Assembly: GCA_964480345.1 (NCBI GenBank)
Contig: CAYZNW010000001.1
Span: forward strand, 82,137 to 146,136
Length of the DNA stretch: 64,000 bases
Direction: 5' to 3'
Source of the DNA: an uncultured Candidatus Saccharibacteria bacterium
GTDB lineage: Bacteria; Patescibacteriota; Dojkabacteria; SC72
In this document: positions 1-64,000 of the stretch, one piece after another
Layout of the letters: each line of letters starts with the position of its first letter
How positions within the stretch are numbered: position 1 is the first letter of the stretch
The notes under the pieces: model-generated
What the model was told of the DNA's origin: nothing
Seen by the model: the letters and a program-made list of their open reading frames with translations, nothing else
Databases searched by the model: none
Made by a program: the position numbers and the translations under genes

Positions 1-693
1 TTTTCTTATGGAACAGCGGTGTTTCTGGAGTATTCATATACTTAGGTCCCCAATCATTACCAGGTAATACTCTTGCTGTAAATCCTATTACAGCTCCTTT
101 CTTAGATCTAATTGGAAACATTATCCTATCGTAGAACTTCTCTTTTACTATGTTGTTTTTCTCTGTAAATAGTCCTGATTGTAATAGCTCACTTTTTGTA
201 AGCTTTTTGTAAGAATTTAACTCCTTTATTAATTGAGGCCTTTTTGGAGCGTATCCTATACCGAAAGTTTTAATTGATTCTTTTGTAAAACCTCTGTTTT
301 TTAAATATTCAGAAGCTGGTTTGTTTAAATTTAGCTGTTTGTAGTAATACTTTGTTGCTATGTAGTTAATCTCCTCTAAAGTTTTATATTTAGAATTTGT
401 TTGAAATTTTTTCAATTCAACTCCTGCTTCTTTTGCTAATTTCTCTAATGTTTCTGGAAAATCTAAATTTTCTATTTTTTGTACAAAGTTGAATATATCT
501 CCAGATTCGTTGCAACCAAAGCATTTGTATCTTTGTATATCGGGACTTACCATAAACGATGGAGTTTTTTCTTTGTGGAAAGGGCATAAGCCTGAGAAAT
601 TTTTTCCAGCTTGTTTCAACTGCACATATCTACTGATGACTTGCACAATATCTAATCTGTCCTTGATCTCTGAGATTTGATTGTAATTATCCA
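1..693 (-). CDS. dnaG: DNA primase DnaG, N-terminal portion (C-terminal part lies beyond window start)
   Basis: Reverse-strand translation starting at ATG 693 gives MDNYNQISEIKDRLDIVQVISRYVQLKQAGKNFSGLCPFHKEKTPSFMVSPDIQRYKCFGCNESGDIFNF..., the CHC2 zinc-finger signature of bacterial primases. The ORF stays open to position 1. It is absent from the ORF track because it runs off the window edge. Confidence 0.8.
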
Positions 694-712
694 TTACTTG
701 GTATTATACCAT

Positions 713-1645
713 TTAGTCGCATATTATCTTGTTCTCTGTAACATTGCACTGCATCTCTGCTACCCCTGTACTACTTTTACTCTTCCATTCAATTTTCTCA
801 TTGTTAAAGTAAAGCTCGGTACTACTTAACCTACCTGTAATGATATGTAATGTCTTATCTATCTCAAATTCTGTTTCTGAAGGATCTACTATTTTTGCTA
901 CTTGATTTACACTGTCGATATCTAGCTTAACCCACGCTGGTGAATCAACGATCTTTAGTTTTATGATATTTTGTTGTATTACTTGTTCTTCTTGTATTAC
1001 CTCTTTTTTGTATGTGATTTTTCTGCTTTCTACTGTTTCTAGGACATTGTTACTGTTCTTCTTTGCTTTAATTGTAATTATATTTATTCCTTCATTAAGT
1101 TTTATGTTTTTTTCAAAATCTCCATGTTCTGTTGTCTCAACTACTACATCGTTTACTTCAACAGTAGCGTTTTCTGAGACTTTACCTGCTAGTTTTACTG
1201 CTTCTTCTGTTGTGGTTATATCTTGCTGTGGCTCTGTGATTGTAAGCTTTGGTGGTGTTTGAAATTTATATATTTGGAAAGATATGTATGCTATGACTCC
1301 GAGAGAGAAGAGTATTAAAATTGCTGTTATGAGTAATTGTGGAGTTAATCTTTTTCTACTTGTTTTTAATACTTCTTGGTTAATTCCCTTGTTCTCGTCT
1401 TTTTTGATAGGTGTGTGGTTGGTTCTTCTGTAGAGAGCTAATACTTTTTTGACATCTAAGCCCAAGTACTCTGCATATATTTTAATGAAGCCTTTTAGGA
1501 ATACTTCAGATTCAAATGGAGAGAATTCATCTTTCTCTATATATTCAAGAAATCTTTTCTGAATCTTTGTCTCAGCAGCAGCTATATCTAGGTTGATTTT
1601 GAGTTGCTGTCTTTTGTTTTTAACGACTTGTCCTACAGTAATCAT
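713..1645 (-). CDS. RodZ-like cytoskeleton/shape protein (N-terminal HTH, single TM, C-terminal DUF4115-like)
   Basis: The N-terminus FLKGFIKIYAEYLGLDVKKVLALY matches the RodZ HTH region. A single TM helix (LLITAILILFSLGVIAYISF) is followed by an extracytoplasmic beta-rich C-terminal domain. Confidence 0.5.
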   Translation of the reverse strand: MITVGQVVKNKRQQLKINLDIAAAETKIQKRFLEYIEKDEFSPFESEVFLKGFIKIYAEYLGLDVKKVLALYRRTNHTPIKKDENKGINQEVLKTSRKRLTPQLLITAILILFSLGVIAYISFQIYKFQTPPKLTITEPQQDITTTEEAVKLAGKVSENATVEVNDVVVETTEHGDFEKNIKLNEGINIITIKAKKNSNNVLETVESRKITYKKEVIQEEQVIQQNIIKLKIVDSPAWVKLDIDSVNQVAKIVDPSETEFEIDKTLHIITGRLSSTELYFNNEKIEWKSKSSTGVAEMQCNVTENKIICD

Positions 1646-1671
1646 TGTGCTGTATTCTACTACTATCTGTT

Positions 1672-3930
1672 CTATTCGTCATCTCTGCTTTTGCCAAGTA
1701 TCTCCTCTTCTGATTTGACTAAGACTTTTCTTGGTTTTGATCCCTCTTCAGGTCCTATTGCTCCTGCATCGTAAAGTTCATCTATTAATCTTGCTGCTTT
1801 GTTGTACCCGATTCTCATTTTTCTTTGCAGGAAAGATGAGGATGCTTTCTGTGTAAGGATGACTATCTGTAGAGCTTTCTCAAAATCAGGATCTCTACTT
1901 CCATCTCCTCCTGAACTGCTTCCATCTTTAGGTTTCTCCATTGCCTGAGCAAGATCTTCAGAATATTTTATATCTTCTTCAGTTACCTGCTCTTTTATCT
2001 TTTCAATAATATTTTCTGTGTCTTCTGTTGAGGTATATGTTCCCTGTATTCTAATAGATTTAGGTGTTGTTTGATCTTTGTAAAGCATATCGCCATTACC
2101 TAGTAAGGTTTCTGCTCCTCCCTCATCTAAGATTACTCTTGAGTCAATTAATGTTGAAACAGCAAATGCCATTCTACCAGGGATATTTGATTTGATTAGT
2201 CCTGTTATGACATTGACTGTAGGTTTCTGTGTTGCAAGTATTAGATGAATACCAACAGCCCTACCCATTTGGGCCAATCTCTGAATTTTTGTTTCTACCT
2301 CTATTCCAGATGTGAGCATAAGGTCGGCCATTTCATCAATTACAACTACGATATACGGCATAGCTGTGAATCCCATTTTAATATTGTATTCTGAGAGTTT
2401 TTTAGCATGTATCTGTTTTAATTGTCTGTATCTTCTCATCATCTCCTCGATGATCCAATCTAGTGCATTTGCTGTTAGAGAAACATCAGTTATGACAGGG
2501 TTTAATAGGTGTGGAATCCCATTATATGCAGCCATTTCTACTCCCATCTTAGGGTCAACCATAATGAATTTGACTTCATCAGGTGTTTTGGTCATAAGAA
2601 GTCCTGCAAGTAAAGAGTTAATAGCTACAGATTTACCTGTTCCTGTTGCTCCAGCTACTAAAAGATGTGGAATCTTGGCTAAATCTTTAATCATAGTCTT
2701 TCCAGTTATATCTTTTCCTAGTATTAATGGTAATTCATATTTCCTAGCATCCTGTTTAACTTCCTGTCGAAGTTTTTTGACAATATCTTTGGTATATACG
2801 AAGTTAGGGGTAGGATTTGGAATTTCAACTCCTATGAAAGATGTACCTGGTATTGGAGCTTCTATTCGTAGTGATGCTGTCTGAGAGGCTAATGCAAGAG
2901 CTAAATCGTTACTTAGATTTTTAACTTTTGCTACTTTTGTTCCAGTACTAATACTTAATGAGAATCGCAAGACTGTTGGTCCTACAGCAATTGCTACAAC
3001 CTTGGACTGTATTCCAAAGTTTCGTAGTGTTACTTCAATTATTCTTGCCTTCTCTTTGTAGATTCTCTCATCCTGTTTCTGATGCTCTTTCTCTTGTAAT
3101 ATATCGATAGATGGGAAGATCCAATTAGTAAATCTTGGTTGTTGAGGCTCCTGATCCTCTTTATCTGAAGCTCCAGTAGGAATATTCTCTACACGGTTTT
3201 CTTGCTCAAAATCTTCGTTTCCGTATGTTTCTTCTGGCTTGCTGTTAACATCTCTATTTAGTATCTCATCTAATCGTCTTTCCTCTTCCTCTTCATCATG
3301 ATGCTCTACATACGGCTCTGTTGGTAATTCTCCATTACTTATTTCAATATCATCTTTCTTCTCAAAACCGATTTTCTTAAAGAAATCTCTTAAATCAAAA
3401 CCTTTCTTCTGTTGCTCTTTCTCTTCTGGTATCTTGTTCTCTACAAAATCTCTAATTTGTTCGAGAGTAGTTCCTGTTATTAATGAGAAAGAGATTACCA
3501 AAATTATTACTACTATGAGTATCTCTATGAAGTTGCCAAATACACTATTTAACGATTGATGCATCTCTTTTCCAAACTCTCCACCTGCTCCTCGTAATGA
3601 ATCTAAATTATTCATCTGTTCTGGTGCTAGCCAGAAAGAAAGTAATATTCCTAGGGAGAGAGAGAAGAGTAAGAAACCAAAAGCCTGTCTTTTAGAGATG
3701 AACTTCTTGTTTTTTGAAAGGAAGAAAAAAGATGAATATATCAACAGAATTCCCCAAGTTATGGCTGAATATCCTAGCTTTAGTGCTATCGCATCGAATA
3801 GCTTAGATTGATCTAGTATGAATGGAGATATTAATACAATGAGTCCTAATATGAAGACAATGAGACCGAAGAATATCTTTGTTTCATTGCTTTGTATTGT
3901 GATTTCTTTTGTTTTCTTCTTTCTTGACAT
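1672..3930 (-). CDS. ftsK: DNA translocase FtsK/SpoIIIE
   Basis: N-terminal TM helices. Walker A is GATGTGKSVAINSLL. The FtsK motor block reads ILATQKPTVNVITGLIKSNIPGRMAFAVS. A C-terminal gamma (winged-helix) domain reads QKASSSFLQRKMRIGYNKAARLIDEL. Confidence 0.9.
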   Translation of the reverse strand: MSRKKKTKEITIQSNETKIFFGLIVFILGLIVLISPFILDQSKLFDAIALKLGYSAITWGILLIYSSFFFLSKNKKFISKRQAFGFLLFSLSLGILLSFWLAPEQMNNLDSLRGAGGEFGKEMHQSLNSVFGNFIEILIVVIILVISFSLITGTTLEQIRDFVENKIPEEKEQQKKGFDLRDFFKKIGFEKKDDIEISNGELPTEPYVEHHDEEEEERRLDEILNRDVNSKPEETYGNEDFEQENRVENIPTGASDKEDQEPQQPRFTNWIFPSIDILQEKEHQKQDERIYKEKARIIEVTLRNFGIQSKVVAIAVGPTVLRFSLSISTGTKVAKVKNLSNDLALALASQTASLRIEAPIPGTSFIGVEIPNPTPNFVYTKDIVKKLRQEVKQDARKYELPLILGKDITGKTMIKDLAKIPHLLVAGATGTGKSVAINSLLAGLLMTKTPDEVKFIMVDPKMGVEMAAYNGIPHLLNPVITDVSLTANALDWIIEEMMRRYRQLKQIHAKKLSEYNIKMGFTAMPYIVVVIDEMADLMLTSGIEVETKIQRLAQMGRAVGIHLILATQKPTVNVITGLIKSNIPGRMAFAVSTLIDSRVILDEGGAETLLGNGDMLYKDQTTPKSIRIQGTYTSTEDTENIIEKIKEQVTEEDIKYSEDLAQAMEKPKDGSSSGGDGSRDPDFEKALQIVILTQKASSSFLQRKMRIGYNKAARLIDELYDAGAIGPEEGSKPRKVLVKSEEEILGKSRDDE

Positions 3931-4092
3931 GGTTATTTTTTAAAAGATTAGCAGATTTAGTAATGTAGAATTTAATCTAGTACAGTTATTTAGTATATAT
4001 AATTGGAGGATTAAAATACAGGGGTGTCTTTCTACTGTTTTATACTAATTATTCATTTTTGAACAAAATGCTGAATATTGCAAGAAAAACCT

Positions 4093-4121
4093 TTGACTAT
4101 TCTTTCTAAGTATGATAATAT
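4093..4121 (+). promoter_or_regulatory. Candidate sigma70-type promoter upstream of rpoB (TTGACT-N17-TAATAT)
   Basis: TTGACT at 4093-4098, a 17-nt spacer, then TAATAT at 4116-4121. It lies about 105 nt upstream of the rpoB start in a 295-bp intergenic region. Confidence 0.3.
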
Positions 4122-4225
4122 CCTCCAAGTCCTTGGATTTTGCTTTAAGAAGTGGTATTGTATTGCGCTATCCTGAATATCGCTTCATCAAGTAATATGT
4201 TATAACATAACTAAATATTTACCCT

Positions 4226-7200
4226 ATGCTAAAACCTAAAAGAAACAGATCTGGAAGGCTAAATCTTGGCCTTGACTATTCCAGAGAATTAAATTTCCCT
4301 AATTTAATTGAAGCACAGATAACTTCTTTTGAGAGTTTCAAAAATAATGGATTCCAAAATCTATTTGCTGAAATCAATCCTGTAAAGGATACGATGGAGA
4401 GAATGTGGACTTTGGAGTTTAAGAATTTTAGATACGGTGACCCATACAGAAGTATAGAAGAAGCAATCAGAAAAGGTTTGTCATATGAGATTCCTGTGTA
4501 TGCAACAGTACAGTTAATGAATAACAAGACAGGAGAGATTAAAGAGCAGGAGATTTTCATAACTGATCTTCCATGTATGACTGATGATGGTGTATTTGTC
4601 TTTAATGGTGTAAGAAGAGTTGTAACTCATCAAATTGTTAGAGCTGAAGGTGTTTTGTATGAAGAATCAGACAAACTTCCAACTAGAACCATATACAAAG
4701 TTAGATTGATGCCAGAGAAAGGGCCATGGTATGAGATTGATACAAACAGACATAATGTCATAGCTATGAGAATCCTTCCAAAGAGACCTAAGGTTTTGAT
4801 TACAGAATTACTCAGAGTGTTTGGTTGGGAAAGTGATGACGAGATAAAGAAGCTATTTGCAGATGTTGATACACATGAAGAGAATAAATATATTGAAGCA
4901 ACATTAGCTAGAGATTTCTCTAAAAACAAGGAAGAAGCAGTAATTAGTATTTACAACAAATTAAGACCAGATGAATCAGTAACTTTAGAGAGTGCTGAGA
5001 GGTATATCAAGAGTAACTTCTTTAATGCTAGAAAATTTAATTTAGGTAGAATTGGTAGATATCAGTTAAATAGAAAGCTAGGAACTCAGTATGATATTAA
5101 CAACAACAGTGAAAACGTCCTCTATCCAAATGATATTGTTCTAACAGTTAAGAGATTGATTCAGATAAATAATGGAGATGTAGAACCTGATGATATTGAT
5201 CACCTATGTAACAGAAGAATTAGAAGTGTAGGTGAAATTATTGAGAGACAGCTTAATGGAGCAGTAAGAAGATTAGAGAAAAATATTAAAGACAAGATGA
5301 GTTTGTACGGTCAAGATGCAAAGGTTACTCCTTCTATGCTTGTAAGTACTAAACCAATTTCTGCATCAATTCAGTCTTTCTTCGGTGCAAATGCACTTTC
5401 TAGCTTCATGGATCAGGAGAATATTCTGTCTGAGTTAGAAAACAAGAGAAAGGTTACTGCTGGAGGTCCAGGTGGAATTGCAAAAGAGAGAGCTACCTTC
5501 TCTATTAGAGAGGTTCATAACTCTCACTACTCTAAATTTGACCCAGTAACAAGTCCAGAGAGTGCAAATATTGGTGTTGTTACTCAGTTAGCTATGTTAG
5601 CTAGAATTAATGAATTTGGTTTTCTTGAGGCTCCGTACAGAAAAGTTTACCATGTAGTAAAAAACAGTAAAAAGGATCTTGTTAACAGAATTCTTTCAAA
5701 AGATTTGAAGGTTGGAAAGAGTGTAATAGCTAAAGCCAGAACAAAAATAGATGAGAAGTTAGCAGAGAAGATTGTAAAGGAGAAATCAATCAAAGAGATT
5801 CATGTAAAGCCATTTATATCCGACGATATGGAGTATTTGGATGCTATGGATGAGGAGAAATATCAGATCTCATCTGCTACTGTTAAAAAAGATGAATTTG
5901 GTAATATCCTTGATACTCTACTTCCAGTTAGATACAAAGGAGATTTCTCTTTAGAAGATTCTAAAGTAGTTACTCATATTGATGCTATCGCAAGTCAGCA
6001 AGCAGGACTTGGTATGTCATTGATTCCATTTGTGTCACATAACGAAGCTATGAGAGCATTAGTTGGAGCTAACCAGCAAAGACAAGCAGTTCCTTTAGTA
6101 AAACAGGAAGCTCCTCTTGTTGGAACTGGAATGGAAGAGGTTGTTGCACACCAATCTTCTTGGGGGATTTTTGCAGAAGAGGATGGAGAAGTTCTTGCTT
6201 CAGATGGAAAGACAATGTCTGTTAAATATACAAAATCAGGAGTTAGAGAGTACAAGTTGACAGCATTTTACAGAAGTAACGCTAACACATCTTTCACTCA
6301 GAAACCTGTTCTAACAGTTGGAGACAAATTCAAGAAAGGTGATGTTTTGGTGGATGGTGCAAGTATGGTAAATGGAGAGTTTGCTGCTGGTACAAATCTA
6401 AGAGCAGCACTCATGTTCTATGAAGGATATAACTATGAAGACTCCGTAATCATTTCAGATAGAGTTGTTAAAGAAGATCTTTTGACATCTATCCATGTCA
6501 GAGAGTATGCAGTAGATATTCGAGATACAGAGCTAGGTCCAGAGGTAATCACAGCTGATATCCCACATGTTAATGATAGAATTCTACATAAACTAGATGA
6601 GATAGGAATTGTTAGATCTGGAGTCAGAGTAAAATCAGGTGATATTTTGGTAGGAGTTGTTGCTCCACGAGGAGAGAAAGAGCTTACAGCAGAGGAAAGA
6701 TTACTAAGAGCAATCTTTGGAGAATCAGCAAGTGATGTTAGAGATAACTCTTTGAGAATTCCTCACGGAGAAGAAGGAATCGTCATAAGGAGCCAGATGC
6801 TCTCAACAGATAAAGGAGACAAATTACCTCCAGGTGTTCTTCATCAAGTAAAAGTATGGGTCGCAAATACAAAGAAAATTGGATTCGGAGACAAGATTTC
6901 TGGAAGACACGGAGACAAGAATACAATTGCAGCTATTAGACCTATTGAAGATATGCCTTTCACAGAAGATGGAGTTCCTGTAGATATTGTCTTAACTCCA
7001 ACTTTCCTAAAAAGAATGAATATGGGACAGGCAGAGGAGGTTCACTTTGGAAGATTTGCTGAAATTTTGAATGAGAAATTTGCTTTCCCTATTTTCGAAG
7101 GAGAGAATTTAGAGTGGTTGACAGAAGAGCTAAAGAAAAAAGGTGTAACACCAGAGCAGAAAGTAGATTTGTATGATGGTAGAACTGGTGAGAAGTTCCC

Positions 7201-7606
7201 AAACAAAATCACAGTAGGTATGAAATATGTATTGAAATTACATCATATCGCTGACGAGAAAGTACACGCTAGATCTACAGGACCATACACTGCAGTATCA
7301 CAACAGCCAATTGGAGGTAAAGCTCAAATGGGAGGTCAGAGATTTGGAGAAATGGAAGTATGGGCATTAGAGTCACACAGTGCTCCATATGCATTGCAAG
7401 AAATGCTTACAATCAAATCTGATGATGTTAAAGGTAGATCAGCAGCATACAAAGCAATTATTCATGGAGACAAGATAGAAAATGTAAACATACCAGAGTC
7501 ATTTAAAGTACTCGTAAGAGAGTTGAATGCACTTTGTTTAAATATTGATTTAATTTCAACAAAGAACAACGAAGAAGAGGAGGTTACAATTGATGAAGAG
7601 AAATAA
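4226..7606 (+). CDS. rpoB: DNA-directed RNA polymerase subunit beta
   Basis: The 1126-aa translation carries canonical RpoB blocks (rifampicin-region SQLSQFMDQ-like FFGANALSSFMDQEN, NMGQ..., C-terminal GGQRFGEMEVWALE). Normal length, no inteins. Confidence 0.97.
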   Translation: MLKPKRNRSGRLNLGLDYSRELNFPNLIEAQITSFESFKNNGFQNLFAEINPVKDTMERMWTLEFKNFRYGDPYRSIEEAIRKGLSYEIPVYATVQLMNNKTGEIKEQEIFITDLPCMTDDGVFVFNGVRRVVTHQIVRAEGVLYEESDKLPTRTIYKVRLMPEKGPWYEIDTNRHNVIAMRILPKRPKVLITELLRVFGWESDDEIKKLFADVDTHEENKYIEATLARDFSKNKEEAVISIYNKLRPDESVTLESAERYIKSNFFNARKFNLGRIGRYQLNRKLGTQYDINNNSENVLYPNDIVLTVKRLIQINNGDVEPDDIDHLCNRRIRSVGEIIERQLNGAVRRLEKNIKDKMSLYGQDAKVTPSMLVSTKPISASIQSFFGANALSSFMDQENILSELENKRKVTAGGPGGIAKERATFSIREVHNSHYSKFDPVTSPESANIGVVTQLAMLARINEFGFLEAPYRKVYHVVKNSKKDLVNRILSKDLKVGKSVIAKARTKIDEKLAEKIVKEKSIKEIHVKPFISDDMEYLDAMDEEKYQISSATVKKDEFGNILDTLLPVRYKGDFSLEDSKVVTHIDAIASQQAGLGMSLIPFVSHNEAMRALVGANQQRQAVPLVKQEAPLVGTGMEEVVAHQSSWGIFAEEDGEVLASDGKTMSVKYTKSGVREYKLTAFYRSNANTSFTQKPVLTVGDKFKKGDVLVDGASMVNGEFAAGTNLRAALMFYEGYNYEDSVIISDRVVKEDLLTSIHVREYAVDIRDTELGPEVITADIPHVNDRILHKLDEIGIVRSGVRVKSGDILVGVVAPRGEKELTAEERLLRAIFGESASDVRDNSLRIPHGEEGIVIRSQMLSTDKGDKLPPGVLHQVKVWVANTKKIGFGDKISGRHGDKNTIAAIRPIEDMPFTEDGVPVDIVLTPTFLKRMNMGQAEEVHFGRFAEILNEKFAFPIFEGENLEWLTEELKKKGVTPEQKVDLYDGRTGEKFPNKITVGMKYVLKLHHIADEKVHARSTGPYTAVSQQPIGGKAQMGGQRFGEMEVWALESHSAPYALQEMLTIKSDDVKGRSAAYKAIIHGDKIENVNIPESFKVLVRELNALCLNIDLISTKNNEEEEVTIDEEK

Positions 7607-10600
7607 TAAAACAAAAATGGGGGACTTTGATGTTCTCAAGATAACTCTTGCCTCTCCAGATGAAATACTGGATTGGTCTTATGGAGAAGTTACTAAAGCA
7701 GAAACTATAAACTACAGAACATTTAGGGCAGAACCTGATGGACTCTTCTGTGAGAAGATCTTTGGTCCTACAAAAAACTATGAATGTTACTGTGGAAAAT
7801 ACAAGAAGATCAGATACAAGGGTATTGTTTGCGATAAGTGTGGAGTTGAAGTTACATCACAAGATGTTAGAAGAGAGAGAATGGGTCATATCGAGTTAGC
7901 AATCCCAGTTGCTCATGTCTGGTACGCATACGGTATTCCAAACAAAATGTCGATAGTTTTAGATATCCCTCATAAGAAAATTCTTTCAGTTATCTACTAC
8001 ACTAGATATATGGTAGTTTCTGCTGATACTGAGCAGAGAGAAGCTACTATAGTAAAAGCTAGAGATCTCAAAGAGGTTGAAGTTAAAGAGTTACATAATG
8101 AATTAGAAGAAGAGCTTAAAGCAACTACTGATACTTTTGATGCGGAGATGAAAGAGGAGAAGAAAGCTAAGAAGAAAGGTAAAGAATTTAAAGTTAGCCA
8201 ATTAGAGCATAAAAGGAATCAAGCTTTAGCAAAAGTTAGAAAAGATTACGCCGAGAGGGAAGAAGAGATAGAAGTTTTCTACTCTAAAATCATTCAAATT
8301 CTTGAGAAATTAGAAGTAGGTACTGTTCTATCAGAAGATGAATACTCTGATTTAGCAGATAGGGATCTTCTTTTCTTTGAAGCTATGATGGGAGCAGAAG
8401 CAATAGAGAAACTTCTTGAGAATCTTGATTTAAACGAAGAGATAGCTAAGTTAAGACAGAAACTTTCAAATGAAAAAGGAGAGAAGAGATTAGCATCTAT
8501 TAGAAGAATGCAGTATTTGGAAGGATTTTTGAAAAATGATATAAAACCATCTTGGATGGTCATAAAGACATTACCAGTCTTACCACCAGAGTTAAGACCA
8601 ATTATCCCTCTATCAGGAGGTAAATTTGCAACCTCTGACTTAAATGATTTGTATAGAAGAATCATTAACAGAAATAACAGATTGAAGAAATTGATTGAAA
8701 TTGGAGCTCCTGATGTTATCTTGAGAAATGAGAAGAGGATGTTGCAGGAATCAGTAGACTCATTGATTGATAACTCTCATAGACCATCTAAAGCTATGAT
8801 GAACAGTAAGAGATTACCGTATCAATCATTAACAGATGATCTAAGAGGAAAGAAAGGTATCTTCAGAAAAAACTTACTTGGAAAGAGGGTAGATTACTCT
8901 GGTCGAGCAGTTATTGATGGAGATCCAAGTTTGAAGTTTGATCAGTGTGGATTACCAAAGTCTATTGCATTAGAAATGTTCAAACCGTTTGTAATATATC
9001 AGCTTCTAGACAGAGAACTTGCTCCAAATGTAAGAGTAGCTAAAGACTTGTTGGAAGAGGAATCAGATGTAATTTGGGATATCCTTGAAGATGTAATTAG
9101 AAACAAACCTGTATTACTAAATAGAGCTCCTACTTTACATAAATATAGTGTACAAGCATTCTATCCTAGATTGGTAGAAGGAGAAGCTATTAGAATTCAT
9201 CCTTTAGTATGTAAAGCATTTAATGCAGACTTTGACGGAGACCAGATGGCAGTACATATTCTTTTGACAGATGAAGCTGTAGAGGAAGCTAAGAAAGAAA
9301 TGATGTCTTCCTTAAATATTGTAAATATTTCTAACGGTCAAGTATTAGCATCTCCAGCAAGAGAAATGTTGATTGGATACTATATGATGACCGATCTCTC
9401 TGAGAGAAAGAGTCCAAAGATATTCCCAACAGAAAACTCTGCAGTTAAAGCGTATGAGAGGGGAAATATAACTATTGATGAAGAGATTGTTGTTAAAGCT
9501 AAAGGTGAAGTGCTTCATACATCTGTTGGAAGAGTAATATTTAACAGTATTCTTCCTGAGAAGTATCCATTTATTAATAAACAGATTGATGTTAAAGCAG
9601 TTAAGAATATTATTGATGATATTAAAAATAACGAAGAGATATCTGAATTAGTTAGAATCTTAGATGATTTGAAACTATTAGGATTCAAATACTCTACAGA
9701 CCTTGGATTCTCATTTGCAATGGAGGATTGTAATGTTGATTTTGATTTGGAATCTGAAATTAAAAAGATGGAACAGAAGGACGAACAGTTACAAGAGAAC
9801 TATCTTCAAGGTTTAATGACAAAGAAGGAGAAAATAAATATCTCTACAAATATGTGGGATGATTTCTCTACTGAGTTAGCAGATAAAGCATGGGAGAAAT
9901 TAGACAAGCATAACTCTATCTTCCAAATGGTTGACTCAGGTGGTAATGGAGGAAAGATTCAGGCAAGACAGGTTTTGACAATTAAAGGTGTAGTTAGAGA
10001 TTCTCGAGGTAACTGGGTTGCAATGCCTATTAAGAGTAACTATCGAGATGGTTTAAGTGCATTTGAGTACTTTGTAGCAGCAAATGGAGGTAGAAAAGGA
10101 GTCGCTGATAGATCTCTTAAGACTTCTTCTTCTGGTTACCTTACTAGAAAACTTGTAGATGTTGCTCATGATGTAATCATTAGAGAAGAAGATTGCGGAT
10201 ATGATGGTGAAGGTCTACCTGTAAGAAGAGCTGATGACAGAAGAATTGATTTCAAAGATCGAATATACGGTAGAGTTCTTGCACAGGATGTTGTTTTAGG
10301 TAAAGAAGTTGTAGCAAAGAAGAATGAAATGATTAGTCCGGAAGTTGCTGAATTAATAGATAGTAAGGGAATTGATGAGATTTTTGTCAGAACTCCATTA
10401 CTATGTGAGTCTCCATTGGGAATGTGTAAGAAGTGTTACGGTTTGAATCTTGAGAATAATAAGGAAATAGATATGGGAAGAGCAGTTGGAGTAATTGCAG
10501 CACAGTCTATTGGAGAACCTGGTACACAGATGACTATGCAGACTTTCCATAAGGGAGGTGTTCAGAAGGTTGATATCACACAAGGTCTTCCAAGAGTAGA

Positions 10601-11477
10601 AGAGCTTTTTGAAGCTAGAACTCCAAAAGCGGAAGCAGAGCTTACCTCTGTAAATGGTAAAGTCCATATTGATGTTGCAGAAGATGAATCAGCTACAATC
10701 ATTATCACAGGAGACAAACAGTTTACTAAATACTATGTAGTATCCAAAGCTAAGAATATTCTTGTAGAAGATGGACAGGATGTAAAATCTTCACAAGTTA
10801 TGTTCATAGATGAATATGAAAATGAGAAACAAGCTCCATTTGATGGAAAGATAAGTATTGAAGGAGGGATATTAACTATAATAGGTAGTATGAAAGCAGA
10901 GGAAACAATCTCAGTATTACCAGGCATTAATATTCTTGTAGAAGATGGAAGTACAGTTAAAGCTGGAACACAATTAACAGAAGGATCTCTTGATCCTAAG
11001 AAACTAGCAGATGTTGCAGGTATTTCAGTTGCACAGAAATACATATTAGATGAAGTGCAGAAAGTATTTAATGAACAGGGTGTCTCTATAGATGATATTC
11101 ATATTGAAATAATATTGAGACAGATGGTCAGATTAGGCAAAGTTATAGATACAGGAGATTCTAGTTACCTAGTAGGTTCTTTGGTAAATAGATTTATGGC
11201 TGATGAGAAGAACAAGGTCTTGGTAGCAGAAGGAAAGAACAAAGCATTAGTTCTTCCTACACTGTTTGGTATTAAGACATCATCTCTTAACACTGAGAGT
11301 TTCCTTTCATCTATCTCTTTCCAAGAGCAGGTAAGAGTTCTTACAAATGCTGCTATACTAGGTAAGACAGACTATCTAAGAGGTATGAAAGAGAATGTCA
11401 TAATTGGAAGACCTATACCTGTAGGAGATGGAGCTGAAATAAAAGATGTAACATCTCTAGAAGAGTTTAAAAATTAG
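7590..11477 (+). CDS. rpoC: DNA-directed RNA polymerase subunit beta'
   Basis: Zn-finger CxxC...CxxC at the N-terminus, the NADFDGDQM catalytic loop, and the trigger loop/bridge helix region. The ORF-track start at 7590 has a GGAGG 9 nt upstream but overlaps rpoB by 17 nt. An alternative ATG at 7617 (MGDFDVLK) removes the overlap. Confidence 0.96.
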   Translation: MMKRNNKTKMGDFDVLKITLASPDEILDWSYGEVTKAETINYRTFRAEPDGLFCEKIFGPTKNYECYCGKYKKIRYKGIVCDKCGVEVTSQDVRRERMGHIELAIPVAHVWYAYGIPNKMSIVLDIPHKKILSVIYYTRYMVVSADTEQREATIVKARDLKEVEVKELHNELEEELKATTDTFDAEMKEEKKAKKKGKEFKVSQLEHKRNQALAKVRKDYAEREEEIEVFYSKIIQILEKLEVGTVLSEDEYSDLADRDLLFFEAMMGAEAIEKLLENLDLNEEIAKLRQKLSNEKGEKRLASIRRMQYLEGFLKNDIKPSWMVIKTLPVLPPELRPIIPLSGGKFATSDLNDLYRRIINRNNRLKKLIEIGAPDVILRNEKRMLQESVDSLIDNSHRPSKAMMNSKRLPYQSLTDDLRGKKGIFRKNLLGKRVDYSGRAVIDGDPSLKFDQCGLPKSIALEMFKPFVIYQLLDRELAPNVRVAKDLLEEESDVIWDILEDVIRNKPVLLNRAPTLHKYSVQAFYPRLVEGEAIRIHPLVCKAFNADFDGDQMAVHILLTDEAVEEAKKEMMSSLNIVNISNGQVLASPAREMLIGYYMMTDLSERKSPKIFPTENSAVKAYERGNITIDEEIVVKAKGEVLHTSVGRVIFNSILPEKYPFINKQIDVKAVKNIIDDIKNNEEISELVRILDDLKLLGFKYSTDLGFSFAMEDCNVDFDLESEIKKMEQKDEQLQENYLQGLMTKKEKINISTNMWDDFSTELADKAWEKLDKHNSIFQMVDSGGNGGKIQARQVLTIKGVVRDSRGNWVAMPIKSNYRDGLSAFEYFVAANGGRKGVADRSLKTSSSGYLTRKLVDVAHDVIIREEDCGYDGEGLPVRRADDRRIDFKDRIYGRVLAQDVVLGKEVVAKKNEMISPEVAELIDSKGIDEIFVRTPLLCESPLGMCKKCYGLNLENNKEIDMGRAVGVIAAQSIGEPGTQMTMQTFHKGGVQKVDITQGLPRVEELFEARTPKAEAELTSVNGKVHIDVAEDESATIIITGDKQFTKYYVVSKAKNILVEDGQDVKSSQVMFIDEYENEKQAPFDGKISIEGGILTIIGSMKAEETISVLPGINILVEDGSTVKAGTQLTEGSLDPKKLADVAGISVAQKYILDEVQKVFNEQGVSIDDIHIEIILRQMVRLGKVIDTGDSSYLVGSLVNRFMADEKNKVLVAEGKNKALVLPTLFGIKTSSLNTESFLSSISFQEQVRVLTNAAILGKTDYLRGMKENVIIGRPIPVGDGAEIKDVTSLEEFKN

Positions 11478-11501
11478 TTGATTTGATATATAATAAGCGC
11501 T

Positions 11502-11921
11502 ATGCCGACAATAAATCAGTTAGTAAGAAAACCTAGGAAATCAAGTCTAAAGAAAGCCAAACATATTCAGTTGGGCAGAGACTTCAATCCTTTGAAAAAC
11601 AGATACAAGAAAACAGCAAACCCTTTTAAACGAGGTGTATGTTTGCAGGTTAAAACTATGACTCCTAAGAAACCTAACTCAGCTTTACGAAAAGTTGCAA
11701 AAGTTAGAATGTCTAACGGTATGGAAGTCACAGCATATATTCCTGGTGAAGGTCATAATCTTCAGGAGCACTCAGTTGTTTTACTGAAGGCTGGAAGAAA
11801 AAGAGACTTACCAGGTGTTAAATATATTGTTGTAAGAGGTAAGTATGATGCTGCAGGTGTAAAAGATAGGAAGAAGGCAAGATCAAAGTATGGAGTTAAG
11901 AGAGAAAGTTCCGATAAATAG
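11502..11921 (+). CDS. rpsL: 30S ribosomal protein S12
   Basis: [12 protein letters not shown]... and the [11 protein letters not shown] motif typical of uS12. Confidence 0.95.
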
Positions 11922-11947
11922 TATTTTTAATTGTAATTTAATAAATA

Positions 11948-12418
11948 ATGAGAGGAAAGAGAGCTAAAAGAAGACCACAGAAAATTGATAGGAAATATGG
12001 CAGTCCTGTTATTGCAAGATTCATAAGTAAAGTAATGCAAGATGGAAAAAGAAGTATTGCAGAGAATTTAGTATATGATGCAGTAGAGGGTGGTGCAGAG
12101 GTAGTAAAAGAAAAAGATATCGCTTTGTTTGTAAATAAAGCAATTGATAGTGTAAGACCATCATTAGAGATTAAGGCTAGGAGAGTTGGTGGAGCAAACT
12201 ATCAGGTACCTATGCCTGTTTCTCCTAGAAGACAGGAAACTTTAGCAGTCAGATGGATTGTAGATGTTTCAAGAAACAAGGGTGGTAAATCTTTTGATAA
12301 AATTCTGATGGATGAGTTAGTAAGTGCATATAAGGGTGAGGGTGATGCAGTAAGAAAGAAGGAAGAGACTGAGAGAATGGCAGAGGCTAATAAAGCGTTT
12401 GCTCATTTCAGATGGTAA
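11948..12418 (+). CDS. rpsG: 30S ribosomal protein S7
   Basis: The 156-aa protein has uS7 blocks (DPKYGSPVIARFI..., VGGANYQVPMPV, RMAEANKAFAHFRW). Confidence 0.95.
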   Translation: MRGKRAKRRPQKIDRKYGSPVIARFISKVMQDGKRSIAENLVYDAVEGGAEVVKEKDIALFVNKAIDSVRPSLEIKARRVGGANYQVPMPVSPRRQETLAVRWIVDVSRNKGGKSFDKILMDELVSAYKGEGDAVRKKEETERMAEANKAFAHFRW

Positions 12419-12441
12419 ATCATTAATGTGTATGTATGAGG

Positions 12442-12474
12442 AAGAGAGGTGTATGCCTCTCTTTTTTATTTTGT
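12442..12474 (+). terminator. Rho-independent terminator after rpsG
   Basis: An 8-bp stem AAGAGAGG/CCTCTCTT with the 6-nt loop tgtatg, followed by TTTTTTATTTT. Confidence 0.6.
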
Positions 12475-13407
12475 ACTTAATATCCTTTCCCAACCATCTT
12501 TCGGCATCCCTTTCCTTAAAATACCTCTCTCCCAAAATATTACTATCCATGTAATTAACCTAGTAGGGAATAGCAGTAAAGACCACCATAACTGTTTAAT
12601 ATTTTTTGCGTATTTAAGTACAAACCATGTATATTTCAACTCTATTAGAAAACTCCTAGATTGTTTATCTCTCTTAAATATTCCCATCCTTTTAAGTTGA
12701 GTGAATCCTCCTAACGATCGAACTTTCTGTTTTAAGTAATCTTTGAAATTAGTAGGATATTTAACATAGCAGAGGGCTTTTGGAGCATAAGCTATCTCTT
12801 TACCCATATTCCTTATAGTATATGAGATATAGGCATCATCTGAGAGAACATCAGAAGGAATCTTAAGGTCATAGTTTCTCACTGCCATGATATACCCACT
12901 CATAGGGAAGAACTTTCTTTCACTTACATAACATACTCCGTCCTCTAAACATATTGATTGTTTAATTCTTCTATCATGTGCAGAGTCAGAAAGAAGATGA
13001 CCCCAATAGCCATATTTCGTATCTAAGCTGTCTCGAGAGACAGGCCGTCCACTTACTCCTCCCACCTTATCGTTCTCAAAAGGCTTAATTAACTGTTTAA
13101 CAGAGCCTTTCTCAAAGTATGTATCCCCATCTGTAAGTATAATGATATCTCCCTTCGCTTTCTTCAATGCCATCTTTAGTGCGTACGGTTTACCTTTTGT
13201 AGGATCCACTATCTGTATAAATTGCTTCTTGGAAAGTTTAAGTTTGTAAGCCTCTTTCTTACCAGCTTTCAATGTTGGAGCATCTGGAGAAACCTGAATT
13301 ATTTCAAAAGGTGAAGTAATACCTGAATACTTTCGACTTGCTATAGAAGATATACATCTTCCGATACTGTTGGGTTCTTTAAAGGACGCTATAATTACAC
13401 TAATCAT
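12466..13407 (-). CDS. Family 2 glycosyltransferase (dolichyl-phosphate sugar transferase-like)
   Basis: GT2 motifs IIASFKEPNSIGRCISS and DGDTYFEKGSVKQLIKPF (D-x-D region), with two C-terminal TM helices. The ORF track extends the gene to 13491 with a basic, unlikely leader. The internal ATG at 13407 (MISVIIASF...) is the more plausible start and avoids overlapping rplY. Confidence 0.6.
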   Translation of the reverse strand: MISVIIASFKEPNSIGRCISSIASRKYSGITSPFEIIQVSPDAPTLKAGKKEAYKLKLSKKQFIQIVDPTKGKPYALKMALKKAKGDIIILTDGDTYFEKGSVKQLIKPFENDKVGGVSGRPVSRDSLDTKYGYWGHLLSDSAHDRRIKQSICLEDGVCYVSERKFFPMSGYIMAVRNYDLKIPSDVLSDDAYISYTIRNMGKEIAYAPKALCYVKYPTNFKDYLKQKVRSLGGFTQLKRMGIFKRDKQSRSFLIELKYTWFVLKYAKNIKQLWWSLLLFPTRLITWIVIFWERGILRKGMPKDGWERILSTK

Positions 13408-13423
13408 ATAAAATGATAATATA

Positions 13424-14086
13424 TTATTCTTCCTTTGTCTCTTCCTGTGCTGCTTCTTCTGTAGCTTCGCCCTCTTGTGCTTCTTCCTCACCCTCTACTG
13501 CTTCCTCTGTAGGTGTGACAATCTTCTCTTCCTCCTGCATTTCTGTAATTGTAACTACAGTTGCATTCTTCATATCTTCATTTACAAAGGAAATACCCTC
13601 TGGAATATTTAAATCTGAAACAGCAATAGTTTGACCTGGATGTTCGAGTGAAGCAATATCTACTTCTATATAAGGGATTAAATCTTTTACTTTACATCTA
13701 ACCTCTATTGATGGCATTACCTCAACAAGTACTCCTAAGTTATTTTTAACTGCAGGAGATACTCCAATGATATTGAAAGGAATGGAGAATACCATCTCTT
13801 TACTTTCATCGATTTCAAAGAATGCAATATGTCGAATTTCTTCTGTAATAGGGTTGAGATCTATCTCTTTTACTACAACTTTTATCTTTTTCTCTCCAAG
13901 CTCGGCATCTAAAATAGTAGTAGAAGTAGCTTCATTTAAGATTCTTTTTGCTAAAGATGAATCTATCATTATATTTGTAGACTCTGTTTTTGAGTTGTAT
14001 ACAACGGCAGGTGTTTTTCCTTCAGCTAGAAGAACTTTTGTCTTTTTAGCTTTTGGATCTCTTTTTTCGAAAGTTACTTTTTCCAT
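13424..14086 (-). CDS. rplY: 50S ribosomal protein L25 / general stress protein Ctc with acidic C-terminal tail
   Basis: KVTFEKRDPKAKKTKVLLAEGKTPAVVYN... is the L25/Ctc N-domain. A beta-barrel second domain follows. The E/A-rich tail is typical of Ctc-form L25. Confidence 0.75.
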   Translation of the reverse strand: MEKVTFEKRDPKAKKTKVLLAEGKTPAVVYNSKTESTNIMIDSSLAKRILNEATSTTILDAELGEKKIKVVVKEIDLNPITEEIRHIAFFEIDESKEMVFSIPFNIIGVSPAVKNNLGVLVEVMPSIEVRCKVKDLIPYIEVDIASLEHPGQTIAVSDLNIPEGISFVNEDMKNATVVTITEMQEEEKIVTPTEEAVEGEEEAQEGEATEEAAQEETKEE

Positions 14087-14240
14087 TTCAATATAGTATA
14101 TCTATGATTATCTAACTAGGCGAGTATATCAAATTTAATGTAGATGAGCAATATATCTTGATTAATAGTATGTGTACCTTAGTAAGATAAAGCTTTAGAT
14201 ACAGAGGGAAGTAAAGTGTGTATATAGCGTTTTGAAATAC

Positions 14241-14295
14241 TTGACAGTAGGAAAACCATACCATATACTTAGCAGATAATCTTATTCTCTGCTAA
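14241..14295 (+). promoter_or_regulatory. Sigma70-like promoter (TTGACA-N17-TATACT) overlapped by CIRCE-like HrcA operator TTAGCAGAT-N9-CTCTGCTAA
   Basis: TTGACA at 14241-14246 and TATACT at 14264-14269. A 9-N9-9 inverted repeat spans 14269-14295 (8/9 complementary). It resembles the CIRCE consensus TTAGCACTC-N9-GAGTGCTAA and sits immediately before the hrcA ATG (14297). Confidence 0.6.
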
Positions 14296-14296
14296 A

Positions 14297-15022
14297 ATGG
14301 ATTTAACAGAAAGACAGAAAGAGATACTTCTAGCGATAATCCGTGAGTTTATGGAAGAGCCAGAAGAAGTAGGATCATTGGAGCTCGTTGAAAAATATGA
14401 TTTGGGTGTAAGCTCTGCAACTATTCGTAATGAGATGGTGAAGCTAATGAGTTTAGGTTTACTTGAGAAAAGCCATGCTTCCTCAGGTAGACTACCTACA
14501 GATCAAGCACTTAGACTGTATGTGTCAAATGTGCTTGCAAACGGTACTCTAAACCCATTAATCTCTGTAGAAATTCGTCAAGGAATCTTTAGAGACAGAT
14601 TCTCTAAAGAGGTTATGGTGAATTCGATACTAGAGATTTTGGCGAAGGAAACCGAATCTTTAGTATTCATTATTCTTGATGATGAAATCAGATATTACGG
14701 TATGTCTAATATCTTGAAATATGAAGAGTTTAGAAATGTAGACAGAATTCAGACTATCTTTAATATATTGGAAGACAGAAGCTTTTTACCTAATCTAGTT
14801 GAGAAATACTCTAGCTCAGGAGTTTCTTTGCTCATTGGTAAAGAGTCTGGAATTGCTAATTTGTCTGAGTGTGCATTAGCTTTCATAAAAATACCATTTT
14901 GGGGTAAAGAGAAAGCATATGTTGGAATAGTAGGATCTAAGAGGATGGATTATTCAAAAATAATACCGATTTTAGATGAGGTAAGAGGTTCTTTAGAATC
15001 ATCTATGTCCGGTTGGAATTAA
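14297..15022 (+). CDS. hrcA: Heat-inducible transcription repressor HrcA (short form, 241 aa)
   Basis: The N-terminal winged-helix block reads LTERQKEILLAIIREFMEEPEEVGSLELVEKYDLGVSSATIRNEMVKLMSLGLLEKSHASSGRLPTDQALRLYV. The gene is followed by grpE-dnaK and preceded by a CIRCE-like site. Confidence 0.8.
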   Translation: MDLTERQKEILLAIIREFMEEPEEVGSLELVEKYDLGVSSATIRNEMVKLMSLGLLEKSHASSGRLPTDQALRLYVSNVLANGTLNPLISVEIRQGIFRDRFSKEVMVNSILEILAKETESLVFIILDDEIRYYGMSNILKYEEFRNVDRIQTIFNILEDRSFLPNLVEKYSSSGVSLLIGKESGIANLSECALAFIKIPFWGKEKAYVGIVGSKRMDYSKIIPILDEVRGSLESSMSGWN

Positions 15023-15039
15023 AATAACAGGAAATTACA

Positions 15040-15546
15040 ATGAAAGAGAAAAAAGGATACAAAGAATTAGAAGAACAATTAAAAAAGTTAGCTATTGATA
15101 TAGATAGAGTTGAAGATGAAAAACTTGTTGTTGAGAATCAATTAAAGAAAGCTTTAGCTGATTACCATAATCTACTTGGAAGTATTGCTAAAAGAGAAGA
15201 GATTCGTTTCTTTCAACTAAAGAAAGGCTTATGTGAAAATGTCATACCTACTTTAGATGCTGTATCTCTAGCTGTTAAAAGTAGTGAAGAAATGAAATTA
15301 GGTGAGAAAGAGAAATCTTGGATAGATGGAGTAGTTGGAATATTGGAGAATTTGGAAAAAGTATTTGGAGATATTGGATTAAAACAGTACTGTCCTGTAA
15401 AGGGCGATACTTTTGATAGTTCAATACATGAGGCTGTAGCAGTTGTAGAACAAGGTGAAAGTGGAAAAATATTTGATGTCATACAGCCAGGTTACATGAT
15501 TAATGACGATGTCATACGACAATCAAGAGTCGTAGTATCGAAATAG
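15040..15546 (+). CDS. grpE: Nucleotide exchange factor GrpE
   Basis: An N-terminal coiled-coil and the C-terminal beta-domain KGDTFDSSIHEAVAVVEQGESGKIFDVIQPGYMINDDVIRQSRVVVSK. Located between hrcA and dnaK. Confidence 0.85.
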   Translation: MKEKKGYKELEEQLKKLAIDIDRVEDEKLVVENQLKKALADYHNLLGSIAKREEIRFFQLKKGLCENVIPTLDAVSLAVKSSEEMKLGEKEKSWIDGVVGILENLEKVFGDIGLKQYCPVKGDTFDSSIHEAVAVVEQGESGKIFDVIQPGYMINDDVIRQSRVVVSK

Positions 15547-15571
15547 TAAATAAATTTTAATAAATATAAAT

Positions 15572-17470
15572 ATGGGAAAAATAATAGGAATAGACTTAGG
15601 TACAACAAACTCTGCCATGGCATACATGGAGGGTGGAAAACCAAACATAATTGCTAACTCACAGGGTGGAAGATTAACTCCATCTATAGTTGCAGAAGAT
15701 GACAAAGGAGAGGTCTTAGTTGGAACTCCTGCAAAGAACCAAGCAGTTATGAACCCAGAGGGAACAATTTACTCAGTTAAGAGGTTGATTGGTAGAAGCT
15801 GGGATGATCCAGAAGTGGTGAAAGACAAAAAATTGTTACCGTTTGAAATGAGAAAAGCTTCAAATGGTGGAATAGAGGTCAAGATGGGAAGTAAATGGTA
15901 TACACCTCAGGAAATTTCTGCAAAAGTTCTATCTAAGATGAAAAATGATGCAGAGGAATTTCTAGGAGAGAAAGTTACTGAAGCAGTAATAACTGTACCA
16001 GCATACTTTGACGACTCACAGAGACAAGCTACTAAAGATGCAGGAAAGATTGCAGGTTTAGATGTAAAAAGAATAGTCAATGAGCCTACTGCAGCAGCTT
16101 TAGCATACGGAATCGAGAAAGGTAAAGATGAGAAAGTCGCAGTATTTGACTTAGGTGGAGGTACATTTGATATCTCTATCTTAGAAATGGGAGATGGAGT
16201 CTTTGAGGTTCTCTCTACAAATGGTGATACTCATCTAGGAGGAGATGACTTTGACCAAGTAATTATTGATCATCTTGCAGATCTGTTTAAGAACAAAGAG
16301 GGATTTGATTTGAGAACAGATAGAACAGCTTTACAAAGATTGAGAGAGGGTGCAGAGAAAGCTAAGATAGAATTATCTACTACAGAAGAGACAGAGATAA
16401 ATATTCCATACATTACAGCAACAGATAAAGGACCAAAGCACTTGAAGGAGAAGTTAACTAGATCAGAGTTAGAGAAATTAACCTCTAGTTTGATTGCTAA
16501 GACAGTTGAACCTTGTGAAAAAGCATTGAAAGATGCAAAGTTAGATAAGGGTGATATTAATGAAGTCTTACTTGTAGGAGGAATGTCTAGAATGCCTGCA
16601 ATTCAAAAGAAAGTTACTGAGATATTTGGTAAAGAACCAAACAAAGGAGTAAATCCTGACGAAGTAGTAGCTTTAGGTGCAGCAATTCAAGGTGGAGTAT
16701 TAGGAGGAGATGTAAAAGATATTACACTTCTTGATGTAACTCCTCTATCTCTTGGACTTGAGACTCTTGGTGGTATTATGACTAGATTGATAGATAGAAA
16801 TACAACTATTCCTGTAGAGAAGAAACAGATCTTTTCAACTGCAGCAGATAACCAACCAGCAGTAGAGATTCATATTCTTCAAGGAGAGAGAGAAATGGCA
16901 AGCGATAACAAGACTTTAGGAAGATTTGTCTTAGATGGAATACCATCTGCTCCAAGAGGAGTCCCACAAATTGAAGTATCTTTCTCAATAGATGCTAATG
17001 GAATATTAAATGTAAAAGCTGTGGATCTTGCTACAAAGAAAGAGCAGAAGATTACAATTACAGCATCTACAGGTTTGAAAGAGGAGGAAATAAATAAGAT
17101 GGTAGAAGAGGCAGAAAAGAACGCAGATGAAGATAAGAAGAAGAAAGAAAGGGCGGAGAAGAGAAATGATGCAGATACACTCTCATTTAATGCATTAAAG
17201 ATGATAGAGGATAACGGTGAGAAGATAGAAGAAGCTCAGAAGGAAGATATTAAGAAGAAAGCAGAAGAATTAAAAGAGATGATTAGTAAAGAAGATTTCG
17301 ATCTTGAGGAAGTAGATAAGAAATCTGAAGAGCTAAGTAAGGTGATGCAAGAGGTAGGCAAAAAGATGTATGAAGATGCAGCAAAAGAATCTGCAGAGAA
17401 GAGCGAATCTCAGCCATCAGAAGAGGGTGAGAAGAAAGAAGATGTCAAAGAGGGTGAAGTTGTAGAGTAA
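15572..17470 (+). CDS. dnaK: Molecular chaperone DnaK (Hsp70)
   Basis: [26 protein letters not shown], and an acidic/lid C-terminus. 632 aa. Confidence 0.97.
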
Positions 17471-17491
17471 TTCTCTAAGATAGATTCGGAA

Positions 17492-17520
17492 AAGGGAGGT
17501 GTTGGCCTCCCTTTTTTTTT
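17492..17520 (+). terminator. Rho-independent terminator after dnaK
   Basis: A stem AAGGGAGG/CCTCCCTT with loop tgttgg, followed by a T9 run ending at 17520. Confidence 0.65.
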
Positions 17521-19869
17521 ATGCTAACATCTATCGATAATAATATATTTACCTGCCCAATTATGTCAGAAGATCAAAAAGAGAACCTATCAGATAGTTC
17601 GAAAATTAGTAGGATACAAAGATATTTACTGTATATCTTAGCTTTCATATTACCTCTCGCAATTATTCCACTCCCTTGGGATTGGAACGAAATTCCTATG
17701 TCTTTATGTATCCTCTCATTTACTGTAGTTATTTTAGCTCTTGAGATTGTTAAACTAGTGAAGAGTGGGAAGATTACAATACTTAAATCATCTCTAGATT
17801 TATCTGTCTTTTTACTTCTCTCCTCATATATCCTATCTACACTTTTTTCTAAAGATATAAATAGTAGCTTATGGGGAGTAGATCATAGATTAGGAAACGG
17901 TTTAATACTATTTATTGCAATAATAGCGTTGGCTTTTCTTGCTAGATCTTTCATAAGAGACCTACGACATATTAAAATGTTTTTCTTCTCTTTCACAATA
18001 GGGCTTTTGATAGACAATATCCTTAGTATGCTTGCTTTCTTCGATATCAATATCTGGTCGATTCTTCCTGTATATAAAGATATGTTCCAAGAAGGATTGC
18101 CTGTATTAAGATCTGCAAAAATATATATTCTTACAAATGCAACCAGTCTTCTAATGGCTTTCGGCTTCATAGGAGAGTACATAATCTCAAAAGGTAAAAA
18201 GAGTGTGATGTTGATCTCATTACTTACGGCCTTACTATCTGCTATTGGCATTGTTATGTTCTCAATAGTACAAGGTACAGGTTTAGTAATATTCTTCTTG
18301 TTACTCTTCGTTGGCATGAATATATTTGTAGTAACAAAATTCAAACTATCTCCTGGCTCATACAAAAACATTTTGGTACTATTCTTACTTACTACATTAG
18401 CAATCACTATTCCGTTTGCCTTGCTTCATATTCCATCATTAAGAGAGAACTGGATACCTGAAGATATCAAACTTGTAGGCCAGGTCTTTCTTGGTGTAGA
18501 TCTATCTTGGGCTATAGCTTCATCTGTATTTGTTAATTCCATACAATCAGCATTTTTAGGATTTGGAGTAGACACATACTCTATTGCATACAATATGTTT
18601 AAACCTGTAACTACTACTCTCTTGCCTTACAACACAGTAACTTTCTACAGTGCAGGAAGTGAAATATTTACGAATTTTACTAATGGAGGATTGTTCTGGC
18701 TTTTCTGCTGGGGTTTCCTAGGTTATTCCGTAGTTAGATCTCTGATTAATGATTTTAAGAAATTGAAACTAAGTACAGACAAAGTGAATACTTGGTATCT
18801 GTTAATATCTGATTCCATAATTGTACTGATTTTTGGATCCTCTCTCTTTACATCATTCTCTGTAATAAATGTCTTACTTCTGATTCTGATGATCTCAGTT
18901 AGAGGAATTCTAAAAGACATACTAAGTGACGGAAAAGAAGAGAAATTCGTCTTTAAATTATGGGCAGGGAATGTATCTACATCTGTTGAAGAAAAAAACA
19001 AATTTAGAAATACATACATAATACTGTATGTTCTAATCATGTTTGTTACCTTATTCTTCTTAAGAATATGGGTTTGGAAGTTAGTATCAAATATGTATAT
19101 GTTAAGAGCAGAGGCATACTACTCTGTAGAGAAAGATAAGATAGAGAATCCTAAAGTGTCGTATGAGGAGAAAGAAGCAATTGCAGATAGAATGATTTCT
19201 TACTATATAAATGCTGTTAAATATGATGAGAAGAATCCACATGCTCATAGAAAGCTCGCCATGATGTATATGGATAAAGTTAATGTTGGAGTAAGGAAGT
19301 ATCTTTCTGTAGCAGAGAATCAAAGAGATTCTAAATTAGCTAATGATATAAACAAGCTAAAAAATTACGCTATAGATTCTTCGAAGAAGAGTTCCGACTT
19401 CTCTGAAAATATTTATGCAAACTGGGAAGCTAGAACTAATGTATATATGGGCCTTGTAGGGGTAGGTTACAATGATTTCATACAAGACAGTATCAACTCT
19501 ATAGAGAAAGCTGCATCTTTAAATCCTTCTAACTTTGAACTGTATTTTAGTGAAGCTCAGATGTACATCATAAATAAGGATAGAGATAGTGCGCTATCAT
19601 CACTTACAAAAGTATTAGGTATTAATCCTCAGTATATTCCTGGACTTCTTCTCTCTGCAGATTTAAATAAAGAAGCAGGTAGGTTAGATGTATATGAATC
19701 GTATTTACAAGCTGCCAAGAAAATATTAGAAACAAATAATGCTATGGATAGAGATATCTATACAGAGATAGTAAACAAACTTAAAGAATTAGAAAGTAAG
19801 TCTAATACTAATAATACAAATGAAAGTGTTAAAGAAGAAGTAACTAAGCCTAAGCAGAATCAGGAGTAG
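17521..19869 (+). CDS. Polytopic membrane protein, O-antigen ligase/polymerase-like (Wzy_C-like) with C-terminal TPR-like repeats
   Basis: About 12 predicted TM helices across the first 470 aa, then a soluble helical-repeat C-terminal region (Y/A/N-rich, TPR-like). The annotated ATG abuts the dnaK terminator T-run. The second ATG at 17563 (MSEDQKEN...) is the likelier start. Confidence 0.4.
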   Translation: MLTSIDNNIFTCPIMSEDQKENLSDSSKISRIQRYLLYILAFILPLAIIPLPWDWNEIPMSLCILSFTVVILALEIVKLVKSGKITILKSSLDLSVFLLLSSYILSTLFSKDINSSLWGVDHRLGNGLILFIAIIALAFLARSFIRDLRHIKMFFFSFTIGLLIDNILSMLAFFDINIWSILPVYKDMFQEGLPVLRSAKIYILTNATSLLMAFGFIGEYIISKGKKSVMLISLLTALLSAIGIVMFSIVQGTGLVIFFLLLFVGMNIFVVTKFKLSPGSYKNILVLFLLTTLAITIPFALLHIPSLRENWIPEDIKLVGQVFLGVDLSWAIASSVFVNSIQSAFLGFGVDTYSIAYNMFKPVTTTLLPYNTVTFYSAGSEIFTNFTNGGLFWLFCWGFLGYSVVRSLINDFKKLKLSTDKVNTWYLLISDSIIVLIFGSSLFTSFSVINVLLLILMISVRGILKDILSDGKEEKFVFKLWAGNVSTSVEEKNKFRNTYIILYVLIMFVTLFFLRIWVWKLVSNMYMLRAEAYYSVEKDKIENPKVSYEEKEAIADRMISYYINAVKYDEKNPHAHRKLAMMYMDKVNVGVRKYLSVAENQRDSKLANDINKLKNYAIDSSKKSSDFSENIYANWEARTNVYMGLVGVGYNDFIQDSINSIEKAASLNPSNFELYFSEAQMYIINKDRDSALSSLTKVLGINPQYIPGLLLSADLNKEAGRLDVYESYLQAAKKILETNNAMDRDIYTEIVNKLKELESKSNTNNTNESVKEEVTKPKQNQE

Positions 19870-20564
19870 CTAGGCTTGCCTCTAAATAAGCAGAAAGCAT
19901 GAAGTGATACTGATGGTTTGCAGATTCTCTTTATACTTCTCCCAACTGAATTAATTGTATTGCCAGTAGTTATTACATCATCTACAACTACTATATTTTT
20001 GTATCTATTAATCTCATTTATATCCTTTACTGCGAACCTATCCTCAGAAATATTTGCTCTCTGGTCTTTCAAAAGTGATGCTTGATGAATATCTAAGTTA
20101 TTCAAATCTACCAACACATTATTTAAATATTTAAAACCGAATTCTTTAGATAAAATCTCAGCTATCCTCTCAGTCTGATTAAAACCTCTATCTCGTAACC
20201 TCCTTGAAGAGATAGGAGTTGGTAGAACCAATGTATTCTCTAACTCTTTAATATACTTGAAATCTTTTGTAATAGTTGGAATTAAACTCTCTAGCAAGGT
20301 ATTGATATCGTAAACCGCAGAATACTTATATCTCTTCAGAAATATGGAAGAGATATCATTGTACTCCCATGCTACAAATACGGAATCAAACACACTGTTC
20401 TGTTTACAAGTATCATGAGTTTTGTAATGCTGAGATACTTTTCTACAAACATAGCATTCAGGTAGATTCCTTTTAAGAAGTTTTCTACACTCATCACAAA
20501 GATATGTACCAATCTTTCCACAGATAGAACAAGATCGTGGATATAGGATATCTAAAATATTCAT
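19860..20564 (-). CDS. comF: ComF-family phosphoribosyltransferase-domain protein
   Basis: An N-terminal Cys4 zinc ribbon (CSICGKIGTYLCDECRKL...CYVC) and a C-terminal type-I PRTase motif VVVDDVITTGNTINSV. Confidence 0.7.
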   Translation of the reverse strand: MNILDILYPRSCSICGKIGTYLCDECRKLLKRNLPECYVCRKVSQHYKTHDTCKQNSVFDSVFVAWEYNDISSIFLKRYKYSAVYDINTLLESLIPTITKDFKYIKELENTLVLPTPISSRRLRDRGFNQTERIAEILSKEFGFKYLNNVLVDLNNLDIHQASLLKDQRANISEDRFAVKDINEINRYKNIVVVDDVITTGNTINSVGRSIKRICKPSVSLHAFCLFRGKPSYS

Positions 20565-20668
20565 AATCCAATATTAAAATAGAAATATGAAAAGATAGTG
20601 AAATAATTAAAATTTTGGTATAAACTATGAAAGCTACTTCAATATAATTATTCCGTTTAAGAGAAAAC

Positions 20669-22462
20669 ATGTTTGAGTTCTTGAAGAAAAAAAATAGTGT
20701 ATATATGGTAATGGCTCTTTTGTTAATTACAAAAGTATTAGGCTTTCTTAAGCTACGAATAGTAGCACAACTATTTGGTGTGTCTCATGAACTAGATATC
20801 TTTTGGGCTGCATTTACAATCCCTGATATGCTGTTTATGATAATAGTTGCAGGTTCTATCAATGCTTCCATTATTCCAATATTCACAGAAATATTTCATA
20901 AGAAAGGACAGGAGTCTCTTGATAGATTCTTTAACAATTTAAGCTTGGTAATTAATTACACTGTAATAATAATTGCAGGAATCTTTTTCATATTTACTCC
21001 TCAACTAACTGAATTTCTAATTAATTCTGAAAGTATACAGAACACATTAAATTTTGCTCATAAGATAGGAAGTGAAGATTTTGATCTGTTTGTAAATTTG
21101 ACTAGGATAATGATGATATCTCCTGTTTTACTAGGTATTAGCACTTTGTTAACAGGGTATCTACAATCAAGAAAACAATTTTTCATTACATCTCTTGCTC
21201 CTCTGTTCTATAACTTAGCAATGATTATCGGTCCAATACTGTTTGTTGCTTACATGAGAAGTGGAGTGTATGGAATAGCATGGTCAGCAGTAATTGGATC
21301 TTTACTACATTTACTGATTCAAGTTCCTGCATTTAAGAAATTGTATAACAGTAAATTCTCTTTTGGTTTTTCTACTTTGAAGAGTGCGTTAAAAGACAAA
21401 CAGCTGTTAAGAGCTTTGAAATTAGCAGTTCCTAGAACTATATCTATAATTGGAGAACAAATAAATGTTGTTGTTAATACATTAATTAGTTTCTCTCTAG
21501 CTGCTGGAGCTCTTAGTGCATACAAATTTGCATTAAGTCTACATATGTTCCCCATAAACATCATTGGAACTTCTGTAGCTCAAGTATCCCTACCAGATTT
21601 AACAGAACACTGTGAAGATAAGAAAGAGTTTGGAAAAATTCTTAATCGAGCTATTCAGCTTTCGTTGTATCTTGTCTTACCAATAGTTGCAGTTCTCTTG
21701 ATATTAAGATTCCCAATTGTACGATTAGCATACGGCACAGGAGCTTTTGACTGGAGAGCTACCATTATTACTGCTTGGTGTCTTGTTCTGCTCTCTCTTT
21801 CCGTAGTAGGGCAAACAGTGACTCAGATTCTGTTACGAGCATTTTATGCTATCAAAGAAACATGGCTTCCACTTCTTGCAGTAGCTATATGTATTGTTCT
21901 AAATATCCTTCTCGCATACTGGTTTACTAATTTCTTCAGTCACTATTACGACTGGAGACCAATTGTTAAACAGATGGCGGATCAAGTATCTGTATCAAAT
22001 GGGTCTGGCTTTTTTGAAGTACTTCTTTCTTTCATAAAAGATATTTCAGTATGGTGTTCTTCTAGAGGAGATTCTGATATGGCAGTAGGAGGTCTTTCAT
22101 TAAGTTTAAGTGTTACCTATTTTGTTGAGATGATAATTCTTGCTTTCTTACTTAACAGAAAAATTAAAATTCTTTCTTGGAAAGAGACAATCCAACCATC
22201 TTTAGTAAAAGTAATAAATTCAGGATTTATGGCAGTAGGTATGTATTTTCTTTACAGACTTTTTGACTTTCAGTTAGATACTAGTCGTACAATTTCAATC
22301 ATAATCTTAACTGCTTGTACTACTTTGTATGGAGGTGTGTCATATTGGATAGGATCGAAAGTCTTTAATATTGAAGAGTTAGAATATTTTGAAAAGAAAC
22401 TATTTTCATTACGGGATAGAGTTTTAAAAAGAAAGAGGGAGAAAAATGAAGAGAATTGTTAA
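20669..22462 (+). CDS. murJ: Lipid II flippase MurJ (MviN)
   Basis: LGFLKLRIVAQLFGVSHELDIFWAAFTIPDMLFMIIVAGSINASIIPIFTE matches the MurJ N-terminal blocks. About 14 TM helices. Confidence 0.8.
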   Translation: MFEFLKKKNSVYMVMALLLITKVLGFLKLRIVAQLFGVSHELDIFWAAFTIPDMLFMIIVAGSINASIIPIFTEIFHKKGQESLDRFFNNLSLVINYTVIIIAGIFFIFTPQLTEFLINSESIQNTLNFAHKIGSEDFDLFVNLTRIMMISPVLLGISTLLTGYLQSRKQFFITSLAPLFYNLAMIIGPILFVAYMRSGVYGIAWSAVIGSLLHLLIQVPAFKKLYNSKFSFGFSTLKSALKDKQLLRALKLAVPRTISIIGEQINVVVNTLISFSLAAGALSAYKFALSLHMFPINIIGTSVAQVSLPDLTEHCEDKKEFGKILNRAIQLSLYLVLPIVAVLLILRFPIVRLAYGTGAFDWRATIITAWCLVLLSLSVVGQTVTQILLRAFYAIKETWLPLLAVAICIVLNILLAYWFTNFFSHYYDWRPIVKQMADQVSVSNGSGFFEVLLSFIKDISVWCSSRGDSDMAVGGLSLSLSVTYFVEMIILAFLLNRKIKILSWKETIQPSLVKVINSGFMAVGMYFLYRLFDFQLDTSRTISIIILTACTTLYGGVSYWIGSKVFNIEELEYFEKKLFSLRDRVLKRKREKNEENC

Positions 22463-23030
22463 AATTGTATTAATAGGAATCTTCTTGTTACTTGTAATAT
22501 ATCTATCTTTTGTTCTAATTAAATATTTCTCTTGGAGAAAGACATTTAACGATCAGAAAATGATAATGAACTGTACAAGTAATATGCCAGAAGTTGGATT
22601 TAATACAGATGAGAAAATTAAAAATTTTGTGCTTTCTAATTCATCGACTGCATACATAGAGTTCTCCATAGACGAAACATTGTCTTTCTTAAAAAACTAT
22701 GTAGATGTTTCTGATATGTTGACATTAAATGACCTATGTGTGAATACACAGAGAGGTCAGTGGGAAGTATATCTAGATCTAAAGTTTGGTGAATTTAATA
22801 TTCCTTGGATTAAGTTTGATGTTGTCAAAGATGTAAGAGAAACAGCTGAGCTTTATGTTAGTAATCTCTATCTTGGAGATACGAAAATCCATTCTGTTAT
22901 TTCACAAAAGATATTAACAAACATGAATAAGGGTATAAGTGATGGAATATTAATGGTTAATGAAAATAACTTCTTAGGTAGAAATATTAGTAATATTGAA
23001 CTGTTAGAAGATAAAATAGTTGTGAGATAG
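22446..23030 (+). CDS. Hypothetical membrane-anchored protein
   Basis: An N-terminal TM helix (IVKIVLIGIFLLLVIYLSFVLI) and no recognisable domain. It overlaps the murJ stop by 17 nt, which suggests translational coupling. Confidence 0.35.
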   Translation: MKRIVKIVLIGIFLLLVIYLSFVLIKYFSWRKTFNDQKMIMNCTSNMPEVGFNTDEKIKNFVLSNSSTAYIEFSIDETLSFLKNYVDVSDMLTLNDLCVNTQRGQWEVYLDLKFGEFNIPWIKFDVVKDVRETAELYVSNLYLGDTKIHSVISQKILTNMNKGISDGILMVNENNFLGRNISNIELLEDKIVVR

Positions 23031-23056
23031 AGCTTTAAATAAAGGATATTTCTTCT

Positions 23057-23114
23057 TGCAAAAACCACATCTTCGATGATACAATACTTAGCAATTGTTA
23101 AATTGATTTGCTAG
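23057..23114 (+). promoter_or_regulatory. Sigma70-like promoter (TTGCAA-N17-TACAAT) followed by CIRCE-like inverted repeat TTAGCAATT-N9-ATTTGCTAG upstream of groES
   Basis: TTGCAA at 23057-23062 and TACAAT at 23080-23085. The imperfect 9-N9-9 inverted repeat (7/9 complementary) spans 23088-23114, ending 8 nt before the groES ATG. This is the classic groESL promoter-CIRCE architecture. Confidence 0.5.
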
Positions 23115-23121
23115 AAAATCT

Positions 23122-23421
23122 ATGGCAAAAGATATAAAAATACTGCCTTTAGGTAGAAAAGTTCTTGTTAAAGCTGATGTTGTAGAAGAGAAAACATCAG
23201 GAGGATTAGTACTTCCACCTAGTTCTACAGATGGAGAGAAACCAGAAACAGGAGTAGTTATAAAGCTTGGTGATGGTACATTAAAAGGTAAGAAAGTCCC
23301 GTTTACTGTAAAAGTTGGAGATAGAGTTTACTTCAAAAAATATTCTCCTGATGAGATTGAGATTGATTCAGAGAAATATCTTCTTCTTGATGCAGATGAT
23401 ATTTTAGCAATTATTAAATAA
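23122..23421 (+). CDS. groES: Co-chaperonin GroES
   Basis: A 99-aa protein with IKPLGDRVLVK-like LPLGRKVLVK, a mobile loop and GDRVYFKKYS. Confidence 0.95.
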   Translation: MAKDIKILPLGRKVLVKADVVEEKTSGGLVLPPSSTDGEKPETGVVIKLGDGTLKGKKVPFTVKVGDRVYFKKYSPDEIEIDSEKYLLLDADDILAIIK

Positions 23422-25071
<1,650 letters not shown>

Positions 25072-25082
25072 GTAAACAACAA

Positions 25083-25122
25083 TAATGGGTAAGGAGATTA
25101 ATTCTTACCCATTACTTCATTT
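25083..25122 (+). terminator. Rho-independent terminator after groEL
   Basis: An 11-bp stem TAATGGGTAAG/CTTACCCATTA with a 10-nt loop, followed by the T-rich cttcattt. The next ATG follows immediately. Confidence 0.5.
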
Positions 25123-25428
25123 ATGAAAAAATTCATAAGAAAAATAGAGAATTTTGTATGTGAGAAATGTGGCAAGGAGAACATTGGTGATGGATATACG
25201 GATCACTGTTTTAATTGCTTGTACTCTAAACATGTTGACATAAATCCAGGTGATAGGAAATCTGAATGTAAAGGTTTAATGAAGCCTGTATATGTTGATA
25301 TAAAAGAGAAAAAATACAGAATATATTACAAATGTGAGAAATGTGGATATGAACACCGAGTGTTCTCAAATGAGAAAGATAACTTTGAAGCGATACTTTC
25401 ATTAACAGGGAAACCGTTTGTTGATTAA
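25123..25428 (+). CDS. RNHCP-domain zinc-ribbon protein
   Basis: FVCEKCGKE...GYTDHCFNCLYSKHVDINPGDRKSECKGLMKPVYVD...YKCEKCGYEHR fits the RNHCP family layout (CxxC, H-C-x-x-C, distal CxxC). About 100 aa. Confidence 0.55.
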   Translation: MKKFIRKIENFVCEKCGKENIGDGYTDHCFNCLYSKHVDINPGDRKSECKGLMKPVYVDIKEKKYRIYYKCEKCGYEHRVFSNEKDNFEAILSLTGKPFVD

Positions 25429-25438
25429 TATTGTTGAT

Positions 25439-25969
25439 TTATAATCTGATTTCTTGAGCAACTATTTTTCCTACTATTTTCTCTCTTAAATCTTTATTAA
25501 ATTCCTCTATTCCTAGTTTATCTTTAGATATAGTTAGAAACAAATCTCCATCTTCATAAATACTGTTTGGAGAGATATATAAGTAACCTTTCTTAATAGA
25601 ATCAAAAGCATTGTTTCTTAGGATAATATTGCTATCTACAACAAAGCTGTCCTCATCATACTGTATAACCCAATCAGGACAGGTATAGAAATTGAAAGTA
25701 TTCTGCTTGGAAAAACTTTTTGGAACTTCTAGGAAAAGAGGAATTTTGTTGTTTGAAGAATAATCTGCTTGATCTTTAAGTAGAGAAGAAGGGCTGATAT
25801 TTAGAGCATCAGCTAAATTAGTCAACTGTTTTAGTGGGGAGCTAACACCTCTTTCATATCTTGAGATCATTTCCCATGTTTTACCTATCATATCTCCTAA
25901 CTCTTGTTGAGTTAATTTTCTTCTTTCCCTGTATATTTTAATATTTTCACCAATGTAATTATCTTTCAT
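25439..25969 (-). CDS. XRE-family helix-turn-helix transcriptional regulator with uncharacterised C-terminal beta-rich domain
   Basis: An N-terminal HTH reads IKIYRERRKLTQQELGDMIGKTWEMISRYERGVSSPLKQLTNLADALNISPSSL. The C-terminal ~100 aa has no catalytic Ser/Lys pattern of S24 peptidases. Confidence 0.6.
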   Translation of the reverse strand: MKDNYIGENIKIYRERRKLTQQELGDMIGKTWEMISRYERGVSSPLKQLTNLADALNISPSSLLKDQADYSSNNKIPLFLEVPKSFSKQNTFNFYTCPDWVIQYDEDSFVVDSNIILRNNAFDSIKKGYLYISPNSIYEDGDLFLTISKDKLGIEEFNKDLREKIVGKIVAQEIRL

Positions 25970-26218
25970 ATATACAGATTCTATTTACATATTCGAAGAA
26001 TTTGAATAGAACATATAGTCTTAGATACGGAATTAAATTCCTTGTTTTGTAATGACTTTGTCATGATATTGATTTAAATTTAATATATGAATAGAAAGAA
26101 GTTATGTTTTGAAATTGAAAAATTAATGAAATATTACAAAAGAAGGAGAGAATGTCCTGATTTAGATTATGTAGATATATCGGTAATGAAAAAGAAAGTA
26201 GAACGAGTAAGAAGAGTA

Positions 26219-26674
26219 TTAAGAAATAACAGCTAGCCAGTGATCTTTCAACCATAGATCTGCTCTCTTTTGCTCTTCGAGCAATCCTCTTTTTTTTAAT
26301 TCTTTGTTAATGACATTTCCCTGATGTGGTTTTTGAAACTGTTTCTCTAATGGCGAACTAAAACCGTGTGCATAGTGACATAGTTCATGAGCTATCGTTG
26401 CCTTAACAACATACTCTGGAACAATCTCATTTTTGAAATATCTAGTAATGGTAACAATAGAAATACTCTTGTTATCTTGCACCATATATTCATCAACTTT
26501 CTTTTTCATTAAACTCTTAATCTTACTTCCTTCCCTTGCTAAAGATATACAGCCTAACTGTCGTTTTGAATATTTACCAAATTTAATTAAGACTAAATTC
26601 TTTCTAGGGATATCGCAAAAATGATTCTCCCACAATTCATACAGTAAATTTTCTAAATAATTGTTGTCCCTCAT
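26219..26674 (-). CDS. SprT-like (HExxH) zinc-metallopeptidase-domain protein
   Basis: The motif block AHELCHYAHGFSSPLEKQFQKPHQGNV follows the SprT pattern HELxH..HFG....PHG. The upstream LVLIKFGKYSKRQLGCISL resembles the SprT N-terminal block. Confidence 0.5.
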   Translation of the reverse strand: MRDNNYLENLLYELWENHFCDIPRKNLVLIKFGKYSKRQLGCISLAREGSKIKSLMKKKVDEYMVQDNKSISIVTITRYFKNEIVPEYVVKATIAHELCHYAHGFSSPLEKQFQKPHQGNVINKELKKRGLLEEQKRADLWLKDHWLAVIS

Positions 26675-26708
26675 TTAATATGTTTCTGGCTCATGTTATC
26701 ATATTTTA

Positions 26709-28496
26709 ATGATTACAGAAAAATTTACAAAAAAGCTATCATCTCTAAGAAATGTCCTCTCGTTTATATATTCAAAGTATACAGGTTATGCTGTATCAAG
26801 AGATATACTTTGTATCCTCTCAGCATTTGCAGAGATAGCATCTATTACTTTTCTAGGTAAATTTATTGATACTACTACAAGAATATTTCTAGAATGGGAT
26901 AATTTTAATCTAACAGAATACATTAGATCTGATTCTTTCTTCTATCTTCTTTTAATATTACTTCTTTGGATACTCTCTCAGATCACTGCACAGGCCAGAG
27001 CGTATTTGTATGACACAATAACTGAGAAAATTGCAAAAGATACACAAGAGATGATGATAGGGAAAGTTGCAGTATCCAATATGCAGGATGTAGAGAAAGA
27101 AGACTATCAAGATATGATTACATACGCTCCTGTTTTCTCTATTCCTAAAATAGCTCCTGTATATGATTATTTCTCAGTCATATTAAGCAATATTATCCGT
27201 CTTGTTTCTGCAGTAGTTATCATCTATTCGACAATGGGATGGTCAGTACTTTTCATTACTCTCTTTGTAATTCCTGAAATATTAATTACACATTTTAGAA
27301 GAAGGAAAATTCGTAAATATCAAGACGAATCTGTAGGTAAATTAAAATTTCTTGCATATATTCAAAACCTTGCACTTACAATCTCAAACTTTTTTGAATT
27401 AAGAGTAAACAACATATATTCATATATAAAAAGAAGACATGAAAGTGAATATGAAGAGTATCAAAAAGGATATCTAAGCAAAGTATCCTCTTTCTATGTG
27501 GATAAAACAGCAGCAAGTGTAGTAGGACAAGTTTTCAAATATGCATATATATTGTATGTCCTTTCTATCTCAATATTTAAAAAGATTTCATTTGGTACAT
27601 TTAAAGCTCTCTATGATTATGTAGATGTAGCATATACAAGTATTTACAACATCTTGAATTCTGTTTCTTTAGTAAGTATTAATCTCGGATATATTGATAA
27701 GTTCTTCGGATTAGTGGAATACGATTGTTTTGGAGATAGATATCATGGTGAAAAGAAATTGAAAAGCTCAACTCCTGTCTTGGAATTCAAGAAATTAAGC
27801 TTTGCATATCCAGATGATCCTACTACTACAGTATTGAAAAATTTAAACATTACAGTTAACCCAGGAGAGCGAGTAGCATTTCTCGGCGGAGATGGTTCAG
27901 GTAAGAGTACCGTTGTAAAGATTCTTACGGGATTGTATACAGTAGAGCAAGGAGAGTATCTCTTAGATGGAGTGCCTACAAAGGATTTAGATAGAGGAGA
28001 GTTAAAGAAAAAGCTCTCCGTAATCTTCCAAGACTATATAAACTACAATTTTAGTGTTCGAGAAAATGTAGTTATATCTGGCCAGAGAAAAAATATAGAT
28101 ACAGATCTCTACAAAAAAGTAACTAAGATAGCTGGAATAGATGCTTTGAAAAAGAAAGCACATATTGATGATAGTGGTATTCTTGGAAAAGTTTTTCCAT
28201 CAGGCAAAGATCTTTCTCCTGGATACTGGCAAAGATTAGCAATTGGGAGAATGTTGTATAGAAATAGAAACATATTTGTAATGGACGAGCCTTTTACTCA
28301 TGTGGATGATATCTCTGCTGATACGATGCTAAATGAGATCTTCAAGTTTGTAGGTAGTTCAAAATCGGTCATATATATTACAAGGCGAACCAAATTTTTA
28401 AATCAATTTGATAGGGTGTATGTGTTTGAGAATGGAAAAATAGTAGATGAGGGAAAATGGAGTGATATAAAAGCAAGGCTAGGAGTATCTTCATGA
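26709..28496 (+). CDS. ABC exporter, fused permease-ATPase
   Basis: An N-terminal 6-TM domain. Walker A is GGDGSGKSTVVK. The signature-like LSPGYWQRLAIGR is degenerate relative to LSGGQ. Walker B is IFVMDEPFTHVD. Confidence 0.8.
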   Translation: MITEKFTKKLSSLRNVLSFIYSKYTGYAVSRDILCILSAFAEIASITFLGKFIDTTTRIFLEWDNFNLTEYIRSDSFFYLLLILLLWILSQITAQARAYLYDTITEKIAKDTQEMMIGKVAVSNMQDVEKEDYQDMITYAPVFSIPKIAPVYDYFSVILSNIIRLVSAVVIIYSTMGWSVLFITLFVIPEILITHFRRRKIRKYQDESVGKLKFLAYIQNLALTISNFFELRVNNIYSYIKRRHESEYEEYQKGYLSKVSSFYVDKTAASVVGQVFKYAYILYVLSISIFKKISFGTFKALYDYVDVAYTSIYNILNSVSLVSINLGYIDKFFGLVEYDCFGDRYHGEKKLKSSTPVLEFKKLSFAYPDDPTTTVLKNLNITVNPGERVAFLGGDGSGKSTVVKILTGLYTVEQGEYLLDGVPTKDLDRGELKKKLSVIFQDYINYNFSVRENVVISGQRKNIDTDLYKKVTKIAGIDALKKKAHIDDSGILGKVFPSGKDLSPGYWQRLAIGRMLYRNRNIFVMDEPFTHVDDISADTMLNEIFKFVGSSKSVIYITRRTKFLNQFDRVYVFENGKIVDEGKWSDIKARLGVSS

Positions 28497-28514
28497 ATAG
28501 TGTAAAATATAGAC

Positions 28515-29369
28515 ATGCAGATATTGGATGGAAAAAAACTTTCTGAAGAACTACTGTTTGATATTTCTGAAGAAATAGTACGATTGAAAGCAGATGGTAA
28601 AGAAACACCTAGGCTCGATGTCATAATAGCTGGAACTGATTTCGGGAGTATTAAGTATGTTCAGATGAAAGAGAAGACAGCGAAAGAGATAGGGCTAACA
28701 GCTCAGGTTCATTACTTACCTAGCGATGTTAACACTCTTGATATTGTAAATCTGATAGATTCATTAAATAAAGATAGCTCAGTAACAGGAGTTATGGTGC
28801 AATTACCATTACCTTCTCATGTTGATACAAACACGGTTCTTGAAAGCATCTCACCACTAAAAGATGTTGATGGATTAACATCTACTAATCTAGGTAAATT
28901 GTTTCAGAAAAATCCAACAGCTATTTCTCCTGCTACTCCATTAGGAATCATAAGATTGTTGGAGGAGTACAATATTAAAATTTTTGGAAAACATGTAGTA
29001 ATTTTAGGAAGCAGTAATATAGTAGGAGTTCCACTAACTGCTTTAATGCTTCAGCGTCATGCTACTGTATCTTTATGTAACTCACAAACTACAGATTTTG
29101 AAGAGACAGTAAAACTAGCTGACATTTTAGTTTCAGCTACAGGTAAGGCTCTGTTAATAAAAGGAAAATATCTAAAAAAAGATTGCGTTGTGGTTGATGT
29201 CGGATCAAATAGACATCCTGAAACTGGGAAATTAGTTGGAGATGTTGATTGGGATTCAGTACAAGGAATTCCTTCTTTCATAACTCCTGTGCCAGGAGGA
29301 GTAGGTCCAATAACAATTGCTTCATTAATGTTAAATTTAATGAATTGTTACAAGAATGATAAAGGATAG
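28515..29369 (+). CDS. folD: Bifunctional methylenetetrahydrofolate dehydrogenase/cyclohydrolase FolD
   Basis: ILDGKKLSEELL, VIIAGTDFGSIKYVQMKEK, VVILGSSNIVGVPLTALMLQ and PVPGGVGPITIASLM blocks. Confidence 0.85.
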   Translation: MQILDGKKLSEELLFDISEEIVRLKADGKETPRLDVIIAGTDFGSIKYVQMKEKTAKEIGLTAQVHYLPSDVNTLDIVNLIDSLNKDSSVTGVMVQLPLPSHVDTNTVLESISPLKDVDGLTSTNLGKLFQKNPTAISPATPLGIIRLLEEYNIKIFGKHVVILGSSNIVGVPLTALMLQRHATVSLCNSQTTDFEETVKLADILVSATGKALLIKGKYLKKDCVVVDVGSNRHPETGKLVGDVDWDSVQGIPSFITPVPGGVGPITIASLMLNLMNCYKNDKG

Positions 29370-30585
29370 TGAAATTGAAAAGTTAATTAATTCTGAGATA
29401 GAAAGACAGAGAAGTGGGATAGAGTTAATTGCTTCAGAAAATTATGTATCACAATCTGTTTTGGAAAGTATGGGTTCTATTCTGACTAATAAATATTCTG
29501 AAGGCTATGCTGGTAAAAGATATTACAAAGGTAATATCTTTGTAGATGAAATAGAGTTGGAGGCAATCAATAGAGCGAAAGAATTATTTGGTGCTGAGCA
29601 TATTAATGTTCAACCTTACTCTGGCTCCATAGCGAATCTTGCAGTTCATTTTGCGCTTCTTGAAGTAGGAGATAAGACTTTGGGAATGGCACTAGATTCT
29701 GGTGGACATCTGACTCACGGTTTTAAAGTTTCAATAAGTGGTAAGTACTTTAACTCTGCTAGTTATGAGGTTAATGAAAAAGGTTTCTTAGATTACAATG
29801 AAGTGAGAAGAATAGCTTTGGAACATAAACCGAAATTAATATGGGCGGGGTTCTCTGCATATTCTCGAATCATCGATTGGGGAGAGTTTAGAAAAATAGC
29901 TGATGAAGTAGGAGCATATCTTGTTGCTGATATAGCTCATGTTGCAGGATTAGTTGCAGTTGGAGAGTATCCATCTCCTGTTGGTATTGCAGATGTCGTA
30001 ACAACTACAACTCACAAGACGCTCAGGGGGCCTAGAGGAGCTATGATTATGTGTAATGAGGAACTAGGAGAGAAAATAGATAAGGCAGTGTTTCCAGGGC
30101 TTCAGGGAGGTCCTCACAATCATATTACAGCAGGTATAGCAGTTGCTTTAAAGGAAGCATCAACTCCAGAGTTCAAGGAGTATATTAACCAGGTTATTAA
30201 AAATTCAAAATCTCTTGCAAATTCATTATCTGAGAAAGGATACGAAATAGTTTCTGGAGGTACTGATAACCATATGTTCTTAGTTGATGTTGTCTCTTCA
30301 ATAGATTTAGGAGGAGAAGAAGTCTCTACAATTTTGGAAAAAGTGAATATTACATTAAACAAGAATGCTATACCTCATGACAGTAGAAAACCTTGGAATC
30401 CTTCAGGTATTAGAATAGGCACGCCTGCTATTACAACAAGAGGTTTGAAAGAGGAGGATATGGTGGTAATTGCTGAATTCATAGATAGAGCTTTGAGAAA
30501 CAAGGATGATGAGAAAGCTTTAAGTAATATTAAGCAAGAGGTTAAAGATTACATGTCAAAGTTTCCTCTTCCTACACTTAATTAA
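29356..30585 (+). CDS. glyA: Serine hydroxymethyltransferase
   Basis: ELIASENYVSQSVLESMGSILTNKYSEGYAGKRYY and the TTTTHKTLRGPRGAMI PLP-lysine region. Overlaps folD by 14 nt. Confidence 0.95.
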   Translation: MIKDSEIEKLINSEIERQRSGIELIASENYVSQSVLESMGSILTNKYSEGYAGKRYYKGNIFVDEIELEAINRAKELFGAEHINVQPYSGSIANLAVHFALLEVGDKTLGMALDSGGHLTHGFKVSISGKYFNSASYEVNEKGFLDYNEVRRIALEHKPKLIWAGFSAYSRIIDWGEFRKIADEVGAYLVADIAHVAGLVAVGEYPSPVGIADVVTTTTHKTLRGPRGAMIMCNEELGEKIDKAVFPGLQGGPHNHITAGIAVALKEASTPEFKEYINQVIKNSKSLANSLSEKGYEIVSGGTDNHMFLVDVVSSIDLGGEEVSTILEKVNITLNKNAIPHDSRKPWNPSGIRIGTPAITTRGLKEEDMVVIAEFIDRALRNKDDEKALSNIKQEVKDYMSKFPLPTLN

Positions 30586-30597
30586 AAATAAAGAAAC

Positions 30598-32193
30598 ATG
30601 AAGATTAGTTTTAGAAAAGATTTGAATATAGCGACGATAAGGTCTGAATCAGCATGGAATAAATTTAAAATACATACTCTCTTACAGAACGGTGAGAGGA
30701 AACAATCATCTATAAATGCATACCTGGGGGCTATGTATAGTCGTACCTCTGATTCTATATTAGATATTGCTTCTGAGATAGTTATACATAGTAGTAACCT
30801 TACTGAGAAGTTAGAAAAACTTCTATCAGAGTATCGACAAAAAGTTGTTGGAGATATGGCCAATTTATTTGTTTGTATTGAAGATATTCCAATATTGACA
30901 GCTATGAAGATTTTCTATTCCAATTCTTCATTAACTGGACAGGAAAGATCACCAAAATATCAAAGAGTTGATAAGTTTGAGTTTATTAAGATACCTCGAG
31001 AAGTTTGTGACAATACTGATGTCAGAAAAGAGTTTGAAAGGATTATGTTAAAACAGTTAGTTGATTACAAGGAGATGCTAAAACCTACAAGAGAGGAGTT
31101 AGCAAAACATTACTCTATTAATTTAGAGAGTTCTCATGAAAGTGCTTCATTGAAATCTAGAGTGTTTGATGTTGCAGGATATCTTCTTCCTGTAGGTTTA
31201 AATACAAATGTGTCTTACCTAATGTCTGCAAGAGATTGGTCTTCAGAAATATCATATCTGTTAGCAAGTGATTCTGTTGTAGATAATGAATTAGCAGACC
31301 TATTGATTAGCTTACTTGGCGAGGGTCGTTTAGAATTAAAGGGGTATATTAAAGAAGCAGATGGTTTGATAGGAGATGTAGATGCTAATTGTAATAGAAA
31401 GAATTCTACTGAAGAAGTCATTAACTATTTGAAGAAATATATTTCAACAGAACAGGCTAAGGATATTCCTGAGAGAGAGACAGAATCTATTTCCGTGACT
31501 TACTCGCCTGATTGTACTGAGACTTTGATTTCACATTATGAATCTTTAATTAATCCTTTAGGTTCAGCACATGAATTAGAATTTTCAGATGAGGATCAGG
31601 AGTATATTAGTGATATTCTGTTTGAGAGACATGATCATAATAATACGATAGGGAATATGGGGCAGTCTGGTGCTATCAAAATCTCAGGATTTGCATCTTT
31701 AAGGGTATTAAAATACCTAAATAGTTTTAGAAGTTTAGAACGATTTATTCCTTTGTTGCATGATAGTGTCGATATGAATCAAGAGTTAGATCGTAGAAAT
31801 GATCAATGTTTCTATCTTTGTACATATTTAAATATTCCTAGTATGTCTAAATTGAAGAAAGAGTATCAGAAGAGGTTAGAGGAAACATATGAAAGGATTA
31901 AAGCATGGAGAAAGTACGCTATGGATTTTATGTCAGAAGATTTAGTTGATGAATTTACCAAGTATCTTTTACCTCATGCTCACTCTACAAAGTATCTTAT
32001 GTATGGTTCTTTTGATGATCTACAATATTTGATAAATAACGGAATTCGAAATGGAGTACATATTGATTGTAGAGTTCTTCTTTATGAATGGTTACGATTG
32101 CTTTCATTGAAAGATCCTATATGGAGGTCGTTGCTTAAAAAAGTAATTACTCCGAAAGTAGATGATAAGTTTCAGTTTGTAGATAGAAGTTAA
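30598..32193 (+). CDS. Hypothetical 531-aa protein in the folD-glyA-dcd operon, possibly a divergent Thy1/ThyX-like fold
   Basis: Tightly coupled between glyA (13-nt gap) and dcd (20-nt gap). The segment LFVCIEDIPILTAMKIFYSNSSLTGQERSPKYQRV weakly resembles the ThyX block F.IEGVSR....RHR.AS.SQESQRY, but the RHR triad is not conserved. No other recognisable motif. Confidence 0.3.
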   Translation: MKISFRKDLNIATIRSESAWNKFKIHTLLQNGERKQSSINAYLGAMYSRTSDSILDIASEIVIHSSNLTEKLEKLLSEYRQKVVGDMANLFVCIEDIPILTAMKIFYSNSSLTGQERSPKYQRVDKFEFIKIPREVCDNTDVRKEFERIMLKQLVDYKEMLKPTREELAKHYSINLESSHESASLKSRVFDVAGYLLPVGLNTNVSYLMSARDWSSEISYLLASDSVVDNELADLLISLLGEGRLELKGYIKEADGLIGDVDANCNRKNSTEEVINYLKKYISTEQAKDIPERETESISVTYSPDCTETLISHYESLINPLGSAHELEFSDEDQEYISDILFERHDHNNTIGNMGQSGAIKISGFASLRVLKYLNSFRSLERFIPLLHDSVDMNQELDRRNDQCFYLCTYLNIPSMSKLKKEYQKRLEETYERIKAWRKYAMDFMSEDLVDEFTKYLLPHAHSTKYLMYGSFDDLQYLINNGIRNGVHIDCRVLLYEWLRLLSLKDPIWRSLLKKVITPKVDDKFQFVDRS

Positions 32194-32212
32194 ATTTATT
32201 TATTTTAATAAT

Positions 32213-32794
32213 ATGATACTTTCAGATATTACAATTAAGGAAAAATTAAAGAGTGGGGATATTGTTATAGAGCCTTTCTCTGAAGAGTTTTTGCAACCAG
32301 CTTCGTATGATCTTCATTTGGATAGGTATTTTATGGTGTTTAATAAGGAGAGTGTAGGATTAATAGATGTTAGAAAGAAATGTGAAAATTTAATGAGAGA
32401 GGTAGATATTGGTAAGGGTGGTTCATTTATAATTCATCCAGGAGAGCTTGTTCTTGCAAATGTTCAAGAGATTGTGGGAGTAGGAGATAAATATGTTGGT
32501 AGATTAGAGGGTAAGAGTTCACTTGGTAGGATAGGATTGATAGTTCATGCTACAGCAGGTTTCTTGGATCCAGGTAATAAGTTAAGGATGACTTTGGAGT
32601 TAGCAAATCTTTCTTCGTTACCAATTAAGATATATGAAGGGATGAAGATTTCTCAGATAGCTTTTGAAGAGTTGGATAAGGCTTGTGAGAGACCGTACGG
32701 TAGTAAAAGCTTAAATAGTAAATATATAGGGGATACCAAGGTTAAGGGTAGCCTAATATGGAAGAATTTCTACAAGAAGAAATCTACATCATAG
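32213..32794 (+). CDS. dcd: dCTP deaminase
   Basis: SYDLHLD, IIHPGELVLANVQE and GFLDPGNKLRMTLELAN blocks of Dcd/dUTPase-fold deaminases. Confidence 0.85.
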   Translation: MILSDITIKEKLKSGDIVIEPFSEEFLQPASYDLHLDRYFMVFNKESVGLIDVRKKCENLMREVDIGKGGSFIIHPGELVLANVQEIVGVGDKYVGRLEGKSSLGRIGLIVHATAGFLDPGNKLRMTLELANLSSLPIKIYEGMKISQIAFEELDKACERPYGSKSLNSKYIGDTKVKGSLIWKNFYKKKSTS

Positions 32795-33890
32795 GAGGAA
32801 CTTGTGGAAGTTCACTTGATGGAGTCTCATCTACTTTAGGTTCAATTGTTGGAGTACTTTCTGGTTGAGCAGGGATACTGTTGATTTCTCCATTAACTAA
32901 ATCTTGTAAGTCATTATGTTGTGTACTCTGTTCAGGAATAGTCGTATCTGGTTGTATCAATGTCTCTGTATCTATGTTTTGTGCTGGTACAGTACTCTCT
33001 TGTGGATTTAGGTAGTCAACTGCTACTTGAGGATTTAATCCTGCATCGACAGGAGGTTGGGCAACTTCAGCTGTAGGAGCCTGTTGCTCTTCTAACTTAA
33101 CTTCTTCAACTGGTTGAGTAATAGGTGTTGTTTCTACTACTGGTTCTTGTTGAATAGTTGGAGTTTCTGCAAGAGAAGGAGTTGGTTCAGCCTGTATAGG
33201 TGTATCTACAACAACAGGTTCTGGCATAATTTCTGCAGGTTGAGATACTGCAGGTTGTACTTCTTGAGAAAAGGTTTCTGGCATAACAGGAGCTACTGTA
33301 GCTTCTGCCTGTGGAGAAATTTGTCCTTGTTCTTGATTTACTATTTCAGCTAATGTTGGTTTAGCACCGTTTAAATTATCTTCTTTTGTTTCGTTGGTTA
33401 GATTGGCAGGAATATTGTTCATATTTATACCATCAGGTATTGCTACAGGAGGTGTAGCTTGTTCTGGAGTTACTTGTATAACTTCTTCTGTTCCCTTCTT
33501 CTTGTTACTTAAGAGAATACCGATGATACTAACTAGCAAGATAACTGAACCTGCTATTAATACATATGGTAGATAGTCCATATATGCTGTTGTCTTCTTA
33601 GTTGTAGTAGTGGTTGTTGTCGTAGAGGAAGTTGTTGTTGGTGTCGTAGTAGTGGTAGGTGTTGTCGTAGTCTTTTCTTCATTGGTAGTAGGAGTCTCTG
33701 TTGTAGTATCAGTGGTTTTTGTTGTCGTACTGTCTGTAGTTTTTGTTGTCGTGCTATCTGTAGTTGTTGTAGTATCACTATCTGCAACAGGAGTTGGTGT
33801 ACTTTCTAAGGATGTAGTTTGAGCAGATACAACTAAAGGAAAAGCGAGTAATATACTGAAAATAACAAAGGATTTTAATATTTTTTTCAT
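32784..33890 (-). CDS. Secreted/membrane mucin-like protein: signal peptide, Thr-rich repeat region, TM helix, P/Q/E-rich tail
   Basis: The signal peptide MKKILKSFVIFSILLAFPLVVSA is followed by TTTTDSTTTKTTDSTTTKTTDTTTETPTT...TTTTTTTT. A TM helix (LPYVLIAGSVILLVSIIGILL) comes next, then about 240 aa of low-complexity P/Q/E/T-rich sequence. Confidence 0.5.
   Translation of the reverse strand: MKKILKSFVIFSILLAFPLVVSAQTTSLESTPTPVADSDTTTTTDSTTTKTTDSTTTKTTDTTTETPTTNEEKTTTTPTTTTTPTTTSSTTTTTTTTKKTTAYMDYLPYVLIAGSVILLVSIIGILLSNKKKGTEEVIQVTPEQATPPVAIPDGINMNNIPANLTNETKEDNLNGAKPTLAEIVNQEQGQISPQAEATVAPVMPETFSQEVQPAVSQPAEIMPEPVVVDTPIQAEPTPSLAETPTIQQEPVVETTPITQPVEEVKLEEQQAPTAEVAQPPVDAGLNPQVAVDYLNPQESTVPAQNIDTETLIQPDTTIPEQSTQHNDLQDLVNGEINSIPAQPESTPTIEPKVDETPSSELPQVPPMM
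33608..33821 (-). repeat. Thr-codon low-complexity/tandem repeat tract within the mucin-like gene
   Basis: Runs of gttgttgt/gtcgtag with near-identical ~24-nt units at 33717-33764 (ttttgttgtcgtactgtctgtag / tttttgttgtcgtgctatctgtag) encode TTDSTTTK twice. This is a slippage-prone tract. Confidence 0.5.
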
Positions 33891-33987
33891 TCTATGGACA
33901 GTTTATTTTATACTTATTCAAATTATCATAATGTTACTATGATGTCAAAGTATTGTATCGGTTTTTAGAATAGCTACAAGAATCTAT

Positions 33988-34016
33988 TTGACTTAATTAT
34001 TCACAAAATATACACT
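33988..34016 (+). promoter_or_regulatory. Candidate promoter TTGACT-N17-TACACT for the Lon-like ATPase gene
   Basis: TTGACT at 33988-33993, a 17-nt spacer, then TACACT at 34011-34016, about 10 nt before the ATG at 34026. Confidence 0.35.
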
Positions 34017-34025
34017 CTAAGAGTT

Positions 34026-35246
34026 ATGAATTACCAAGACCTAAATATATTACAAAATGGAATTCCTTCAAATGATGGGGCTACCTCTTCTGTAGACGAA
34101 AATTTAAATGAAATATCTGAATTAGAAAAGAAATTACTAAACTCTTCCTCTCCTGATAGCTTAAAAGAAGAGGCCATGAGATCTATTACTAGATTGAAAA
34201 GAATGGCAAAGATGGGAGGATATAGTAGTGAATTTGAAAATGTTAATAAATATATTGATTGGATAGTAAGAATCCCTTGGGGAGTTATCTCTGATGATAA
34301 CTTGGATATTAACAATGCAAAGGTATTGATGGATAAGAGTCACTACGGAATGAATGATATTAAAGATTTGATTGTGAATTATCTAGCTACTATGCAATTA
34401 GAAAATGTCAAAGGTAATACAATAGGAGTTCAGCCTATGCCTACTCAATTTGGTACTGTATCTTTAGAACCTCAACAAGAAATCCCTGATATGGCTCTCT
34501 TGAAAGGCTCCTCTGCAAATGCTCCTGTTTTACTCTTTGTAGGTTTGCAAGGTGTTGGTAAAACCTCTATTGCAAAATCTATTGCTAATGCAATGAATAG
34601 GAAATTCGTAAGAGTATCCCTTGGTGCTATAGGAGACGTCAGAACTCTTCGTGGTACTCCAAGATATTCTATAGATGGAGAACCAGGTCAGATTATTAAA
34701 GCACTTATTAGATGTGGTACTATGAATCCTGTTATTCTTCTTGATGAGATTGAGAAATCTAGTGGTAACTCAGGGTTAATGAACGATGTTATGGCAACTC
34801 TTCTTGAGATTTTAGATCCAGAACAAAATTCTACCTTTATAGACCACTATATCGATTATCCTGTTGACTTATCTAAAGTATTCTTCATTTGTACAGCTAA
34901 TAATCTTGGTGGTTTGTCTGCTGCTTTACTTGATAGGGTTGAGGTTATTAGGTTTACAAGCTATACCGATGAGGAGAAGGAAGTTATTGCTAAGCAGTAT
35001 ATTCTTCCAAAAGTTTATGAGAATCTACATATATCTTCTGATCATGTAGTTATAGATGATGATGTTTGGCCAAGCTTGATTAGACCGGTTGGTTTTGATG
35101 CTGGTATTCGTCAGCTAGAGAGAAATATTGCAACTATGATGAGAAGTGCTGCAAGAATGATTGTTGAGAAGAGTCCTTTACCTATCAGAATAACTAAAGA
35201 GAATCTAAATCAATTTGTTCTTTCAGATCAAGGTCCTCTAAGCTAA
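34026..35246 (+). CDS. Stand-alone Lon-like AAA+ ATPase module (no LON N-domain, no S16 protease domain)
   Basis: KYIDWIVRIPWGVISDDNLDINNAKVLMDKSHYGMNDIKDLIVNYLA aligns to the Lon linker (YIDWLL.LPW...DL..A...LD.DHYGL..VKERILEYLAV). Walker A is VGLQGVGKTS, Walker B is VILLDEIEK, sensor-1 is TANN, the Arg finger is LLDRVEVIRF, and sensor-2 is GIRQLER. The ORF stops at ...ENLNQFVLSDQGPLS, exactly where the Lon protease domain would begin. Confidence 0.75.
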   Translation: MNYQDLNILQNGIPSNDGATSSVDENLNEISELEKKLLNSSSPDSLKEEAMRSITRLKRMAKMGGYSSEFENVNKYIDWIVRIPWGVISDDNLDINNAKVLMDKSHYGMNDIKDLIVNYLATMQLENVKGNTIGVQPMPTQFGTVSLEPQQEIPDMALLKGSSANAPVLLFVGLQGVGKTSIAKSIANAMNRKFVRVSLGAIGDVRTLRGTPRYSIDGEPGQIIKALIRCGTMNPVILLDEIEKSSGNSGLMNDVMATLLEILDPEQNSTFIDHYIDYPVDLSKVFFICTANNLGGLSAALLDRVEVIRFTSYTDEEKEVIAKQYILPKVYENLHISSDHVVIDDDVWPSLIRPVGFDAGIRQLERNIATMMRSAARMIVEKSPLPIRITKENLNQFVLSDQGPLS

Positions 35247-35485
35247 TATCCTTTGAATGGGTTCGAAAGTCTCAGAGCAGAAACTGCTACTTTAATCTGT
35301 GGCTCTTTTATTCCTTTTGCAATATTAGCCTTATACATACTTTTATCTTCTGCTTTCTGTAGAAGATTTAAATCATCTTTTTTCTCTTCAGTAGATATAG
35401 TGCTAGTATCAATTGCTTGTGTAACTAAGTAGTTTTCCTCTTTTATTGTATTTTTAATATCTTGGTTGTTGTTCATTCTCTTCAC
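35243..35485 (-). CDS. Small hypothetical protein (80 aa) at the distal end of the VirB4-like operon
   Basis: An ORF overlapping the 3' end of the VirB4-like gene by 32 nt. No TM helix and no motif, so it may be spurious. Confidence 0.2.
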   Translation of the reverse strand: MKRMNNNQDIKNTIKEENYLVTQAIDTSTISTEEKKDDLNLLQKAEDKSMYKANIAKGIKEPQIKVAVSALRLSNPFKGY

Positions 35486-37943
35486 CTGGATAACTTTCTA
35501 TAATTCCTTGAGGAGTTAGATGGGATTTACCTTTTTGAGTTTTCATCCTGTCTGCAATAACTTGTCCAGACAATGTTTTCTCTTCTATGTTCTGTACAAA
35601 GCCTTTCTGACTTTCATATTTCTGAGGATTTAATTGCATCTCTTGTTGTCTTAATCTTTCTTCTAGCTCTTTTTGATACTGTACTCTTTCTTCCTCTAAG
35701 AACGATTTCTGAGTTTCTTTTCTTTGTAAAGCTTCTTGAATTATTTCATCTTGTCTTCCTATCTTTCCGTCTCTCATAGGTCTCTGTTGTGCTGGTGTAT
35801 CATAGATTTGTGCGAGTTCTTCTAAAGTTCTTGTATCTTCCTGCCCAGCTCTTTCAGCAAGTTTCTCTAAATCTCTAGGATCGGAGGTGATTAACTCGTG
35901 CTCTGATTGACTAGAAAGTACCTCTATACCTACATGGTTTGAACCTGCAAAGAATAGTCCTTGTCCTTTATCACAGTTCAGTAGGAAATTCTTCTCTCCG
36001 TCTGAGAGGTTAAATACTTCTTGTAATTTGTCTGCTGCAGTAGGACTTTGCATCATGAGCATTTGAAGAGAAGAGTTTGAGATGATAGCTTTACCCATAT
36101 CGTTATTTAAGAAGTCATTAACATCTTGTGTAATTGTAGAGAGTCCAAGGTAGTATTTTCTTGCCCTTTTTGCAATTGAGTACATGAACTTTGCTGAGTC
36201 AGCTGATTGCATCATATACCATGCTTCATCCACTACCAGTATTCTTCTCTTTCGATCTTTTCTAACTTTTGTCCAAATGAAGTCCAACATTAAGTACATT
36301 GCTAACGGTTTTAATTCTTCTTGTAAGTCTCTAATACTAAATACGGTCATCGGATTGTTGATTTCAAAGTTACTAGCTTCATTAAAAACACCTGCACCAC
36401 TACCTATGATATATTTTTCTAATCTTCTTGCTAAGCTATGTGCTTCAGGCTCTGCCATTCCTTTTAATACTTTGTACAAATCTTCCAGTAGAGGAGGTTG
36501 TTTAGTTTGTGAGGCAGGATCATATGTTATTCCTTTTTCTCGGTAGGTTAATACTAGTGCTCTGTCTAGAATAGAGCCTTCCAAGCTGGTTAAATCTTGA
36601 TAGAGTACTTTGAAGAAGCCCTGTAAGGAGAGTAATTTCATCCTTAGTTCATCATCTCCCTCTTCTGTAGCTCCTGCTAATTCAAATGGATTCATCTTGT
36701 TTCCTTTATCTTGTGAGAAAGAGATATATGCTCCATTCACAGCTGAGGATAGATTCTCATACTCTCTTTCTGGGTCAATGATGATAATTTCGGTACCAAG
36801 CATTAAGCTTCTAACGGCTTCTAATTTAACAAAATAGCTCTTACCAGCTCCTGATTTTGCAAATACTACAGTGTTGGCATTCTCTAATTCAAATCTGTCG
36901 AATATGATTAAACTCTTATTATGCATATTTAATCCATACATAATTCCGTGATCCATAGTTAACTCTGATGTTACAAAAGGAAATGTAGTGGCCAGAGAGG
37001 TAGTATCCATATTTCTAGTGATATACAGGTTGTCTATTCCTAGAGGTTGAGTACCTATAAAGCCTTGTTCCTGTTGTAAAGTCGCTGATTTTGCTGTCAC
37101 ATTAATTGCTGCTAGGGTGGATGTTACATTCCTAGCAATTTTTTCAAGTTCGTCTTTTGATTTTGCATACATTGTTATATACATTGTGAAGTGGAAGAAT
37201 TTCTCGGTACCCTCTGCTATGGAGTCTTGTAACTGTTGTGCATCAGAAAGTGCAACTTTCAATGAAGGATCTACGACTTTTCTCTCTTCCATTTGTGTGT
37301 ACAGAGTTGCTTCCATTTCTCCAATTTTCTTTTTAAGCTTGTCTAAGATGGTTTTAGAATCTACAGGGTAGTAGAAAGTACTTATTCTAAGAGAGTGTTC
37401 GAAGTTAATGATAGGGGAAAGCCAGTTAGGTCCTACAAATCTAGGATATCCACTAACAAAAAGTGTCTTAAAGTAATACTCTCCCATTTGCAAATGGTTG
37501 AAATCTATCTCTAGATCCATAGGGGCTATCATATCTTGTGTTGATATATTGCTGTTTTCATCTAATGCTGATGATGGAGTGAAAGAGGGATCTTCATTAA
37601 CTATTTCTTTGACCTCTTCTTTTTCTTCTCCGTTTTTACTTGTTTCTTCTTGTACTTTATTGTTTTTGTTTACCTTCTCCGCTATTGAATCAAGTAGCTT
37701 AATGAGGATGTTTTTCTTCTTTTTTGGTTTTTCATCATCTTCCTTTAGAGGATCAAAGTATCTGTTCCTACTATCATTTGGATCTTTACTCTCTTGAATC
37801 TTTCTCATTTCACTATCTACAGATTCTCTGAATTGAGCATATTTTTGGCTATCTGTTTTCAAAAGATTACTCTGCTCGCGCATTGTCTTAGCGGAGTTAT
37901 TTTCAAATGTTCGGTTGTAGTTATTTTTACTTAAATCTTCCAT
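35454..37943 (-). CDS. VirB4/TrbE/TraC-family type IV secretion ATPase (AAA_10-like)
   Basis: Walker A is VVFAKSGAGKSYFVK. Walker B is RRILVVDEAWYMM, carrying the DEAW hallmark of VirB4/TraC. An upstream block MDLEIDFNHLQMGEYYFKTLFVSGYPRFVGPNWLSPIINFEHSLRISTFYYPVD resembles the VirB4 N-domain. The N-terminal ~130 aa is K/E-rich and disordered. Confidence 0.65.
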   Translation of the reverse strand: MEDLSKNNYNRTFENNSAKTMREQSNLLKTDSQKYAQFRESVDSEMRKIQESKDPNDSRNRYFDPLKEDDEKPKKKKNILIKLLDSIAEKVNKNNKVQEETSKNGEEKEEVKEIVNEDPSFTPSSALDENSNISTQDMIAPMDLEIDFNHLQMGEYYFKTLFVSGYPRFVGPNWLSPIINFEHSLRISTFYYPVDSKTILDKLKKKIGEMEATLYTQMEERKVVDPSLKVALSDAQQLQDSIAEGTEKFFHFTMYITMYAKSKDELEKIARNVTSTLAAINVTAKSATLQQEQGFIGTQPLGIDNLYITRNMDTTSLATTFPFVTSELTMDHGIMYGLNMHNKSLIIFDRFELENANTVVFAKSGAGKSYFVKLEAVRSLMLGTEIIIIDPEREYENLSSAVNGAYISFSQDKGNKMNPFELAGATEEGDDELRMKLLSLQGFFKVLYQDLTSLEGSILDRALVLTYREKGITYDPASQTKQPPLLEDLYKVLKGMAEPEAHSLARRLEKYIIGSGAGVFNEASNFEINNPMTVFSIRDLQEELKPLAMYLMLDFIWTKVRKDRKRRILVVDEAWYMMQSADSAKFMYSIAKRARKYYLGLSTITQDVNDFLNNDMGKAIISNSSLQMLMMQSPTAADKLQEVFNLSDGEKNFLLNCDKGQGLFFAGSNHVGIEVLSSQSEHELITSDPRDLEKLAERAGQEDTRTLEELAQIYDTPAQQRPMRDGKIGRQDEIIQEALQRKETQKSFLEEERVQYQKELEERLRQQEMQLNPQKYESQKGFVQNIEEKTLSGQVIADRMKTQKGKSHLTPQGIIESYPGEENEQQPRY

Positions 37944-37945
37944 TT

Positions 37946-38581
37946 TTACTCTTCATCTGGGTTATATATTGTGTAAAACTCAGAAATTAACTCCTTATTG
38001 GTTAGTTGATGGCCAAACAATCCCATACGACTCAATTGTTTAAGAATATGATCTCTCTTAGGATAGAGGAATATCTTAGCTTTTTCCAGGAGCTGTCCTA
38101 CTTCCATTTCTTTTACTTTCTCTTCTTCTCCTTTTGCTTTTTTAGATTTGAATATTGATACATTAGGTAATTGTCCTAATGGGTAATATGGAATTACTAT
38201 GAAGAAGCTCTTGTCTAATACATCGTTCTGAACAATTAGATTTTGTACAAATTTAGAATATATTTCTAATTGTTTTTTCAAACCTTCACTCATCTCTCTT
38301 TCTTTCTGATTGTTTAAATAGTCTATGTAGTTGCTGATATCTACTCTTTTTGTTCTTATGAGGATTTGTATTCTAAAGTTTAATGAATTCAGTAATCCTG
38401 CAAAGGCATAAATTTTGTTGTCTTGCTCGTATTCTGCTAAAAGTTCAAAGTTAATTGAAGATGTTTGTATAACCATCGATACACTTCCATTTTTATTTAT
38501 TACCAAGTCATCTGCTATTTCCTTGATGGCTAAGTGTTCTTGTGTTGATGCTGTTGCTCTTGCACGAGCATTTTTATCCAT
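37946..38581 (-). CDS. Hypothetical soluble protein translationally coupled between PrgI-like and VirB4-like genes (possible detached VirB4 N-terminal-like domain)
   Basis: Has 2-nt gaps to both neighbours and no TM helix. The segment HLAIKEIADDLVINKNGSVSMVIQTSSINFELLAEYEQD...FAGLLNSLNFRIQIL is reminiscent of the N-terminal region of Gram-positive VirB4 homologues. This is an inference from memory of those families. Confidence 0.35.
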   Translation of the reverse strand: MDKNARARATASTQEHLAIKEIADDLVINKNGSVSMVIQTSSINFELLAEYEQDNKIYAFAGLLNSLNFRIQILIRTKRVDISNYIDYLNNQKEREMSEGLKKQLEIYSKFVQNLIVQNDVLDKSFFIVIPYYPLGQLPNVSIFKSKKAKGEEEKVKEMEVGQLLEKAKIFLYPKRDHILKQLSRMGLFGHQLTNKELISEFYTIYNPDEE

Positions 38582-38583
38582 AT

Positions 38584-39411
38584 TTATACTGCATTAATCT
38601 TAATTGGTAATCTATTATTTATGTTATCCATCATTATTTCAACTGATGGAAAAGTATATTGTGGATGTTGAAATGTTAATGAATAATTACCTTTCTCCCA
38701 TATTTGATTTGTTAAGAAATATCCATTTGGACCTGTTTTATTTGCATAAAGGATTTTACCTTCAGAATTTCTTAAGTAAGAAATCACATTAGGTATAGGT
38801 TTATAATCAGGTGTACAAAGCCAACAATTAATATTTCCAGGTAAATCTTCCATACCTTTTGTAGAAAATTGATAGTTAGAGATATTCTCATCCGTTATTA
38901 TTAATTTCAGTGGATCTATTTGTTGTACTTTCTCATCAGTATTTGTTTCTAGAATATCCATTTCATCTTTCTCATCCTCTTGCGTATCTTCTTTTTTTAA
39001 TGAATCTAAACTAATACCTATGATTTTTTTCTTCTCTTTTTTCTGATCTTTGTGTATTAAGGTTCCATCTTCTGCTGGTTTAATTAAAGGTTTAGTTCTT
39101 TCCTCTTTCATCTCTTTGTTTAACCAAGTTCGCTGAGTAGGGTTGTTAATAGCGGCGATGTAACTTTGAATAAATTTGTCTGCATCTTGATCATTGATTG
39201 GTACAAGTCCAAGTATGATTCCTAATGATGAGCTGACAATACAAACTGGGATTCCAAGTAATGCAGGGATTATATTTGAGACGACTAAATATATCATTAA
39301 ACCACCGAAACCAACCCCTACTGCTAGGTATGCGAATTCCTTTAATGTGAATTTAGTGAATAACTTAAATTCTACATCTAAAACATTTTGTGGTATTGCA
39401 TGTTGTCTCAT
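38584..39411 (-). CDS. PrgI/VirB3-like small membrane protein with a ~150-aa C-terminal extension
   Basis: The N-terminus FKLFTKFTLKEFAYLAVGVGFGGLMIYLV plus a second TM helix matches the PrgI-family (VirB3-like) layout found immediately upstream of VirB4 genes. The C-terminal extension is K/E/D-rich and ends in a CWLC-containing domain. Confidence 0.45.
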   Translation of the reverse strand: MRQHAIPQNVLDVEFKLFTKFTLKEFAYLAVGVGFGGLMIYLVVSNIIPALLGIPVCIVSSSLGIILGLVPINDQDADKFIQSYIAAINNPTQRTWLNKEMKEERTKPLIKPAEDGTLIHKDQKKEKKKIIGISLDSLKKEDTQEDEKDEMDILETNTDEKVQQIDPLKLIITDENISNYQFSTKGMEDLPGNINCWLCTPDYKPIPNVISYLRNSEGKILYANKTGPNGYFLTNQIWEKGNYSLTFQHPQYTFPSVEIMMDNINNRLPIKINAV

Positions 39412-39511
39412 ATAGGCAGATTCTACTAAAGTTTAGCAGAATATTAAAGAAAAGAGTACAGGTATATACATAGATAAAACCATTCTATGTTATGTAGTAT
39501 ATAATGTAATT

Positions 39512-40282
39512 ATGAATATTAGAGAAAAAATAGAAGAGTTAAGGGTATTTCGCTCTCTCATAGGTATTCCTTTGGAGAAAGTTGATATAGATAGAATATG
39601 GGGTGGAGAGAATGATAGTAGTAAACAGGTTATGAGTGAAATTACAAAAAGTAAGGTTCAGATTTTGGAAGAGAATTTAAATAAATTGATGTTTTTAAAT
39701 AAGGTTAAATTTATTGGGATTTCTGGTTCAGTAGGAGCAGGTTTTGCTACTGAAGAAGATGATATTGATTTGTTCATAGTAGTTGAGAATAACTGTATGT
39801 GGCTTTACAGATTCTATCTTGAAATCTTTAATCTCTTTCACAATAAGATTCGATCCAAAAGACACGGTAATAAAATTAAGGATAAGTTATGTATTAATTT
39901 AATTGCTGAAGAAAGAGGTTTAGAGTTTCAAAACGACATATTTAATTTTCATGAATTAATGTATTTAATACCTGTCTATAATAAAGAGTATTTACACTAT
40001 ATTTATTCTAGAAATAATTGGCTTGTTAATGATTGGGGAGTAAAAGTAAATTTGTTGGAAACAGAGGTAGAAGAAAAAAGAAGTAATAATATCATTATTA
40101 AAATATTAAACTTTAAGTCATTTTTGCTTCAGTTACTATTCATGATTTTGTTACAACACTCGCCTGAGATAGATAGAATAATAAGAAACAATAAAGTAGG
40201 GAGAATAGAGTTCTTTCCTGCAAATTTTAGAAAGAGTAAAATCTTGAAATATCAGAAAGAACTAAAGAAAAATATTCATTAA
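39512..40282 (+). CDS. Pol-beta-superfamily nucleotidyltransferase-domain protein
   Basis: GISGSVGAGFATEEDDIDLFIVVEN is the GS-x(9-13)-D-x-D minimal NTase signature. 256 aa with a helical C-terminal half. No HEPN or effector partner is adjacent. Confidence 0.55.
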   Translation: MNIREKIEELRVFRSLIGIPLEKVDIDRIWGGENDSSKQVMSEITKSKVQILEENLNKLMFLNKVKFIGISGSVGAGFATEEDDIDLFIVVENNCMWLYRFYLEIFNLFHNKIRSKRHGNKIKDKLCINLIAEERGLEFQNDIFNFHELMYLIPVYNKEYLHYIYSRNNWLVNDWGVKVNLLETEVEEKRSNNIIIKILNFKSFLLQLLFMILLQHSPEIDRIIRNNKVGRIEFFPANFRKSKILKYQKELKKNIH

Positions 40283-40289
40283 TTTTTAA

Positions 40290-41333
40290 TTATTCCAATT
40301 CGTTTAAATCAATCATCTGTGCTTTTGCTCTGATTTTTGTAGGAAGATCTTTGTAATTAATTAGAGTAATAAAAGTTTGTTGCTTCTCTAATCCTTTTAA
40401 ATCAAATATTGAGTTTGTATTGTTTTTATCTAGTTCTGAAGCTATATCATCAAGTAGTAAGATAGGGTAGTAATTTAACTTTTCATTAATTATATCTTGA
40501 GTTTTGAAAATCAGCTTCCCTATAGATAATCTTTTCTCTCCTCTTGATCCAAATTTCCTAATATCTTTCCCATTAATTAATTTCCAGTCATCTCTGTGAG
40601 CACCAACATTTGTACAACCAGTAGCAATATCTCTTCTTTTAGAATTTTCTAAAGCCTCACTTAGAGTAATATCTCCATTTGATTTTATATATTCAATATG
40701 AATATCGTTTGAGTGTATTGAGTCTGCAATCATTAATCTTTGCTTCTGTATACTGTCAGACAACTTTGCGAATTCCGATGTCCAGAAGTTTAGTTGTACA
40801 TCATTTCTTGCAATAATTCCGTAATCGTAAAATTTCTTAGCAAGTTTTTTGAGATGAGCATTTCTTTGTCTTAATACTTTTCTAAAGAGAGTTAAAGTTT
40901 CGATATATTCATAATTTACAGTTGATATTACTTCGTCTAAAAATTTTCTTCTTGCAGATGACGAGATCATTAAAATTTCAATTTGCTCAGGATTGAAAAT
41001 TGTAGAAGCATTCTCTTCGAAAAATTTCTTTGGAGTAGTATTTCTATCATCAATCTTTAGTACTCTTTTATTTGCATTCCTAAAAAAAGAGTATTTCTTT
41101 CCATTACTTTCTATTTCTATTCTTGTATGTTTGTCATTTTCTTTTTGATTAGTGTTAATGAATTCGTCACTTATAGCCCATGGAGACTTCCCATTTGTTA
41201 GAAGGTATATAGCTTCAAGTATTGTACTTTTACCTTTGGCATTATTACCGTGTAATACAACTATCTCCTTGGTAATATCCAAGTCTAATGTTTTAAATCT
41301 TCTAAAATTTGTTAGTTTGATATTTGTAATCAT
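40290..41333 (-). CDS. recF: DNA replication and repair protein RecF
   Basis: Walker A is HGNNAKGKSTILEAI. Signature and Walker B are ILLLDDIASELD. Its start overlaps the lepA stop by 1 nt (ATGA). Confidence 0.85.
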   Translation of the reverse strand: MITNIKLTNFRRFKTLDLDITKEIVVLHGNNAKGKSTILEAIYLLTNGKSPWAISDEFINTNQKENDKHTRIEIESNGKKYSFFRNANKRVLKIDDRNTTPKKFFEENASTIFNPEQIEILMISSSARRKFLDEVISTVNYEYIETLTLFRKVLRQRNAHLKKLAKKFYDYGIIARNDVQLNFWTSEFAKLSDSIQKQRLMIADSIHSNDIHIEYIKSNGDITLSEALENSKRRDIATGCTNVGAHRDDWKLINGKDIRKFGSRGEKRLSIGKLIFKTQDIINEKLNYYPILLLDDIASELDKNNTNSIFDLKGLEKQQTFITLINYKDLPTKIRAKAQMIDLNELE

Positions 41334-43156
41334 TATGTCTTCAATATAGCAAGAAAAGCATCTTGAGGTATATTTACCTGTCCTACCTGTTTTAATCTCT
41401 TCTTTCCTTTCTTCTGTTTCTCTAAAAGTTTTTTCTTTCTTGAATAATCTCCACCGTACAGTTTTGCAGTAACGTCTTTTCTAAAAGCCTTCACATCTTC
41501 TCTTGCTATTACCTGTGAACCAATTGTAGCTTGAAGTGGAATTGAGAATTGTTGCCTTGGAATAACCTCTTTCATTACTTCTAAAAGCTTGACTGCTTTA
41601 GATCTAGCATCTTCTCTTACCTCGAGAAAATCTAAAACAGATACCTCTTCATGATTAACTAAAACTGAAACTTTTACTATGTCTGAAGGAAAGTAATCTA
41701 TAAATTCGTACTCCATAGAAGCATACCCACTAGAGATATTTTTTATCTGATCAAAAAAATTAGAAATTAATGAAGCTAGAGGCATATCGTATTCTAATAC
41801 AATGTACTGATCTGTAAGCTGTATATCATTACTGTTAGAATTAAGATATTTTGTATTTACATACTGTCCTCTTTTTAATTGGCACAATTTCATTAAATCT
41901 CCTATGTATCTATCAGGAGTCATAATCTCTGTTCTTACCCAAGGCTCTCGTATCTCTTCAATTTCTTCTGGCTCAGGTAATTCTTGTGGAGTTTGGATTG
42001 TCATCTCTTCTCCATCTGTTTTGGTAATTTGATACTCTACAGTAGGTGCAGTAACTATTAAATCTACATCATATTCTCTTTCTAATCTCTCTTGAATAAT
42101 TTCCATATGTAAAAGTCCTAGGAAACCACATCTAAAACCTGATCCTAATAGATTTGATCTCTGATTTGTAAAAGAGAGGGAGGCATCATTTAATGAAAGT
42201 TTTGTTAATGCTATCTTTAGATTCTCATAGTCATTTGGATCTGTTGGAAAAAATGTTGCAAACATATTTGGTTTTGGAATCTGATATCCGTGTAAAGGTT
42301 TAGTTTCTAGATTATCTGAGATAGTATCTCCAACGGTAAAACAGCTAATATCTTTCATACCTGTTGCAATATATCCTACTTCTCCTGCATTTAATGTTTC
42401 TATCTGTTCTAGATTAGGATTAAATATACCTATCTCTGTAGGTTTAAATTGCATCTTCTTCTGAATCATATATAGGGGAGAGACTTTACCTGGAGTAAAA
42501 ACAATTTGTCCATCAAATAGTCTGACAGCTATGACTACTCCTCTATGTTCATCGTAGAAAGAATCAAATACAAGTCCACTTAATGGCTTGTTAATATCTC
42601 CAGTAGGTGATGGTGATTGTTCTACTATGGTATCTAAGAGCATCTCAATATTCTCTCCGGTCTTTCCAGATACTTTTACAATTTGGTCTTTTGTAAAGCC
42701 TAGTAATGCTTCTATCTCTTTCTCTCTCTGTTCAATATTTATATCTGGTAAATCTATCTTATTTATGACTGGAATTAATTTAAGTCCTAATTCCATAGCT
42801 TTGCGTGTGTTTGAAATAGTTTGTGCTTGTATACCTTGGCTAGCATCGATTAGTAGTAATGCAGATTCGCATGCTGCAAGAGATCTCGATACTTCATATG
42901 AGAAATCTACATGTCCTGGAGTATCTATTAAGTTTAACTCATATCCCTTCCAATTCATTTTGCATGCTTGAAGTTTAATAGTTATTCCTTTCTCTTGTTC
43001 TAAATCAAGCCTATCTAATACCCTTTCTTTTCTTTTCTCTCTACTCAGATCTTTATGTGTAGCCTCCAGCATTCTATCAGCAAGTGTAGATTTGCCGTGA
43101 TCTATATGGGCAATGATTGAGAAATTTCTAATTTTTTCTAATCGCATAGATGACAT
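41333..43156 (-). CDS. lepA: Translation elongation factor 4 (LepA)
   Basis: IRNFSIIAHIDHGKSTLADRMLE, NLIDTPGHVDFSYEVSRSL and the LepA-specific C-terminal domain (...AFLAILK). Confidence 0.95.
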   Translation of the reverse strand: MSSMRLEKIRNFSIIAHIDHGKSTLADRMLEATHKDLSREKRKERVLDRLDLEQEKGITIKLQACKMNWKGYELNLIDTPGHVDFSYEVSRSLAACESALLLIDASQGIQAQTISNTRKAMELGLKLIPVINKIDLPDINIEQREKEIEALLGFTKDQIVKVSGKTGENIEMLLDTIVEQSPSPTGDINKPLSGLVFDSFYDEHRGVVIAVRLFDGQIVFTPGKVSPLYMIQKKMQFKPTEIGIFNPNLEQIETLNAGEVGYIATGMKDISCFTVGDTISDNLETKPLHGYQIPKPNMFATFFPTDPNDYENLKIALTKLSLNDASLSFTNQRSNLLGSGFRCGFLGLLHMEIIQERLEREYDVDLIVTAPTVEYQITKTDGEEMTIQTPQELPEPEEIEEIREPWVRTEIMTPDRYIGDLMKLCQLKRGQYVNTKYLNSNSNDIQLTDQYIVLEYDMPLASLISNFFDQIKNISSGYASMEYEFIDYFPSDIVKVSVLVNHEEVSVLDFLEVREDARSKAVKLLEVMKEVIPRQQFSIPLQATIGSQVIAREDVKAFRKDVTAKLYGGDYSRKKKLLEKQKKGKKRLKQVGQVNIPQDAFLAILKT

Positions 43157-43188
43157 TATATCATCAAAAGGTTATTGTGGAGGAGTAC

Positions 43189-43749
43189 TTACTTAACTGA
43201 TATATTCATTTTGAACTCTTCGGAGAATTGTACACTGTTAAGACTTTCTACTACTAAAAAGATAGTTTTCTCTTCGTTAGGTTCTATCTCTATCTCTTGT
43301 GAATATGTTATTCCTGTATCAGCCTGTATCTTGTAAGCCTTATCTTCGATATTTAGAAGTATATTAGATCTTGTATTGATCGTAGTTCCTCCGTTGAAAA
43401 GAAAAGTCATTGGTTCACTACCTTTATTTTTTATTTTCAAAATTGGCTTAGAGTATCTATCATTTGATCTTTTTCCTATACTAGTACTATATTCGAAATT
43501 ATCTTTGTTTTCTAACTCTCTAAGCTTCTCTGATGTAAAAATCTTATGTCTTCCCTCAACTAAACTAATAGTATAGTTTGATTGTGTGGTTACACCGAGT
43601 ACATCCAGTTTCTTTAACTGTCTTGTTATTGGACTAATGTTTAAAACAGAGAGAATAGGGATTACAAAAACTAAAACGAGAGCGACTATGATAACAGGTT
43701 CTAATACCTGAGAAGCTATCTTTTTGATTTTTGATTTATCGTTGGGCAT
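43189..43749 (-). CDS. Hypothetical membrane-anchored protein
   Basis: An N-terminal TM helix (VIIVALVLVFVIPILSVL). The remainder is predicted extracytoplasmic and beta-rich, with no motif. Confidence 0.35.
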   Translation of the reverse strand: MPNDKSKIKKIASQVLEPVIIVALVLVFVIPILSVLNISPITRQLKKLDVLGVTTQSNYTISLVEGRHKIFTSEKLRELENKDNFEYSTSIGKRSNDRYSKPILKIKNKGSEPMTFLFNGGTTINTRSNILLNIEDKAYKIQADTGITYSQEIEIEPNEEKTIFLVVESLNSVQFSEEFKMNISVK

Positions 43750-43753
43750 ATGT

Positions 43754-44302
43754 TTAGTAATATATGTTCTCCTTAGGATATATCTTATCAGTTTCTAATT
43801 GATATGTCTTCATTGTTCCCCATATTGCAAGTATTCCTATTACAAAAGCAATAGTTCCTGTCCATCCATATGCATTATTTTGTACTGAGTGTGCTACTGT
43901 GATTGCTGAGGAAACAATTAGAAAAGAAGCCCATATGAAAATTTGTAAGAAAGAAGTACCTTTTTTTGTTATCCATCTAAGTAGATTTAGTTTCGTTATC
44001 TTAACTATAGTTCGAGGGTTTTGGAGAGTAGTTTGATACAGTAAGGTTTTAGTTATGAGGTAGAAAGTAGGGATAGCTAGCATAGCTATCATGATGATAT
44101 CTGAGATTGAGTTTACAAATATAGTGGAAGATGGATCTGTATAGCAGATCTGAACAGAGTAGATTCCTTCTATTTGGTTATCTATGTAGTAAGTAAGATT
44201 GTACAGTGAACTAACACCTAAAATCCCTAAGAACTTTGCTGCAACCATTATTATTGCAGGCCATATTGCTATTCTAAGTGTTTTTCTTAGAAGTTTTGAC
44301 AT
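43754..44302 (-). CDS. Hypothetical integral membrane protein (4 TM)
   Basis: Four hydrophobic helices. Its 5' end overlaps the rpsT stop by 29 nt, and an internal Met 18 codons downstream is a plausible alternative start. Confidence 0.3.
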   Translation of the reverse strand: MSKLLRKTLRIAIWPAIIMVAAKFLGILGVSSLYNLTYYIDNQIEGIYSVQICYTDPSSTIFVNSISDIIMIAMLAIPTFYLITKTLLYQTTLQNPRTIVKITKLNLLRWITKKGTSFLQIFIWASFLIVSSAITVAHSVQNNAYGWTGTIAFVIGILAIWGTMKTYQLETDKIYPKENIYY

Positions 44303-44570
44303 TATTTTTGGACAGTTTGTTTAAATTTTTGGTAAGTCTAGATTTTAATCTATCTGCCTTACCTTTTTTGATAACATTTTTCTTTGCTGATTTATCGAGG
44401 ATTTTATACACATTTTTGATATGTTTCTCTCCTGCAGCGATATCTCCTTTACTTATTAATGTCTTATGTTTTTTGATAGCTTTCTTTAAACGATTTCGTA
44501 CTCTATCATTAATGATATTTTTTCTCTTATTTTTTCTTAAATCTTTAATCGAAGTTTTTAGGTTAGGCAT
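44274..44570 (-). CDS. rpsT: 30S ribosomal protein S20
   Basis: MPNLKTSIKDLRKNKRKNIINDRVRNRLKKAIKK... is a basic helical bS20. Confidence 0.85.
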   Translation of the reverse strand: MPNLKTSIKDLRKNKRKNIINDRVRNRLKKAIKKHKTLISKGDIAAGEKHIKNVYKILDKSAKKNVIKKGKADRLKSRLTKNLNKLSKNNVKTSKKNT

Positions 44571-44666
44571 CTGATTGTTCTATTAATATAATTAGTTATT
44601 AAATCAAGCAATTATATACATAATATTTAAGTTTGTAAACATTATCTTTTGTGTTAAACTTTTATT

Positions 44667-45095
44667 ATGTTAAAAAGTAGAAAAGTTAAATTAATACTTT
44701 CTTCTATTCTTGTATTTATTTTTGTTTTCCTTTCTATAGTATATGTTATTGTACGAAAGAATGGGCAGAATATTAAGGGATTGTCTGATTCGAAGGTAGA
44801 GATTTCTTTAGATGAGGATAGGGTGCCGTATATATACTCTTTAGCTCCTGTTGGTGTAGTTGCTGGAGAGGAGTATGTCTATGTCCCAAGGTTTGGCGAT
44901 TCTGATAATCAATTATCTGAATTGAGGTTAAGTTTGATAGAAGCACCATCTTGGCTGTTTTTGGAAAATGGTGTTGTTACTGGATTTGCTCCAGTTGACT
45001 CTGGTTCAAAGACATATAAATTTGTTATTAGGATATCTGATGGGTATAATTCATCTGATCAAGAGAATTATATAGTTGTTTTGGAAAATGAATAG
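44667..45095 (+). CDS. Membrane-anchored protein with putative Ig-like (He_PIG/cadherin-like) domain
   Basis: A TM anchor followed by YIYSLAPVGVVAGEEYVYVPRFGDSDNQLSELRLSLIEAPSWLFLENGVVTGFAP...YKFVIRISDG, the typical He_PIG pattern. Confidence 0.4.
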   Translation: MLKSRKVKLILSSILVFIFVFLSIVYVIVRKNGQNIKGLSDSKVEISLDEDRVPYIYSLAPVGVVAGEEYVYVPRFGDSDNQLSELRLSLIEAPSWLFLENGVVTGFAPVDSGSKTYKFVIRISDGYNSSDQENYIVVLENE

Positions 45096-45492
45096 AAAAA
45101 TTTTTATAATCACAGGTGTTTTTTCAGTAGTCGTGATAGTTCTATCATCGATTCTTCTTCTGTCAAAAGAGGTTGGAAGTTTTAATCCGTTCTCTTCTAA
45201 TAGTAGTTGTACTCCGTATAATGTTTTTGTATCAAAAGGGGAGGTTGAGTACTCTGCACAGATAGAGTGGTATACAAAAGGGAAATGTATAGGTTTTGTT
45301 CGGTATGGAAAAGATATTAGCAAGATGGAAAATGTGTCATTGGATTCACTTGGAGGTTCTAGAGAAAATTTCCATAAAGTGGTTATTGAGAAGCTTGTTA
45401 GTTCAGAAAGATATTACTATCTAATTACATCTGGAGATCAGAGCTACGGAAGTAATGGTGCTCCACTTCAATTTACTTTAGACAATCTTTAA
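45076..45492 (+). CDS. Hypothetical membrane-anchored secreted protein
   Basis: An N-terminal TM anchor and a beta-rich ectodomain. Overlaps the previous gene by 20 nt. Confidence 0.35.
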   Translation: MFWKMNRKIFIITGVFSVVVIVLSSILLLSKEVGSFNPFSSNSSCTPYNVFVSKGEVEYSAQIEWYTKGKCIGFVRYGKDISKMENVSLDSLGGSRENFHKVVIEKLVSSERYYYLITSGDQSYGSNGAPLQFTLDNL

Positions 45493-47270
45493 TTTCTTTT
45501 TGAGACTTTCTTAATTGTTTTCTTTTCGAAATATTTCTTTGGTTCGAATACTTTAAGAGATGCCATTTCAGCTTCTTTGTATACTCCAGAGTCAGTTAAT
45601 TTCTTTGCAACAACTCGACCAAAAGGTCTGTTATGTATATACCATCCAATTAGTACTATTGCTAAACCTATGATTATTCTAGCTATTGTAGAATCAAATA
45701 TTCCTGTCTGAGGCTGTTGAGAAGGAGTAGTAGGAGTGGTAGTTGGAGTTGTTGGAATAACTGCATTTGGATTTGTACAATCTTGTGCTACTTGTATTGT
45801 GTACTCTGCTCGAAGTTGTGTAGGATCTGTAGGTATTTGTGCTGGTGTAATGACTACTTCATTCTGGTTATTACCTGTGATAGCATTTGCTCCAGCTTCT
45901 GTAGTAAATGATATTATTAATGTTTGTAGAGGAGATATTGACCAACCTTCTGTTTTTGACCACACTAATTCTTTAGTGTCTCCAATGGTTGTTTGTTTGA
46001 GGTAATCGTTATCTTTTACTACTACACCATTTATCTTTGAGCTCTCTGCTATGTATGTAAATCCTAGTGGTAATTTATCTTTGATTGAGTTTACTACCTG
46101 TGCAGCTTTACTGTTGTTTTGTACTGTTATTGAAACTACTACTTTATTGGTAGGTGCTACTCTTTCTACACATGTTAGATTTCCATCTGCAGTAACTTTG
46201 AAGTTGGATTCTTCTTCTCCTGTTTGTACAGGTGTTGTTGACGCAACAGTGTATGTAACGGTTTTAGTAGTTTCTCCAATTGTTGTACTATCTGTAGCAT
46301 TGTTTAATTTCATAGCTATTCCGACCTCTCCTTCATAACCATCTAGTTGGGAGAAGGTAACTCCATCTGCAAAATTAGATGGATTGTAAAGCTCTTGACC
46401 GAGTATAGAGATCTCTCCTTTTGCTGAGTCAAGGACGAATCCTTTCTGCATAGTTATATTTTGGTGTCTCTTTGTATCAAAAGAGAAGAGTAGTTCTAAT
46501 TTAGTTCCTTCTGCAATGTTACCTACACTAATATTCATTCCAGAAAGTCTAAATTTACCATCTGTAGTAGAGGTGGTAATCATTAGATTATTAACACTAG
46601 AGGAAGAGGTTTGTTCGACATCTACTAACCTACGACATATTGGAGAGTTTATGGTATCTCCTGTGGGTGTAGTAGCAGTAGCCATTATATTTAGAGAAGT
46701 CTTAGTGAATTTGGATAGCTCTTTTTTTACTGTTAGTTTATCTGCAGAAACAGTATCAGGCTGTTCCGGTTCGTTATTTACAATTATTTGATGATTTGTA
46801 TACTCTTTATCAAACTTTGCTTCTATTGTAATTACATCGTCAGGAGATATTTTGCCTGTAACTATTTTTCCATCTTCATCTTTTATTGTCATTTCATAAC
46901 ATCTTGTATCTTGAATATTGTCTAATTGGCAAGATTTGTATAGGTTCTGTTGAGTATCACTGTTTAAAAGGTTTGTAGTTATGGAGCTAGGAGGACATGA
47001 TGCTTGGCATGTATCTCCAGAACTAGACTTGGCAATGTTAAAGATGAAGCCTCGTCTAGGGTCTCCGCATTCTGATATAACTGCAGGGTCTATGAAATAG
47101 CAAGCACATGTTTTCTCAGTTGTTTTTCTATCCTCATCACTATCTTTAATTAGATAGAAGTAAACAGCTACAGCTATGAGTGCAAGCCCTAATATTCCAA
47201 TGAAAATTAACAAAATGGTAGTAATTCTTTTTGGTTTTTTAACTGTGGTTACTCTTCTAGTTTCTTCCAT
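45489..47270 (-). CDS. Large surface protein with N-terminal anchor, Cys-containing ectodomain, Thr/Pro linker and C-terminal PQTG-hydrophobic-basic segment
   Basis: The N-terminal TM helix is ITTILLIFIGILGLALIAVAVYFYLI. The C-terminus reads TTPTTTPTTPSQQPQTG-IFDSTIARIIIGLAIVLIGWYI-HNRPFGRVVAKK..., which resembles a sortase sorting signal (motif, hydrophobic helix, basic tail) with a longer tail. Confidence 0.45.
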   Translation of the reverse strand: MEETRRVTTVKKPKRITTILLIFIGILGLALIAVAVYFYLIKDSDEDRKTTEKTCACYFIDPAVISECGDPRRGFIFNIAKSSSGDTCQASCPPSSITTNLLNSDTQQNLYKSCQLDNIQDTRCYEMTIKDEDGKIVTGKISPDDVITIEAKFDKEYTNHQIIVNNEPEQPDTVSADKLTVKKELSKFTKTSLNIMATATTPTGDTINSPICRRLVDVEQTSSSSVNNLMITTSTTDGKFRLSGMNISVGNIAEGTKLELLFSFDTKRHQNITMQKGFVLDSAKGEISILGQELYNPSNFADGVTFSQLDGYEGEVGIAMKLNNATDSTTIGETTKTVTYTVASTTPVQTGEEESNFKVTADGNLTCVERVAPTNKVVVSITVQNNSKAAQVVNSIKDKLPLGFTYIAESSKINGVVVKDNDYLKQTTIGDTKELVWSKTEGWSISPLQTLIISFTTEAGANAITGNNQNEVVITPAQIPTDPTQLRAEYTIQVAQDCTNPNAVIPTTPTTTPTTPSQQPQTGIFDSTIARIIIGLAIVLIGWYIHNRPFGRVVAKKLTDSGVYKEAEMASLKVFEPKKYFEKKTIKKVSKRN

Positions 47271-47347
47271 TAATTAAGGGCAGCAAAGGTTATGGTTATC
47301 ATTTCTATTATAGAGTTTAAGTTAATATATTGCATGTGTCAATAAAG

Positions 47348-47369
47348 AGGTCTGCCCTAGGTCAGACCT
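47348..47369 (-). terminator. Hairpin overlapping the holA stop codon (candidate terminator)
   Basis: A 7-bp stem AGGTCTG/CAGACCT with a loop containing the CCTAGG palindrome. On the minus strand it is followed by CTTTATT. The T-tract is weak. Confidence 0.3.
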
Positions 47370-48313
47370 GTTGAGATGTATGGAAGTAGTAATGTCAGGC
47401 CAAGATTTCCATCGATGATTCCTTTCTTAATTTGATAGTCTAAATTTCCCATTTTGGTATAAAGTTTTTTGATTTTGTCGTCGGAGTATCTTCTGGAAGT
47501 TTTAAGTAAGGAGGGAACAGTGAAAGGTGGTACTTTTAATGAGGAGGCTATTTCTCTGTAATTTCTATTTTCTTTATCTAGGAATTTTGTCAAGGTAATC
47601 AATCGTAAGTTTCTAGCTAGCATTGAGATTATGTAATTTGGATCACTGTTTTGTAGCTTTAATTTCTCTAAAATTTCCATGCTACTTTTATTGTCTTGGT
47701 TGTTTATAGAATCAATCAGATTCCATATGTCTTTCTCTAATGTATCACTAACAATATTGTCAATATCTTCTTTGTTGATTGTGCTTCCTTCTTCATTAAG
47801 AAGTAATTTCTTCAACTCATTGTTACATCTCTCAGGATCGTAATTGGTCTTTTCTGCTAATTCTTTTAAAGCGATACTGTCTATTTTAATGTTTTTTTCT
47901 TGAAGTATTTGTTTAACCCATGAGAAAAATGTTCGCTTATTTAATGCTTCACTCTCTTCTACAGAATCATTTTGTTTAAAGAATTTGTAATATTTGGTGT
48001 TAGATTTAATCTTTTGATCTTCCCAAAAAACAAAGAGGTTAGGGGATTTGTCTTCTTTTATTATTAGTAGTAATTCATCGAGAAAAGAGTCTTTCTTTTT
48101 ATTTCTATATATTCTTTTTATGAATATGAGTTTTCTTTTTGCAAAGAGATTTTGAGATGAAATACTATCTATTATTTTCTCTTGATCGGTAGAATCAGCT
48201 TCTATTGGAAGTATTTCGATCTCGGTATCTTTCTTCTCTTCATCTTTAATATATGTATGCGCGGATTTTAATGAAAGATAGGAAGAAGATCCGTGATATA
48301 GTTTGTATGCCAT
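47357..48313 (-). CDS. holA: DNA polymerase III delta subunit-like protein
   Basis: The N-terminal YKLYHGSSSYL... block and an all-helical C-terminal domain match the HolA layout at 318 aa. Sequence similarity is weak. Confidence 0.5.
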   Translation of the reverse strand: MAYKLYHGSSSYLSLKSAHTYIKDEEKKDTEIEILPIEADSTDQEKIIDSISSQNLFAKRKLIFIKRIYRNKKKDSFLDELLLIIKEDKSPNLFVFWEDQKIKSNTKYYKFFKQNDSVEESEALNKRTFFSWVKQILQEKNIKIDSIALKELAEKTNYDPERCNNELKKLLLNEEGSTINKEDIDNIVSDTLEKDIWNLIDSINNQDNKSSMEILEKLKLQNSDPNYIISMLARNLRLITLTKFLDKENRNYREIASSLKVPPFTVPSLLKTSRRYSDDKIKKLYTKMGNLDYQIKKGIIDGNLGLTLLLPYISTGLT

Positions 48314-49764
48314 TATTCACTTTCTGTTAATTGAGCTTCTTTACCCAAAAGAATAATTACTCCGTCAGAACCAAATTTTGTAGTCATACTTTCAGGTTTT
48401 GTTTTGTTTTCAGTATTTAGATATGTTGAGAACTCATTGACAGCAGCGTTAAATTCTTCACTTGTTGGGAATACGGTTATATCTTCATAGATACCTAGAT
48501 TAATATATGATTGGATAATATTAATGTAAGGATATGCTTTTTTCATCTCGTTGACTTTAGCAGTAACTTCTTTTACTCCTAATCCTGTGTTGTATACATA
48601 TACTGTGGCTTTCTCGGAGTATAGAGCTGGCTTCTCTATGATGTAATTAATATATTTATGAATATCATCATATTTGTTGAAACCAAGTACTGGTCCTATG
48701 GCAAATGCTCCGCTGTCCATAGGTTTGACTTCTACTAATTTGTAATTGCCAGAAGATGGATCTAATACAAAAGAGTACGGCTTTTTGTCCTCTGCTATGA
48801 GTTTCTTACCAATATTTATTCCTGCTTTAATATCATCTTGTGTGAATTCTGAGATTTTAATATTGTTGGAAAGTGAAGAGAATATTTCCATGAGTTTCTT
48901 TGGATTTGCTAATGTGTCATCGTGTAATATTTTCTCTTGCAGTGCTGTTATTACTTTCTGTTGTCTTCTAGCTCTAGCATAGTCTGTACCTTCATTGTTT
49001 TGTGAAGAGTGTCTGGATCTGGAATATTCTAAAGCTTTAGCTCCATCCATGATTTGTGGACCTGCTTTAAACGATACTGTCTTGTAACCTAATCCTCTTG
49101 GATACATGTAGTCAGTGAAGCTATTCTCTACATTGACTTCTATTCCGCCAACTGTATCTATTATCTCAGTAAATGCTTTGTAATCTACCATTGCATAATA
49201 CTGTACTTCTTTTCCAACAACTTCTTCTACTGAATTAACTAAGGACTCCAATCCACTTCCTGTTTTTGCTCCTTCGTAGTATGAATAGATATAGTTAATT
49301 CTTTGATGCCAGTTAGTTTTCTTATCTACTTGTACGTGGAAGTCTCTTGGTATTGATATCATAGTTGCTTCGCCTGTGGTGTAGTTGTATGAAAGAAATA
49401 TAATGGAGTCTGTATTTAGCAGATCACTGTTTTCTCTAGTATCGATTCCTACTAATACGGCATTAGTAAAATTACCAGATGTATCTTTTTTAAGCTCAGG
49501 TTCTTTAGCGGAGAAGATGGTATTGGTGTTTAATTTGAAGCCTAAATTGTTTGATATTTTGTAAAATTTGACAGCGTAGTAGGCTCCTATACCTAATAGG
49601 ACAAAAAGGATTAGCAGTAATAAAATCTTCCAAATCTTTCTCTTTTTCTTGCTCTGTTCCTTAATAGGCTCTTTTTTGAGTGTAGATTTGATATCTTTTG
49701 ATATCATAACTGGTTTTTTCTCTTTTGTTTTTTTTATATCTGCTTCTTTTAGTTCTATAACCAT
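48313..49764 (-). CDS. LytR-CpsA-Psr (LCP) family cell-wall polymer transferase
   Basis: A TM anchor, then NAVLVGIDTRENSDLLNTDSIIFLSYNYTTGEATMISIPRDFHVQV, the LCP core motif. Confidence 0.8.
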   Translation of the reverse strand: MVIELKEADIKKTKEKKPVMISKDIKSTLKKEPIKEQSKKKRKIWKILLLLILFVLLGIGAYYAVKFYKISNNLGFKLNTNTIFSAKEPELKKDTSGNFTNAVLVGIDTRENSDLLNTDSIIFLSYNYTTGEATMISIPRDFHVQVDKKTNWHQRINYIYSYYEGAKTGSGLESLVNSVEEVVGKEVQYYAMVDYKAFTEIIDTVGGIEVNVENSFTDYMYPRGLGYKTVSFKAGPQIMDGAKALEYSRSRHSSQNNEGTDYARARRQQKVITALQEKILHDDTLANPKKLMEIFSSLSNNIKISEFTQDDIKAGINIGKKLIAEDKKPYSFVLDPSSGNYKLVEVKPMDSGAFAIGPVLGFNKYDDIHKYINYIIEKPALYSEKATVYVYNTGLGVKEVTAKVNEMKKAYPYINIIQSYINLGIYEDITVFPTSEEFNAAVNEFSTYLNTENKTKPESMTTKFGSDGVIILLGKEAQLTESE

Positions 49765-49783
49765 GTGGGCAATTTATATAATT

Positions 49784-50791
49784 TTACCTAAGATATTGAT
49801 TAACATTGCTATTATGCTCTGCTAATGTTTTGGCATAGTGCGGTACTCCACTTTTGTCATGTATGTAGTAATAATACTCTGTCTTTTGTGGGTTTTTAAC
49901 AGCTTGAATCGATTCAAGACCTGGATTACATATAGGAGTAGGAGGTAATCCAATTACTTTGTATGTATTGTAAAGAGAATCCATTTTAAGATCTTGCTCT
50001 GTTAACACATGTTTCCAATCTTTTAGAGGATAGAGTAGTGTGGCGTCTGTTTGAAGAAGCCATCCCTCTTCGAGTCTTTTCTCAATTATCCCTGCAATTA
50101 TTGGTCTATCTTGGCTATTATATCCCTCTCTCTCGACTATACTTGCTAGTATAATATCTTGGTAGCTGTATTCAAAATTAACTTTTGTTGTGAAATTTGA
50201 AACCAACTTTCTAATAGCTATATCAGCAGTAGTATCAGAAGGCATTGCATATTTATCTGGGAATAAGAAACCTTCTAAGTTTGCAATTCCATCTGGCAGG
50301 TTTAATTTAGCGATATATGTTTGATCTGTAACAAAATTCATAAATTCATCGTATGAGAATTTAGAATTATTTATTTCTTTCTCTAAGATTTTTCCTATTT
50401 CATCAGCTCTAATTCCTTCTGGGATAGTTACCCAAATATCTTGATCTTTCCCATTTTGAAGAGTTGCAATTAATTCTTCTATGTTTAAATTCCTTGGTAT
50501 TGTATATGTTCCTGCTTGTATTTTTGACCCAAGATTATTTACTTTCAAATATGCTTTGACAAAAAGAAGATAGCTTTTGCGAAGAAGTCCTTCATTTATT
50601 AAATTTTCTAATACATTATCAGTACTTTCTCCCTGCTTTATTGTAAGGGTAACTTTCTCCAAACTATCAGAATTAGGCTCTTTTAAAGCTTTATTATATG
50701 CTCTTATTTGTAGAGCTCCTGCTAAAAGTACTAATAGAAAAACAATTATAATCAGCGTTACTCCTAATCTAGATTTACTCATGGTTTTCAT
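49784..50791 (-). CDS. mltG: Endolytic murein transglycosylase MltG (YceG-like)
   Basis: An N-terminal TM helix, a LysM-like region, and YceG motifs ASIVEREG and LQTDATLLYPL. Confidence 0.8.
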   Translation of the reverse strand: MKTMSKSRLGVTLIIIVFLLVLLAGALQIRAYNKALKEPNSDSLEKVTLTIKQGESTDNVLENLINEGLLRKSYLLFVKAYLKVNNLGSKIQAGTYTIPRNLNIEELIATLQNGKDQDIWVTIPEGIRADEIGKILEKEINNSKFSYDEFMNFVTDQTYIAKLNLPDGIANLEGFLFPDKYAMPSDTTADIAIRKLVSNFTTKVNFEYSYQDIILASIVEREGYNSQDRPIIAGIIEKRLEEGWLLQTDATLLYPLKDWKHVLTEQDLKMDSLYNTYKVIGLPPTPICNPGLESIQAVKNPQKTEYYYYIHDKSGVPHYAKTLAEHNSNVNQYLR

Positions 50792-51218
50792 TTTTTGAAT
50801 TTAAAAACTCTTGTAAGAATACAGTAGCTGCAATCTTATCTATTTTATTTTTTGTATTCTTAACTCTCTGACCAGAAAATCTTAACATATTTTGTCCTGA
50901 AAGAGTAGAAAAACTTTCGTCCTGTAATAGTATGGGAATATTTGTAATCTTTTCTAACTTCTCTACAAATTTCAGTATCTTTTTTTGTGTGATATTGTGT
51001 GTTTCTGTAAATGATTGAGGCATTCCTACCAGTATAGTTTTTGCGTTATATTCTTGACAGAGATTTACTATTTCTTTTATTACTTCTTCTACACCTCTAT
51101 TTTTTGTAATTGAGATTACTTCTAGAGGAGATGCTAATATCCCTTTGAAGTCGGAGATAGCTATGCCAAAATGTTTGTCTCCGTAATCTATTGCTAAAAT
51201 AGGGTACTGAATTTCCAT
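50775..51218 (-). CDS. ruvX: Putative pre-16S rRNA nuclease / Holliday junction resolvase-like YqgF (RuvX)
   Basis: ILAIDYGDKHFGIAISD... and a downstream acidic catalytic residue block. 147 aa. Confidence 0.8.
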   Translation of the reverse strand: MEIQYPILAIDYGDKHFGIAISDFKGILASPLEVISITKNRGVEEVIKEIVNLCQEYNAKTILVGMPQSFTETHNITQKKILKFVEKLEKITNIPILLQDESFSTLSGQNMLRFSGQRVKNTKNKIDKIAATVFLQEFLNSKNENHE

Positions 51219-51221
51219 ATA

Positions 51222-52994
51222 TTATTCTAATATTGCTTTAATTCTTTTTATCCCTGCTCCAACATTTTCCTGTTTAACTATTTTGAATTTTCCTAGCTGT
51301 CTTGTATTTGTAATATGAGGGCCGTTACATATTTCCATTGAGAAAGGATTTTCTACAGGTCCTATATAATATACTTTGACAATATCTCCATATTTTTCTG
51401 CAAATGCTGCAAATGGAACTAGTTTTAAAGCTTCTTCTTTAGGAGTTTCTTTAAATGTTACATCTAATTCTTTCTCTATCTGTTCATTTACTATGTCTTC
51501 TACCTCTTTGACTTGTTCTTCTGTTAATTTCTGCTCATTTGGGAAGTCTATTCTAAGTCTTTCTTGAGTAATATTGCTACCTTTCTGGTAAACATGTTCT
51601 CCAAGCACTTTTCTTAAAGCTGTAAGGAGTAGGTGAGATGTAGTGTGGTATTTTGTAGTCATTTCGGAAGTGTCTGCTAAGCCTCCTTTAAAGAGTCCTT
51701 TTGATGCTGTCCTAGATTTCTCTTGATGTTCTTTTTCTGCTTGAGAGAATAGTTCTGGATTTTTAATATTTTTTCCTTTCTCTTGTAATATTTCTTCGAT
51801 CAATTCATACGGTAATCCGTATGTCTCATAAAGAAGAAATGCATCTTTTCCATCTATATCATTATGTCTTGTTAATGTCTTTTCCAAGACTCTTAATCCT
51901 GATTCTAATGTTTTGTTAAAGTTTTTTTCTTCTTTTTCCAATATATTTAATATTTCCTCTTCCTCTGTTTTTAGGTTTGGCATAATATCTTGGAACTGTT
52001 CAATAGCTACTTCTCCTACTTCTCTTGTGAATTCTTTCTCTATACCTAGTGATTTTGCATGTCTGATTGCTCTTCGTATTAGTCTTCTTAAAATATATCC
52101 TTGCTGGGATCTTGCTGGGAGTACTCCATCCATTATTAGCCATGTTGCCGATTTGATGTGGTCAACAATTATTCTTTGAGATTTAAGGTTGTCTGTTTTA
52201 GATATCTCTTTGACTTTCTCTAATATTGGTCTGTAAATGTCTATTTCATATACTGAATCTTTGTTTTGTAATATTGCAGTAATTCTTTCTATTCCTCCTC
52301 CGAAGTCTACATTGTGTCTTCCTAATGGTTTTAATTTACCATCCTCTTTTAAATATTCCATGAAGACATTGTTACCAATTTCTACATATTTACCACAATC
52401 ACAGTTGAGATGGCATTTATCAGAACATTTCTCTTTACCTGTATCGTAAAATATCTCAGAATCTGGACCACATGGGCCTCCTGATTCTAATCCCCACCAA
52501 TTTTTCTCTTGTCCATATTTCTGTATTCTGTCTCCTATTTCTGCTTTGATGTTGTATTTTGCAAATATTTCTTTCCATGTGTTTATGGAGACAGTGTCTT
52601 CTGGAATATCTTCTTCACCTCCAAATACAGATGCGTATATTTTGTTTGGATCTAGCTTTAGTTCTTCTATAAGGAATTCTACTGTCATCTCTATAGCTTC
52701 TTTTTTGAAGTAATCATTGAGAGACCAGTTTCCTAGCATTTCAAATGCTGTACTGTGGAAAGAATCTCCAACTTCATCTATATCTCCTGTTCGTAAGCAT
52801 CTTTGTACATTTACTAATCTTGTTCCGTTAGGATGTTTTTCTCCTTTGAGAAATGGTACTAATGGGAACATCCCTGCGTTCACAAAAAGAACGGATGGGT
52901 CATCCTCAGGAACTAATGGAGCTCCCGGAATAATTGCGTGTCCGTTTCTTTCAAAAAATTTTAGATATCTTTCTCGTACTTCTTGATATTTCAT
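51222..52994 (-). CDS. alaS: Alanine--tRNA ligase, short form (no C-Ala domain)
   Basis: VLFVNAGMFPLVPFL...FEMLGNWSLNDYFKKEAI is the class II AlaRS catalytic core. The C-terminal SMEICNGPHITNT is the editing-domain Zn motif. 590 aa compared with about 870 typically. Confidence 0.85.
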   Translation of the reverse strand: MKYQEVRERYLKFFERNGHAIIPGAPLVPEDDPSVLFVNAGMFPLVPFLKGEKHPNGTRLVNVQRCLRTGDIDEVGDSFHSTAFEMLGNWSLNDYFKKEAIEMTVEFLIEELKLDPNKIYASVFGGEEDIPEDTVSINTWKEIFAKYNIKAEIGDRIQKYGQEKNWWGLESGGPCGPDSEIFYDTGKEKCSDKCHLNCDCGKYVEIGNNVFMEYLKEDGKLKPLGRHNVDFGGGIERITAILQNKDSVYEIDIYRPILEKVKEISKTDNLKSQRIIVDHIKSATWLIMDGVLPARSQQGYILRRLIRRAIRHAKSLGIEKEFTREVGEVAIEQFQDIMPNLKTEEEEILNILEKEEKNFNKTLESGLRVLEKTLTRHNDIDGKDAFLLYETYGLPYELIEEILQEKGKNIKNPELFSQAEKEHQEKSRTASKGLFKGGLADTSEMTTKYHTTSHLLLTALRKVLGEHVYQKGSNITQERLRIDFPNEQKLTEEQVKEVEDIVNEQIEKELDVTFKETPKEEALKLVPFAAFAEKYGDIVKVYYIGPVENPFSMEICNGPHITNTRQLGKFKIVKQENVGAGIKRIKAILE

Positions 52995-53035
52995 AATAGA
53001 GAGATTATACCATGTTATGACTGATGTAATAGGGC

Positions 53036-55480
53036 TTATTCCTCTGTTTTCTGTATTTGTTCGAAGATTTTTTGAAGATCAGATGCTTCTGGGGCTTCTG
53101 GCTCTGGAATTACAGTTGGTTCCAATGGTGGAGTTATACTTTGTTGAGGGGTTATTTCTAGCGTTTTCTCTTCTGAGCTGGTAGCTGTAATTTCAGGTTC
53201 TATCTCTTTCTTTTCTTCTTCTGGTATGGATATTTCATATTTTCTTAATGCTTCCTCTTGCTCTATTGGTGTGGTAGTTATTTCTTCTGGTTGTTTCTCT
53301 GGCTCTTCATGAACTGTTATGGAGATAGGGGGTTCTTGAGGAGTAGGTACAGGAGCTTCATATTTTATTTCCTCTACTTTAGGTTCTTCTTGTAATAGAG
53401 TAATCTCTTCTTCTTGTTTTGTTTCTTCTTTTGGAGTAGGGAATTCTGTTTTTTGCTCATGATTAATCTGAATAGATACAGGTGGTTCTACTTTTTTCTC
53501 TTCATTTATATTTACTTCTACTTTTGGTATTTGAATTTCTTTTTCAGGCTCTTGTAGAACTGGAAGAGCAATTTCAACTTCTTCTTTAACTGGAGTCTCT
53601 TCCTCTTGTTTGATTTCTATTTTAGTAGGCTCTTCTATCTCAATCTTTATATCTTGTTCTTTTCTCTCTTCTTCAGGTTCTGGCTTTGGAGCTACATAGT
53701 TATCCCATACATCTTTTTTCTCTTCCTCTTTTGTAATTACAATCTCTGGCTCTTTCTCAACCATACTCTTAACCTCTTCATTTACCTCTATATTTGTTCC
53801 ATACATCCCATTTCCAAATGGCAAGGAAGAGGGTAGGTGTCTATTTGAAACATATACACTCTCTTCTTTAACTTTACTATTTTCTTTCCATATGGAAGAA
53901 ATGAGAAATGGAGCAAGTATTGCAGCTGCTATTATTAATATCCCTACCACTATGATGATTAGCGTTCTCTTAGATATTTGGAGTCCAAAGACAGATACTG
54001 TACCTGTATCTTCATCATCTTGTGAAGAGATTGCAAATGTCCATGATTTAGTAGCACTTTTACTGGCACTGTCTTGGAAAGATATTTCAGCTTTATGCTC
54101 ACCTGCTTTAAAGTTCTCTTCTGGTTGATACAGTAATGTATATTCACTGTTACTTACCTTGTTAATCTTTACAGATTTTGTAACATCTTTGTCATCTATC
54201 TTGAAAAGGATAGATGATTCATTTATCTCGGATTTAATGCTAGCTATGATTGTAGCTTTTACAGTAACTCTCTTGTTAGTTATCTTATCTGTATTTGAAG
54301 GAGACATATTTGTAACTTGTGGCTCTCCTAAGAATATCTGGTCATCAGTTTCGCTATCTTGAGTACCTCCTCCTCTTGAAAGAACTATTTCAGGAGATAT
54401 TGCCATACCTGTATTTGCAGGCTTTTGGTTATCTGTAGCTCTAACTATTAAGTTATATGTTCCTGCAGGTATATTTGAGGTGTTTACATTGTAACTATTC
54501 ATATTGTATGGAATAGCGTTTTCTACAGTCAACCAGGTTGATTCATCTGTAGGATTTGGTGCCATGAATAGCTGGTACTTTATGATGTGATTGAGATCTG
54601 CTGCCTGCCAACTAGTTCTAAATGAAGTTCCTAGATCTAGCCTTAAACTTTCTGATGGCTGAATTATTTTTACAATTGGAATATCATTTGTCGCTGGACT
54701 TACACTAATTACCCAAGATTGTGATCTGACATGCTTACTATATCCATCATGTATCACTACATTTGCTAAGTAGCTTGCTGGTTTAGTTGTTGATCCTTTA
54801 AATATCAAAGTTAATTTTCCATTAGAACCATCTTCAACAACTGATTTTGTAAGCCAGTCAGCTTTTGGAGTAAATGAATATGAGTAGTTAATTCTATCTG
54901 TATCAACATCATTTGCTGTTAGTACATATTCATACTGTGTGCCTGTTTTGATATCTTGTGATGGTTTTGATTGAGATGGATCTGATTGAAACTCAGGAGA
55001 ACTATTATTTTGTACTGCTCTCAATCCTTTTATATCATAAGGGCTACTTATCTTACATCCAACACTGCCTCCTCCAACTTTTCTGACAACACCAAGCATA
55101 TCAATCATCCCTGACTTTGATGGGGTGAATTGGAATGATGTCCCTATATCAGTAGGAGCAGTATCGTAACTTTCTGTAAATATATTTGTACCTGAAGAAT
55201 CTGTAATGAGTAGTGATTCTATACCTGCATTACTTAATCTCGCATCTACAGTAACTCTAATTGTTTCTCCGACTTCCAATGAGTATGGATTTACATTCGG
55301 AACAGAAATGATACATGGATTTTGTTCACTAAGTTCTAATTCGTCAAAAGCTCTATTTCTTGTATCAAAAGAATTCTTTACTAATCCTAATACTATTAAT
55401 GGAAGAGAAAGAAGTAAGAAGAAAGTTACCTTTATTACAAAACTTTGATTAGATTTTTTCGGGGCGTATCTTCTTGGCAT
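53036..55480 (-). CDS. Large envelope protein: N-terminal anchor, multiple Ig-like/He_PIG domains, internal TM, E/P/K-rich repetitive tail
   Basis: TM helices near aa 20 and aa 515 (LIIIVVGILIIAAAILAPFLI). The ectodomain contains YEYVLTANDVDTDRINYSYSF (He_PIG-like). The last ~270 aa are PEPE/EEK/IEIK low-complexity repeats. Confidence 0.45.
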   Translation of the reverse strand: MPRRYAPKKSNQSFVIKVTFFLLLSLPLIVLGLVKNSFDTRNRAFDELELSEQNPCIISVPNVNPYSLEVGETIRVTVDARLSNAGIESLLITDSSGTNIFTESYDTAPTDIGTSFQFTPSKSGMIDMLGVVRKVGGGSVGCKISSPYDIKGLRAVQNNSSPEFQSDPSQSKPSQDIKTGTQYEYVLTANDVDTDRINYSYSFTPKADWLTKSVVEDGSNGKLTLIFKGSTTKPASYLANVVIHDGYSKHVRSQSWVISVSPATNDIPIVKIIQPSESLRLDLGTSFRTSWQAADLNHIIKYQLFMAPNPTDESTWLTVENAIPYNMNSYNVNTSNIPAGTYNLIVRATDNQKPANTGMAISPEIVLSRGGGTQDSETDDQIFLGEPQVTNMSPSNTDKITNKRVTVKATIIASIKSEINESSILFKIDDKDVTKSVKINKVSNSEYTLLYQPEENFKAGEHKAEISFQDSASKSATKSWTFAISSQDDEDTGTVSVFGLQISKRTLIIIVVGILIIAAAILAPFLISSIWKENSKVKEESVYVSNRHLPSSLPFGNGMYGTNIEVNEEVKSMVEKEPEIVITKEEEKKDVWDNYVAPKPEPEEERKEQDIKIEIEEPTKIEIKQEEETPVKEEVEIALPVLQEPEKEIQIPKVEVNINEEKKVEPPVSIQINHEQKTEFPTPKEETKQEEEITLLQEEPKVEEIKYEAPVPTPQEPPISITVHEEPEKQPEEITTTPIEQEEALRKYEISIPEEEKKEIEPEITATSSEEKTLEITPQQSITPPLEPTVIPEPEAPEASDLQKIFEQIQKTEE

Positions 55481-55497
55481 TAAATATATAATAACTG

Positions 55498-56874
55498 TTA
55501 TTTATTGGTTTCTGCAAGTTTTGAATTTATTGTGTTTTCAGCATTTCTCAAAGCAGACGAAATATCTCTATTGTTTTCTAGTATCGCTGTTATAGCTTCG
55601 TTGATTGTAGCCTTAACAAAACTCTCATCTCCCATTTGCCATGATTTCATATATGGGGCCATCTCAGCTATTGCAGAGACATACGGCTTACCTTTCATCT
55701 CACTATTTAAGTCTACTCTAGAGTAAGGTTCTCCGAAAGCCCTTACAGTTGATGAAGCTGAGTAAAGCTGTTTCTGTGTTTCTTGCTCAGATAGATACTT
55801 TACAAATTTCCAAGCCATTTCCTTGTTTGGACTAGTACTATTTACTGCGTCTCCCCAATATGTTGAGTAATAGATTTCAAAATCATTAGCTTTTAACTGT
55901 GGGAGAGGAGCCATATCAAACTCTATCTGTGGAGCTGCTTGGATAATGTCAAAGGCTCTCCAACTTGGAGCTATCATCATTGCTAATTTACCAGCAAAGA
56001 ACATCTCTAAATCACTTCGAAGTGTGGATGACCATACTGCCGTATCTCCTGAAGCGAAATCAGTATACTGTTTAAATACTTTCTGGCCTTTTTGTGTATT
56101 TAAAGTAACTTTTGTTTTTGTCGAATCAATTATATCGACCCCTTCTTGCAAAAGAAGAAAAGAGATTATTTCGCTAGCATGATTAATGTTTCTTGATGTC
56201 CCGAGTGCTACTCCTGATTGAGTTATTTTATTTGTAGAATCTTTAACTGTTAGCTTTGTTGCTAATTCAAAAAAACTGTCCCAATCTTTTGGTACTTCTT
56301 TAACATTTGCATTTTGAAATATCTCTTTGTTGTAAAATACTGCCAACCCATCTATCTCCCACGGTATTGCATATATTAAACCATCTTTACCTGTGAAATC
56401 TTCTAAAGCTGTTGGATAGAAAGTAGAGGCGTATTGGTCTCTTGTCATGACTGAAGAGGGCATGGCTGTGAGATACTGTTTGAATTTTGGTAACCATGTG
56501 TTGTGAATTCTAAAGATATCTGGAGCGGGCTCTGTAGAACTAGAAGCTTGTTGCAATCTTGTATATATTCTTGATTCATATGTGGAGAATCTTTGTTGTG
56601 AATATGTGATTTTAACTCCAGGGTTCGCAGTTTCAAAATCTTTAATAGTTTGGTCCATCACAGTACTTGGTTCCCAAAGTCCCCAGTAATTTAGGGTGAT
56701 TTGCCCATTGTTATTAGTAGTTGTGTTGGTATTTGTAGTTGATGTTTTCTTGTTTTTTGATGTTATTAGAGCCACTACTATTAATATCATCAACAGAAGT
56801 ACTAAGACACTTACTGCTATGATTAAAATCTTCTTCGTTTTTGGTTCAGCTAAAACTTTCTTTATATCCATCAT
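55498..56874 (-). CDS. ABC transporter solute-binding protein (family 1, sugar/MalE-like), TM-anchored orphan
   Basis: A TM anchor and Thr/Asn linker, then ITLNYWGLWEP...ITYSQQRFSTYE typical of SBP family 1. No permease or ATPase genes are adjacent. Confidence 0.7.
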   Translation of the reverse strand: MMDIKKVLAEPKTKKILIIAVSVLVLLLMILIVVALITSKNKKTSTTNTNTTTNNNGQITLNYWGLWEPSTVMDQTIKDFETANPGVKITYSQQRFSTYESRIYTRLQQASSSTEPAPDIFRIHNTWLPKFKQYLTAMPSSVMTRDQYASTFYPTALEDFTGKDGLIYAIPWEIDGLAVFYNKEIFQNANVKEVPKDWDSFFELATKLTVKDSTNKITQSGVALGTSRNINHASEIISFLLLQEGVDIIDSTKTKVTLNTQKGQKVFKQYTDFASGDTAVWSSTLRSDLEMFFAGKLAMMIAPSWRAFDIIQAAPQIEFDMAPLPQLKANDFEIYYSTYWGDAVNSTSPNKEMAWKFVKYLSEQETQKQLYSASSTVRAFGEPYSRVDLNSEMKGKPYVSAIAEMAPYMKSWQMGDESFVKATINEAITAILENNRDISSALRNAENTINSKLAETNK

Positions 56875-56888
56875 TAGAAATTTACAAA

Positions 56889-57683
56889 TTAAATTTTTCT
56901 TTCAGCAACAACTATTAACCTCTTCGTCCCTATACCTAAAGGCCAACAGGTCATTAGAGTTACAGTTTCTTTATTTAACCTAGGTTGTAATACTGAGAAA
57001 TCTTCTGGTGAGACTATCTTTTTATTTCGTACTACATATTCTAAGTTTTCATCATCTCTATTTATCATAATTTCTTGACCAATATCAATATTGTCTAGTC
57101 TTGAGAAGATAGTTTCGGGATAGTCTTTGTGCCTACTGAAGAAGGATTCTACTGCACTATGTCCATATATAAATGAGTTACCTCCATCTCCTGGTAGAGG
57201 AGTACCTTTGAAATGTGCGACTCCACCTTTTAAATATGCATTGTATACTTTCTCATCATCACTTTCTACATTTGATGAGATTTTAATATTTTTAATTCCA
57301 ATGCTAGCAATATTTATGAACATATCTTTTTTGTATGCTTGGTCAATTGTGATGTTGCTTGCGCTTTGAGCATTTGATGCTGTGTTTGTTGTAGAGGCTC
57401 CAAGTATTCCAAATTGTTTAGATAAATTAGCGAAGTAGCTTTGTCCTGGATCATAGAATGCAAACTCATTTTCAATGTATGTTTTGTATGTTTCTGGAAC
57501 TGGCTCTACCTTAATATCTACTCGTTTTTGAGCAATCACTCCATCTATATATGATTTAAGAAGAGGTAAAGCTTGGCTTGCGATAACTACTAATCCTAGT
57601 ATTGCAAGGACAAAAGAAAGGATTATCCTTGTCCTTTGTATTTTCTTTGTATTTTCAGTTTGTATATTCCAAGAGTTCTCCAT
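56889..57683 (-). CDS. Sortase-family transpeptidase
   Basis: An N-terminal TM anchor. Catalytic His in FIYGHSA, Cys in TLMTCWP and Arg in KRLIVVAER. Confidence 0.8.
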   Translation of the reverse strand: MENSWNIQTENTKKIQRTRIILSFVLAILGLVVIASQALPLLKSYIDGVIAQKRVDIKVEPVPETYKTYIENEFAFYDPGQSYFANLSKQFGILGASTTNTASNAQSASNITIDQAYKKDMFINIASIGIKNIKISSNVESDDEKVYNAYLKGGVAHFKGTPLPGDGGNSFIYGHSAVESFFSRHKDYPETIFSRLDNIDIGQEIMINRDDENLEYVVRNKKIVSPEDFSVLQPRLNKETVTLMTCWPLGIGTKRLIVVAERKI

Positions 57684-57741
57684 ACAACTTAGATAGTAGC
57701 AAATTTTGTTTGATTAGGGTAGAACTATTTTTGTAAAACCA

Positions 57742-57768
57742 GTAGCAATTGCGATGAAACTCTGCTAG
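57742..57768 (+). promoter_or_regulatory. CIRCE-like inverted repeat GTAGCAATT-N9-CTCTGCTAG upstream of dnaJ
   Basis: A 9-N9-9 inverted repeat 12 nt before the dnaJ ATG. The right half CTCTGCTAG matches the hrcA site right half (CTCTGCTAA) at 8/9. The left half matches the groES site left half at 8/9. Confidence 0.45.
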
Positions 57769-57780
57769 AATTTCCAAATT

Positions 57781-58875
57781 ATGGATAAAAGAGATTACTA
57801 TGAAGTTCTTGGTGTCAACAAAAGTGCTTCTGCTGCTGACATTAAGAAAGCATATAGAAAATTAGTTAAAAAATATCATCCTGATGTAAATAAGGAGAAC
57901 AATGCTGAGGAGAAATTTAAAGAGATTCAGGAGGCATATGAAGTTTTGTCTAATGATTCTAAGAGGTCAGCGTATGATCAGTATGGTCATGCAGGAACTG
58001 CTGGTTTTGATGCAGGCAGTGCAGGTGGATACACTGACTTCTCAGGGGCTCCGTTTGATATGGGAGATATATTCAACAGTTTCTTTGGTGGAGGTATGAG
58101 TGGTGGTGGATTTGGTTTTGATTTTGGTGGAGGTGGTATGAGGAGACAAGATAATGGAGGCTCAGATATTAGATATAGGATAAGGTTGAGCTTTGAAGAG
58201 GCTATGCGAGGAGGTGATTACAAGATTCATATTGAAAGAGAGGATCATTGTACAGAGTGTAAAGGAAGTGGTAGTTCTACAGGTAAAACTAAAGAGTGTC
58301 CTGTTTGTAAAGGAACTGGTCAGGAAAGGCAGGTAAGAAATACCATCCTTGGAAGAATGGCAGTTATGAGTACTTGTAGTAATTGTGGAGGAACTGGAAA
58401 AGTAGTTGAAGATCCATGTAAGAAGTGTAGAGGAACAGGAGTGGAAAATATTAAGGAAGAGTTTAACATCAAAGTACCTGCAGGAGCATATGACGGTATG
58501 GTTCTTAGATTTAGAGGAGGAGGAAATGTAGGTAGAAATGGTGGGCAATCAGGAGATCTTTATGTTGAAATAGAGGTAGAAGTATCTAAAAATTTTGAAA
58601 GAAGAGGCAATGATATATATTCAGAGATAAGTATTCCTGTATATGTTGCTGTACTGGGAGAAAATGTATCGGTTAAAACCATTTTCGAAGATGTTAAGCT
58701 TAAAATCCCTAAAGGTACACAAGCAGGTACGATCTTTAAATTAAAAGGAAAAGGATGTCCTATTCTTAATTCAAAAAATTCAAGAGGGGATCACTATGTA
58801 AGAGTAAATGTCGATATACCAACTAGAATTACTGGTAAAGAGAAGAAGTTGTGGGAGGAACTTTCAAAGTCATAG
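57781..58875 (+). CDS. dnaJ: Molecular chaperone DnaJ
   Basis: The J domain reads DYYEVLGV...[15 protein letters not shown]. It is followed by a G/F-rich region, four CxxCxGxG zinc-finger repeats and a C-terminal substrate domain. Confidence 0.95.
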
Positions 58876-58926
58876 CTTCTAGGTTTAGAATATGATATAC
58901 TTCAATTGGAAAGTTATACAAAGGGA

Positions 58927-58956
58927 AGGGTGAGGATTAATTCTCACCTTTTTTTT
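58927..58956 (+). terminator. Rho-independent terminator after dnaJ
   Basis: A stem GGGTGAG/CTCACC(T) with loop gattaatt, then T8. Confidence 0.5.
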
Positions 58957-58980
58957 AGCTAATATTTTAATGTAACTAAC

Positions 58981-60192
58981 ATGGCAATGACATCTGAATT
59001 CATTTCTGCGATTAATCAGATTGCAGCAGAAAGAGGTATAGACAAGGAGGAGATATTTAATGCTCTTGAGGAGTCTATATTAGTTGCTTACAAAAAGGAA
59101 AAATTTGAATTTGAAACTGATGAAGAGAAAGATGAGAAAGGAAAGAATCTTTCTGTAGAGTTGAATAGAGAAAATGGTGAGTTTAAACTCATAGGGACAA
59201 AAGAGGTTGTGAAGAAAGTGAAAGATAACGAGTTAGAGATATCTATTTCTGAAGCTGAGATGATTTCTCCAAATGTGGAGGTAGGCGACTCTATTCAAAT
59301 AGAGATGCCTTCTACAGATTTTGGTAGGATTGCAGCACAAACTGCAAAACAGGTGATTTTACAGAAGATTAGAGAATCAGAGAAAGATGCAGTTATTAGT
59401 GAATATAGCGATAAGGTTGGTGAAATATTTACTGCTTTAATGCAGAGAATGCAGAAGGGAGATGTGATTTTTGAGATAGGAAAAGCTACAGCAGTTATGC
59501 CTCAGGAAGAGCAGATTTCTAATGAATATTACAGATTAGGTGATAGATATAAGGTGCTTTTGAAAGATATTGTTGATTCTCAGATGATCGTTTCTAGATC
59601 TGATGCAAATTTTTTGATTGGTTTGTTTAAATTAGAAGTTCCTGAGATAGAGTCAGGAGTTTTGGAAATTAAAGCAATTGCTAGAGAAGCAGGATCTAGA
59701 AGTAAAATGGCAGTATTTTCAAAAGAAGAAGGTGTAGATCCTATCGGTTCATGTGTAGGTCAAAGAGGCATTAGAATTGCAAATGTAATGAATGAGCTAG
59801 GAGAAGAGAAAATTGATATAATAGAGTGGGATGAAGATAGTGAAAAGTTTGTAGCTAATGCATTGAGCCCAGCAAAGATAGAGGATGTAGTTATAGAAGA
59901 TGATAAGGCTACTGTGACTGTTCCTGAAGATCAGCTTTCACTTGCAATTGGTAGAGAGGGCCAAAATGTTAGATTGGCATGTAAATTGACAGGTTACAAG
60001 ATAGATATCTTAGGAGATGGAGTTAAAGTAGAAGATGAAGAGAATAAAGAGGAAGAGAAGACAGACGAGGGTGAGGAAGTAAAAGAAGTGGAGAAAGCTG
60101 AGGTCGAAGATAATAAAGAGGAGCAAGAGAAGGAAACAGAAGAAGAACCTAAAGAAGAGGAAAAAGAAGAAGACGAAAAAGATAATGACTAA
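58981..60192 (+). CDS. nusA: Transcription termination/antitermination factor NusA
   Basis: The N-terminal block EFISAINQIAAERGIDKEEIFNALEESILVAYKK, an S1 domain, two KH domains (GSCVGQRGIRIANVMNELGEEKIDIIEW) and an acidic E/K-rich tail. Confidence 0.9.
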   Translation: MAMTSEFISAINQIAAERGIDKEEIFNALEESILVAYKKEKFEFETDEEKDEKGKNLSVELNRENGEFKLIGTKEVVKKVKDNELEISISEAEMISPNVEVGDSIQIEMPSTDFGRIAAQTAKQVILQKIRESEKDAVISEYSDKVGEIFTALMQRMQKGDVIFEIGKATAVMPQEEQISNEYYRLGDRYKVLLKDIVDSQMIVSRSDANFLIGLFKLEVPEIESGVLEIKAIAREAGSRSKMAVFSKEEGVDPIGSCVGQRGIRIANVMNELGEEKIDIIEWDEDSEKFVANALSPAKIEDVVIEDDKATVTVPEDQLSLAIGREGQNVRLACKLTGYKIDILGDGVKVEDEENKEEEKTDEGEEVKEVEKAEVEDNKEEQEKETEEEPKEEEKEEDEKDND

Positions 60193-60210
60193 TTTAAACA
60201 TGGGAACTAA

Positions 60211-61770
60211 ATGTCTACTAAATCTAAACAAAATAAAGGTAAGACAAATAGCACTAGCAATAGTGTTAGAATTCCCATTGTTACAATCCTTGGTCATGTA
60301 GATCACGGTAAAACAACCATATTAGATAGAATAAGAGAAAGTAATGTTCAGAGCTGTGAAGCTGGAGGAATCACTCAGAAAGTTTCAGTATTTACAGTTA
60401 ATCTTGATGATAAAGATAAACAGATTACTTTCGTAGATACCCCTGGTCATGAAGCATTTGATTTGATGAGAACACGAGGTGGCAGTATTGCTGATATAGT
60501 TCTCCTAATTGTTGCAGCTGATGATGGAGTTAAACCTCAAACAAAAGAATCTATTGAAATCATAAAAGCTTCATCTGCAAAACCAATAGTTGTAATTAAT
60601 AAATGTGATTTACCCGATATCAGTTTGGAGAAAGTTAAAAGAGATATTGTTAATAACGGTTTACAGTTAGAAGGTTTTGGAGGACATATCCCTGTAATGG
60701 AAGTCTCAGGTAAAACTGGCAAGGGAATACCAGAACTACTTGATATGATACTACTTGTAGCAGATGTAGAAGGTTTAAGAGAAGAATCAAAATTACCAAA
60801 AGGGGTTACAGCTAAAGTATTTGTTTTAGAATCAGTAAAAGATGAGTTTAGAGGTAATGTCTCTTCGGTAGCATTGGTAAATGGTCATATGTGTAAAGGA
60901 AATTGGTTTGGATATATGATAGAAGACAAAGTATACCTTGAAAAAATAAAAGGTATTGTTACAGAAGATGGAACTAATATGTGCCTATTAGGTTGTGGAT
61001 GTGGTGGTAAGATAATAGGTCTATCTCATCTTTTAGAACTTGGAACCGAAGGATATGTTCTTGAAAATAAAGATGAGAAATTACTAGATACTCTTTTTGA
61101 AAAAGAGGTTGAATCAGTTGATGAAGAAGAGATCAATATGGAAGAATTCTTCTCTGTTGCTAAAGAAAATGAAGGAGGACATCTTAATGTAATTATTAAA
61201 AGCTCCTCTGAGGGTTCATTGGAAGCTATTCTGAATTCTTTAAGTAAAATGGAGGAAGAGGAGTATACAGTTAAGGTACTGCGATCAGGAGTAGGGAATG
61301 TCTCTCTAAGTGATGTTGAATTTGCACAAGTTACAAAAGCAATCCTGCTTGGTTTTGAAGTTTCTATAGAGCAAGGAGTGGAGGATTTCGCTAAGAAAAA
61401 TAGGATTTTAGTCAAAACATACGATGTTATATACAAACTAATTGAAGAGGTACAGGAAGCTTTAACTCTAATGGCATTACCACAAGAAAGTGAAGAAGAG
61501 ATAGGGAATGCAGTTGTCAAGGCTATTTTCACTCTCTCAGATGGTAGTCAGATAGTAGGGTGCAAGGTTGAAAAAGGAATTTTGAAAAAAGATTGTAAGG
61601 TATATTTAGTTAGAAATGATGAGATATTGGCAGAATCTAAGATTAAGAGTTTGCGAATTAATAAAGATACTGTGAATGAAGTGAAGAGTGGTTTTGAGTG
61701 TGGTATTCAGTTGCTTTCACCTGTTGAGGTTGTTGAGGGTGATAAGGTTTATTGTTACAAAAAAGTATAG
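60211..61770 (+). CDS. infB: Translation initiation factor IF-2 (short form, 519 aa)
   Basis: The G domain IVTILGHVDHGKTTILDRIR, DTPGHEAFDLMRTRG and NKCDLPD, plus domain II and C-terminal beta-barrels. It lacks the long N-terminal extension. Confidence 0.9.
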   Translation: MSTKSKQNKGKTNSTSNSVRIPIVTILGHVDHGKTTILDRIRESNVQSCEAGGITQKVSVFTVNLDDKDKQITFVDTPGHEAFDLMRTRGGSIADIVLLIVAADDGVKPQTKESIEIIKASSAKPIVVINKCDLPDISLEKVKRDIVNNGLQLEGFGGHIPVMEVSGKTGKGIPELLDMILLVADVEGLREESKLPKGVTAKVFVLESVKDEFRGNVSSVALVNGHMCKGNWFGYMIEDKVYLEKIKGIVTEDGTNMCLLGCGCGGKIIGLSHLLELGTEGYVLENKDEKLLDTLFEKEVESVDEEEINMEEFFSVAKENEGGHLNVIIKSSSEGSLEAILNSLSKMEEEEYTVKVLRSGVGNVSLSDVEFAQVTKAILLGFEVSIEQGVEDFAKKNRILVKTYDVIYKLIEEVQEALTLMALPQESEEEIGNAVVKAIFTLSDGSQIVGCKVEKGILKKDCKVYLVRNDEILAESKIKSLRINKDTVNEVKSGFECGIQLLSPVEVVEGDKVYCYKKV

Positions 61771-61853
61771 TTTCTATACTATTTTCTATGGGTGTTTGCT
61801 CAGTAGGGCTATTTACTGTACTATTTCTATACTAAGATAGTTTTTTATATTAA

Positions 61854-63281
61854 ATGCTTACTGCTAGGCGAAAAGCAATTCTTGTGATTTTGGTTGTATT
61901 ATTTGTCACTTCTCTATTCTCAGCTCTTGTTTTACTTCAAAAAAGAAACAAAGTTAAAAATTCTTTACCACCAATTGTTCACTCTTTCTCTCCTCAAAGC
62001 CAAGAAATATATGCAAAAGATAACAAACTAATTATTCATGGTGTTTTTCGAAAAGCTCATGAGGAAAATGAAAACATTGTATTAAATATAGAAATTTGGG
62101 ATTACAACAGTAATAAATATTCAATAGAAACGATTACTATTCCATATGGATATGTCTCTAATAGGGATGATATTCTTAATCTTAATTCTGATAATTCTTT
62201 TCCTGTTGTTGATTTAAATATTAGTTTCAATGGGGAAGCTTCTTACAAAGATACTATGAGTTGGTTTAGTGGAGACAATGATAGTCGTCTACAAGCTAAA
62301 GAAGTTAAGGTTGTAAATAAAGTTGAAGAGTTAAAGAAGTATATTGAGAAGGATAATAAATATATGTCTAATTCAATAAAAAGCTTGATGGTTGATATAT
62401 ATGATATAGAGAAACCAGATAATACAGTTCACAAAGCTAATCCTGTTCTAGAATACTTGAAAATAGATCGGAGTAAGAAGAAATCTCTGCGGGAAGAAAC
62501 TTTCCCATTCCTAAGGAAAGCATTGAATTTAGAGGAACAATATGTATTACCTGAAAATTCATGGAAAAAAATTGTAGAAGAAACAACTTGGGATTGGAAA
62601 TCGAAGACTAATCTTAAAAGTTATATAGATACTAAACTGTTTGATATAGATTCTAGTAGAGGAGTATGGAACGATGAAGAGATTCATTATAAAGGCACAG
62701 AACAATTGGGACATATTAGAAGGGTATCGGAATATTTGTGGTTTGCTTCTAGCTACTATTTAGAGAACTCATTTGATTGTAACAAAGCAGAGAATGTAGA
62801 AGTATGTAATGAATTAGTAGAGCTATATACTTTTAATAAATCGTATTTGTCTACATACTATTTAAGAGGTGGTTACGGTATTTGTTCAGCTGCTTATATG
62901 CTTCCTGAGTTAGTAAAACTTACAAATAATCAGGATTTACAAAATGATTTAGAACTATTGAAAGAAAATAAAGAAAAGCTGTATCGCTCTTGTACATTTT
63001 CAGGTGGTGGTAATGGATTATGTGCTAGAGATTTGAAAGAATCTGTTAATTGTGGTTTATTATTAGCTAATAGTAATGATATGGAACTGACTAAGCAATT
63101 TGTATTAGATAGATATACATTTTTTGATAAATTAGAATATGAGAGAATGCAAATAAATTTGTTTTCTTCTAAAAATGCTCTTTATTCAGAGATGGATGTT
63201 GTAGATTCGGATTTTGGTATGTATTTGGTGAGACATATGGACGATGTTAAGTTTTTAAGAATACTGAATTACTGTGAATAA
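61854..63281 (+). CDS. Hypothetical membrane-anchored protein (475 aa)
   Basis: An N-terminal TM helix (AILVILVVLFVTSLFSALVLL) and a large extracytoplasmic domain with scattered Cys. No motif recognised. Confidence 0.35.
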   Translation: MLTARRKAILVILVVLFVTSLFSALVLLQKRNKVKNSLPPIVHSFSPQSQEIYAKDNKLIIHGVFRKAHEENENIVLNIEIWDYNSNKYSIETITIPYGYVSNRDDILNLNSDNSFPVVDLNISFNGEASYKDTMSWFSGDNDSRLQAKEVKVVNKVEELKKYIEKDNKYMSNSIKSLMVDIYDIEKPDNTVHKANPVLEYLKIDRSKKKSLREETFPFLRKALNLEEQYVLPENSWKKIVEETTWDWKSKTNLKSYIDTKLFDIDSSRGVWNDEEIHYKGTEQLGHIRRVSEYLWFASSYYLENSFDCNKAENVEVCNELVELYTFNKSYLSTYYLRGGYGICSAAYMLPELVKLTNNQDLQNDLELLKENKEKLYRSCTFSGGGNGLCARDLKESVNCGLLLANSNDMELTKQFVLDRYTFFDKLEYERMQINLFSSKNALYSEMDVVDSDFGMYLVRHMDDVKFLRILNYCE

Positions 63282-64000
63282 TTACAAAAATAATATATTA
63301 AAAATTATTATTTATTTTGTTATCGTATCACTTTTAGGTGCTTCTTCCTCTTATCTTATATATGCTCAAAATGCTGGTGAGACACAAGGGGGAGGGGGAT
63401 GTGGACCTGGAACATATCCTTGTAATCGTGGGTGTTGTGATGTTGGACCAATTCCTGACCCTCCTCCTCCTTGTGATGATAGTTGTAGTGGTTGTACACC
63501 TTCCTGTCCAACTGGATACACTAGAGTCAGACCTAACAACCTTTGTGCTAACGATGTTAAATGGGCTTCTTGTGGATACAACAATGATTGTGGAAATTGG
63601 TGTGGTGGTGGAGCCAACTGCTATAGACTCGAAACAAATATCGCTCCTACGACTACACCCTCCTCTGTCATACTTACACTTGATGGTATTAACTACTACT
63701 TGTCCTCCAATCCAAGTGCTCCTACAATAATTAAATCAGGCTCAGCAAACAGTAGTGCTACAGTATCCATATATCCCACTATCTCAGCAGATATAAATAT
63801 AAACAGAGGAGTAGGATATATCCTTAGATCCAATAACCAAGGAGTAAATGGAGAGTGGGCAGCTTTTGATTGTAGTAGAACTGAAGATCTTTGTAGAGAG
63901 GGTACAACCAATTATTACGCTTTTAACCCCTCCATTGGGCTTGCAAATGTATTTAAACCGAATGCAATAGGAGATATAGGAGCTCTTTACTATTCAATTA
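63274..64000 (+). CDS. Cys-rich secreted protein, 5' partial (runs off window end); non-ATG start
   Basis: A frame open from 63268 to the window end encodes a signal-peptide-like KIIIYFVIVSLLGASSSYLIYA. It continues with GGGGCGPGTYPCNRGCCDVGPIPDPPPPCDDSCSGCTPSCPTGY...CANDVKWASCGYNNDCGNWCGGGANCYR, about 15 Cys in 80 aa, then an S/T/N-rich region. It has no in-frame ATG; GTG at 63274 is a possible start. The ORF track instead lists overlapping out-of-frame ORFs. Confidence 0.35.
   Translation, partial: MNNYKNNILKIIIYFVIVSLLGASSSYLIYAQNAGETQGGGGCGPGTYPCNRGCCDVGPIPDPPPPCDDSCSGCTPSCPTGYTRVRPNNLCANDVKWASCGYNNDCGNWCGGGANCYRLETNIAPTTTPSSVILTLDGINYYLSSNPSAPTIIKSGSANSSATVSIYPTISADININRGVGYILRSNNQGVNGEWAAFDCSRTEDLCREGTTNYYAFNPSIGLANVFKPNAIGDIGALYYSI

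Follow-up and report, generated by a model that had tools for sequence, protein, structure and literature searches.

Gene X, the fourth gene of an ABC-folD-glyA-X-dcd cluster, is an eroded member of a fused, double-length form of the flavin-dependent thymidylate synthase ThyX. The split-site fusion and the retained but eroded copy are its notable features; its fold, pathway setting, and family name come as no surprise. By analogy with canonical ThyX, and with slightly better than even confidence, we interpret X as a ThyX-derived pseudoenzyme or a protein of altered role, in which the ancestral chemistry would be lost or severely impaired and the fold would still be useful. Throughout, the window denotes the whole stretch of DNA that was analyzed (64,000 nucleotides), to which all coordinates refer.

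Fold, family and locus of gene X

In the ORF list of the window, gene X comprises 531 codons and begins with ATG. An independent assembly (L004) carries an identical operon and encodes an X protein that is 100% identical, which excludes an assembly artefact. The cluster contains the following features:

26675..26702, + strand: candidate sigma-70-like promoter, TTAATA-16-TATCAT with TG (consensus scan, pattern match only)
26709..28496, + strand: ABC exporter-type permease/ATPase, the first gene of the cluster (Pfam ABC_tran and ABC_membrane)
28515..29369, + strand: folD, methylene-THF dehydrogenase/cyclohydrolase (Pfam THF_DHG_CYH_C 190 bits, THF_DHG_CYH 112 bits)
29356..30585, + strand: glyA, serine hydroxymethyltransferase, the methylene-THF source (Pfam SHMT 533 bits; NF000586 592 bits)
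30598..32193, + strand: gene X, long-form (tandem Thy1) ThyX-family protein, eroded copy, 531 aa (ORF, Pfam Thy1, AF2, fold matches, homologs)
32213..32794, + strand: dcd, dCTP deaminase, the last gene of the cluster (Pfam DCD 152 bits; TIGR02274 174 bits, cutoff 92.8)

The initial annotation had described a 531-aa ORF within a gene cluster of this order, and this was borne out. All five genes (5/5) lie on the + strand. The ABC gene and folD are 18 nt apart, folD and glyA overlap by 14 nt, and gaps of 12 and 19 nt separate X from glyA and dcd, respectively. A pattern scan found no terminator-like site in the intergenic gaps of the operon, and the promoter-like site directly 5′ of the ABC gene is possibly the operon promoter.

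The order and strand of ABC-folD-glyA-X-dcd are kept in ~50 Dojkabacteria loci, those of the nearest relatives included, and the ABC gene was found 5′ of folD in ~45 related loci. A regulatory or defunct paralogue had been one of the proposals for X; given the same operon in these ~50 loci, it is instead a positional ortholog within the long-form ThyX family and not a duplicated copy. In distant Patescibacteria loci, where X is 40-48% identical, dcd still adjoins X, with dut and tdk close by on the upstream side, on the opposite strand. The very distant long forms P0279 and P0160 have no thymidylate-related neighbors; therefore, operon linkage backs function only in the CPR branches. The closest loci, with GroEL 91-94% identical, mark the organism as a Candidatus Dojkabacteria (CPR/Patescibacteria) bacterium. 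Neither tRNA genes nor Rfam matches were found within the 64-kb window.

Earlier descriptions of X as an unknown protein with no standard motif did not hold. X scored 45.6 bits against Pfam Thy1 (PF02511; gathering score 24.8), with intact relatives at 70-88 bits, and databases already tag the family as ThyX. Against the thyX equivalog model TIGR02170, X reached 12.2 bits and intact long forms 30-45 bits, likewise below the cutoff of 87.9. An AlphaFold2 (AF2) model of X built from 113 homologs had a pLDDT of 89.5 and a pTM of 0.89, and every match at E≤1e-3 in a Foldseek search of this model against the PDB was a ThyX/FDTS structure, so that the ThyX-like fold suggested at the outset, that of Thy1, was recovered. 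The sequence of X gave no meaningful match in a search against the PDB, and no PDB ThyX sequence was found at E≤1 with the family profile; solved ThyX structures are linked to X by fold searches only.

We found more than 150 full-length homologs of ~531 aa, 74-37% identical to X over 100% of its length. Most came from Dojkabacteria, Microgenomates, and Pacebacteria, and for some of them NCBI or JGI pipelines had already assigned the name 'FAD-dependent thymidylate synthase / ThyX'. When 1.8 billion representatives were searched with a profile, 1811 clusters matched, and the 192 at E≤1e-30 were nearly all 500-600 aa long. Members from Ktedonobacteraceae (576 aa) are mostly named 'hypothetical protein', cultured cyanophages carry long forms such as gp020 of Microcystis phage Ma-LMM01 (491 aa, annotated 'thymidylate synthase'), and another long-form member lies on a phage-like 144-kb contig. 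X belongs to this long-form family by full-length homology and its two Thy1 domains, and to the Dojkabacteria branch by its position in the ABC-folD-glyA-X-dcd cluster. The name 'thymidylate synthase' for long forms comes from automated or similarity-based annotation and appears to rest on domain similarity only. Our literature searches found no description or characterization of a double-length or fused ThyX.

Tandem domains and the partition of the active site

X contains two Thy1 domains:

30598..31332, + strand: N-terminal Thy1 domain, about aa 1-245 (Pfam best stretch 64-216; hhalign to TM0449, E=0.0036; model secondary structure)
31483..32190, + strand: C-terminal Thy1 domain, about aa 296-531 (second Thy1 stretch in intact relatives; TIGR02170; hhalign)

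The tandem arrangement that had been suspected was confirmed by two Pfam Thy1 stretches in intact members and by the best TIGR02170 match of P0160, which falls in its C-half (414-543, against profile positions 64-198). In the AF2 model, the order of helices and strands occurs twice along X. Each family half was aligned to T. maritima ThyX (TM0449, hereafter Tm), with a sequence that was confirmed to be identical to PDB 1KQ4. Local hhalign runs, in which a single-sequence template makes for weak statistics, gave E=0.0036 for the N-half against TM0449, 0.15 for the C-half, and 0.004 for the N-half against the C-half, and their residue mapping agrees with the motif tables.

From hhalign and the alignments, R46/S48 of the N-half correspond to Tm R28/S30 (folate loop), H81 to H53, S83 to T55, E116/S118/R120/Y121 to E86/S88/R90/Y91, R194 to R147, and R212 to R165. 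In the C-half, R376-H377-R378 correspond to R78-H79-R80 and R482 to R174. The N-half of the family has no RHR (x-N-S stands in its place) and no R174 equivalent; the C-half has no Ser loop and no R147 or R165 equivalents. In this way the long-form family splits the ThyX motif: RHR belongs to the C-half, the Ser loop to the N-half. The same partition was seen in every branch examined, the phage protein included. Ma-LMM01 gp020 (YP_851034.1) has the tandem architecture of the X family, with GQERSTRYQ in its N-half and NRHRS and LRxRxGGHIxYR in its C-half.

Three subunits contribute to every active site of canonical ThyX: the first provides RHR and the Arg174 equivalent, the second a Ser/Thr and the Arg165 equivalent, and the third the Ser/Arg/Tyr loop and His53 (PMC6514825, PMC5954106, PMC11940539). 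The partition in the long forms matches what would be expected if the C-half had the role of subunit one and the N-half that of the other two, from which we infer a two-site homodimer. Two Thy1 domains fused in one ~530-aa chain would thus divide the canonical active-site residues between them. The C-half would keep the share of subunit 'A' of the ThyX homotetramer (RHR and the Arg174 equivalent), and the N-half would keep the share of the other two subunits (the Ser88/Arg90/Tyr91 loop and the His53, Thr55, Arg147, and Arg165 equivalents). Going by this residue partition, a long-form homodimer would mimic the tetramer, but two of its sites would be complete and two vestigial, where the tetramer has four complete ones.

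For dTMP synthesis, GlyA and FolD would supply methylene-THF and Dcd would supply a deoxyuridine nucleotide. Intact long forms would use both, all from one operon, and pathway knowledge together with gene linkage indicates that they probably work in dTMP synthesis.

Loss of active-site residues under continued purifying selection

In an alignment of ~75 species, the motifs GARYSRS, GYGHKSVGD, GQERSTRYQ, RxFDxxRYxLP, MSARxW, LIRHTD, LKDLNRHRSxERF, and INLRxRNGGHIAYR were essentially invariant. This set is lost only in the lineage of X and its sister P0002 (74% identical, same synteny), apart from a separate loss of the N-half set in another member, P0028. The corresponding sites in X are:

30829..30855, + strand: aa 78-86, EYRQKVVGD (family GYGHKSVGD); with H81Q the equivalent of Tm His53 is gone, and with S83V that of Thr55
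30913..30969, + strand: aa 106-124, FYSNSSLTGQERSPKYQRV, active-site-loop equivalent (family GQERSTRYQ); E116, S118, K120, and Y121 correspond to Tm E86, S88, R90, and Y91
31363..31383, + strand: aa 256-262, GLIGDVD (superfamily GLIRHTD/E), inter-domain, coil in the model (alignments)
31723..31731, + strand: aa 376-378, S-F-R (family RHR, in LKDLNRHRS; alignments)
32032..32073, + strand: aa 479-492, INNGIRNGVHIDCR (family INLRxRNGGHIAYR); R482G, the same in P0002, removes the Tm Arg174 equivalent

The initial annotation had read aa 106-124 as loosely resembling the ThyX signature, with RHR replaced. In a profile alignment the stretch does align to T. maritima ThyX 77-91 (F-RHR-IASYNELSGRY), but no family member has RHR at this site, and the RHR of the family lies in the C-half. 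The family-specific GLIRHTD/E motif is lost in X, P0002, and P0028.

The suspicion that the site is degenerate proved well founded. Of 18 columns without variation in 28 very divergent long forms, X has lost 7 (R46M, H81Q, R120K, R194G, D373Y, R376S, and R482G); the 18 include R46, S48, R49, H81, Q115, S118, R120, R188, D191, R194, D373, R376, R482, and R530. Retained in X are E116, S118, Y121, R188, D191, R212, and R378. Tm R78, R90, R147, R174, and H53 have roles in dUMP and flavin binding, and the first Arg of RHR stabilizes reduced flavin and contacts dUMP (PMC6514825, PMC11940539). In X, these dUMP/flavin-binding residues are replaced by S376, K120, G194, G482, and Q81. Canonical ThyX/FDTS (T. 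maritima TM0449, PDB 1KQ4/1O26; M. tuberculosis, PDB 2AF6) is a homotetramer of ~220-250 aa chains, whereas X is one ~530-aa chain with two non-identical Thy1 domains, at 13-16% identity. No single domain of X holds a full RHR(x7)S, since the N-half has S-N-S and then S118 and the C-half has S-F-R, and most of the ligand-binding arginines are missing. By analogy with the residues studied in canonical ThyX, X would probably be inactive.

Among 209 near-invariant columns, X deviates at 33 and P0002 at 43. The family median is 4, and P0003 and P0004, roughly 70% identical, deviate at 4 and 2. Twenty-one deviant positions are common to X and P0002, and the only derived residues that the two have in common are S204N, S243G, L275I, and R482G. 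At 17/21 of these positions their residues differ, which points away from a new active site common to both and towards released constraint. The changes in P0002 are mostly conservative Arg-to-Lys replacements and might preserve phosphate binding. A neighbor-joining tree nested X and P0002 among intact members and placed P0028 on a separate long branch; in P0028, the loss of the N-half set (folate-loop arginines, H81, and the RHT motif) was an independent event, and RHR and R482 were kept.

These comparisons bear on the possibility that X was neofunctionalized into a Thy1-fold enzyme with another substrate or cofactor, in the manner of the PolB UMP/dUMP methylase, or with a folate-independent use of methylene. 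Streptomyces PolB (PDB 4P5A) is a true paralogue beside a normal thyX and has kept flavin-dependent chemistry. Unlike PolB, X is not a duplicated paralogue: it is the positional ortholog, and its site is eroded. With only 4 derived residues in common, X and P0002 display no visible new active-site signature. We consider neofunctionalization improbable.

Differences between X and P0002 affect 25% of conserved and 26% of variable columns (ratio 0.98), compared with ratios of 0.09-0.19 in intact pairs of similar divergence (Fisher p=4e-6). In the conserved class, dN was 0.160 for X-P0002 vs 0.020 for a control pair, and variable-class dN was similar in the two (0.147 vs 0.117). The X-P0002 dN/dS was 0.079 overall, similar to the 0.04-0.09 of the neighbor genes, and reached just 0.09 in the class of formerly conserved columns; these values are approximate because dS is saturated (>1.5). 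What looked like a disruption of X in one locus (L066) is a masked stretch of 100 N, and the motifs there are intact.

Eroded catalytic motifs would also be found in a recently inactivated, functionless pseudogene in which stops and frameshifts had yet to accumulate. However, neutral decay would bring stops in this AT-rich genome, and the two lineages, with 26% residue difference and dS >1.5, both keep an uninterrupted 531-codon ORF. Neutral decay would also be expected to give a dN/dS near 1, not the roughly 0.08 seen for the whole gene or the 0.09 of the formerly conserved columns. We regard a pseudogene as very improbable indeed.

Three marks of a candidate pseudoenzyme, homology, residue loss, and purifying selection, are found in X. 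In the lineage of X and P0002, the ligand-binding and catalytic residues have been freed from constraint and replaced (RHR to SFR, R482G, R194G, H81Q, R46M, R120K, and D373Y), and the remainder of the protein stays under purifying selection. On the pseudoenzyme or altered-role reading, X would no longer perform flavin-dependent dUMP methylation and would be kept for a non-catalytic or altered role.

Thymidylate supply and relation to known enzymes

The genes dcd, glyA, and folD are intact and constrained in the X operon, which suggests that the cell still needs a dUMP-to-dTMP step. Pfam searches of all large ORFs and tblastn (queries: E. coli ThyA, Tdk, Dut, and FolA, and Tm ThyX) found no thyA, short thyX, tdk, dut, or folA within the 64-kb window, and tblastn with these queries gave no match in the Dojkabacteria flanks either. 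With thyA, short thyX, and tdk all missing from the window, the synthase could still be X itself. Its scaffold would then tolerate the loss of the RHR, Arg147, and Arg174 equivalents, and R378, E116, S118, K120, Y121, R188, and R212, together with the second chain of the dimer, would still bind FAD/dUMP. Such a role would be in keeping with the unchanged operon, with an overall dN/dS of 0.079, and with the retention of the active-site-loop Ser and Tyr. It is harder to reconcile with losses at 7/18 superfamily-invariant positions, two of them being the Arg174 equivalent and the leading Arg of RHR (PMC6514825, PMC11940539), and with sister lineages whose divergent residues at the common deviant sites speak for released constraint and not for a new working solution. 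We hold it unlikely that X is still the cell's thymidylate synthase.

The stronger claim, that X is an active C5-methylating enzyme and the organism's only dTMP source without the RHR, Arg147, and Arg174 equivalents, seems to us rather unlikely. If X were active, its Thy1 fold would have to hold flavin and nucleotide in a rebuilt way, or work with another cofactor or substrate. The RHR, Arg147, and Arg174 equivalents would, on this claim, be invariant in every other known ThyX-type protein. Under the pseudoenzyme or altered-role reading, dTMP would come by another route, encoded outside the window; both the loss of X activity and the alternative dTMP source are what we infer.

Known proteins offer partial parallels. 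Corynebacterium glutamicum has an atypical ThyX (PDB 3FNN/3GE9) described as 'not required for thymidylate biosynthesis', which has the Thy1 fold and was a Foldseek match of X. This ThyX sets a precedent, since its host relies on another synthase and can do without it for dTMP supply. It is of the single-domain homotetramer type in a host with a known thyA, whereas X is a tandem protein for which no alternative synthase was identified. The 'FAD-dependent thymidylate synthase' proteins of Dojkabacteria MAGs are full-length orthologs of X from the same operon. These and the cyanophage long forms keep all invariant residues, in contrast to X with its 7/18 losses, and we found no experimental characterization of either group.

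The ThyX of Chlamydia trachomatis (CT632) is reportedly ~529 aa long and biochemically active (Griffin et al. 2005, J Biol Chem), and it may have the same double-length architecture as X. No Chlamydia protein was among the named matches to the X family, and the searchable literature yielded no description of the length or domains of Chlamydia ThyX.

The long form is frequent among CPR bacteria, Ktedonobacteraceae, and cultured cyanophages, and it fails the curated ThyX equivalog model. If confirmed, the family would be a natural experiment in the subfunctionalization of a homo-oligomeric enzyme, in which a four-site ThyX tetramer became a fused pseudo-heterodimer, each half with the residues of one kind of subunit. 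X offers a candidate ThyX-derived pseudoenzyme. Active-site erosion within an intact, constrained dTMP-precursor operon would, if confirmed, put the thymidylate source of these reduced-genome organisms in question, and the automated label of X as a functional thymidylate synthase would be unsafe for metabolic reconstructions of its lineage.

Genes flanking the operon

The neighbourhood of X, the 531-aa long-form ThyX-family protein of the folD-glyA-X-dcd cluster, includes the following features (window positions):

26709-28496, + strand: ABC exporter-type half-transporter, first gene of the cluster
32784-33890, - strand: Thr/Pro/Glu/Gln-rich low-complexity protein, 368 aa, converging on dcd
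34026-35246, + strand: Lon-like AAA+ protein, 406 aa, matching part of the Lon model
35454-39411, - strand: type IV secretion/conjugation-like cluster of three proteins

The ABC half-transporter is kept at the head of the cluster across Dojkabacteria (the window and ~45 related loci). At the other end, the convergent low-complexity gene overlaps the 3' end of dcd by 11 nt. Its product carries a signal-like segment at the N-terminus and one hydrophobic span, and had no match in a Pfam search; its counterpart varies in length among related loci (400 aa in L001, 460 aa in L085). Most Dojkabacteria loci keep the Lon-like gene 3' of the operon. Because only the AAA and Lon lid part of the 795-position Lon model is matched (positions 250-568), the encoded protein seems to have neither the N-terminal nor the protease domain. 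The type IV secretion/conjugation-like cluster encodes a VirB4/TraG-type P-loop ATPase (829 aa), a PrgI-family protein (275 aa) and a 211-aa protein for which the Pfam search returned no match.

Other genes and RNA content of the window

Further genes comprise four large ORFs without a Pfam match at E<=1e-4 and an alanyl-tRNA synthetase:

17521-19869, + strand: large ORF, 782 aa
45489-47270, - strand: large ORF, 593 aa
53036-55480, - strand: large ORF, 814 aa
61854-63281, + strand: large ORF, 475 aa
51222-52994, - strand: alanyl-tRNA synthetase, 590 aa, with catalytic core and second additional domain

At only 590 aa, the synthetase is short by the standards of bacterial AlaRS. Across the 64-kb window (1-64000), ARAGORN found no tRNA or tmRNA genes and no Rfam family matched at gathering score. 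Even so, the window carries rpoB/rpoC, rpsG, dnaK/grpE/hrcA, groEL, nusA/infB and lepA.

Long-form ThyX in phages

Two long-form genes were located on phage or phage-like sequences:

L087 (GCA_964509955.1, contig CAZDZR010000001.1, 143,940 bp), 6001-7590: P0129, long-form ThyX, 529 aa, motifs intact
L088 (Microcystis phage Ma-LMM01, NC_008562.1), 15717-17192: gp020, long-form tandem-Thy1 protein

The L087 contig, which was binned into a MAG, looks like a large cyanophage-like genome. P0129 is surrounded by phage-type genes (PhoH, NblA, tail-fibre Collar domain, RecA and Acb5 anti-CBASS). Long-form tandem-Thy1 proteins are also encoded by MaMV-DC, Tunturiibacter phage Tunturi_5 and Microcoleus phage My-WqHQDG. 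The cultured-phage proteins are ~491 aa long, are annotated as 'thymidylate synthase' or 'hypothetical protein', and share with the CPR family an identical split-motif pattern, with the Ser/Arg/Tyr loop and His53 equivalent in the N-half and RHR and the Arg174 equivalent in the C-half (T. maritima ThyX numbering).

Distant and eroded relatives of X

In three Patescibacteria/Paceibacterota loci (L063, L068 and L080), X lies immediately 3' of dcd. Upstream of dcd-X, on the opposite strand, are dut (3/3 loci) and tdk (L063 and L080), ~0.1-2.7 kb away. This neighbourhood differs from the Dojkabacteria operon yet remains thymidylate-centred.

A further Dojkabacteria homolog departs from the intact motifs:

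L085 (Logan SRR29243429), 346-1941: P0028 gene

In P0028 the His53 equivalent, the inter-domain RHT motif and the arginines of the folate loop are gone, while RHR, the Arg174 equivalent and the Ser/Arg/Tyr loop remain. The erosion in this third Dojkabacteria lineage is partial and independent, and may represent either an earlier stage of X-type erosion or a folate-site-specific change.

Follow-up and report, generated by a model that had tools for sequence, protein, structure and literature searches.

Can a virB4 gene that lies among the housekeeping genes of a small-genome bacterium, with no relaxase or coupling-protein gene in the surrounding 64 kb, encode the motor of a secretion machine, and of which machine? 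The question was raised by four tightly packed minus-strand genes (35243-39411, Table 1) in a stretch of 64,000 nucleotides (the window) which, judging by its closest relatives (Dojkabacteria/WS6 MAGs), is part of a Candidatus Dojkabacteria (WS6, Patescibacteria) chromosome. A first-pass annotation had described these ORFs as separated by 2-nt gaps or overlapping, and had suspected a small-genome, episymbiotic host. All four were recovered at the same coordinates, with junctions, in order, of 2 nt, 2 nt and a 32-nt overlap (23 nt if the last gene starts at an ATG), and the suspected host type agreed with the closest VirB4 relatives, which were found in Dojkabacteria/WS6 MAGs. We consider it likely, with a probability of roughly 85%, that the operon encodes the membrane-anchored motor of the Patescibacteria type IV secretion system (T4SS)-like machine, composed of VirB3/PrgI, TrsD, VirB4 and a small accessory protein.

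Table 1. Features of the four-gene cassette and its upstream region (positions in the window).
Feature	Position	Strand	Remarks
Divergent intergenic region	39412..39511	.	100 bp, upstream of PrgI-like gene
PrgI/VirB3-like membrane protein	38584..39411	-	275 aa, gene 1 of the putative operon
Two-helix transmembrane hairpin, PrgI-like protein	39205..39345	-	aa 23-69
C-terminal beta-sandwich, PrgI-like protein	38587..38919	-	aa ~165-275, transthyretin/CnaB/carboxypeptidase-regulatory-like fold
TrsD-like protein	37946..38581	-	211 aa
VirB4-type ATPase, CD1110 / MPF-FATA type	35454..37943	-	829 aa
VirB4 N-terminal leader, polar, fast-evolving	37539..37943	-	aa 1-135, K/E-rich
Retained part of VirB4 N-terminal domain	36894..37538	-	aa 136-350
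VirB4 C-terminal ATPase domain	35874..36893	-	aa 351-690; 4AG5 alignment, Walker motifs
Walker A	36837-36851	-	
Walker B (DEAW)	36219-36230	-	
VirB4 C-terminal tail, polar, E/Q/K-rich	35457..35873	-	aa 691-829, about 140 aa
Small soluble protein, conserved	35243..35485	-	last gene of the putative operon, overlaps virB4 3' end

The 829-aa protein matched the NCBIfam equivalog model of CD1110 (NF045971) with 403.8 bits (cut-off 325) and Pfam P-loop_TraG with an E-value of 7.8e-26, and its residues 352-686 aligned with the VirB4 C-terminal domain in PDB (4AG5, E 7.7e-48); in the PDB search, TrwK gave no match at the sequence level. Walker A (GAGKS, residues 365-369, G365-S369) and Walker B (DEAW, D572-W575) were kept in 75-76 of 76 homologues, and the catalytic motifs of this VirB4 are intact. 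The retained part of the N-terminal domain corresponded to the CD1110 model from position 189 on and had weak Pfam matches to TraC_F_IV and CagE_TrbE_VirB. Mean identity over 75 homologues was 85% in this part; in the adjoining leader, which consists of 64-70% polar residues, homologues shared only 25% on average. In 76 of 77 loci the reading frame of the leader ran for 90 codons or more without a stop, whereas none of 2,000 shuffled sequences stayed open. It was missing from a natural fusion protein (P0462, see below) and from plasmid VirB4s, whose matches begin at query residue ~131-139. At the other end, the polar tail showed 46% mean identity and a length kept across homologues, and was covered by none of the VirB4 models and plasmid matches. 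The VirB4 with a DEAW motif proposed in the first-pass annotation stood (NF045971, 4AG5), whereas what had been taken for a K/E-rich insert is an N-terminal leader (residues 1-135), accompanied by a polar tail (691-829). VirB4 relatives numbered 7,800 at E<=1e-10, the closest named ones being from Dojkabacteria/WS6; the best 120 of these 7,800 were at least 67% identical, with all named ones among them from Dojkabacteria/WS6, and the best plasmid-borne VirB4 was at most 38% identical.

The first gene, two genes upstream of virB4, encodes a protein that matched the PrgI family (PF12666) over residues 6-91 with 31 bits, above the gathering threshold of 27 (E 3.8e-7, profile positions 2-86 of 91), and relatives of this protein are named 'PrgI family protein' by NCBI. 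VirB4 and PrgI/VirB3 assignments were therefore both upheld by profile or structure-database matches (NF045971, 4AG5, PF12666). Full-length PrgI homologues were present in 70 of 80 related loci, each directly upstream of the TrsD-like gene and two genes upstream of virB4. The hairpin, hydrophobic and strongly conserved among homologues, was modelled by AF2 as helices 23-44 and 50-69 (pLDDT 70-86), and, by the positive-inside rule, a K/R-rich segment after the second helix suggests a cytoplasmic location of the C-terminal part. Owing to an added C-terminal domain, the protein is not small: a basic motif, an acidic linker and a folded beta-sandwich make up an extension of ~185 aa, not 150 aa as first thought, although the two-TM PrgI/VirB3-like assignment itself was supported by both PF12666 and the AF2 helices. 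The beta-sandwich (pLDDT about 90 in the AF2 model) was kept across Dojkabacteria homologues. A Foldseek search of PDB gave 13 matches at E<=1e-3, including the transthyretin-like domain of carboxypeptidase N/D, CnaB, SdrD B and the BOS complex (NOMO), and there were weak Pfam matches to NOMO1-like and SdrD_B.

The second protein, 211 aa long and described earlier as soluble, indeed had no predicted TM segment, and its gene was present in 77 of 80 loci. It matched the TrsD/TraD model NF041427 over residues 11-99 only (33 bits, E 5.1e-8); as the cut-off of this model is 200 bits, the protein is related only distantly and falls outside the staphylococcal/enterococcal subfamily. The precomputed Pfam annotation was PF26593 ('TraC-like'), and N-terminal positions 100-232 of the mycoplasma VirB4 model (VirB4_plasma) also matched (E 2.5e-7). 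These matches indicate that it belongs to a wider TrsD-like/'TraC-like' PF26593 group, and the TrsD and VirB4_plasma matches bear out its reported resemblance to a VirB4 N-terminal region.

How this protein relates to the ATPase is best seen in the natural fusion (P0462, 787 aa), in which TrsD residues 10-207 align with residues 7-199 and VirB4 residues 139-713 with residues 213-786. The same end-to-end tiling was observed on models. TrsD and the VirB4 core together spanned positions 2-734 of the CD1110 model (core alone, 189-734 of 752) and positions 6-729 of TIGR00929 (core alone, from 237 of 792), and joining TrsD brought a slight gain in score on CD1110 (+3 bits) and a modest one on VirB4_plasma (+24 bits). 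The VirB4 polypeptide did not contain a complete N-terminal domain, CD1110 positions 2-188 being covered only with TrsD joined; the homologue of the VirB4 N-terminus is thus a separate protein, whose gene immediately precedes a short virB4. When the TrsD model, which is of low confidence (pLDDT 62), was compared with PDB folds, its ten best matches were all TrwK/VirB4, none of them significant (E 0.07-0.4), and a search with a TrsD profile missed the N-terminus of an unsplit VirB4 from Clostridium perfringens. Both gene fission and domain duplication had been suggested. We considered TrsD as a duplicate of the domain retained in VirB4, but the lack of similarity between the two and the tiling of the fusion and the models speak against it. 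This evidence favours fission over duplication, and the most fitting reading of TrsD is a VirB4 N-terminal module of ~190 residues that has become detached.

Pfam scans of the 64 kb (every ORF of at least 100 aa except 4226-7606, 7590-11477, 11502-11921 and 11948-12418) revealed no VirD4, VirB6, VirB8, VirB11, relaxase, pilin or wall hydrolase. Searches of the window with plasmid T4SS proteins using phmmer gave no VirD4, VirB6, VirB8, VirB11 or relaxase either, including a query with a clostridial relaxase and one with the CD1115 VirD4 for coupling proteins of the VirD4/TcpA type, so that both methods agree with the absences listed in the first-pass annotation. The only FtsK-like protein (1672-3930) was examined as a candidate coupling protein and ruled out: it carries a 4TM region along with the alpha and gamma domains of FtsK, and is therefore a true FtsK. 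Most related loci also had no VirB6/VirB8, pilin, hydrolase or coupling protein within 10 kb of virB4, and one (L074) had two pilin-like ORFs near it. Since neither the 64 kb nor these flanks in most related loci contained a channel, pilin, hydrolase or coupling gene, they do not establish a complete secretion apparatus for this genome. The term 'minimal' holds for this locus only.

The order hyp182, hyp186, LepA, RecF, NTase, PrgI, TrsD, VirB4, orf80, Lon-like AAA, dCTP deaminase, ThyX was conserved, and the cassette together with about 20 kb of housekeeping neighbours kept its order across species-level genomes whose VirB4s were 58-79% identical. In related genomes where the surrounding order breaks, the four genes were still together, and only these four were conserved as a unit, as would be expected of the cassette proposed earlier. 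recF lies two genes from the cassette, and neither dnaA nor dnaN turned up in the window. The GC content of the cassette (0.30-0.35) fell inside the range seen elsewhere in the window (0.30-0.38), and the window contained neither an integrase or relaxase gene nor repeat boundaries. The context is chromosomal and non-mobile; since the genes sit among housekeeping genes in conserved order, the cassette is not an ICE fragment. The earlier view that this is not an obvious conjugation system is in line with both this synteny and the lack of relaxase and VirD4 in the window. A ComFC-like gene is located 15 kb from the cassette.

Consecutive but separate VirB3-like, TrsD and VirB4 products are also known from Gram-positive cocci, in pGO1/pSK41 (Trs) and pIP501 (Tra). 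Plasmids of this type have the gene order TrsC-TrsD-TrsE, and TrsC is listed as a VirB3 homologue. However, these systems serve conjugation, are carried on plasmids and, besides a relaxase and a VirD4-type coupling protein, encode VirB8-like proteins and a VirB1-like hydrolase. Among curated models, the ATPase was best matched by that of the CD1110-family VirB4 of clostridial conjugative elements. In C. perfringens pSXP-169_2 (L083), PrgI is directly upstream of virB4 as here, but VirB4 is one 783-aa chain (about 31% identity to the window VirB4 over residues 133-668 of the latter), PrgI has 126 aa without an extra domain, and MobC, relaxase, VirD4 and SLT hydrolase genes are adjacent. The Pontibacillus sp. 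ALD_SL1 megaplasmid (NZ_CP062975.1, L082) has the same split layout, with a PrgI/TraL-like 116-aa protein, a TrsD-like 274-aa protein (hhalign probability 99.5%) and a 621-aa VirB4 (37% identical), and no relaxase within 9 kb. This cluster of a Bacillota host also contains two T4SS pilins, a TrbL/VirB6-like protein and an M23 + NlpC/P60 hydrolase, and lacks the VirB4 leader, the PrgI beta-sandwich and the small downstream protein. A mechanistic model is provided by TrwM (VirB3) and TrwK (VirB4) of R388 (PDB 7O41, 8RTB, 8RTD), in which VirB3 sits on the VirB4 N-terminal domain at the membrane; R388 has an MPF-T system of the diderm kind, whose VirB4 is a single chain, whereas the VirB4 of the window is split.

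The available text of a survey of Patescibacteria (Quinonero-Coronel et al. 2025, PMC12102498) describes an association of VirB3, TrsD and VirB4, a chromosomal location and the lack of relaxase across the group. The present locus has the same features: TrsD and VirB3/PrgI lie beside a chromosomal virB4 of MPF-FATA ancestry, with no relaxase and no coupling protein nearby, in a lineage of small-genome hosts. According to this text, Dojkabacteria genomes were in the dataset and scored VirB4-positive, relaxases are rare, T4CP genes are distant (most VirD4 homologues being far from virB4), and VirB6 homologues are few or missing in some classes, a pattern that its authors explain by extreme sequence divergence. 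VirB2-like pilins and VirB6 are common in genomes of the clade without being universal. T4SS genes are also often dispersed there (PMC12102498), and absence from 64 kb is therefore weak evidence. In S. epibionticum, of the Saccharibacteria, T4SS genes were essential for epibiotic growth by Tn-seq (Wang et al. 2023, PMC10633639, available text), and the T4SS of Patescibacteria and its essentiality for epibionts have been reviewed (PMC12857230). The suggestion of a reduced secretion or uptake apparatus of episymbiotic bacteria was essentially right and, going by the available text of these sources, had already been published (PMC12102498, PMC10633639, PMC12857230). Because the system was described in the 2023-2025 literature, the Dojkabacteria copy is real but not new; it is no new kind of system, but a compact example of the motor core in a lineage barely discussed in the available survey text. 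The Saccharibacteria cluster (S. epibionticum SEML1_0006-0019, PMC10633639, available text) differs in having a VirB2-like pilin array, VirB6 and a peptidase/lysozyme by virB4. The survey text lists TrsD, without assigning it a function, as remotely homologous to the VirB4 N-terminus (PMC12102498), and reading it as the missing N-terminal part of VirB4 is the addition of the present analysis to the published picture. The PrgI beta-sandwich, the 77-80-aa gene and the fast-evolving 135-aa VirB4 leader are lineage-specific, and are not mentioned in the available text of PMC12102498 and PMC10633639.

By analogy with VirB3 and VirB4 of other T4SSs, PrgI would hold an oligomer of TrsD and VirB4 at the membrane, and the energy of ATP hydrolysis would be used to build a channel or pilus whose genes lie elsewhere, or to power transport through it. 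The TrsD reading leads to a testable complex model, in which PrgI is bound to TrsD and TrsD to the VirB4 ATPase. Work on Saccharibacteria suggests that the machine may serve the epibiotic lifestyle by import or export of macromolecules at host-cell contact, not conjugation, a role extrapolated from one Tn-seq study. The Patescibacteria T4SS is one of few machines shown to be essential for this lifestyle in abundant, mostly uncultured bacteria.

Two proposals concern what such a motor would move. It may power effector export to the host cell or assembly of VirB2-type attachment pili, an idea that we hold only tentatively. Wang et al. propose protein export or another role for the Saccharibacteria system, whose pilin array proved essential (PMC10633639, available text); VirB2-like pilins were reported in 1,948 Patescibacteria assemblies (PMC12102498, available text), and T4SS pilins were detected near virB4 in L074 and in the Pontibacillus locus. 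However, searches of the window and of the 10 kb on either side of virB4 in the other Dojkabacteria loci gave no candidate pilin, VirB6 or effector. Somewhat unlikely, in our view, is the motor of a DNA-uptake machine that supplies host DNA or nucleotides, like the T4SS-derived importers ComB of Helicobacter pylori and archaeal Ced. Such uptake would fit the lack of relaxase and coupling protein in the window, the ComFC-like gene 15 kb away, the proposal by the survey authors of import of DNA or other macromolecules (PMC12102498, available text) and a 2026 preprint on an RNA-feeding parasite, in which macromolecule transfer is tied to the monophyletic VirB4. CedB and CedD also showed weak similarity (63 and 18 bits), but the CedB score, against a cut-off of 700 bits, is what any VirB4 would give; Ced/ComB partner proteins were not detected, and sequence alone is silent on the direction of transport. 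The finding that comEC competence is dispensable and the T4SS essential in S. epibionticum (PMC12857230) speaks neither for nor against T4SS-mediated import.

Two further explanations dispute that the genes belong to a working T4SS. A decayed ICE or plasmid remnant of the Gram-positive type, in which VirB3, TrsD and VirB4 survive with no current function, could account for a closest curated model from the conjugal-transfer ATPase family, for plasmid relatives that lie in full conjugative sets with relaxase and VirD4, and for the presence of only the ATPase core here. It is nevertheless highly improbable and largely refuted by the synteny of the cassette and its housekeeping neighbours over 58-79% VirB4 identity, by pN far below pS in all four genes, by essentially invariant Walker motifs by a cassette GC within the range of the window and by the lack of an integrase, relaxase or repeat boundaries in the window; VirB4 is also found in 2,417 of 3,035 Patescibacteria genomes, forming one monophyletic clade (PMC12102498, available text). 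The Dojkabacteria VirB3/split-VirB4 motor might instead have been cut loose from the T4SS channel and serve another envelope machine or act as a stand-alone membrane ATPase. Conservation of the four genes alone as a unit, with no other T4SS gene nearby, would agree with this, as would the long disordered VirB4 termini and the lineage-specific beta-sandwich and small protein, which could be new adaptor parts; yet the scarcity of VirB6 in some classes is put down to extreme divergence by the survey authors (PMC12102498, available text), and we regard such a motor as improbable. Its extreme form, a truly minimal motor of VirB3 with a beta-sandwich, a two-piece VirB4 and an 80-aa adaptor, re-plugged into another envelope machine or a yet unrecognised channel in a genome without VirB6, pilin and coupling protein, also seems improbable to us; if true, the VirB4 split with a 135-aa disordered leader at the break would be a regulatory or assembly feature and not an accident.

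Judged from their spacing, the four genes of the proposed T4SS-like motor are probably co-transcribed, with no terminator-like site on the minus strand within the cassette, and the upstream 100-bp gap (39412..39511) would be the only place for an operon promoter. Two promoter-like minus-strand matches were present in this gap (39510-39482 and 39447-39420), at a frequency no higher than in shuffled sequence. For all four genes pN was far below pS, showing purifying selection.

The small downstream protein has 80 aa from a GTG or 77 aa from an ATG at 35476; the latter start is more likely, and an independent gene caller on an independent assembly also called 77 aa. No match was found in Pfam and PDB. 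Judging by its presence in 54 of 80 related loci, each time directly after virB4, its conserved motifs (YLVT, KAE and a C-terminal NPFKG) and its coding substitution pattern, this ORF is a real gene and, as first proposed, a member of the cassette. Differences by codon position were in the order 3>1>2, with pN of 0.25-0.33 versus pS of 0.5-0.8, and the gene remained with the cassette in locus L068.

We found that the cassette is real and part of an already published system. Its four minus-strand ORFs were present exactly where the first-pass annotation had placed them, and the two family assignments made there, PrgI for the 275-aa protein and VirB4 for the 829-aa protein, are secured by scores above the Pfam threshold and the curated CD1110 (NF045971) cut-off, respectively.

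Genes of the four-gene cassette and their family matches
Feature	Coordinates	Strand	Family evidence
PrgI-like protein, 275 aa	38584-39411	-	Pfam PrgI, 31 vs threshold 27 bits, residues 6-91
TrsD-like protein, 211 aa	37946-38581	-	TrsD/TraD and mycoplasma VirB4 models; Pfam PF26593
VirB4 ATPase, 829 aa	35454-37943	-	NCBIfam CD1110, 403.8 vs cut-off 325 bits
Small ORF, 80 aa from GTG	35243-35485	-	Conserved in related loci; no family match

VirB4 residues 352-686 matched the solved VirB4 ATPase domain 4AG5 (E 7.7e-48), and both the Walker A (GAGKS, 365-369) and Walker B (DEAW, 572-575) motifs were conserved in 75-76 of 76 homologues. The 211-aa protein, for which no TM segments were predicted, matched the TrsD/TraD model (E 5e-8) with a score well below the subfamily cut-off, as well as positions 100-232 of the mycoplasma full-length VirB4 model (E 2.5e-7); precomputed Pfam data place it in a family designated TraC-like. 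In all four genes pN was far below pS; the genes are under purifying selection, and the catalytic motifs of VirB4 are intact. The PrgI-like, TrsD-like and VirB4 genes were separated by gaps of 2 nt each, and the small ORF overlapped the 3' end of virB4 by 32 nt when read from GTG or by 23 nt from an ATG at 35476, which had a purine-rich stretch upstream and was the start picked by an independent gene caller. Such spacing suggests that the genes may be co-transcribed and translationally coupled. In the promoter/terminator scan, promoter-like matches were fewer than in shuffled sequences (12 vs 20.3), and no terminator was picked up on the minus strand; these results say little about operon structure.

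The closest named relatives of VirB4, TrsD and PrgI belonged to Candidatus Dojkabacteria or candidate division WS6, a class of Patescibacteria. Scanning one genome per species yielded 80 related loci with VirB4 proteins 58-79% identical, nearly all of them with titles that named Dojkabacteria or WS6 or were generic MAG labels. By tblastn with the window's proteins, VirB4 was detected in all 80, TrsD in 77 and the small ORF in 54; PrgI was present in 70, for the most part at full length. Gene order was constant across these loci: hyp182, hyp186, LepA, RecF, (NTase), PrgI, TrsD and VirB4, followed by the small ORF, (Lon-like AAA, convergent), a T/P-rich membrane protein, dCTP deaminase and ThyX. 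In one locus (L068) this order was broken, yet PrgI, TrsD, VirB4 and the small ORF remained together, adjoining HrcA-GrpE-DnaK. Because of the constant order and this cohesion, the conserved unit is the four genes, kept together in related genomes, and the cassette is chromosomal and vertically inherited, not an ICE fragment. The convergent Lon-like AAA+ ATPase (34026-35246, plus strand, 406 aa), which has AAA and Lon lid domains without a protease domain and was adjacent in 72/80 loci, was considered as a further member; it lies on the opposite strand, was missing beside the cassette in L068, and was taken as a neighbor. Likewise, an approximately 2-kb insertion after virB4 in two deeper Dojkabacteria relatives, examined as a T4SS gene, proved to be an ABC exporter gene of ~610 aa located between the small ORF and the Lon-like gene (L067, 12710-14530; L070, 12750-14594).

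As judged by sequence comparison, TrsD appears to be the detached N-terminus of VirB4, related to it by remote homology; "detached" here denotes correspondence and not the order of split and fused states. A full-sensitivity profile search identified 1,982 TrsD-like clusters, in which the domain was almost always N-terminal. In one library relative (P0462, 787 aa), a natural fusion, the TrsD-like domain runs on into the VirB4 P-loop domain: residues 7-199 aligned with residues 10-207 of the window TrsD (41% identity, E 9e-48) and residues 213-786 with residues 139-713 of the window VirB4 (57% identity), leaving a junction of only ~13 residues. The two window genes therefore tile, colinearly, one protein of ordinary VirB4 length. 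Curated full-length models gave the same picture. The VirB4 core alone started at position 189 of 752 in CD1110, 297 of 894 in mycoplasma VirB4 and 237 of 792 in TIGR00929, and when TrsD was joined to it the matches spanned 2-734, 100-893 and 6-729, and the scores rose by 3, 24 and 6 bits, respectively. The VirB4 of a conjugative C. perfringens plasmid is one 783-aa chain, in which the match of the window VirB4 begins ~209 codons in.

The first-pass annotation had suggested gene fission or domain duplication. Of these, the split-gene reading is supported by the tiling on P0462 and the curated models. Duplication of the N-terminal domain that VirB4 retains (residues 120-352) was rejected: hhalign of this domain with the TrsD alignment gave a probability of 0.08%, and this lack of similarity argues against such a duplication. 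The TrsD profile also gave nothing against the unsplit C. perfringens VirB4 in hhalign, a weak negative because both alignments had low diversity (Neff 1.5-2). The AF2 model of TrsD was of low confidence (pLDDT 62), and its ten best Foldseek PDB matches were all TrwK/VirB4, none of them significant. Many TrsD-family representatives (including P0473, P0394, P0455, P0413 and P0397) continued C-terminally for another 200-500 aa that matched nothing in Pfam; the TrsD of Dojkabacteria is the bare domain.

Several parts of these proteins are lineage-specific features, namely the VirB4 leader, its polar tail and the PrgI beta-sandwich. The K/E-rich "insert" noted earlier in VirB4 is actually a leader (residues 1-135) that lies where VirB4 is split. 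This polar leader of 135 aa showed 25% identity among homologues, compared with 85% in the next domain; its frame was open in 76 of 77 loci, no shuffled sequence stayed open, and it was missing from P0462 and from plasmid VirB4s. The polar tail (residues 691-829) was also kept among homologues. In the PrgI-like protein, AF2 placed the helices of the membrane hairpin at 23-44 and 50-69, and the hairpin was followed by a conserved basic motif, a variable acidic linker and a beta-sandwich. The latter (residues ~165-275) was confidently modelled (pLDDT about 90) and matched transthyretin-like, CnaB and carboxypeptidase-regulatory domains (13 PDB matches, E<=1e-3). It is probably cytoplasmic, given the pair of TM helices and the K/R-rich stretch that follows the second of them.

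The small ORF had no Pfam, NCBIfam or PDB sequence match, whether the query was the sequence alone or a profile. Differences between relatives were most frequent at codon position 3, followed by positions 1 and 2, and conserved YLVT, KAE and C-terminal NPFKG motifs persisted in deeper relatives. Its stop overlapped by 4 nt the stop of the convergent Lon-like gene.

We further looked for other T4SS parts in the window. Pfam scans, which took in all window ORFs of at least 100 aa except 4226-7606, 7590-11477, 11502-11921 and 11948-12418, detected only housekeeping genes. By these Pfam scans and by phmmer, no VirD4, VirB6/TrbL, VirB8, VirB11, relaxase, T4SS pilin or wall hydrolase was found in the 64 kb, in agreement with the absence of VirD4, VirB6/VirB8, VirB11 and relaxase reported in the first-pass annotation. 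A permissive Pfam rescan (E<=1) of nine unannotated window proteins gave no T4SS parts, and phmmer searches of the window with Pontibacillus pilins, VirB6 and hydrolase, or with C. perfringens relaxase, VirD4, SLT and others, gave no match. FtsK (1672-3930) was rejected as a coupling protein because it carries alpha and gamma domains. An ORF at 63338-63730 (plus strand; 130 aa, V/L/M-rich, GTG start), picked as a pilin candidate for its three hydrophobic stretches, was also rejected, as its sequence looks like a non-coding artefact. In one deep relative (L074), two tandem T4SS-pilin-like ORFs of 117 and 129 aa with a GNPE motif were observed ~8 kb from virB4 (64-797, minus strand); jackhmmer with these ORFs detected no counterpart in the window or in other related loci.

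The overall interpretation of the first-pass annotation was correct, but this kind of system has already been described (PMC12102498, PMC10633639 and PMC12857230). Quinonero-Coronel et al. 2025 (PMC12102498) report a search of 3,035 Patescibacteria genomes, Dojkabacteria included, with VirB4 in 2,417, mostly in one monophyletic clade nested in MPF-FATA. The commonest partner there was TrsD (1,664 copies beside virB4), and VirB3/PrgI was frequently a neighbor. Most T4CP genes lay at a distance, relaxases were seldom seen and the location was chromosomal; the system was concluded to be repurposed, possibly for import. In Wang et al. 2023 (PMC10633639), Tn-seq showed that the S. epibionticum T4SS cluster is essential for epibiotic growth, and neither a coupling protein nor a relaxase was recognizable in the cluster. 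In a review from 2025 (PMC12857230), these systems figure as established newcomers within the T4SS superfamily. Set beside the Saccharibacteria cluster, the Dojkabacteria locus comprises only the motor core and the small protein. Small additions to the known system are the tiling of a split VirB4, the beta-sandwich of PrgI and a conserved small protein. By analogy with VirB3/VirB4 biology, PrgI would anchor a TrsD-VirB4 ATPase oligomer at the membrane, and ATP hydrolysis may power a channel or pilus whose genes lie elsewhere, either in its assembly or in transport through it. The literature suggests that such a machine might serve host exchange, whether as import of DNA or RNA or as protein export, rather than conjugation.

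A cluster with a Patescibacteria-like layout was observed on a megaplasmid of Pontibacillus sp. ALD_SL1, a member of Bacillota (NZ_CP062975.1; L082, 4468-14021). It contained two T4SS pilins (PF18895), TrbL/VirB6-like, PrgI/TraL-like (VirB3-like) and TrsD-like proteins, a short VirB4 and an M23+NlpC/P60 hydrolase, and it adjoined flagellar genes; no relaxase lay within 9 kb of it. VirB2-like pilins are reported to be absent from Gram-positive T4SSs, Patescibacteria excepted. As in the window, a TrsD-like protein (274 aa, hhalign probability 99.5%) was followed by VirB4 (621 aa); unlike this locus, with its two pilins, VirB6-like protein and hydrolase, the Dojkabacteria locus has the motor core and small protein only.

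Additional observations concern other window genes. Just past the Lon-like gene, a 368-aa protein (32784-33890, minus strand) combined a signal-like N-terminus with a long low-complexity stretch rich in Thr, a TM segment and a tail rich in Pro, Glu and Gln; it was poorly conserved and detected in 21/80 loci. In the 531-aa ThyX-like protein (30598-32193, plus strand), whose gene adjoined dCTP deaminase in 43/80 loci, the Thy1 domain spanned residues 64-216 only. A 782-aa protein (17521-19869, plus strand) with ~12 TM segments and a C-terminal TPR region, without a family match above threshold, adjoined a ComFC-like gene (double zinc ribbon and PRTase; 19860-20564, minus strand). An 814-aa protein (53036-55480, minus strand), without confident family assignment, had an N-terminal TM, weak Ig-like matches, a second TM at ~507-525 and an E/K/P-rich tail of ~290 aa. 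Finally, a 593-aa surface-type protein (45489-47270, minus strand) had an end resembling a sortase sorting signal, with PQTG preceding a TM segment and a basic tail, and a sortase gene was located 10 kb away (56889-57683, minus strand).

Follow-up and report, generated by a model that had tools for sequence, protein, structure and literature searches.

Lon proteases are defined as an ATPase (A) domain followed by a protease (P) domain within one chain (PMC9569914). In the LonA type, represented by MEROPS family S16 members such as the Bacillus subtilis enzyme (PDB 3m6a), Meiothermus taiwanensis LonA and human LONP1, substrates are gripped by the Tyr-Ile/Val pair of pore loop 1, including Tyr397, together with an aromatic residue of pore loop 2, and Arg484 of the M. 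taiwanensis enzyme serves as the arginine finger (PMC8503904). Nature has also produced a Lon relative that gave up one of these paired functions, namely LonC of M. taiwanensis, which retains the protease while its AAA-like module is dead as an ATPase (PMC3391209, PMC13069640). Furthermore, laboratory-cut pieces of the protease, namely the E. coli AAA+ module 6n2i (344 aa) and the α-subdomains 1qzm, 1x37 and 4git, show that the Lon AAA+ module folds autonomously. In the same broad HCLR clade of AAA+ proteins, HslU and ClpX are separate ATPase chains, similar in size to the protein analyzed here. Literature searches retrieved no account of a naturally occurring Lon devoid of its protease, and no papers on Lon in Dojkabacteria or on the Lon protease in Patescibacteria.

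A candidate for such a protein is encoded in the Dojkabacteria DNA stretch of 64,000 nucleotides analyzed in this study (hereafter, the window). The open reading frame at 34026..35246 on the plus strand runs from an ATG start to a TAA stop codon and encodes a product of 406 aa, for which the following features were identified:

34026..35246, plus strand: complete gene for a putative stand-alone Lon-type AAA+ ATPase, stop codon TAA at 35244-35246.
34026..34097, plus strand: N-terminal segment (aa 1-24), poorly conserved, unlike the Lon N-domain and outside the Lon profile match; aa 1-18 predicted to be disordered (pLDDT <50).
34098..34403, plus strand: helical bundle (aa 25-126; YIDWIVRIPW ... 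HYGMNDIKDLIVNYLA), corresponding to the LonA-specific helical domain (TIGR00763 from position 250; 3m6a residues 7-103) and modelled as helices with pLDDT 73-93.
34404..34514, plus strand: family-specific insert (aa 127-163), rich in Pro, Gln, Ser and Thr, variable in length and a gap in all full-length Lons; aa 129-166 predicted to be disordered (pLDDT <50).
34515..34958, plus strand: AAA+ α/β domain (aa 164-311).
34542..34565, plus strand: Walker A, GLQGVGKT (aa 173-180, with Lys179); GPPGVGKT in canonical Lon.
34647..34688, plus strand: pore-loop-1 equivalent (aa 208-221), LRGTPRYSIDGEPG; IRGHRRTY[IV]GAMPG in Lon, the Tyr-Ile/Val pair being lost.
34743..34748, plus strand: Walker B, Asp240-Glu241 (ILLDEIEK).
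34899..34901, plus strand: sensor 1, Asn292 (CTANN).
34935..34937, plus strand: arginine finger, Arg304 (LLDRVE), equivalent to Arg484 of M. taiwanensis LonA.
34959..35219, plus strand: Lon-type lid (α) domain (aa 312-398).
35109-35111, plus strand: sensor 2, Arg362 (GIRQLER), within the lid; Gly360 and Arg362 invariant.
35220..35243, plus strand: conserved C-terminal tail (aa 399-406, ...LSDQGPLS), located where the Lon protease domain would start.

The protein covers the central third of Lon only, comprising the helical bundle, the AAA+ α/β domain and the Lon lid. Pfam searches identified AAA (PF00004) at aa 169-311 and Lon_lid (PF22667) at aa 335-383, and the NCBIfam profile TIGR00763 ('lon') was matched at positions 250-568 of 795 with an E-value of 1e-100 and 338 bits, a score below the curated equivalog cutoff of 608 bits. 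The best sequence matches within the PDB were all LonA proteins (B. subtilis 3m6a, yeast PIM1, Meiothermus and human LONP1), the alignments falling into two blocks (aa 27-126 and aa 163-398), and the engineered E. coli module and α-subdomains correspond to the region of aa 165-397. Likewise, the 50 best-ranking Foldseek matches, obtained with an AlphaFold2 (AF2) model that is monomeric and of moderate confidence (pLDDT 71), were LonA proteins throughout, with 31-36% identity in the structural alignments. Matches to Clp-type ATPases were far weaker (35 bits for ClpA, compared to 338 bits for Lon), and HslU was absent from the matches listed. The Lon ancestry proposed in a preliminary description of this DNA was thus borne out, since profile, PDB and Foldseek results all placed the protein in the Lon clade rather than in a different AAA+ clade such as that of RuvB or ClpX.

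The same description had noted that both terminal domains of Lon are missing. Aligned with full-length Lons, the protein begins at the helical bundle following the N-domain, the LonA-specific helical domain in front of the AAA+ module being represented by its C-terminal part only. It ends after the lid, at the boundary between the AAA+ and S16 domains, where the full-length proteins run on into the protease domain. Neither Lon_C nor the substrate-binding domain LON_substr_bdg (PF02190) was matched by Pfam in the 406-aa protein, and the in-frame region upstream of the gene is closed by a stop codon, with a divergent gene at a distance of 135 bp. To the same effect, no S16 serine motif was present in the window when read in all six frames, and tblastn searches using S16 domains and Lon N-terminal regions (15 each) as queries yielded no match there, in agreement with the earlier statement that the window contains no S16 open reading frame and confirming the absence of the N-domain. 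Extending these tblastn searches to ±10 kb around 41 loci (684 kb of flanking sequence) revealed nothing below E=0.005, the lone marginal match having exactly this value (locus L019, 11023-11232), while every query matched all 15 full-length loci used as a positive control. An adjacent split S16 gene is hence ruled out within ±10 kb of the 41 loci. A protein search with an S16 domain from the candidate phyla radiation (CPR), biased towards fragments, recovered only fragment-length matches, none of them labelled Dojkabacteria. Elsewhere in the Dojkabacteria genome, a canonical Lon, or an S16 protease acting in trans, may possibly be encoded.

A canonical lon gene that had recently suffered a deletion, or that was cut short by a frameshift or a faulty assembly, would also produce such a protein, and its end indeed coincides with a domain boundary, an observation which on its own does not separate the cases. 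However, a stretch of 3,221 nt that takes in the stop codon of the gene was identical in an independent assembly, no homopolymer runs occur in the gene, and no S16-like sequence follows downstream in any frame. In genuinely frameshifted Lons (L087 and L088), unlike the window gene, the missing half is located directly downstream. The check for a frameshift or assembly error near the 3' end, as proposed in the preliminary description, was therefore negative. Moreover, the best database matches listed, at least 120 Dojkabacteria relatives with 66-100% identity, are all 365-425 aa long and devoid of Lon_C, several of them residing on contigs of 670-760 kb, and dozens of distant relatives have the same architecture. 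Near-complete contigs with a member of the family include Ga0334889_1000001 (JGI 3300033173; 760,270 bp), k141_134702 (ENA ERZ27239245; 547,547 bp) and CAYWVD010000001.1 (NCBI GCA_964461915.1; 808,157 bp), and a protein identical to that of the window is encoded on an NCBI contig of 230,755 bp.

The proposed comparison with orthologous loci led to the same result, the stop position being common to the window gene and 8/8 orthologues. In this comparison, in which pS was saturated at 0.65-0.75, pN/pS values were low for the AAA core (aa 164-311; 0.08-0.24), the helical bundle (aa 25-126; 0.19-0.42) and the lid (aa 312-398; 0.21-0.48), and higher for the N-terminus (aa 1-60; 0.31-0.88) and the insert (aa 127-163; 0.51-1.10), which evolves nearly neutrally. 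The last 21 codons (aa 386-406) showed values of 0.18-0.33, indicating that purifying selection extends to the very end of the reading frame. The artefact or pseudogene reading is effectively refuted by these findings. The preliminary description had left the choice between a functional stand-alone protein and a domain-precise truncation; both descriptions hold, the gene being a domain-precise reduction that belongs to an old, selected stand-alone family.

The sequence DQGPLS followed by the stop codon is identical in the window gene, all 8/8 orthologous loci and the database relatives P0121 and P0122. The tail takes the form DQG[PT]LS in the 15 members examined, and D401, Q402, G403, L405 and S406 are invariant across 32 sequences. 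This strongly conserved tail recalls the docking tail of HslU and is predicted to be disordered in the AF2 model, and many short forms from Microgenomates end in an aromatic residue, often as ...LP[ST][YW]. Docking by means of a C-terminal tail is established for HslU-HslV and for PAN/Mpa with the 20S proteasome. These features would fit a split Lon, in which the ATPase acts in trans with a separate S16 or other peptidase ring and the tail serves as docking peptide. This interpretation appears improbable, since no S16 or recurrent peptidase gene was detected in the 684 kb of flanks, the pore loops meant to feed a protease are degenerate and, as weak evidence, the fragment-biased S16 search returned no match labelled Dojkabacteria. 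Compared to HslU and ClpX, the short form also lacks the aromatic pore loop and an IGF-type loop, in addition to a partner peptidase in its flanks.

The residues of nucleotide binding and hydrolysis are retained. K179, D240, E241, N292, R304, R362, D264 and P265 were invariant in an alignment of 19 short and full-length sequences, as were G173, G176, G178, K179 and T180 of Walker A. Among 47 short forms, K179, R304 and D264, the latter belonging to the PS1βH element with the 'LDPEQN' motif shared with LonA, were present in 47/47 and P265 in 45/47; the arginine of the arginine finger was likewise found in 20/20 full-length Lons. Positions 2 and 3 of Walker A are occupied by L/V/I and Q/V/A in the short forms, as opposed to P-P in 20/20 full-length Lons.

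The pore loops have been rebuilt. The pore-loop-1 Tyr-[IV] pair occurs in 20/20 full-length Lons and in 0/47 short forms, and the pore-loop-2 aromatic residue is replaced by A/S/G/T in the latter; overall, small, acidic or Pro residues have taken over these positions, and the resulting pore loop is rich in Asp and Glu ([DE][AS]EPG). At the aligned pore-loop-1 site, Phe was found in seven and Tyr in one of the 47 short forms, and within the window's own clade an aromatic residue is retained one position earlier (PRY-S), so that some threading ability of the short forms may be possible. Concerning the earlier designation as 'functional stand-alone unfoldase/remodeller', the selected stand-alone protein is supported, but the term 'unfoldase' is doubtful because the substrate-gripping pore-loop residues of Lon are not conserved. 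The engineered fragments differ from the naturally selected short form in having kept the canonical pore loops.

Short Lon AAA+ proteins were found to be widespread among the ultra-small CPR bacteria. Within the 50 best species-representative loci, 33 are complete short open reading frames of 344-472 aa, an exhaustive search added further short representatives at 42-51% identity, and length and end point are kept in more than 150 relatives. The full-length Lons, including one from a CPR bacterium, clustered apart from all short forms in 99/100 bootstraps. Positional orthology between the short form and CPR full-length Lons was ruled out, as they have no neighbour genes in common. These results indicate that the short form represents an old lineage, conserved in much of the CPR/Patescibacteria, including Dojkabacteria, WWE3 and Microgenomates-type groups.

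The short protein might also act as a modulator, co-assembling or competing with a full-length Lon paralogue of the same cell to form mixed rings of altered activity. All inter-subunit ATPase residues are common to the short form and Lon, and Roizmanbacteria and Levybacteria hold both forms (short, L025, L038 and L040; full-length or S16 fragments, L049, P0287 and P0359). However, this co-occurrence applies to the level of the candidate phylum, and linkage of the short gene to lon genes was not seen. The identity of 40-50% and the bootstrap separation of about 99% furthermore imply long independent evolution of the two forms. In Lon, the protease domains supply much of the hexamer interface, and a short subunit devoid of them would lack the main interface for joining a Lon ring. 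Modulation of Lon is accordingly regarded as unlikely.

Downstream of the window gene, VirB4/TraG-like, TraC-like and PrgI-like genes are encoded on the minus strand, confirming the head-on convergence with a type IV secretion system (T4SS)-like operon reported earlier. It could be argued that the protein is an accessory ATPase of this VirB4/TraC/PrgI system, as the gene immediately adjoins the cluster, in convergent orientation, in 9/9 core Dojkabacteria loci. The genes are, however, not co-oriented, and the adjacency is restricted to these loci, being absent from L005, L006 and all WWE3 and Microgenomates loci; in addition, Dojkabacteria keep the gene order of the whole region of about 20 kb, in which genes of folate and nucleotide metabolism and of translation, all unrelated, are likewise collinear. 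A role in secretion is therefore highly improbable, and the adjacency is incidental, reflecting lineage-specific synteny and no functional link.

Short-form genes otherwise reside in housekeeping contexts, i.e., next to dcd/folate genes in Dojkabacteria, within rpsO-pnp-X-rnj in WWE3 and some Microgenomates, and beside groES-groEL in other Microgenomates; a neighbour conserved over the whole short-form family was not found. No canonical CIRCE operator was detected, and a lineage-specific variant (TAGCA-N15-TGCTA) was confined to three chaperone operons, where it precedes hrcA, groES and dnaJ; it precedes neither the short gene of the window nor those at 33 other loci. Regulation of this gene by HrcA/CIRCE in the heat-shock response was thereby ruled out. 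Two further assignments were rejected. The protein shows a weak profile match over its AAA+ core to DolB of the Dodola defence system (PADLOC; E=4e-12, 44 bits), far below the Lon score, and its neighbours are all housekeeping genes, with neither an adjacent DolA nor any recurrent defence partner. As for membership in a phage family, the matching PHROG is itself Lon-like.

A same-strand block, rpsO-(378 aa)-pnp-LonAAA-(udg)-rnj-ftsK, is conserved in WWE3 and Microgenomates, the short forms of which have 40-46% identity; the PNPase gene precedes the short form in 11 loci and the RNase J gene follows it in 11, both being present in nine, and the gaps within the pnp/rnj block measure 2-154 bp in six loci. 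This arrangement raises the possibility that the protein is an ATPase of RNA decay or ribonucleoproteins which, along with PNPase and RNase J, remodels RNA-protein complexes or basic RNA-binding proteins by means of its acidic pore. The Asp/Glu-rich pore loop is in line with this proposal, as are the designation of PDB 6n2i as 'DNA-binding ATP-dependent protease La' and the DNA binding reported for Lon (PMC9657610). On the other hand, the pnp/rnj link is absent from Dojkabacteria, including the window, and from the groESL-adjacent clade, compact CPR genomes keep housekeeping gene order for non-functional reasons, and an acidic pore speaks against direct threading of nucleic acids. A function in RNA decay is thus a tentative proposal, somewhat less improbable than a split Lon or a Lon modulator.

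Considering these results, we favour, with a probability of roughly 0.6, the reading that the product of the gene works on its own as an AAA+ ATPase and arose from a LonA-type protease by loss of the N-terminal substrate-binding domain and the S16 domain. As judged from its sequence, the protein is most likely a ring-forming, non-proteolytic, ATP-driven remodeller. Since neighbouring subunits are contacted by both the arginine finger and the PS1βH base loop, assembly into a Lon-like ring with ATP hydrolysis is most likely, although ring formation without the protease domains is not guaranteed, because these contribute much of the Lon hexamer interface. Lacking a proteolytic chamber and the canonical gripping residues, such a ring would most likely not thread and degrade substrates. 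More probably, it acts in the manner of a chaperone and independently of proteolysis, using ATP-driven conformational changes to remodel a protein or ribonucleoprotein partner or to set it free.

The short form breaks the pattern drawn in reviews, which always treat Lon as ATPase and protease in one chain (PMC9569914). It is the mirror image of LonC: where the latter lost its ATPase, the short-form family took the opposite path, losing the protease while strong selection preserved the motor with its ATPase residues, and remodelling its pore. Members of this family occur widely among CPR bacteria, the proteostasis of which is poorly understood. Since JGI pipelines annotate these proteins as 'ATP-dependent Lon protease', genome reconstructions may credit the organisms with Lon proteolysis that the short form cannot perform. 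More speculatively, and with a rather low probability, the protein could be the sole Lon descendant in Dojkabacteria, and perhaps in much of a Microgenomates/WWE3/Dojkabacteria super-clade. In that case, an AAA+ machine devoid of proteolytic activity, its pore acidic and free of aromatic residues, would have taken the place of canonical ATP-dependent Lon proteolysis long ago, perhaps acting alongside PNPase and RNase J on ribosomal proteins or basic RNA-binding proteins; if true, such Lon-derived remodellers would form a mechanistic class of their own. The short form offers a natural system for studying what the Lon AAA+ ring does, and whether it forms, without the protease.

The preliminary description had located the gene correctly, and its proposal that the product descends from Lon was borne out by the domain, profile, and structure searches, with LonA on top in both comparisons with the PDB.

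34026–35246, plus strand: LonAAA, the gene for the short Lon ATPase, 406 aa, ATG start, TAA stop

Pfam assigned an AAA domain (aa 169–311) and a Lon-specific lid (aa 335–383) to the protein, and found neither the Lon_C protease domain (S16) nor the LON substrate-binding domain. The NCBIfam equivalog for endopeptidase La, TIGR00763, matched with E=1e-100, only over profile positions 250–568 of 795 and with 338 bits, well under its 608-bit cutoff. The top PDB sequence matches were exclusively LonA, in two aligned blocks (aa 27–126 and 163–398), the next AAA+ families (ClpB, ClpA, and ClpC) being ~60 orders of magnitude weaker. The AlphaFold2 model (pLDDT 71, pTM 0.66) featured a helical bundle, an α/β domain, and a lid, with residues 1–18, 129–166, and 402–406 disordered; in a Foldseek comparison of this model with the PDB, LonA accounted for all 50 of the 50 best matches. 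Based on these Pfam, TIGR00763, PDB, and Foldseek results, the Lon ancestry of the protein holds, and a RuvB/ClpX-type ATPase is excluded.

In an alignment with five full-length Lons, the protein starts in the helical region following the Lon N-domain and stops a few residues from where these Lons run on into ‘...GLAWTxxGG...KDGPSAG’, in agreement with the earlier claim that it ends at the AAA+/S16 boundary. An upstream extension of the ORF is impossible, as a stop closes the frame and a divergent gene begins 135 bp away. The N-domain and the protease domain, previously described as missing, are thus indeed absent. Likewise, no S16 ORF resides in the window: the S16 serine motif was not found in any of the six frames of these 64 kb, and tblastn with S16 domains and Lon N-terminal regions as queries (15 each) gave no match there. 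Furthermore, neither domain was detectable by tblastn in 684 kb of flanks of short-form loci (a total counting two near-duplicate pairs), every query having recovered all 15 full-length loci as a positive control. The sole marginal S16-like match in these flanks (L019, 11023–11232, minus strand; E=0.005, 30% identity, 82 aa) may represent a RadA/ComM-type Lon-like domain or chance. A search for S16, whether free-standing or within a canonical Lon, elsewhere in Dojkabacteria genomes returned fragment-length matches only. That the protein belongs to a split Lon acting in trans, its conserved C-terminal tail serving as docking peptide, is quite unlikely, no S16 gene having been found in the flanks searched.

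The 3′ end was also inspected for a frameshift or assembly error, and none was found. A separate sequencing run, assembled independently (Logan SRR15237809), encodes an identical protein, on a contig that matched the window at all 3,221 bases compared, stop codon included. Homopolymers of six or more nucleotides are absent from the gene, and no Lon-like coding was found in the 600 nt downstream in any plus-strand frame. In contrast, true frameshift Lons, represented by L087 (Microgenomates OLB22) and L088, show an N-domain+AAA fragment with the lid+S16 part immediately behind it in the same orientation, an arrangement that the window lacks. An artefact or pseudogene is therefore effectively refuted. 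In L087 (4421–6831) and L088 (4449–6609), a full-length CPR (Patescibacteria candidate phyla radiation) lon is broken into two to four ORFs. The L087 gene follows immediately on a suf operon (sufC-sufB-sufD-sufS-nifU-ferredoxin), and upstream ORF sizes at the intact Roizmanbacteria lon (L049) suggest the same layout.

The same end point, DQGPLS followed immediately by the stop, is shared by the window gene and eight out of eight orthologous loci, and the tail reads DQG[PT]LS in 15 fetched members. Among 5.8 billion proteins searched, the best 120 matches listed were 365–425 aa long, 66–100% identical to the window protein, and always contained AAA and Lon_lid, never Lon_C; several were encoded on contigs of 670–760 kb, essentially whole CPR genomes. 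Where names were given, they read ‘AAA family ATPase [Candidatus Dojkabacteria]’ (NCBI) or ‘ATP-dependent Lon protease’ (JGI). In the codon-level comparison of the orthologues, pS was saturated (0.65–0.75) and non-synonymous change was suppressed.

pN/pS values of LonAAA orthologues by region
First 60 residues: 0.31–0.88
Insert 127–163: 0.51–1.10
AAA core: 0.08–0.24
Lid: 0.21–0.48
Last 21 codons: 0.18–0.33

In a search of 1.84 billion cluster representatives, the Dojkabacteria proteins collapsed to two or three representatives, and further short proteins followed at 42–51% identity, ahead of ordinary ~800-aa Lons. To survey species, a short-family profile was run against one genome per GTDB species.

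Classification of the best 50 loci
33 loci: complete short ORFs, 344–472 aa, without S16 motif
1 locus (L039): short type cut by the contig end
15 loci: full-length Lons, 762–832 aa, with GPPGxGKTS and S16
1 locus (L050): ambiguous canonical-type ORF, 495 aa

The motif RGHRRTY[IV]G was scored in 12 of the 15 full-length Lons. Records of short forms were labelled Dojkabacteria, WWE3, Shapiro-, Levy-, Davies-, Roizmanbacteria, or ‘Patescibacteria group’. Third-party MAGs labelled uncultured Gammaproteobacteria, Pseudomonadales, or Candidatus Saccharibacteria also carry short Lon ATPases (L009, L010, L018, L022–L024, L026–L029, L032, L034, L036, L041, and L043); these labels are probably wrong, because the sequences fall within clades of Dojkabacteria, WWE3, or Microgenomates and feature 33–46% GC and CPR-type synteny.

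In a neighbour-joining tree (297 shared columns), 20 full-length Lons, including the one CPR representative (L049, Roizmanbacteria), grouped together to the exclusion of every one of the 47 short forms (99 of 100 bootstraps), and the core of Dojkabacteria sequences ending in DQGPLS was recovered each time (100 of 100). None of the recurrent neighbours of short forms was common to CPR full-length Lons. Together with the species scan, these comparisons point to an old separate lineage rather than repeated recent truncations. At phylum level only, Roizman- and Levybacteria have both forms, and a role as modulator of a full-length Lon paralogue, which this co-occurrence would favor, appears improbable.

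Some relatives ending at the lid gain long N-terminal regions without Pfam match, and others add a non-S16 C-terminal extension. In many Microgenomates-type members the last residue is aromatic (…LPTW, …LPTY, …LPSY, …NYY, …QMY, or …EAY; for example L021, L022, L024, L026, L028, L032, and the proteins P0139 and P0148), while Dojkabacteria end in DQGPLS; such conserved, clade-specific tails are possibly docking motifs. Lons with three tandem Lon-type AAA+ modules preceding a single S16 were also encountered, namely P0123 (1113 aa, Candidatus Dependentiae, MFC1854773.1; three Lon_lid matches) and P0125 (1675 aa), and several other 900–1400-aa matches with 4–6 matched stretches may resemble them.

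Walker A Lys179, Walker B Asp240-Glu241, sensor-1 Asn292, Arg finger Arg304, sensor-2 Arg362, and the PS1βH base loop (LDPEQN) were invariant in a 19-sequence alignment; among 47 short forms, Lys179, Arg304, and Asp264 were each present in all, and Pro265 in 45. In LonA of M. taiwanensis, Arg484, the equivalent of Arg304, touches the ATP of the neighbouring subunit and is supported by Asp444-Pro445-Glu446 (PMC8503904). Conservation of their equivalents implies that LonAAA is a putative oligomeric, ATP-hydrolysing enzyme. Substrate grip by LonA depends on pore-loop-1 Tyr397 and pore-loop-2 Trp431, both being needed for degradation (PMC8503904). Tyr followed by Ile/Val in pore loop 1 was detected in 20 of 20 full-length Lons, but in none of the 47 short forms, which most commonly have Ser (14), Glu (7), Phe (7), or His (4) at the aligned site; Pro follows this site in 22, and the one short form retaining Tyr there continues with Pro. 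The window clade has a Tyr one residue earlier (PRY-SID), a position at which close relatives carry His, Phe, or Gln. In place of the pore-loop-2 aromatic, short forms have Ala/Ser/Gly/Thr. A conserved motif of acidic character, [DE][AS]EPG, terminates the remodelled pore loop. Walker A positions 2–3 are L/V/I and Q/V/A, as opposed to Pro-Pro in full-length Lons. By S16 domain, N-domain, pore-loop residues, and equivalog score alike, the window protein falls outside the Lon proteases.

The window represents core chromosome (ftsK, rpoB, rpoC, hrcA-grpE-dnaK, groES-groEL, folD, glyA, thyX-like, dcd, lepA, alaS, dnaJ, nusA, and infB). The following features accompany LonAAA:

17521–19869, plus strand: large ORF, 782 aa, no Pfam match at E<=1e-4
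30598–32193, plus strand: ThyX-like protein, 531 aa, Pfam Thy1 covering aa 64–216 only
32784–33890, minus strand: Thr/Pro/Ser/Gln-rich protein, 368 aa, no family match, signal-like N-terminus, one hydrophobic span
35243–35485, minus strand: 80-aa ORF without match in Pfam or PHROG, distal-most in the T4SS-like cluster
45489–47270, minus strand: large ORF, 593 aa, no Pfam match at E<=1e-4
53036–55480, minus strand: large ORF, 814 aa, no Pfam match at E<=1e-4
61854–63281, plus strand: large ORF, 475 aa, no Pfam match at E<=1e-4

In Dojkabacteria, the entire ~20-kb region is collinear (folD-glyA-thyX-dcd-(variable gene)-LonAAA), with a 74–87-aa ORF and VirB4-like, TraC-like, and PrgI-like genes converging from the 3′ side. 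The long ThyX-like form keeps its length in other Dojkabacteria. The variable slot, occupied by the 368-aa gene in the window, is filled in L001 by an unannotated gene for 413 aa, and in L003 by a gene of the Aminotran_5 family (SufS/NifS-like) that is co-oriented. The stop of the 80-aa ORF overlaps that of LonAAA by 4 nt, as do its 74–87-aa counterparts in six Dojkabacteria loci. Outside Dojkabacteria, the context is wholly different, and clustering the flanking ORFs of 38 loci yielded three clade-specific arrangements:

Dojkabacteria type: 9 loci
rpsO-(378 aa)-pnp-LonAAA-(udg)-rnj-ftsK on one strand: WWE3 and some Microgenomates (pnp-rnj block in L016, L018–L022, L024, L025, L027, L028, L032, L033, and L036)
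groEL-groES divergent from LonAAA: 7 Microgenomates loci (L023, L029, L030, L034, L038, L040, and L041)

No universal neighbour gene or recurrent peptidase was found among these flanks. The convergence with the T4SS-like operon noted at the outset was thus recovered across the collinear region, but is synteny, not function, given the clade-specific context and lack of a universal neighbour; an accessory ATPase of the T4SS is very improbable and effectively refuted. The second arrangement contains PNPase in 11 loci, RNase J in 11, and a 378-aa protein without assignment, with intergenic gaps of only 2–154 bp in six loci, the smallest being 2–50 bp. This block looks operon-like and connects the short Lon ATPase with genes for RNA decay; an RNA-decay-associated ATPase, resting on this clade-limited gene order, is an unlikely reading.

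In the third arrangement, groES and LonAAA are ~60–160 bp apart in six of the seven loci, groES of L023 lying within an N-masked stretch; groESL was located 3–5 kb from LonAAA in three more Microgenomates loci. At several of the seven loci, the region upstream of LonAAA ends in TTTTGTCAA, which may be a -35 box. The window contains hrcA, and the canonical CIRCE (HrcA heat-shock operator), TTAGCACTC-N9-GAGTGCTAA, is absent from it even at 3 mismatches. A divergent CIRCE-like element, TAGCA-N15-TGCTA (e.g., TTAGCAGAT-N9-CTCTGCTAA), occurs in exactly three perfect copies:

14270–14294: directly upstream of hrcA-grpE-dnaK
23089–23113: directly upstream of groES-groEL
57743–57767: directly upstream of dnaJ

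As this element was not found upstream of LonAAA in the window or of 33 homologues, groES-divergent ones included, the gene does not belong to the recognisable heat-shock regulon. Near LonAAA, sequences resembling promoters or terminators were weak or no more frequent than by chance.

LonAAA accordingly combines an intact Lon-type ATPase module, strong purifying selection, and a conserved end point with the lack of the protease and N-terminal recognition domains, of canonical gripping loops, and of a nearby partner peptidase. It would form a Lon-like ring and hydrolyse ATP, since the trans-acting residues are conserved, and may remodel or release a partner instead of threading it into a chamber. 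The acidic pore and the proximity of pnp and rnj in some clades point, as a lead only, to basic RNA-binding proteins or ribonucleoprotein complexes as candidate substrates. Lon proteins are reported to have chaperone and DNA-binding activities independent of proteolysis (PMC9657610), and LonC, itself derived from Lon, functions as chaperone and protease without ATPase activity (PMC13069640), so that a non-proteolytic role of a Lon module has precedent. Judged from sequence, a conserved, functional, stand-alone Lon-derived ATPase acting as a non-threading remodeller is our preferred reading, with a probability of roughly 0.6; the conserved stand-alone ATPase is nearly certain, and the non-threading remodelling is held much less firmly.

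LonC represents the mirror image of the short Lon ATPases (PMC3391209), which are the natural counterpart of engineered Lon AAA+ fragments in the PDB. No description of natural stand-alone Lon AAA+ proteins was found in the literature searched, and neither Pfam nor NCBIfam holds a family-specific curated model. The family would be moderately surprising to a specialist, and it has a consequence for annotation, JGI naming these ATPases Lon protease.
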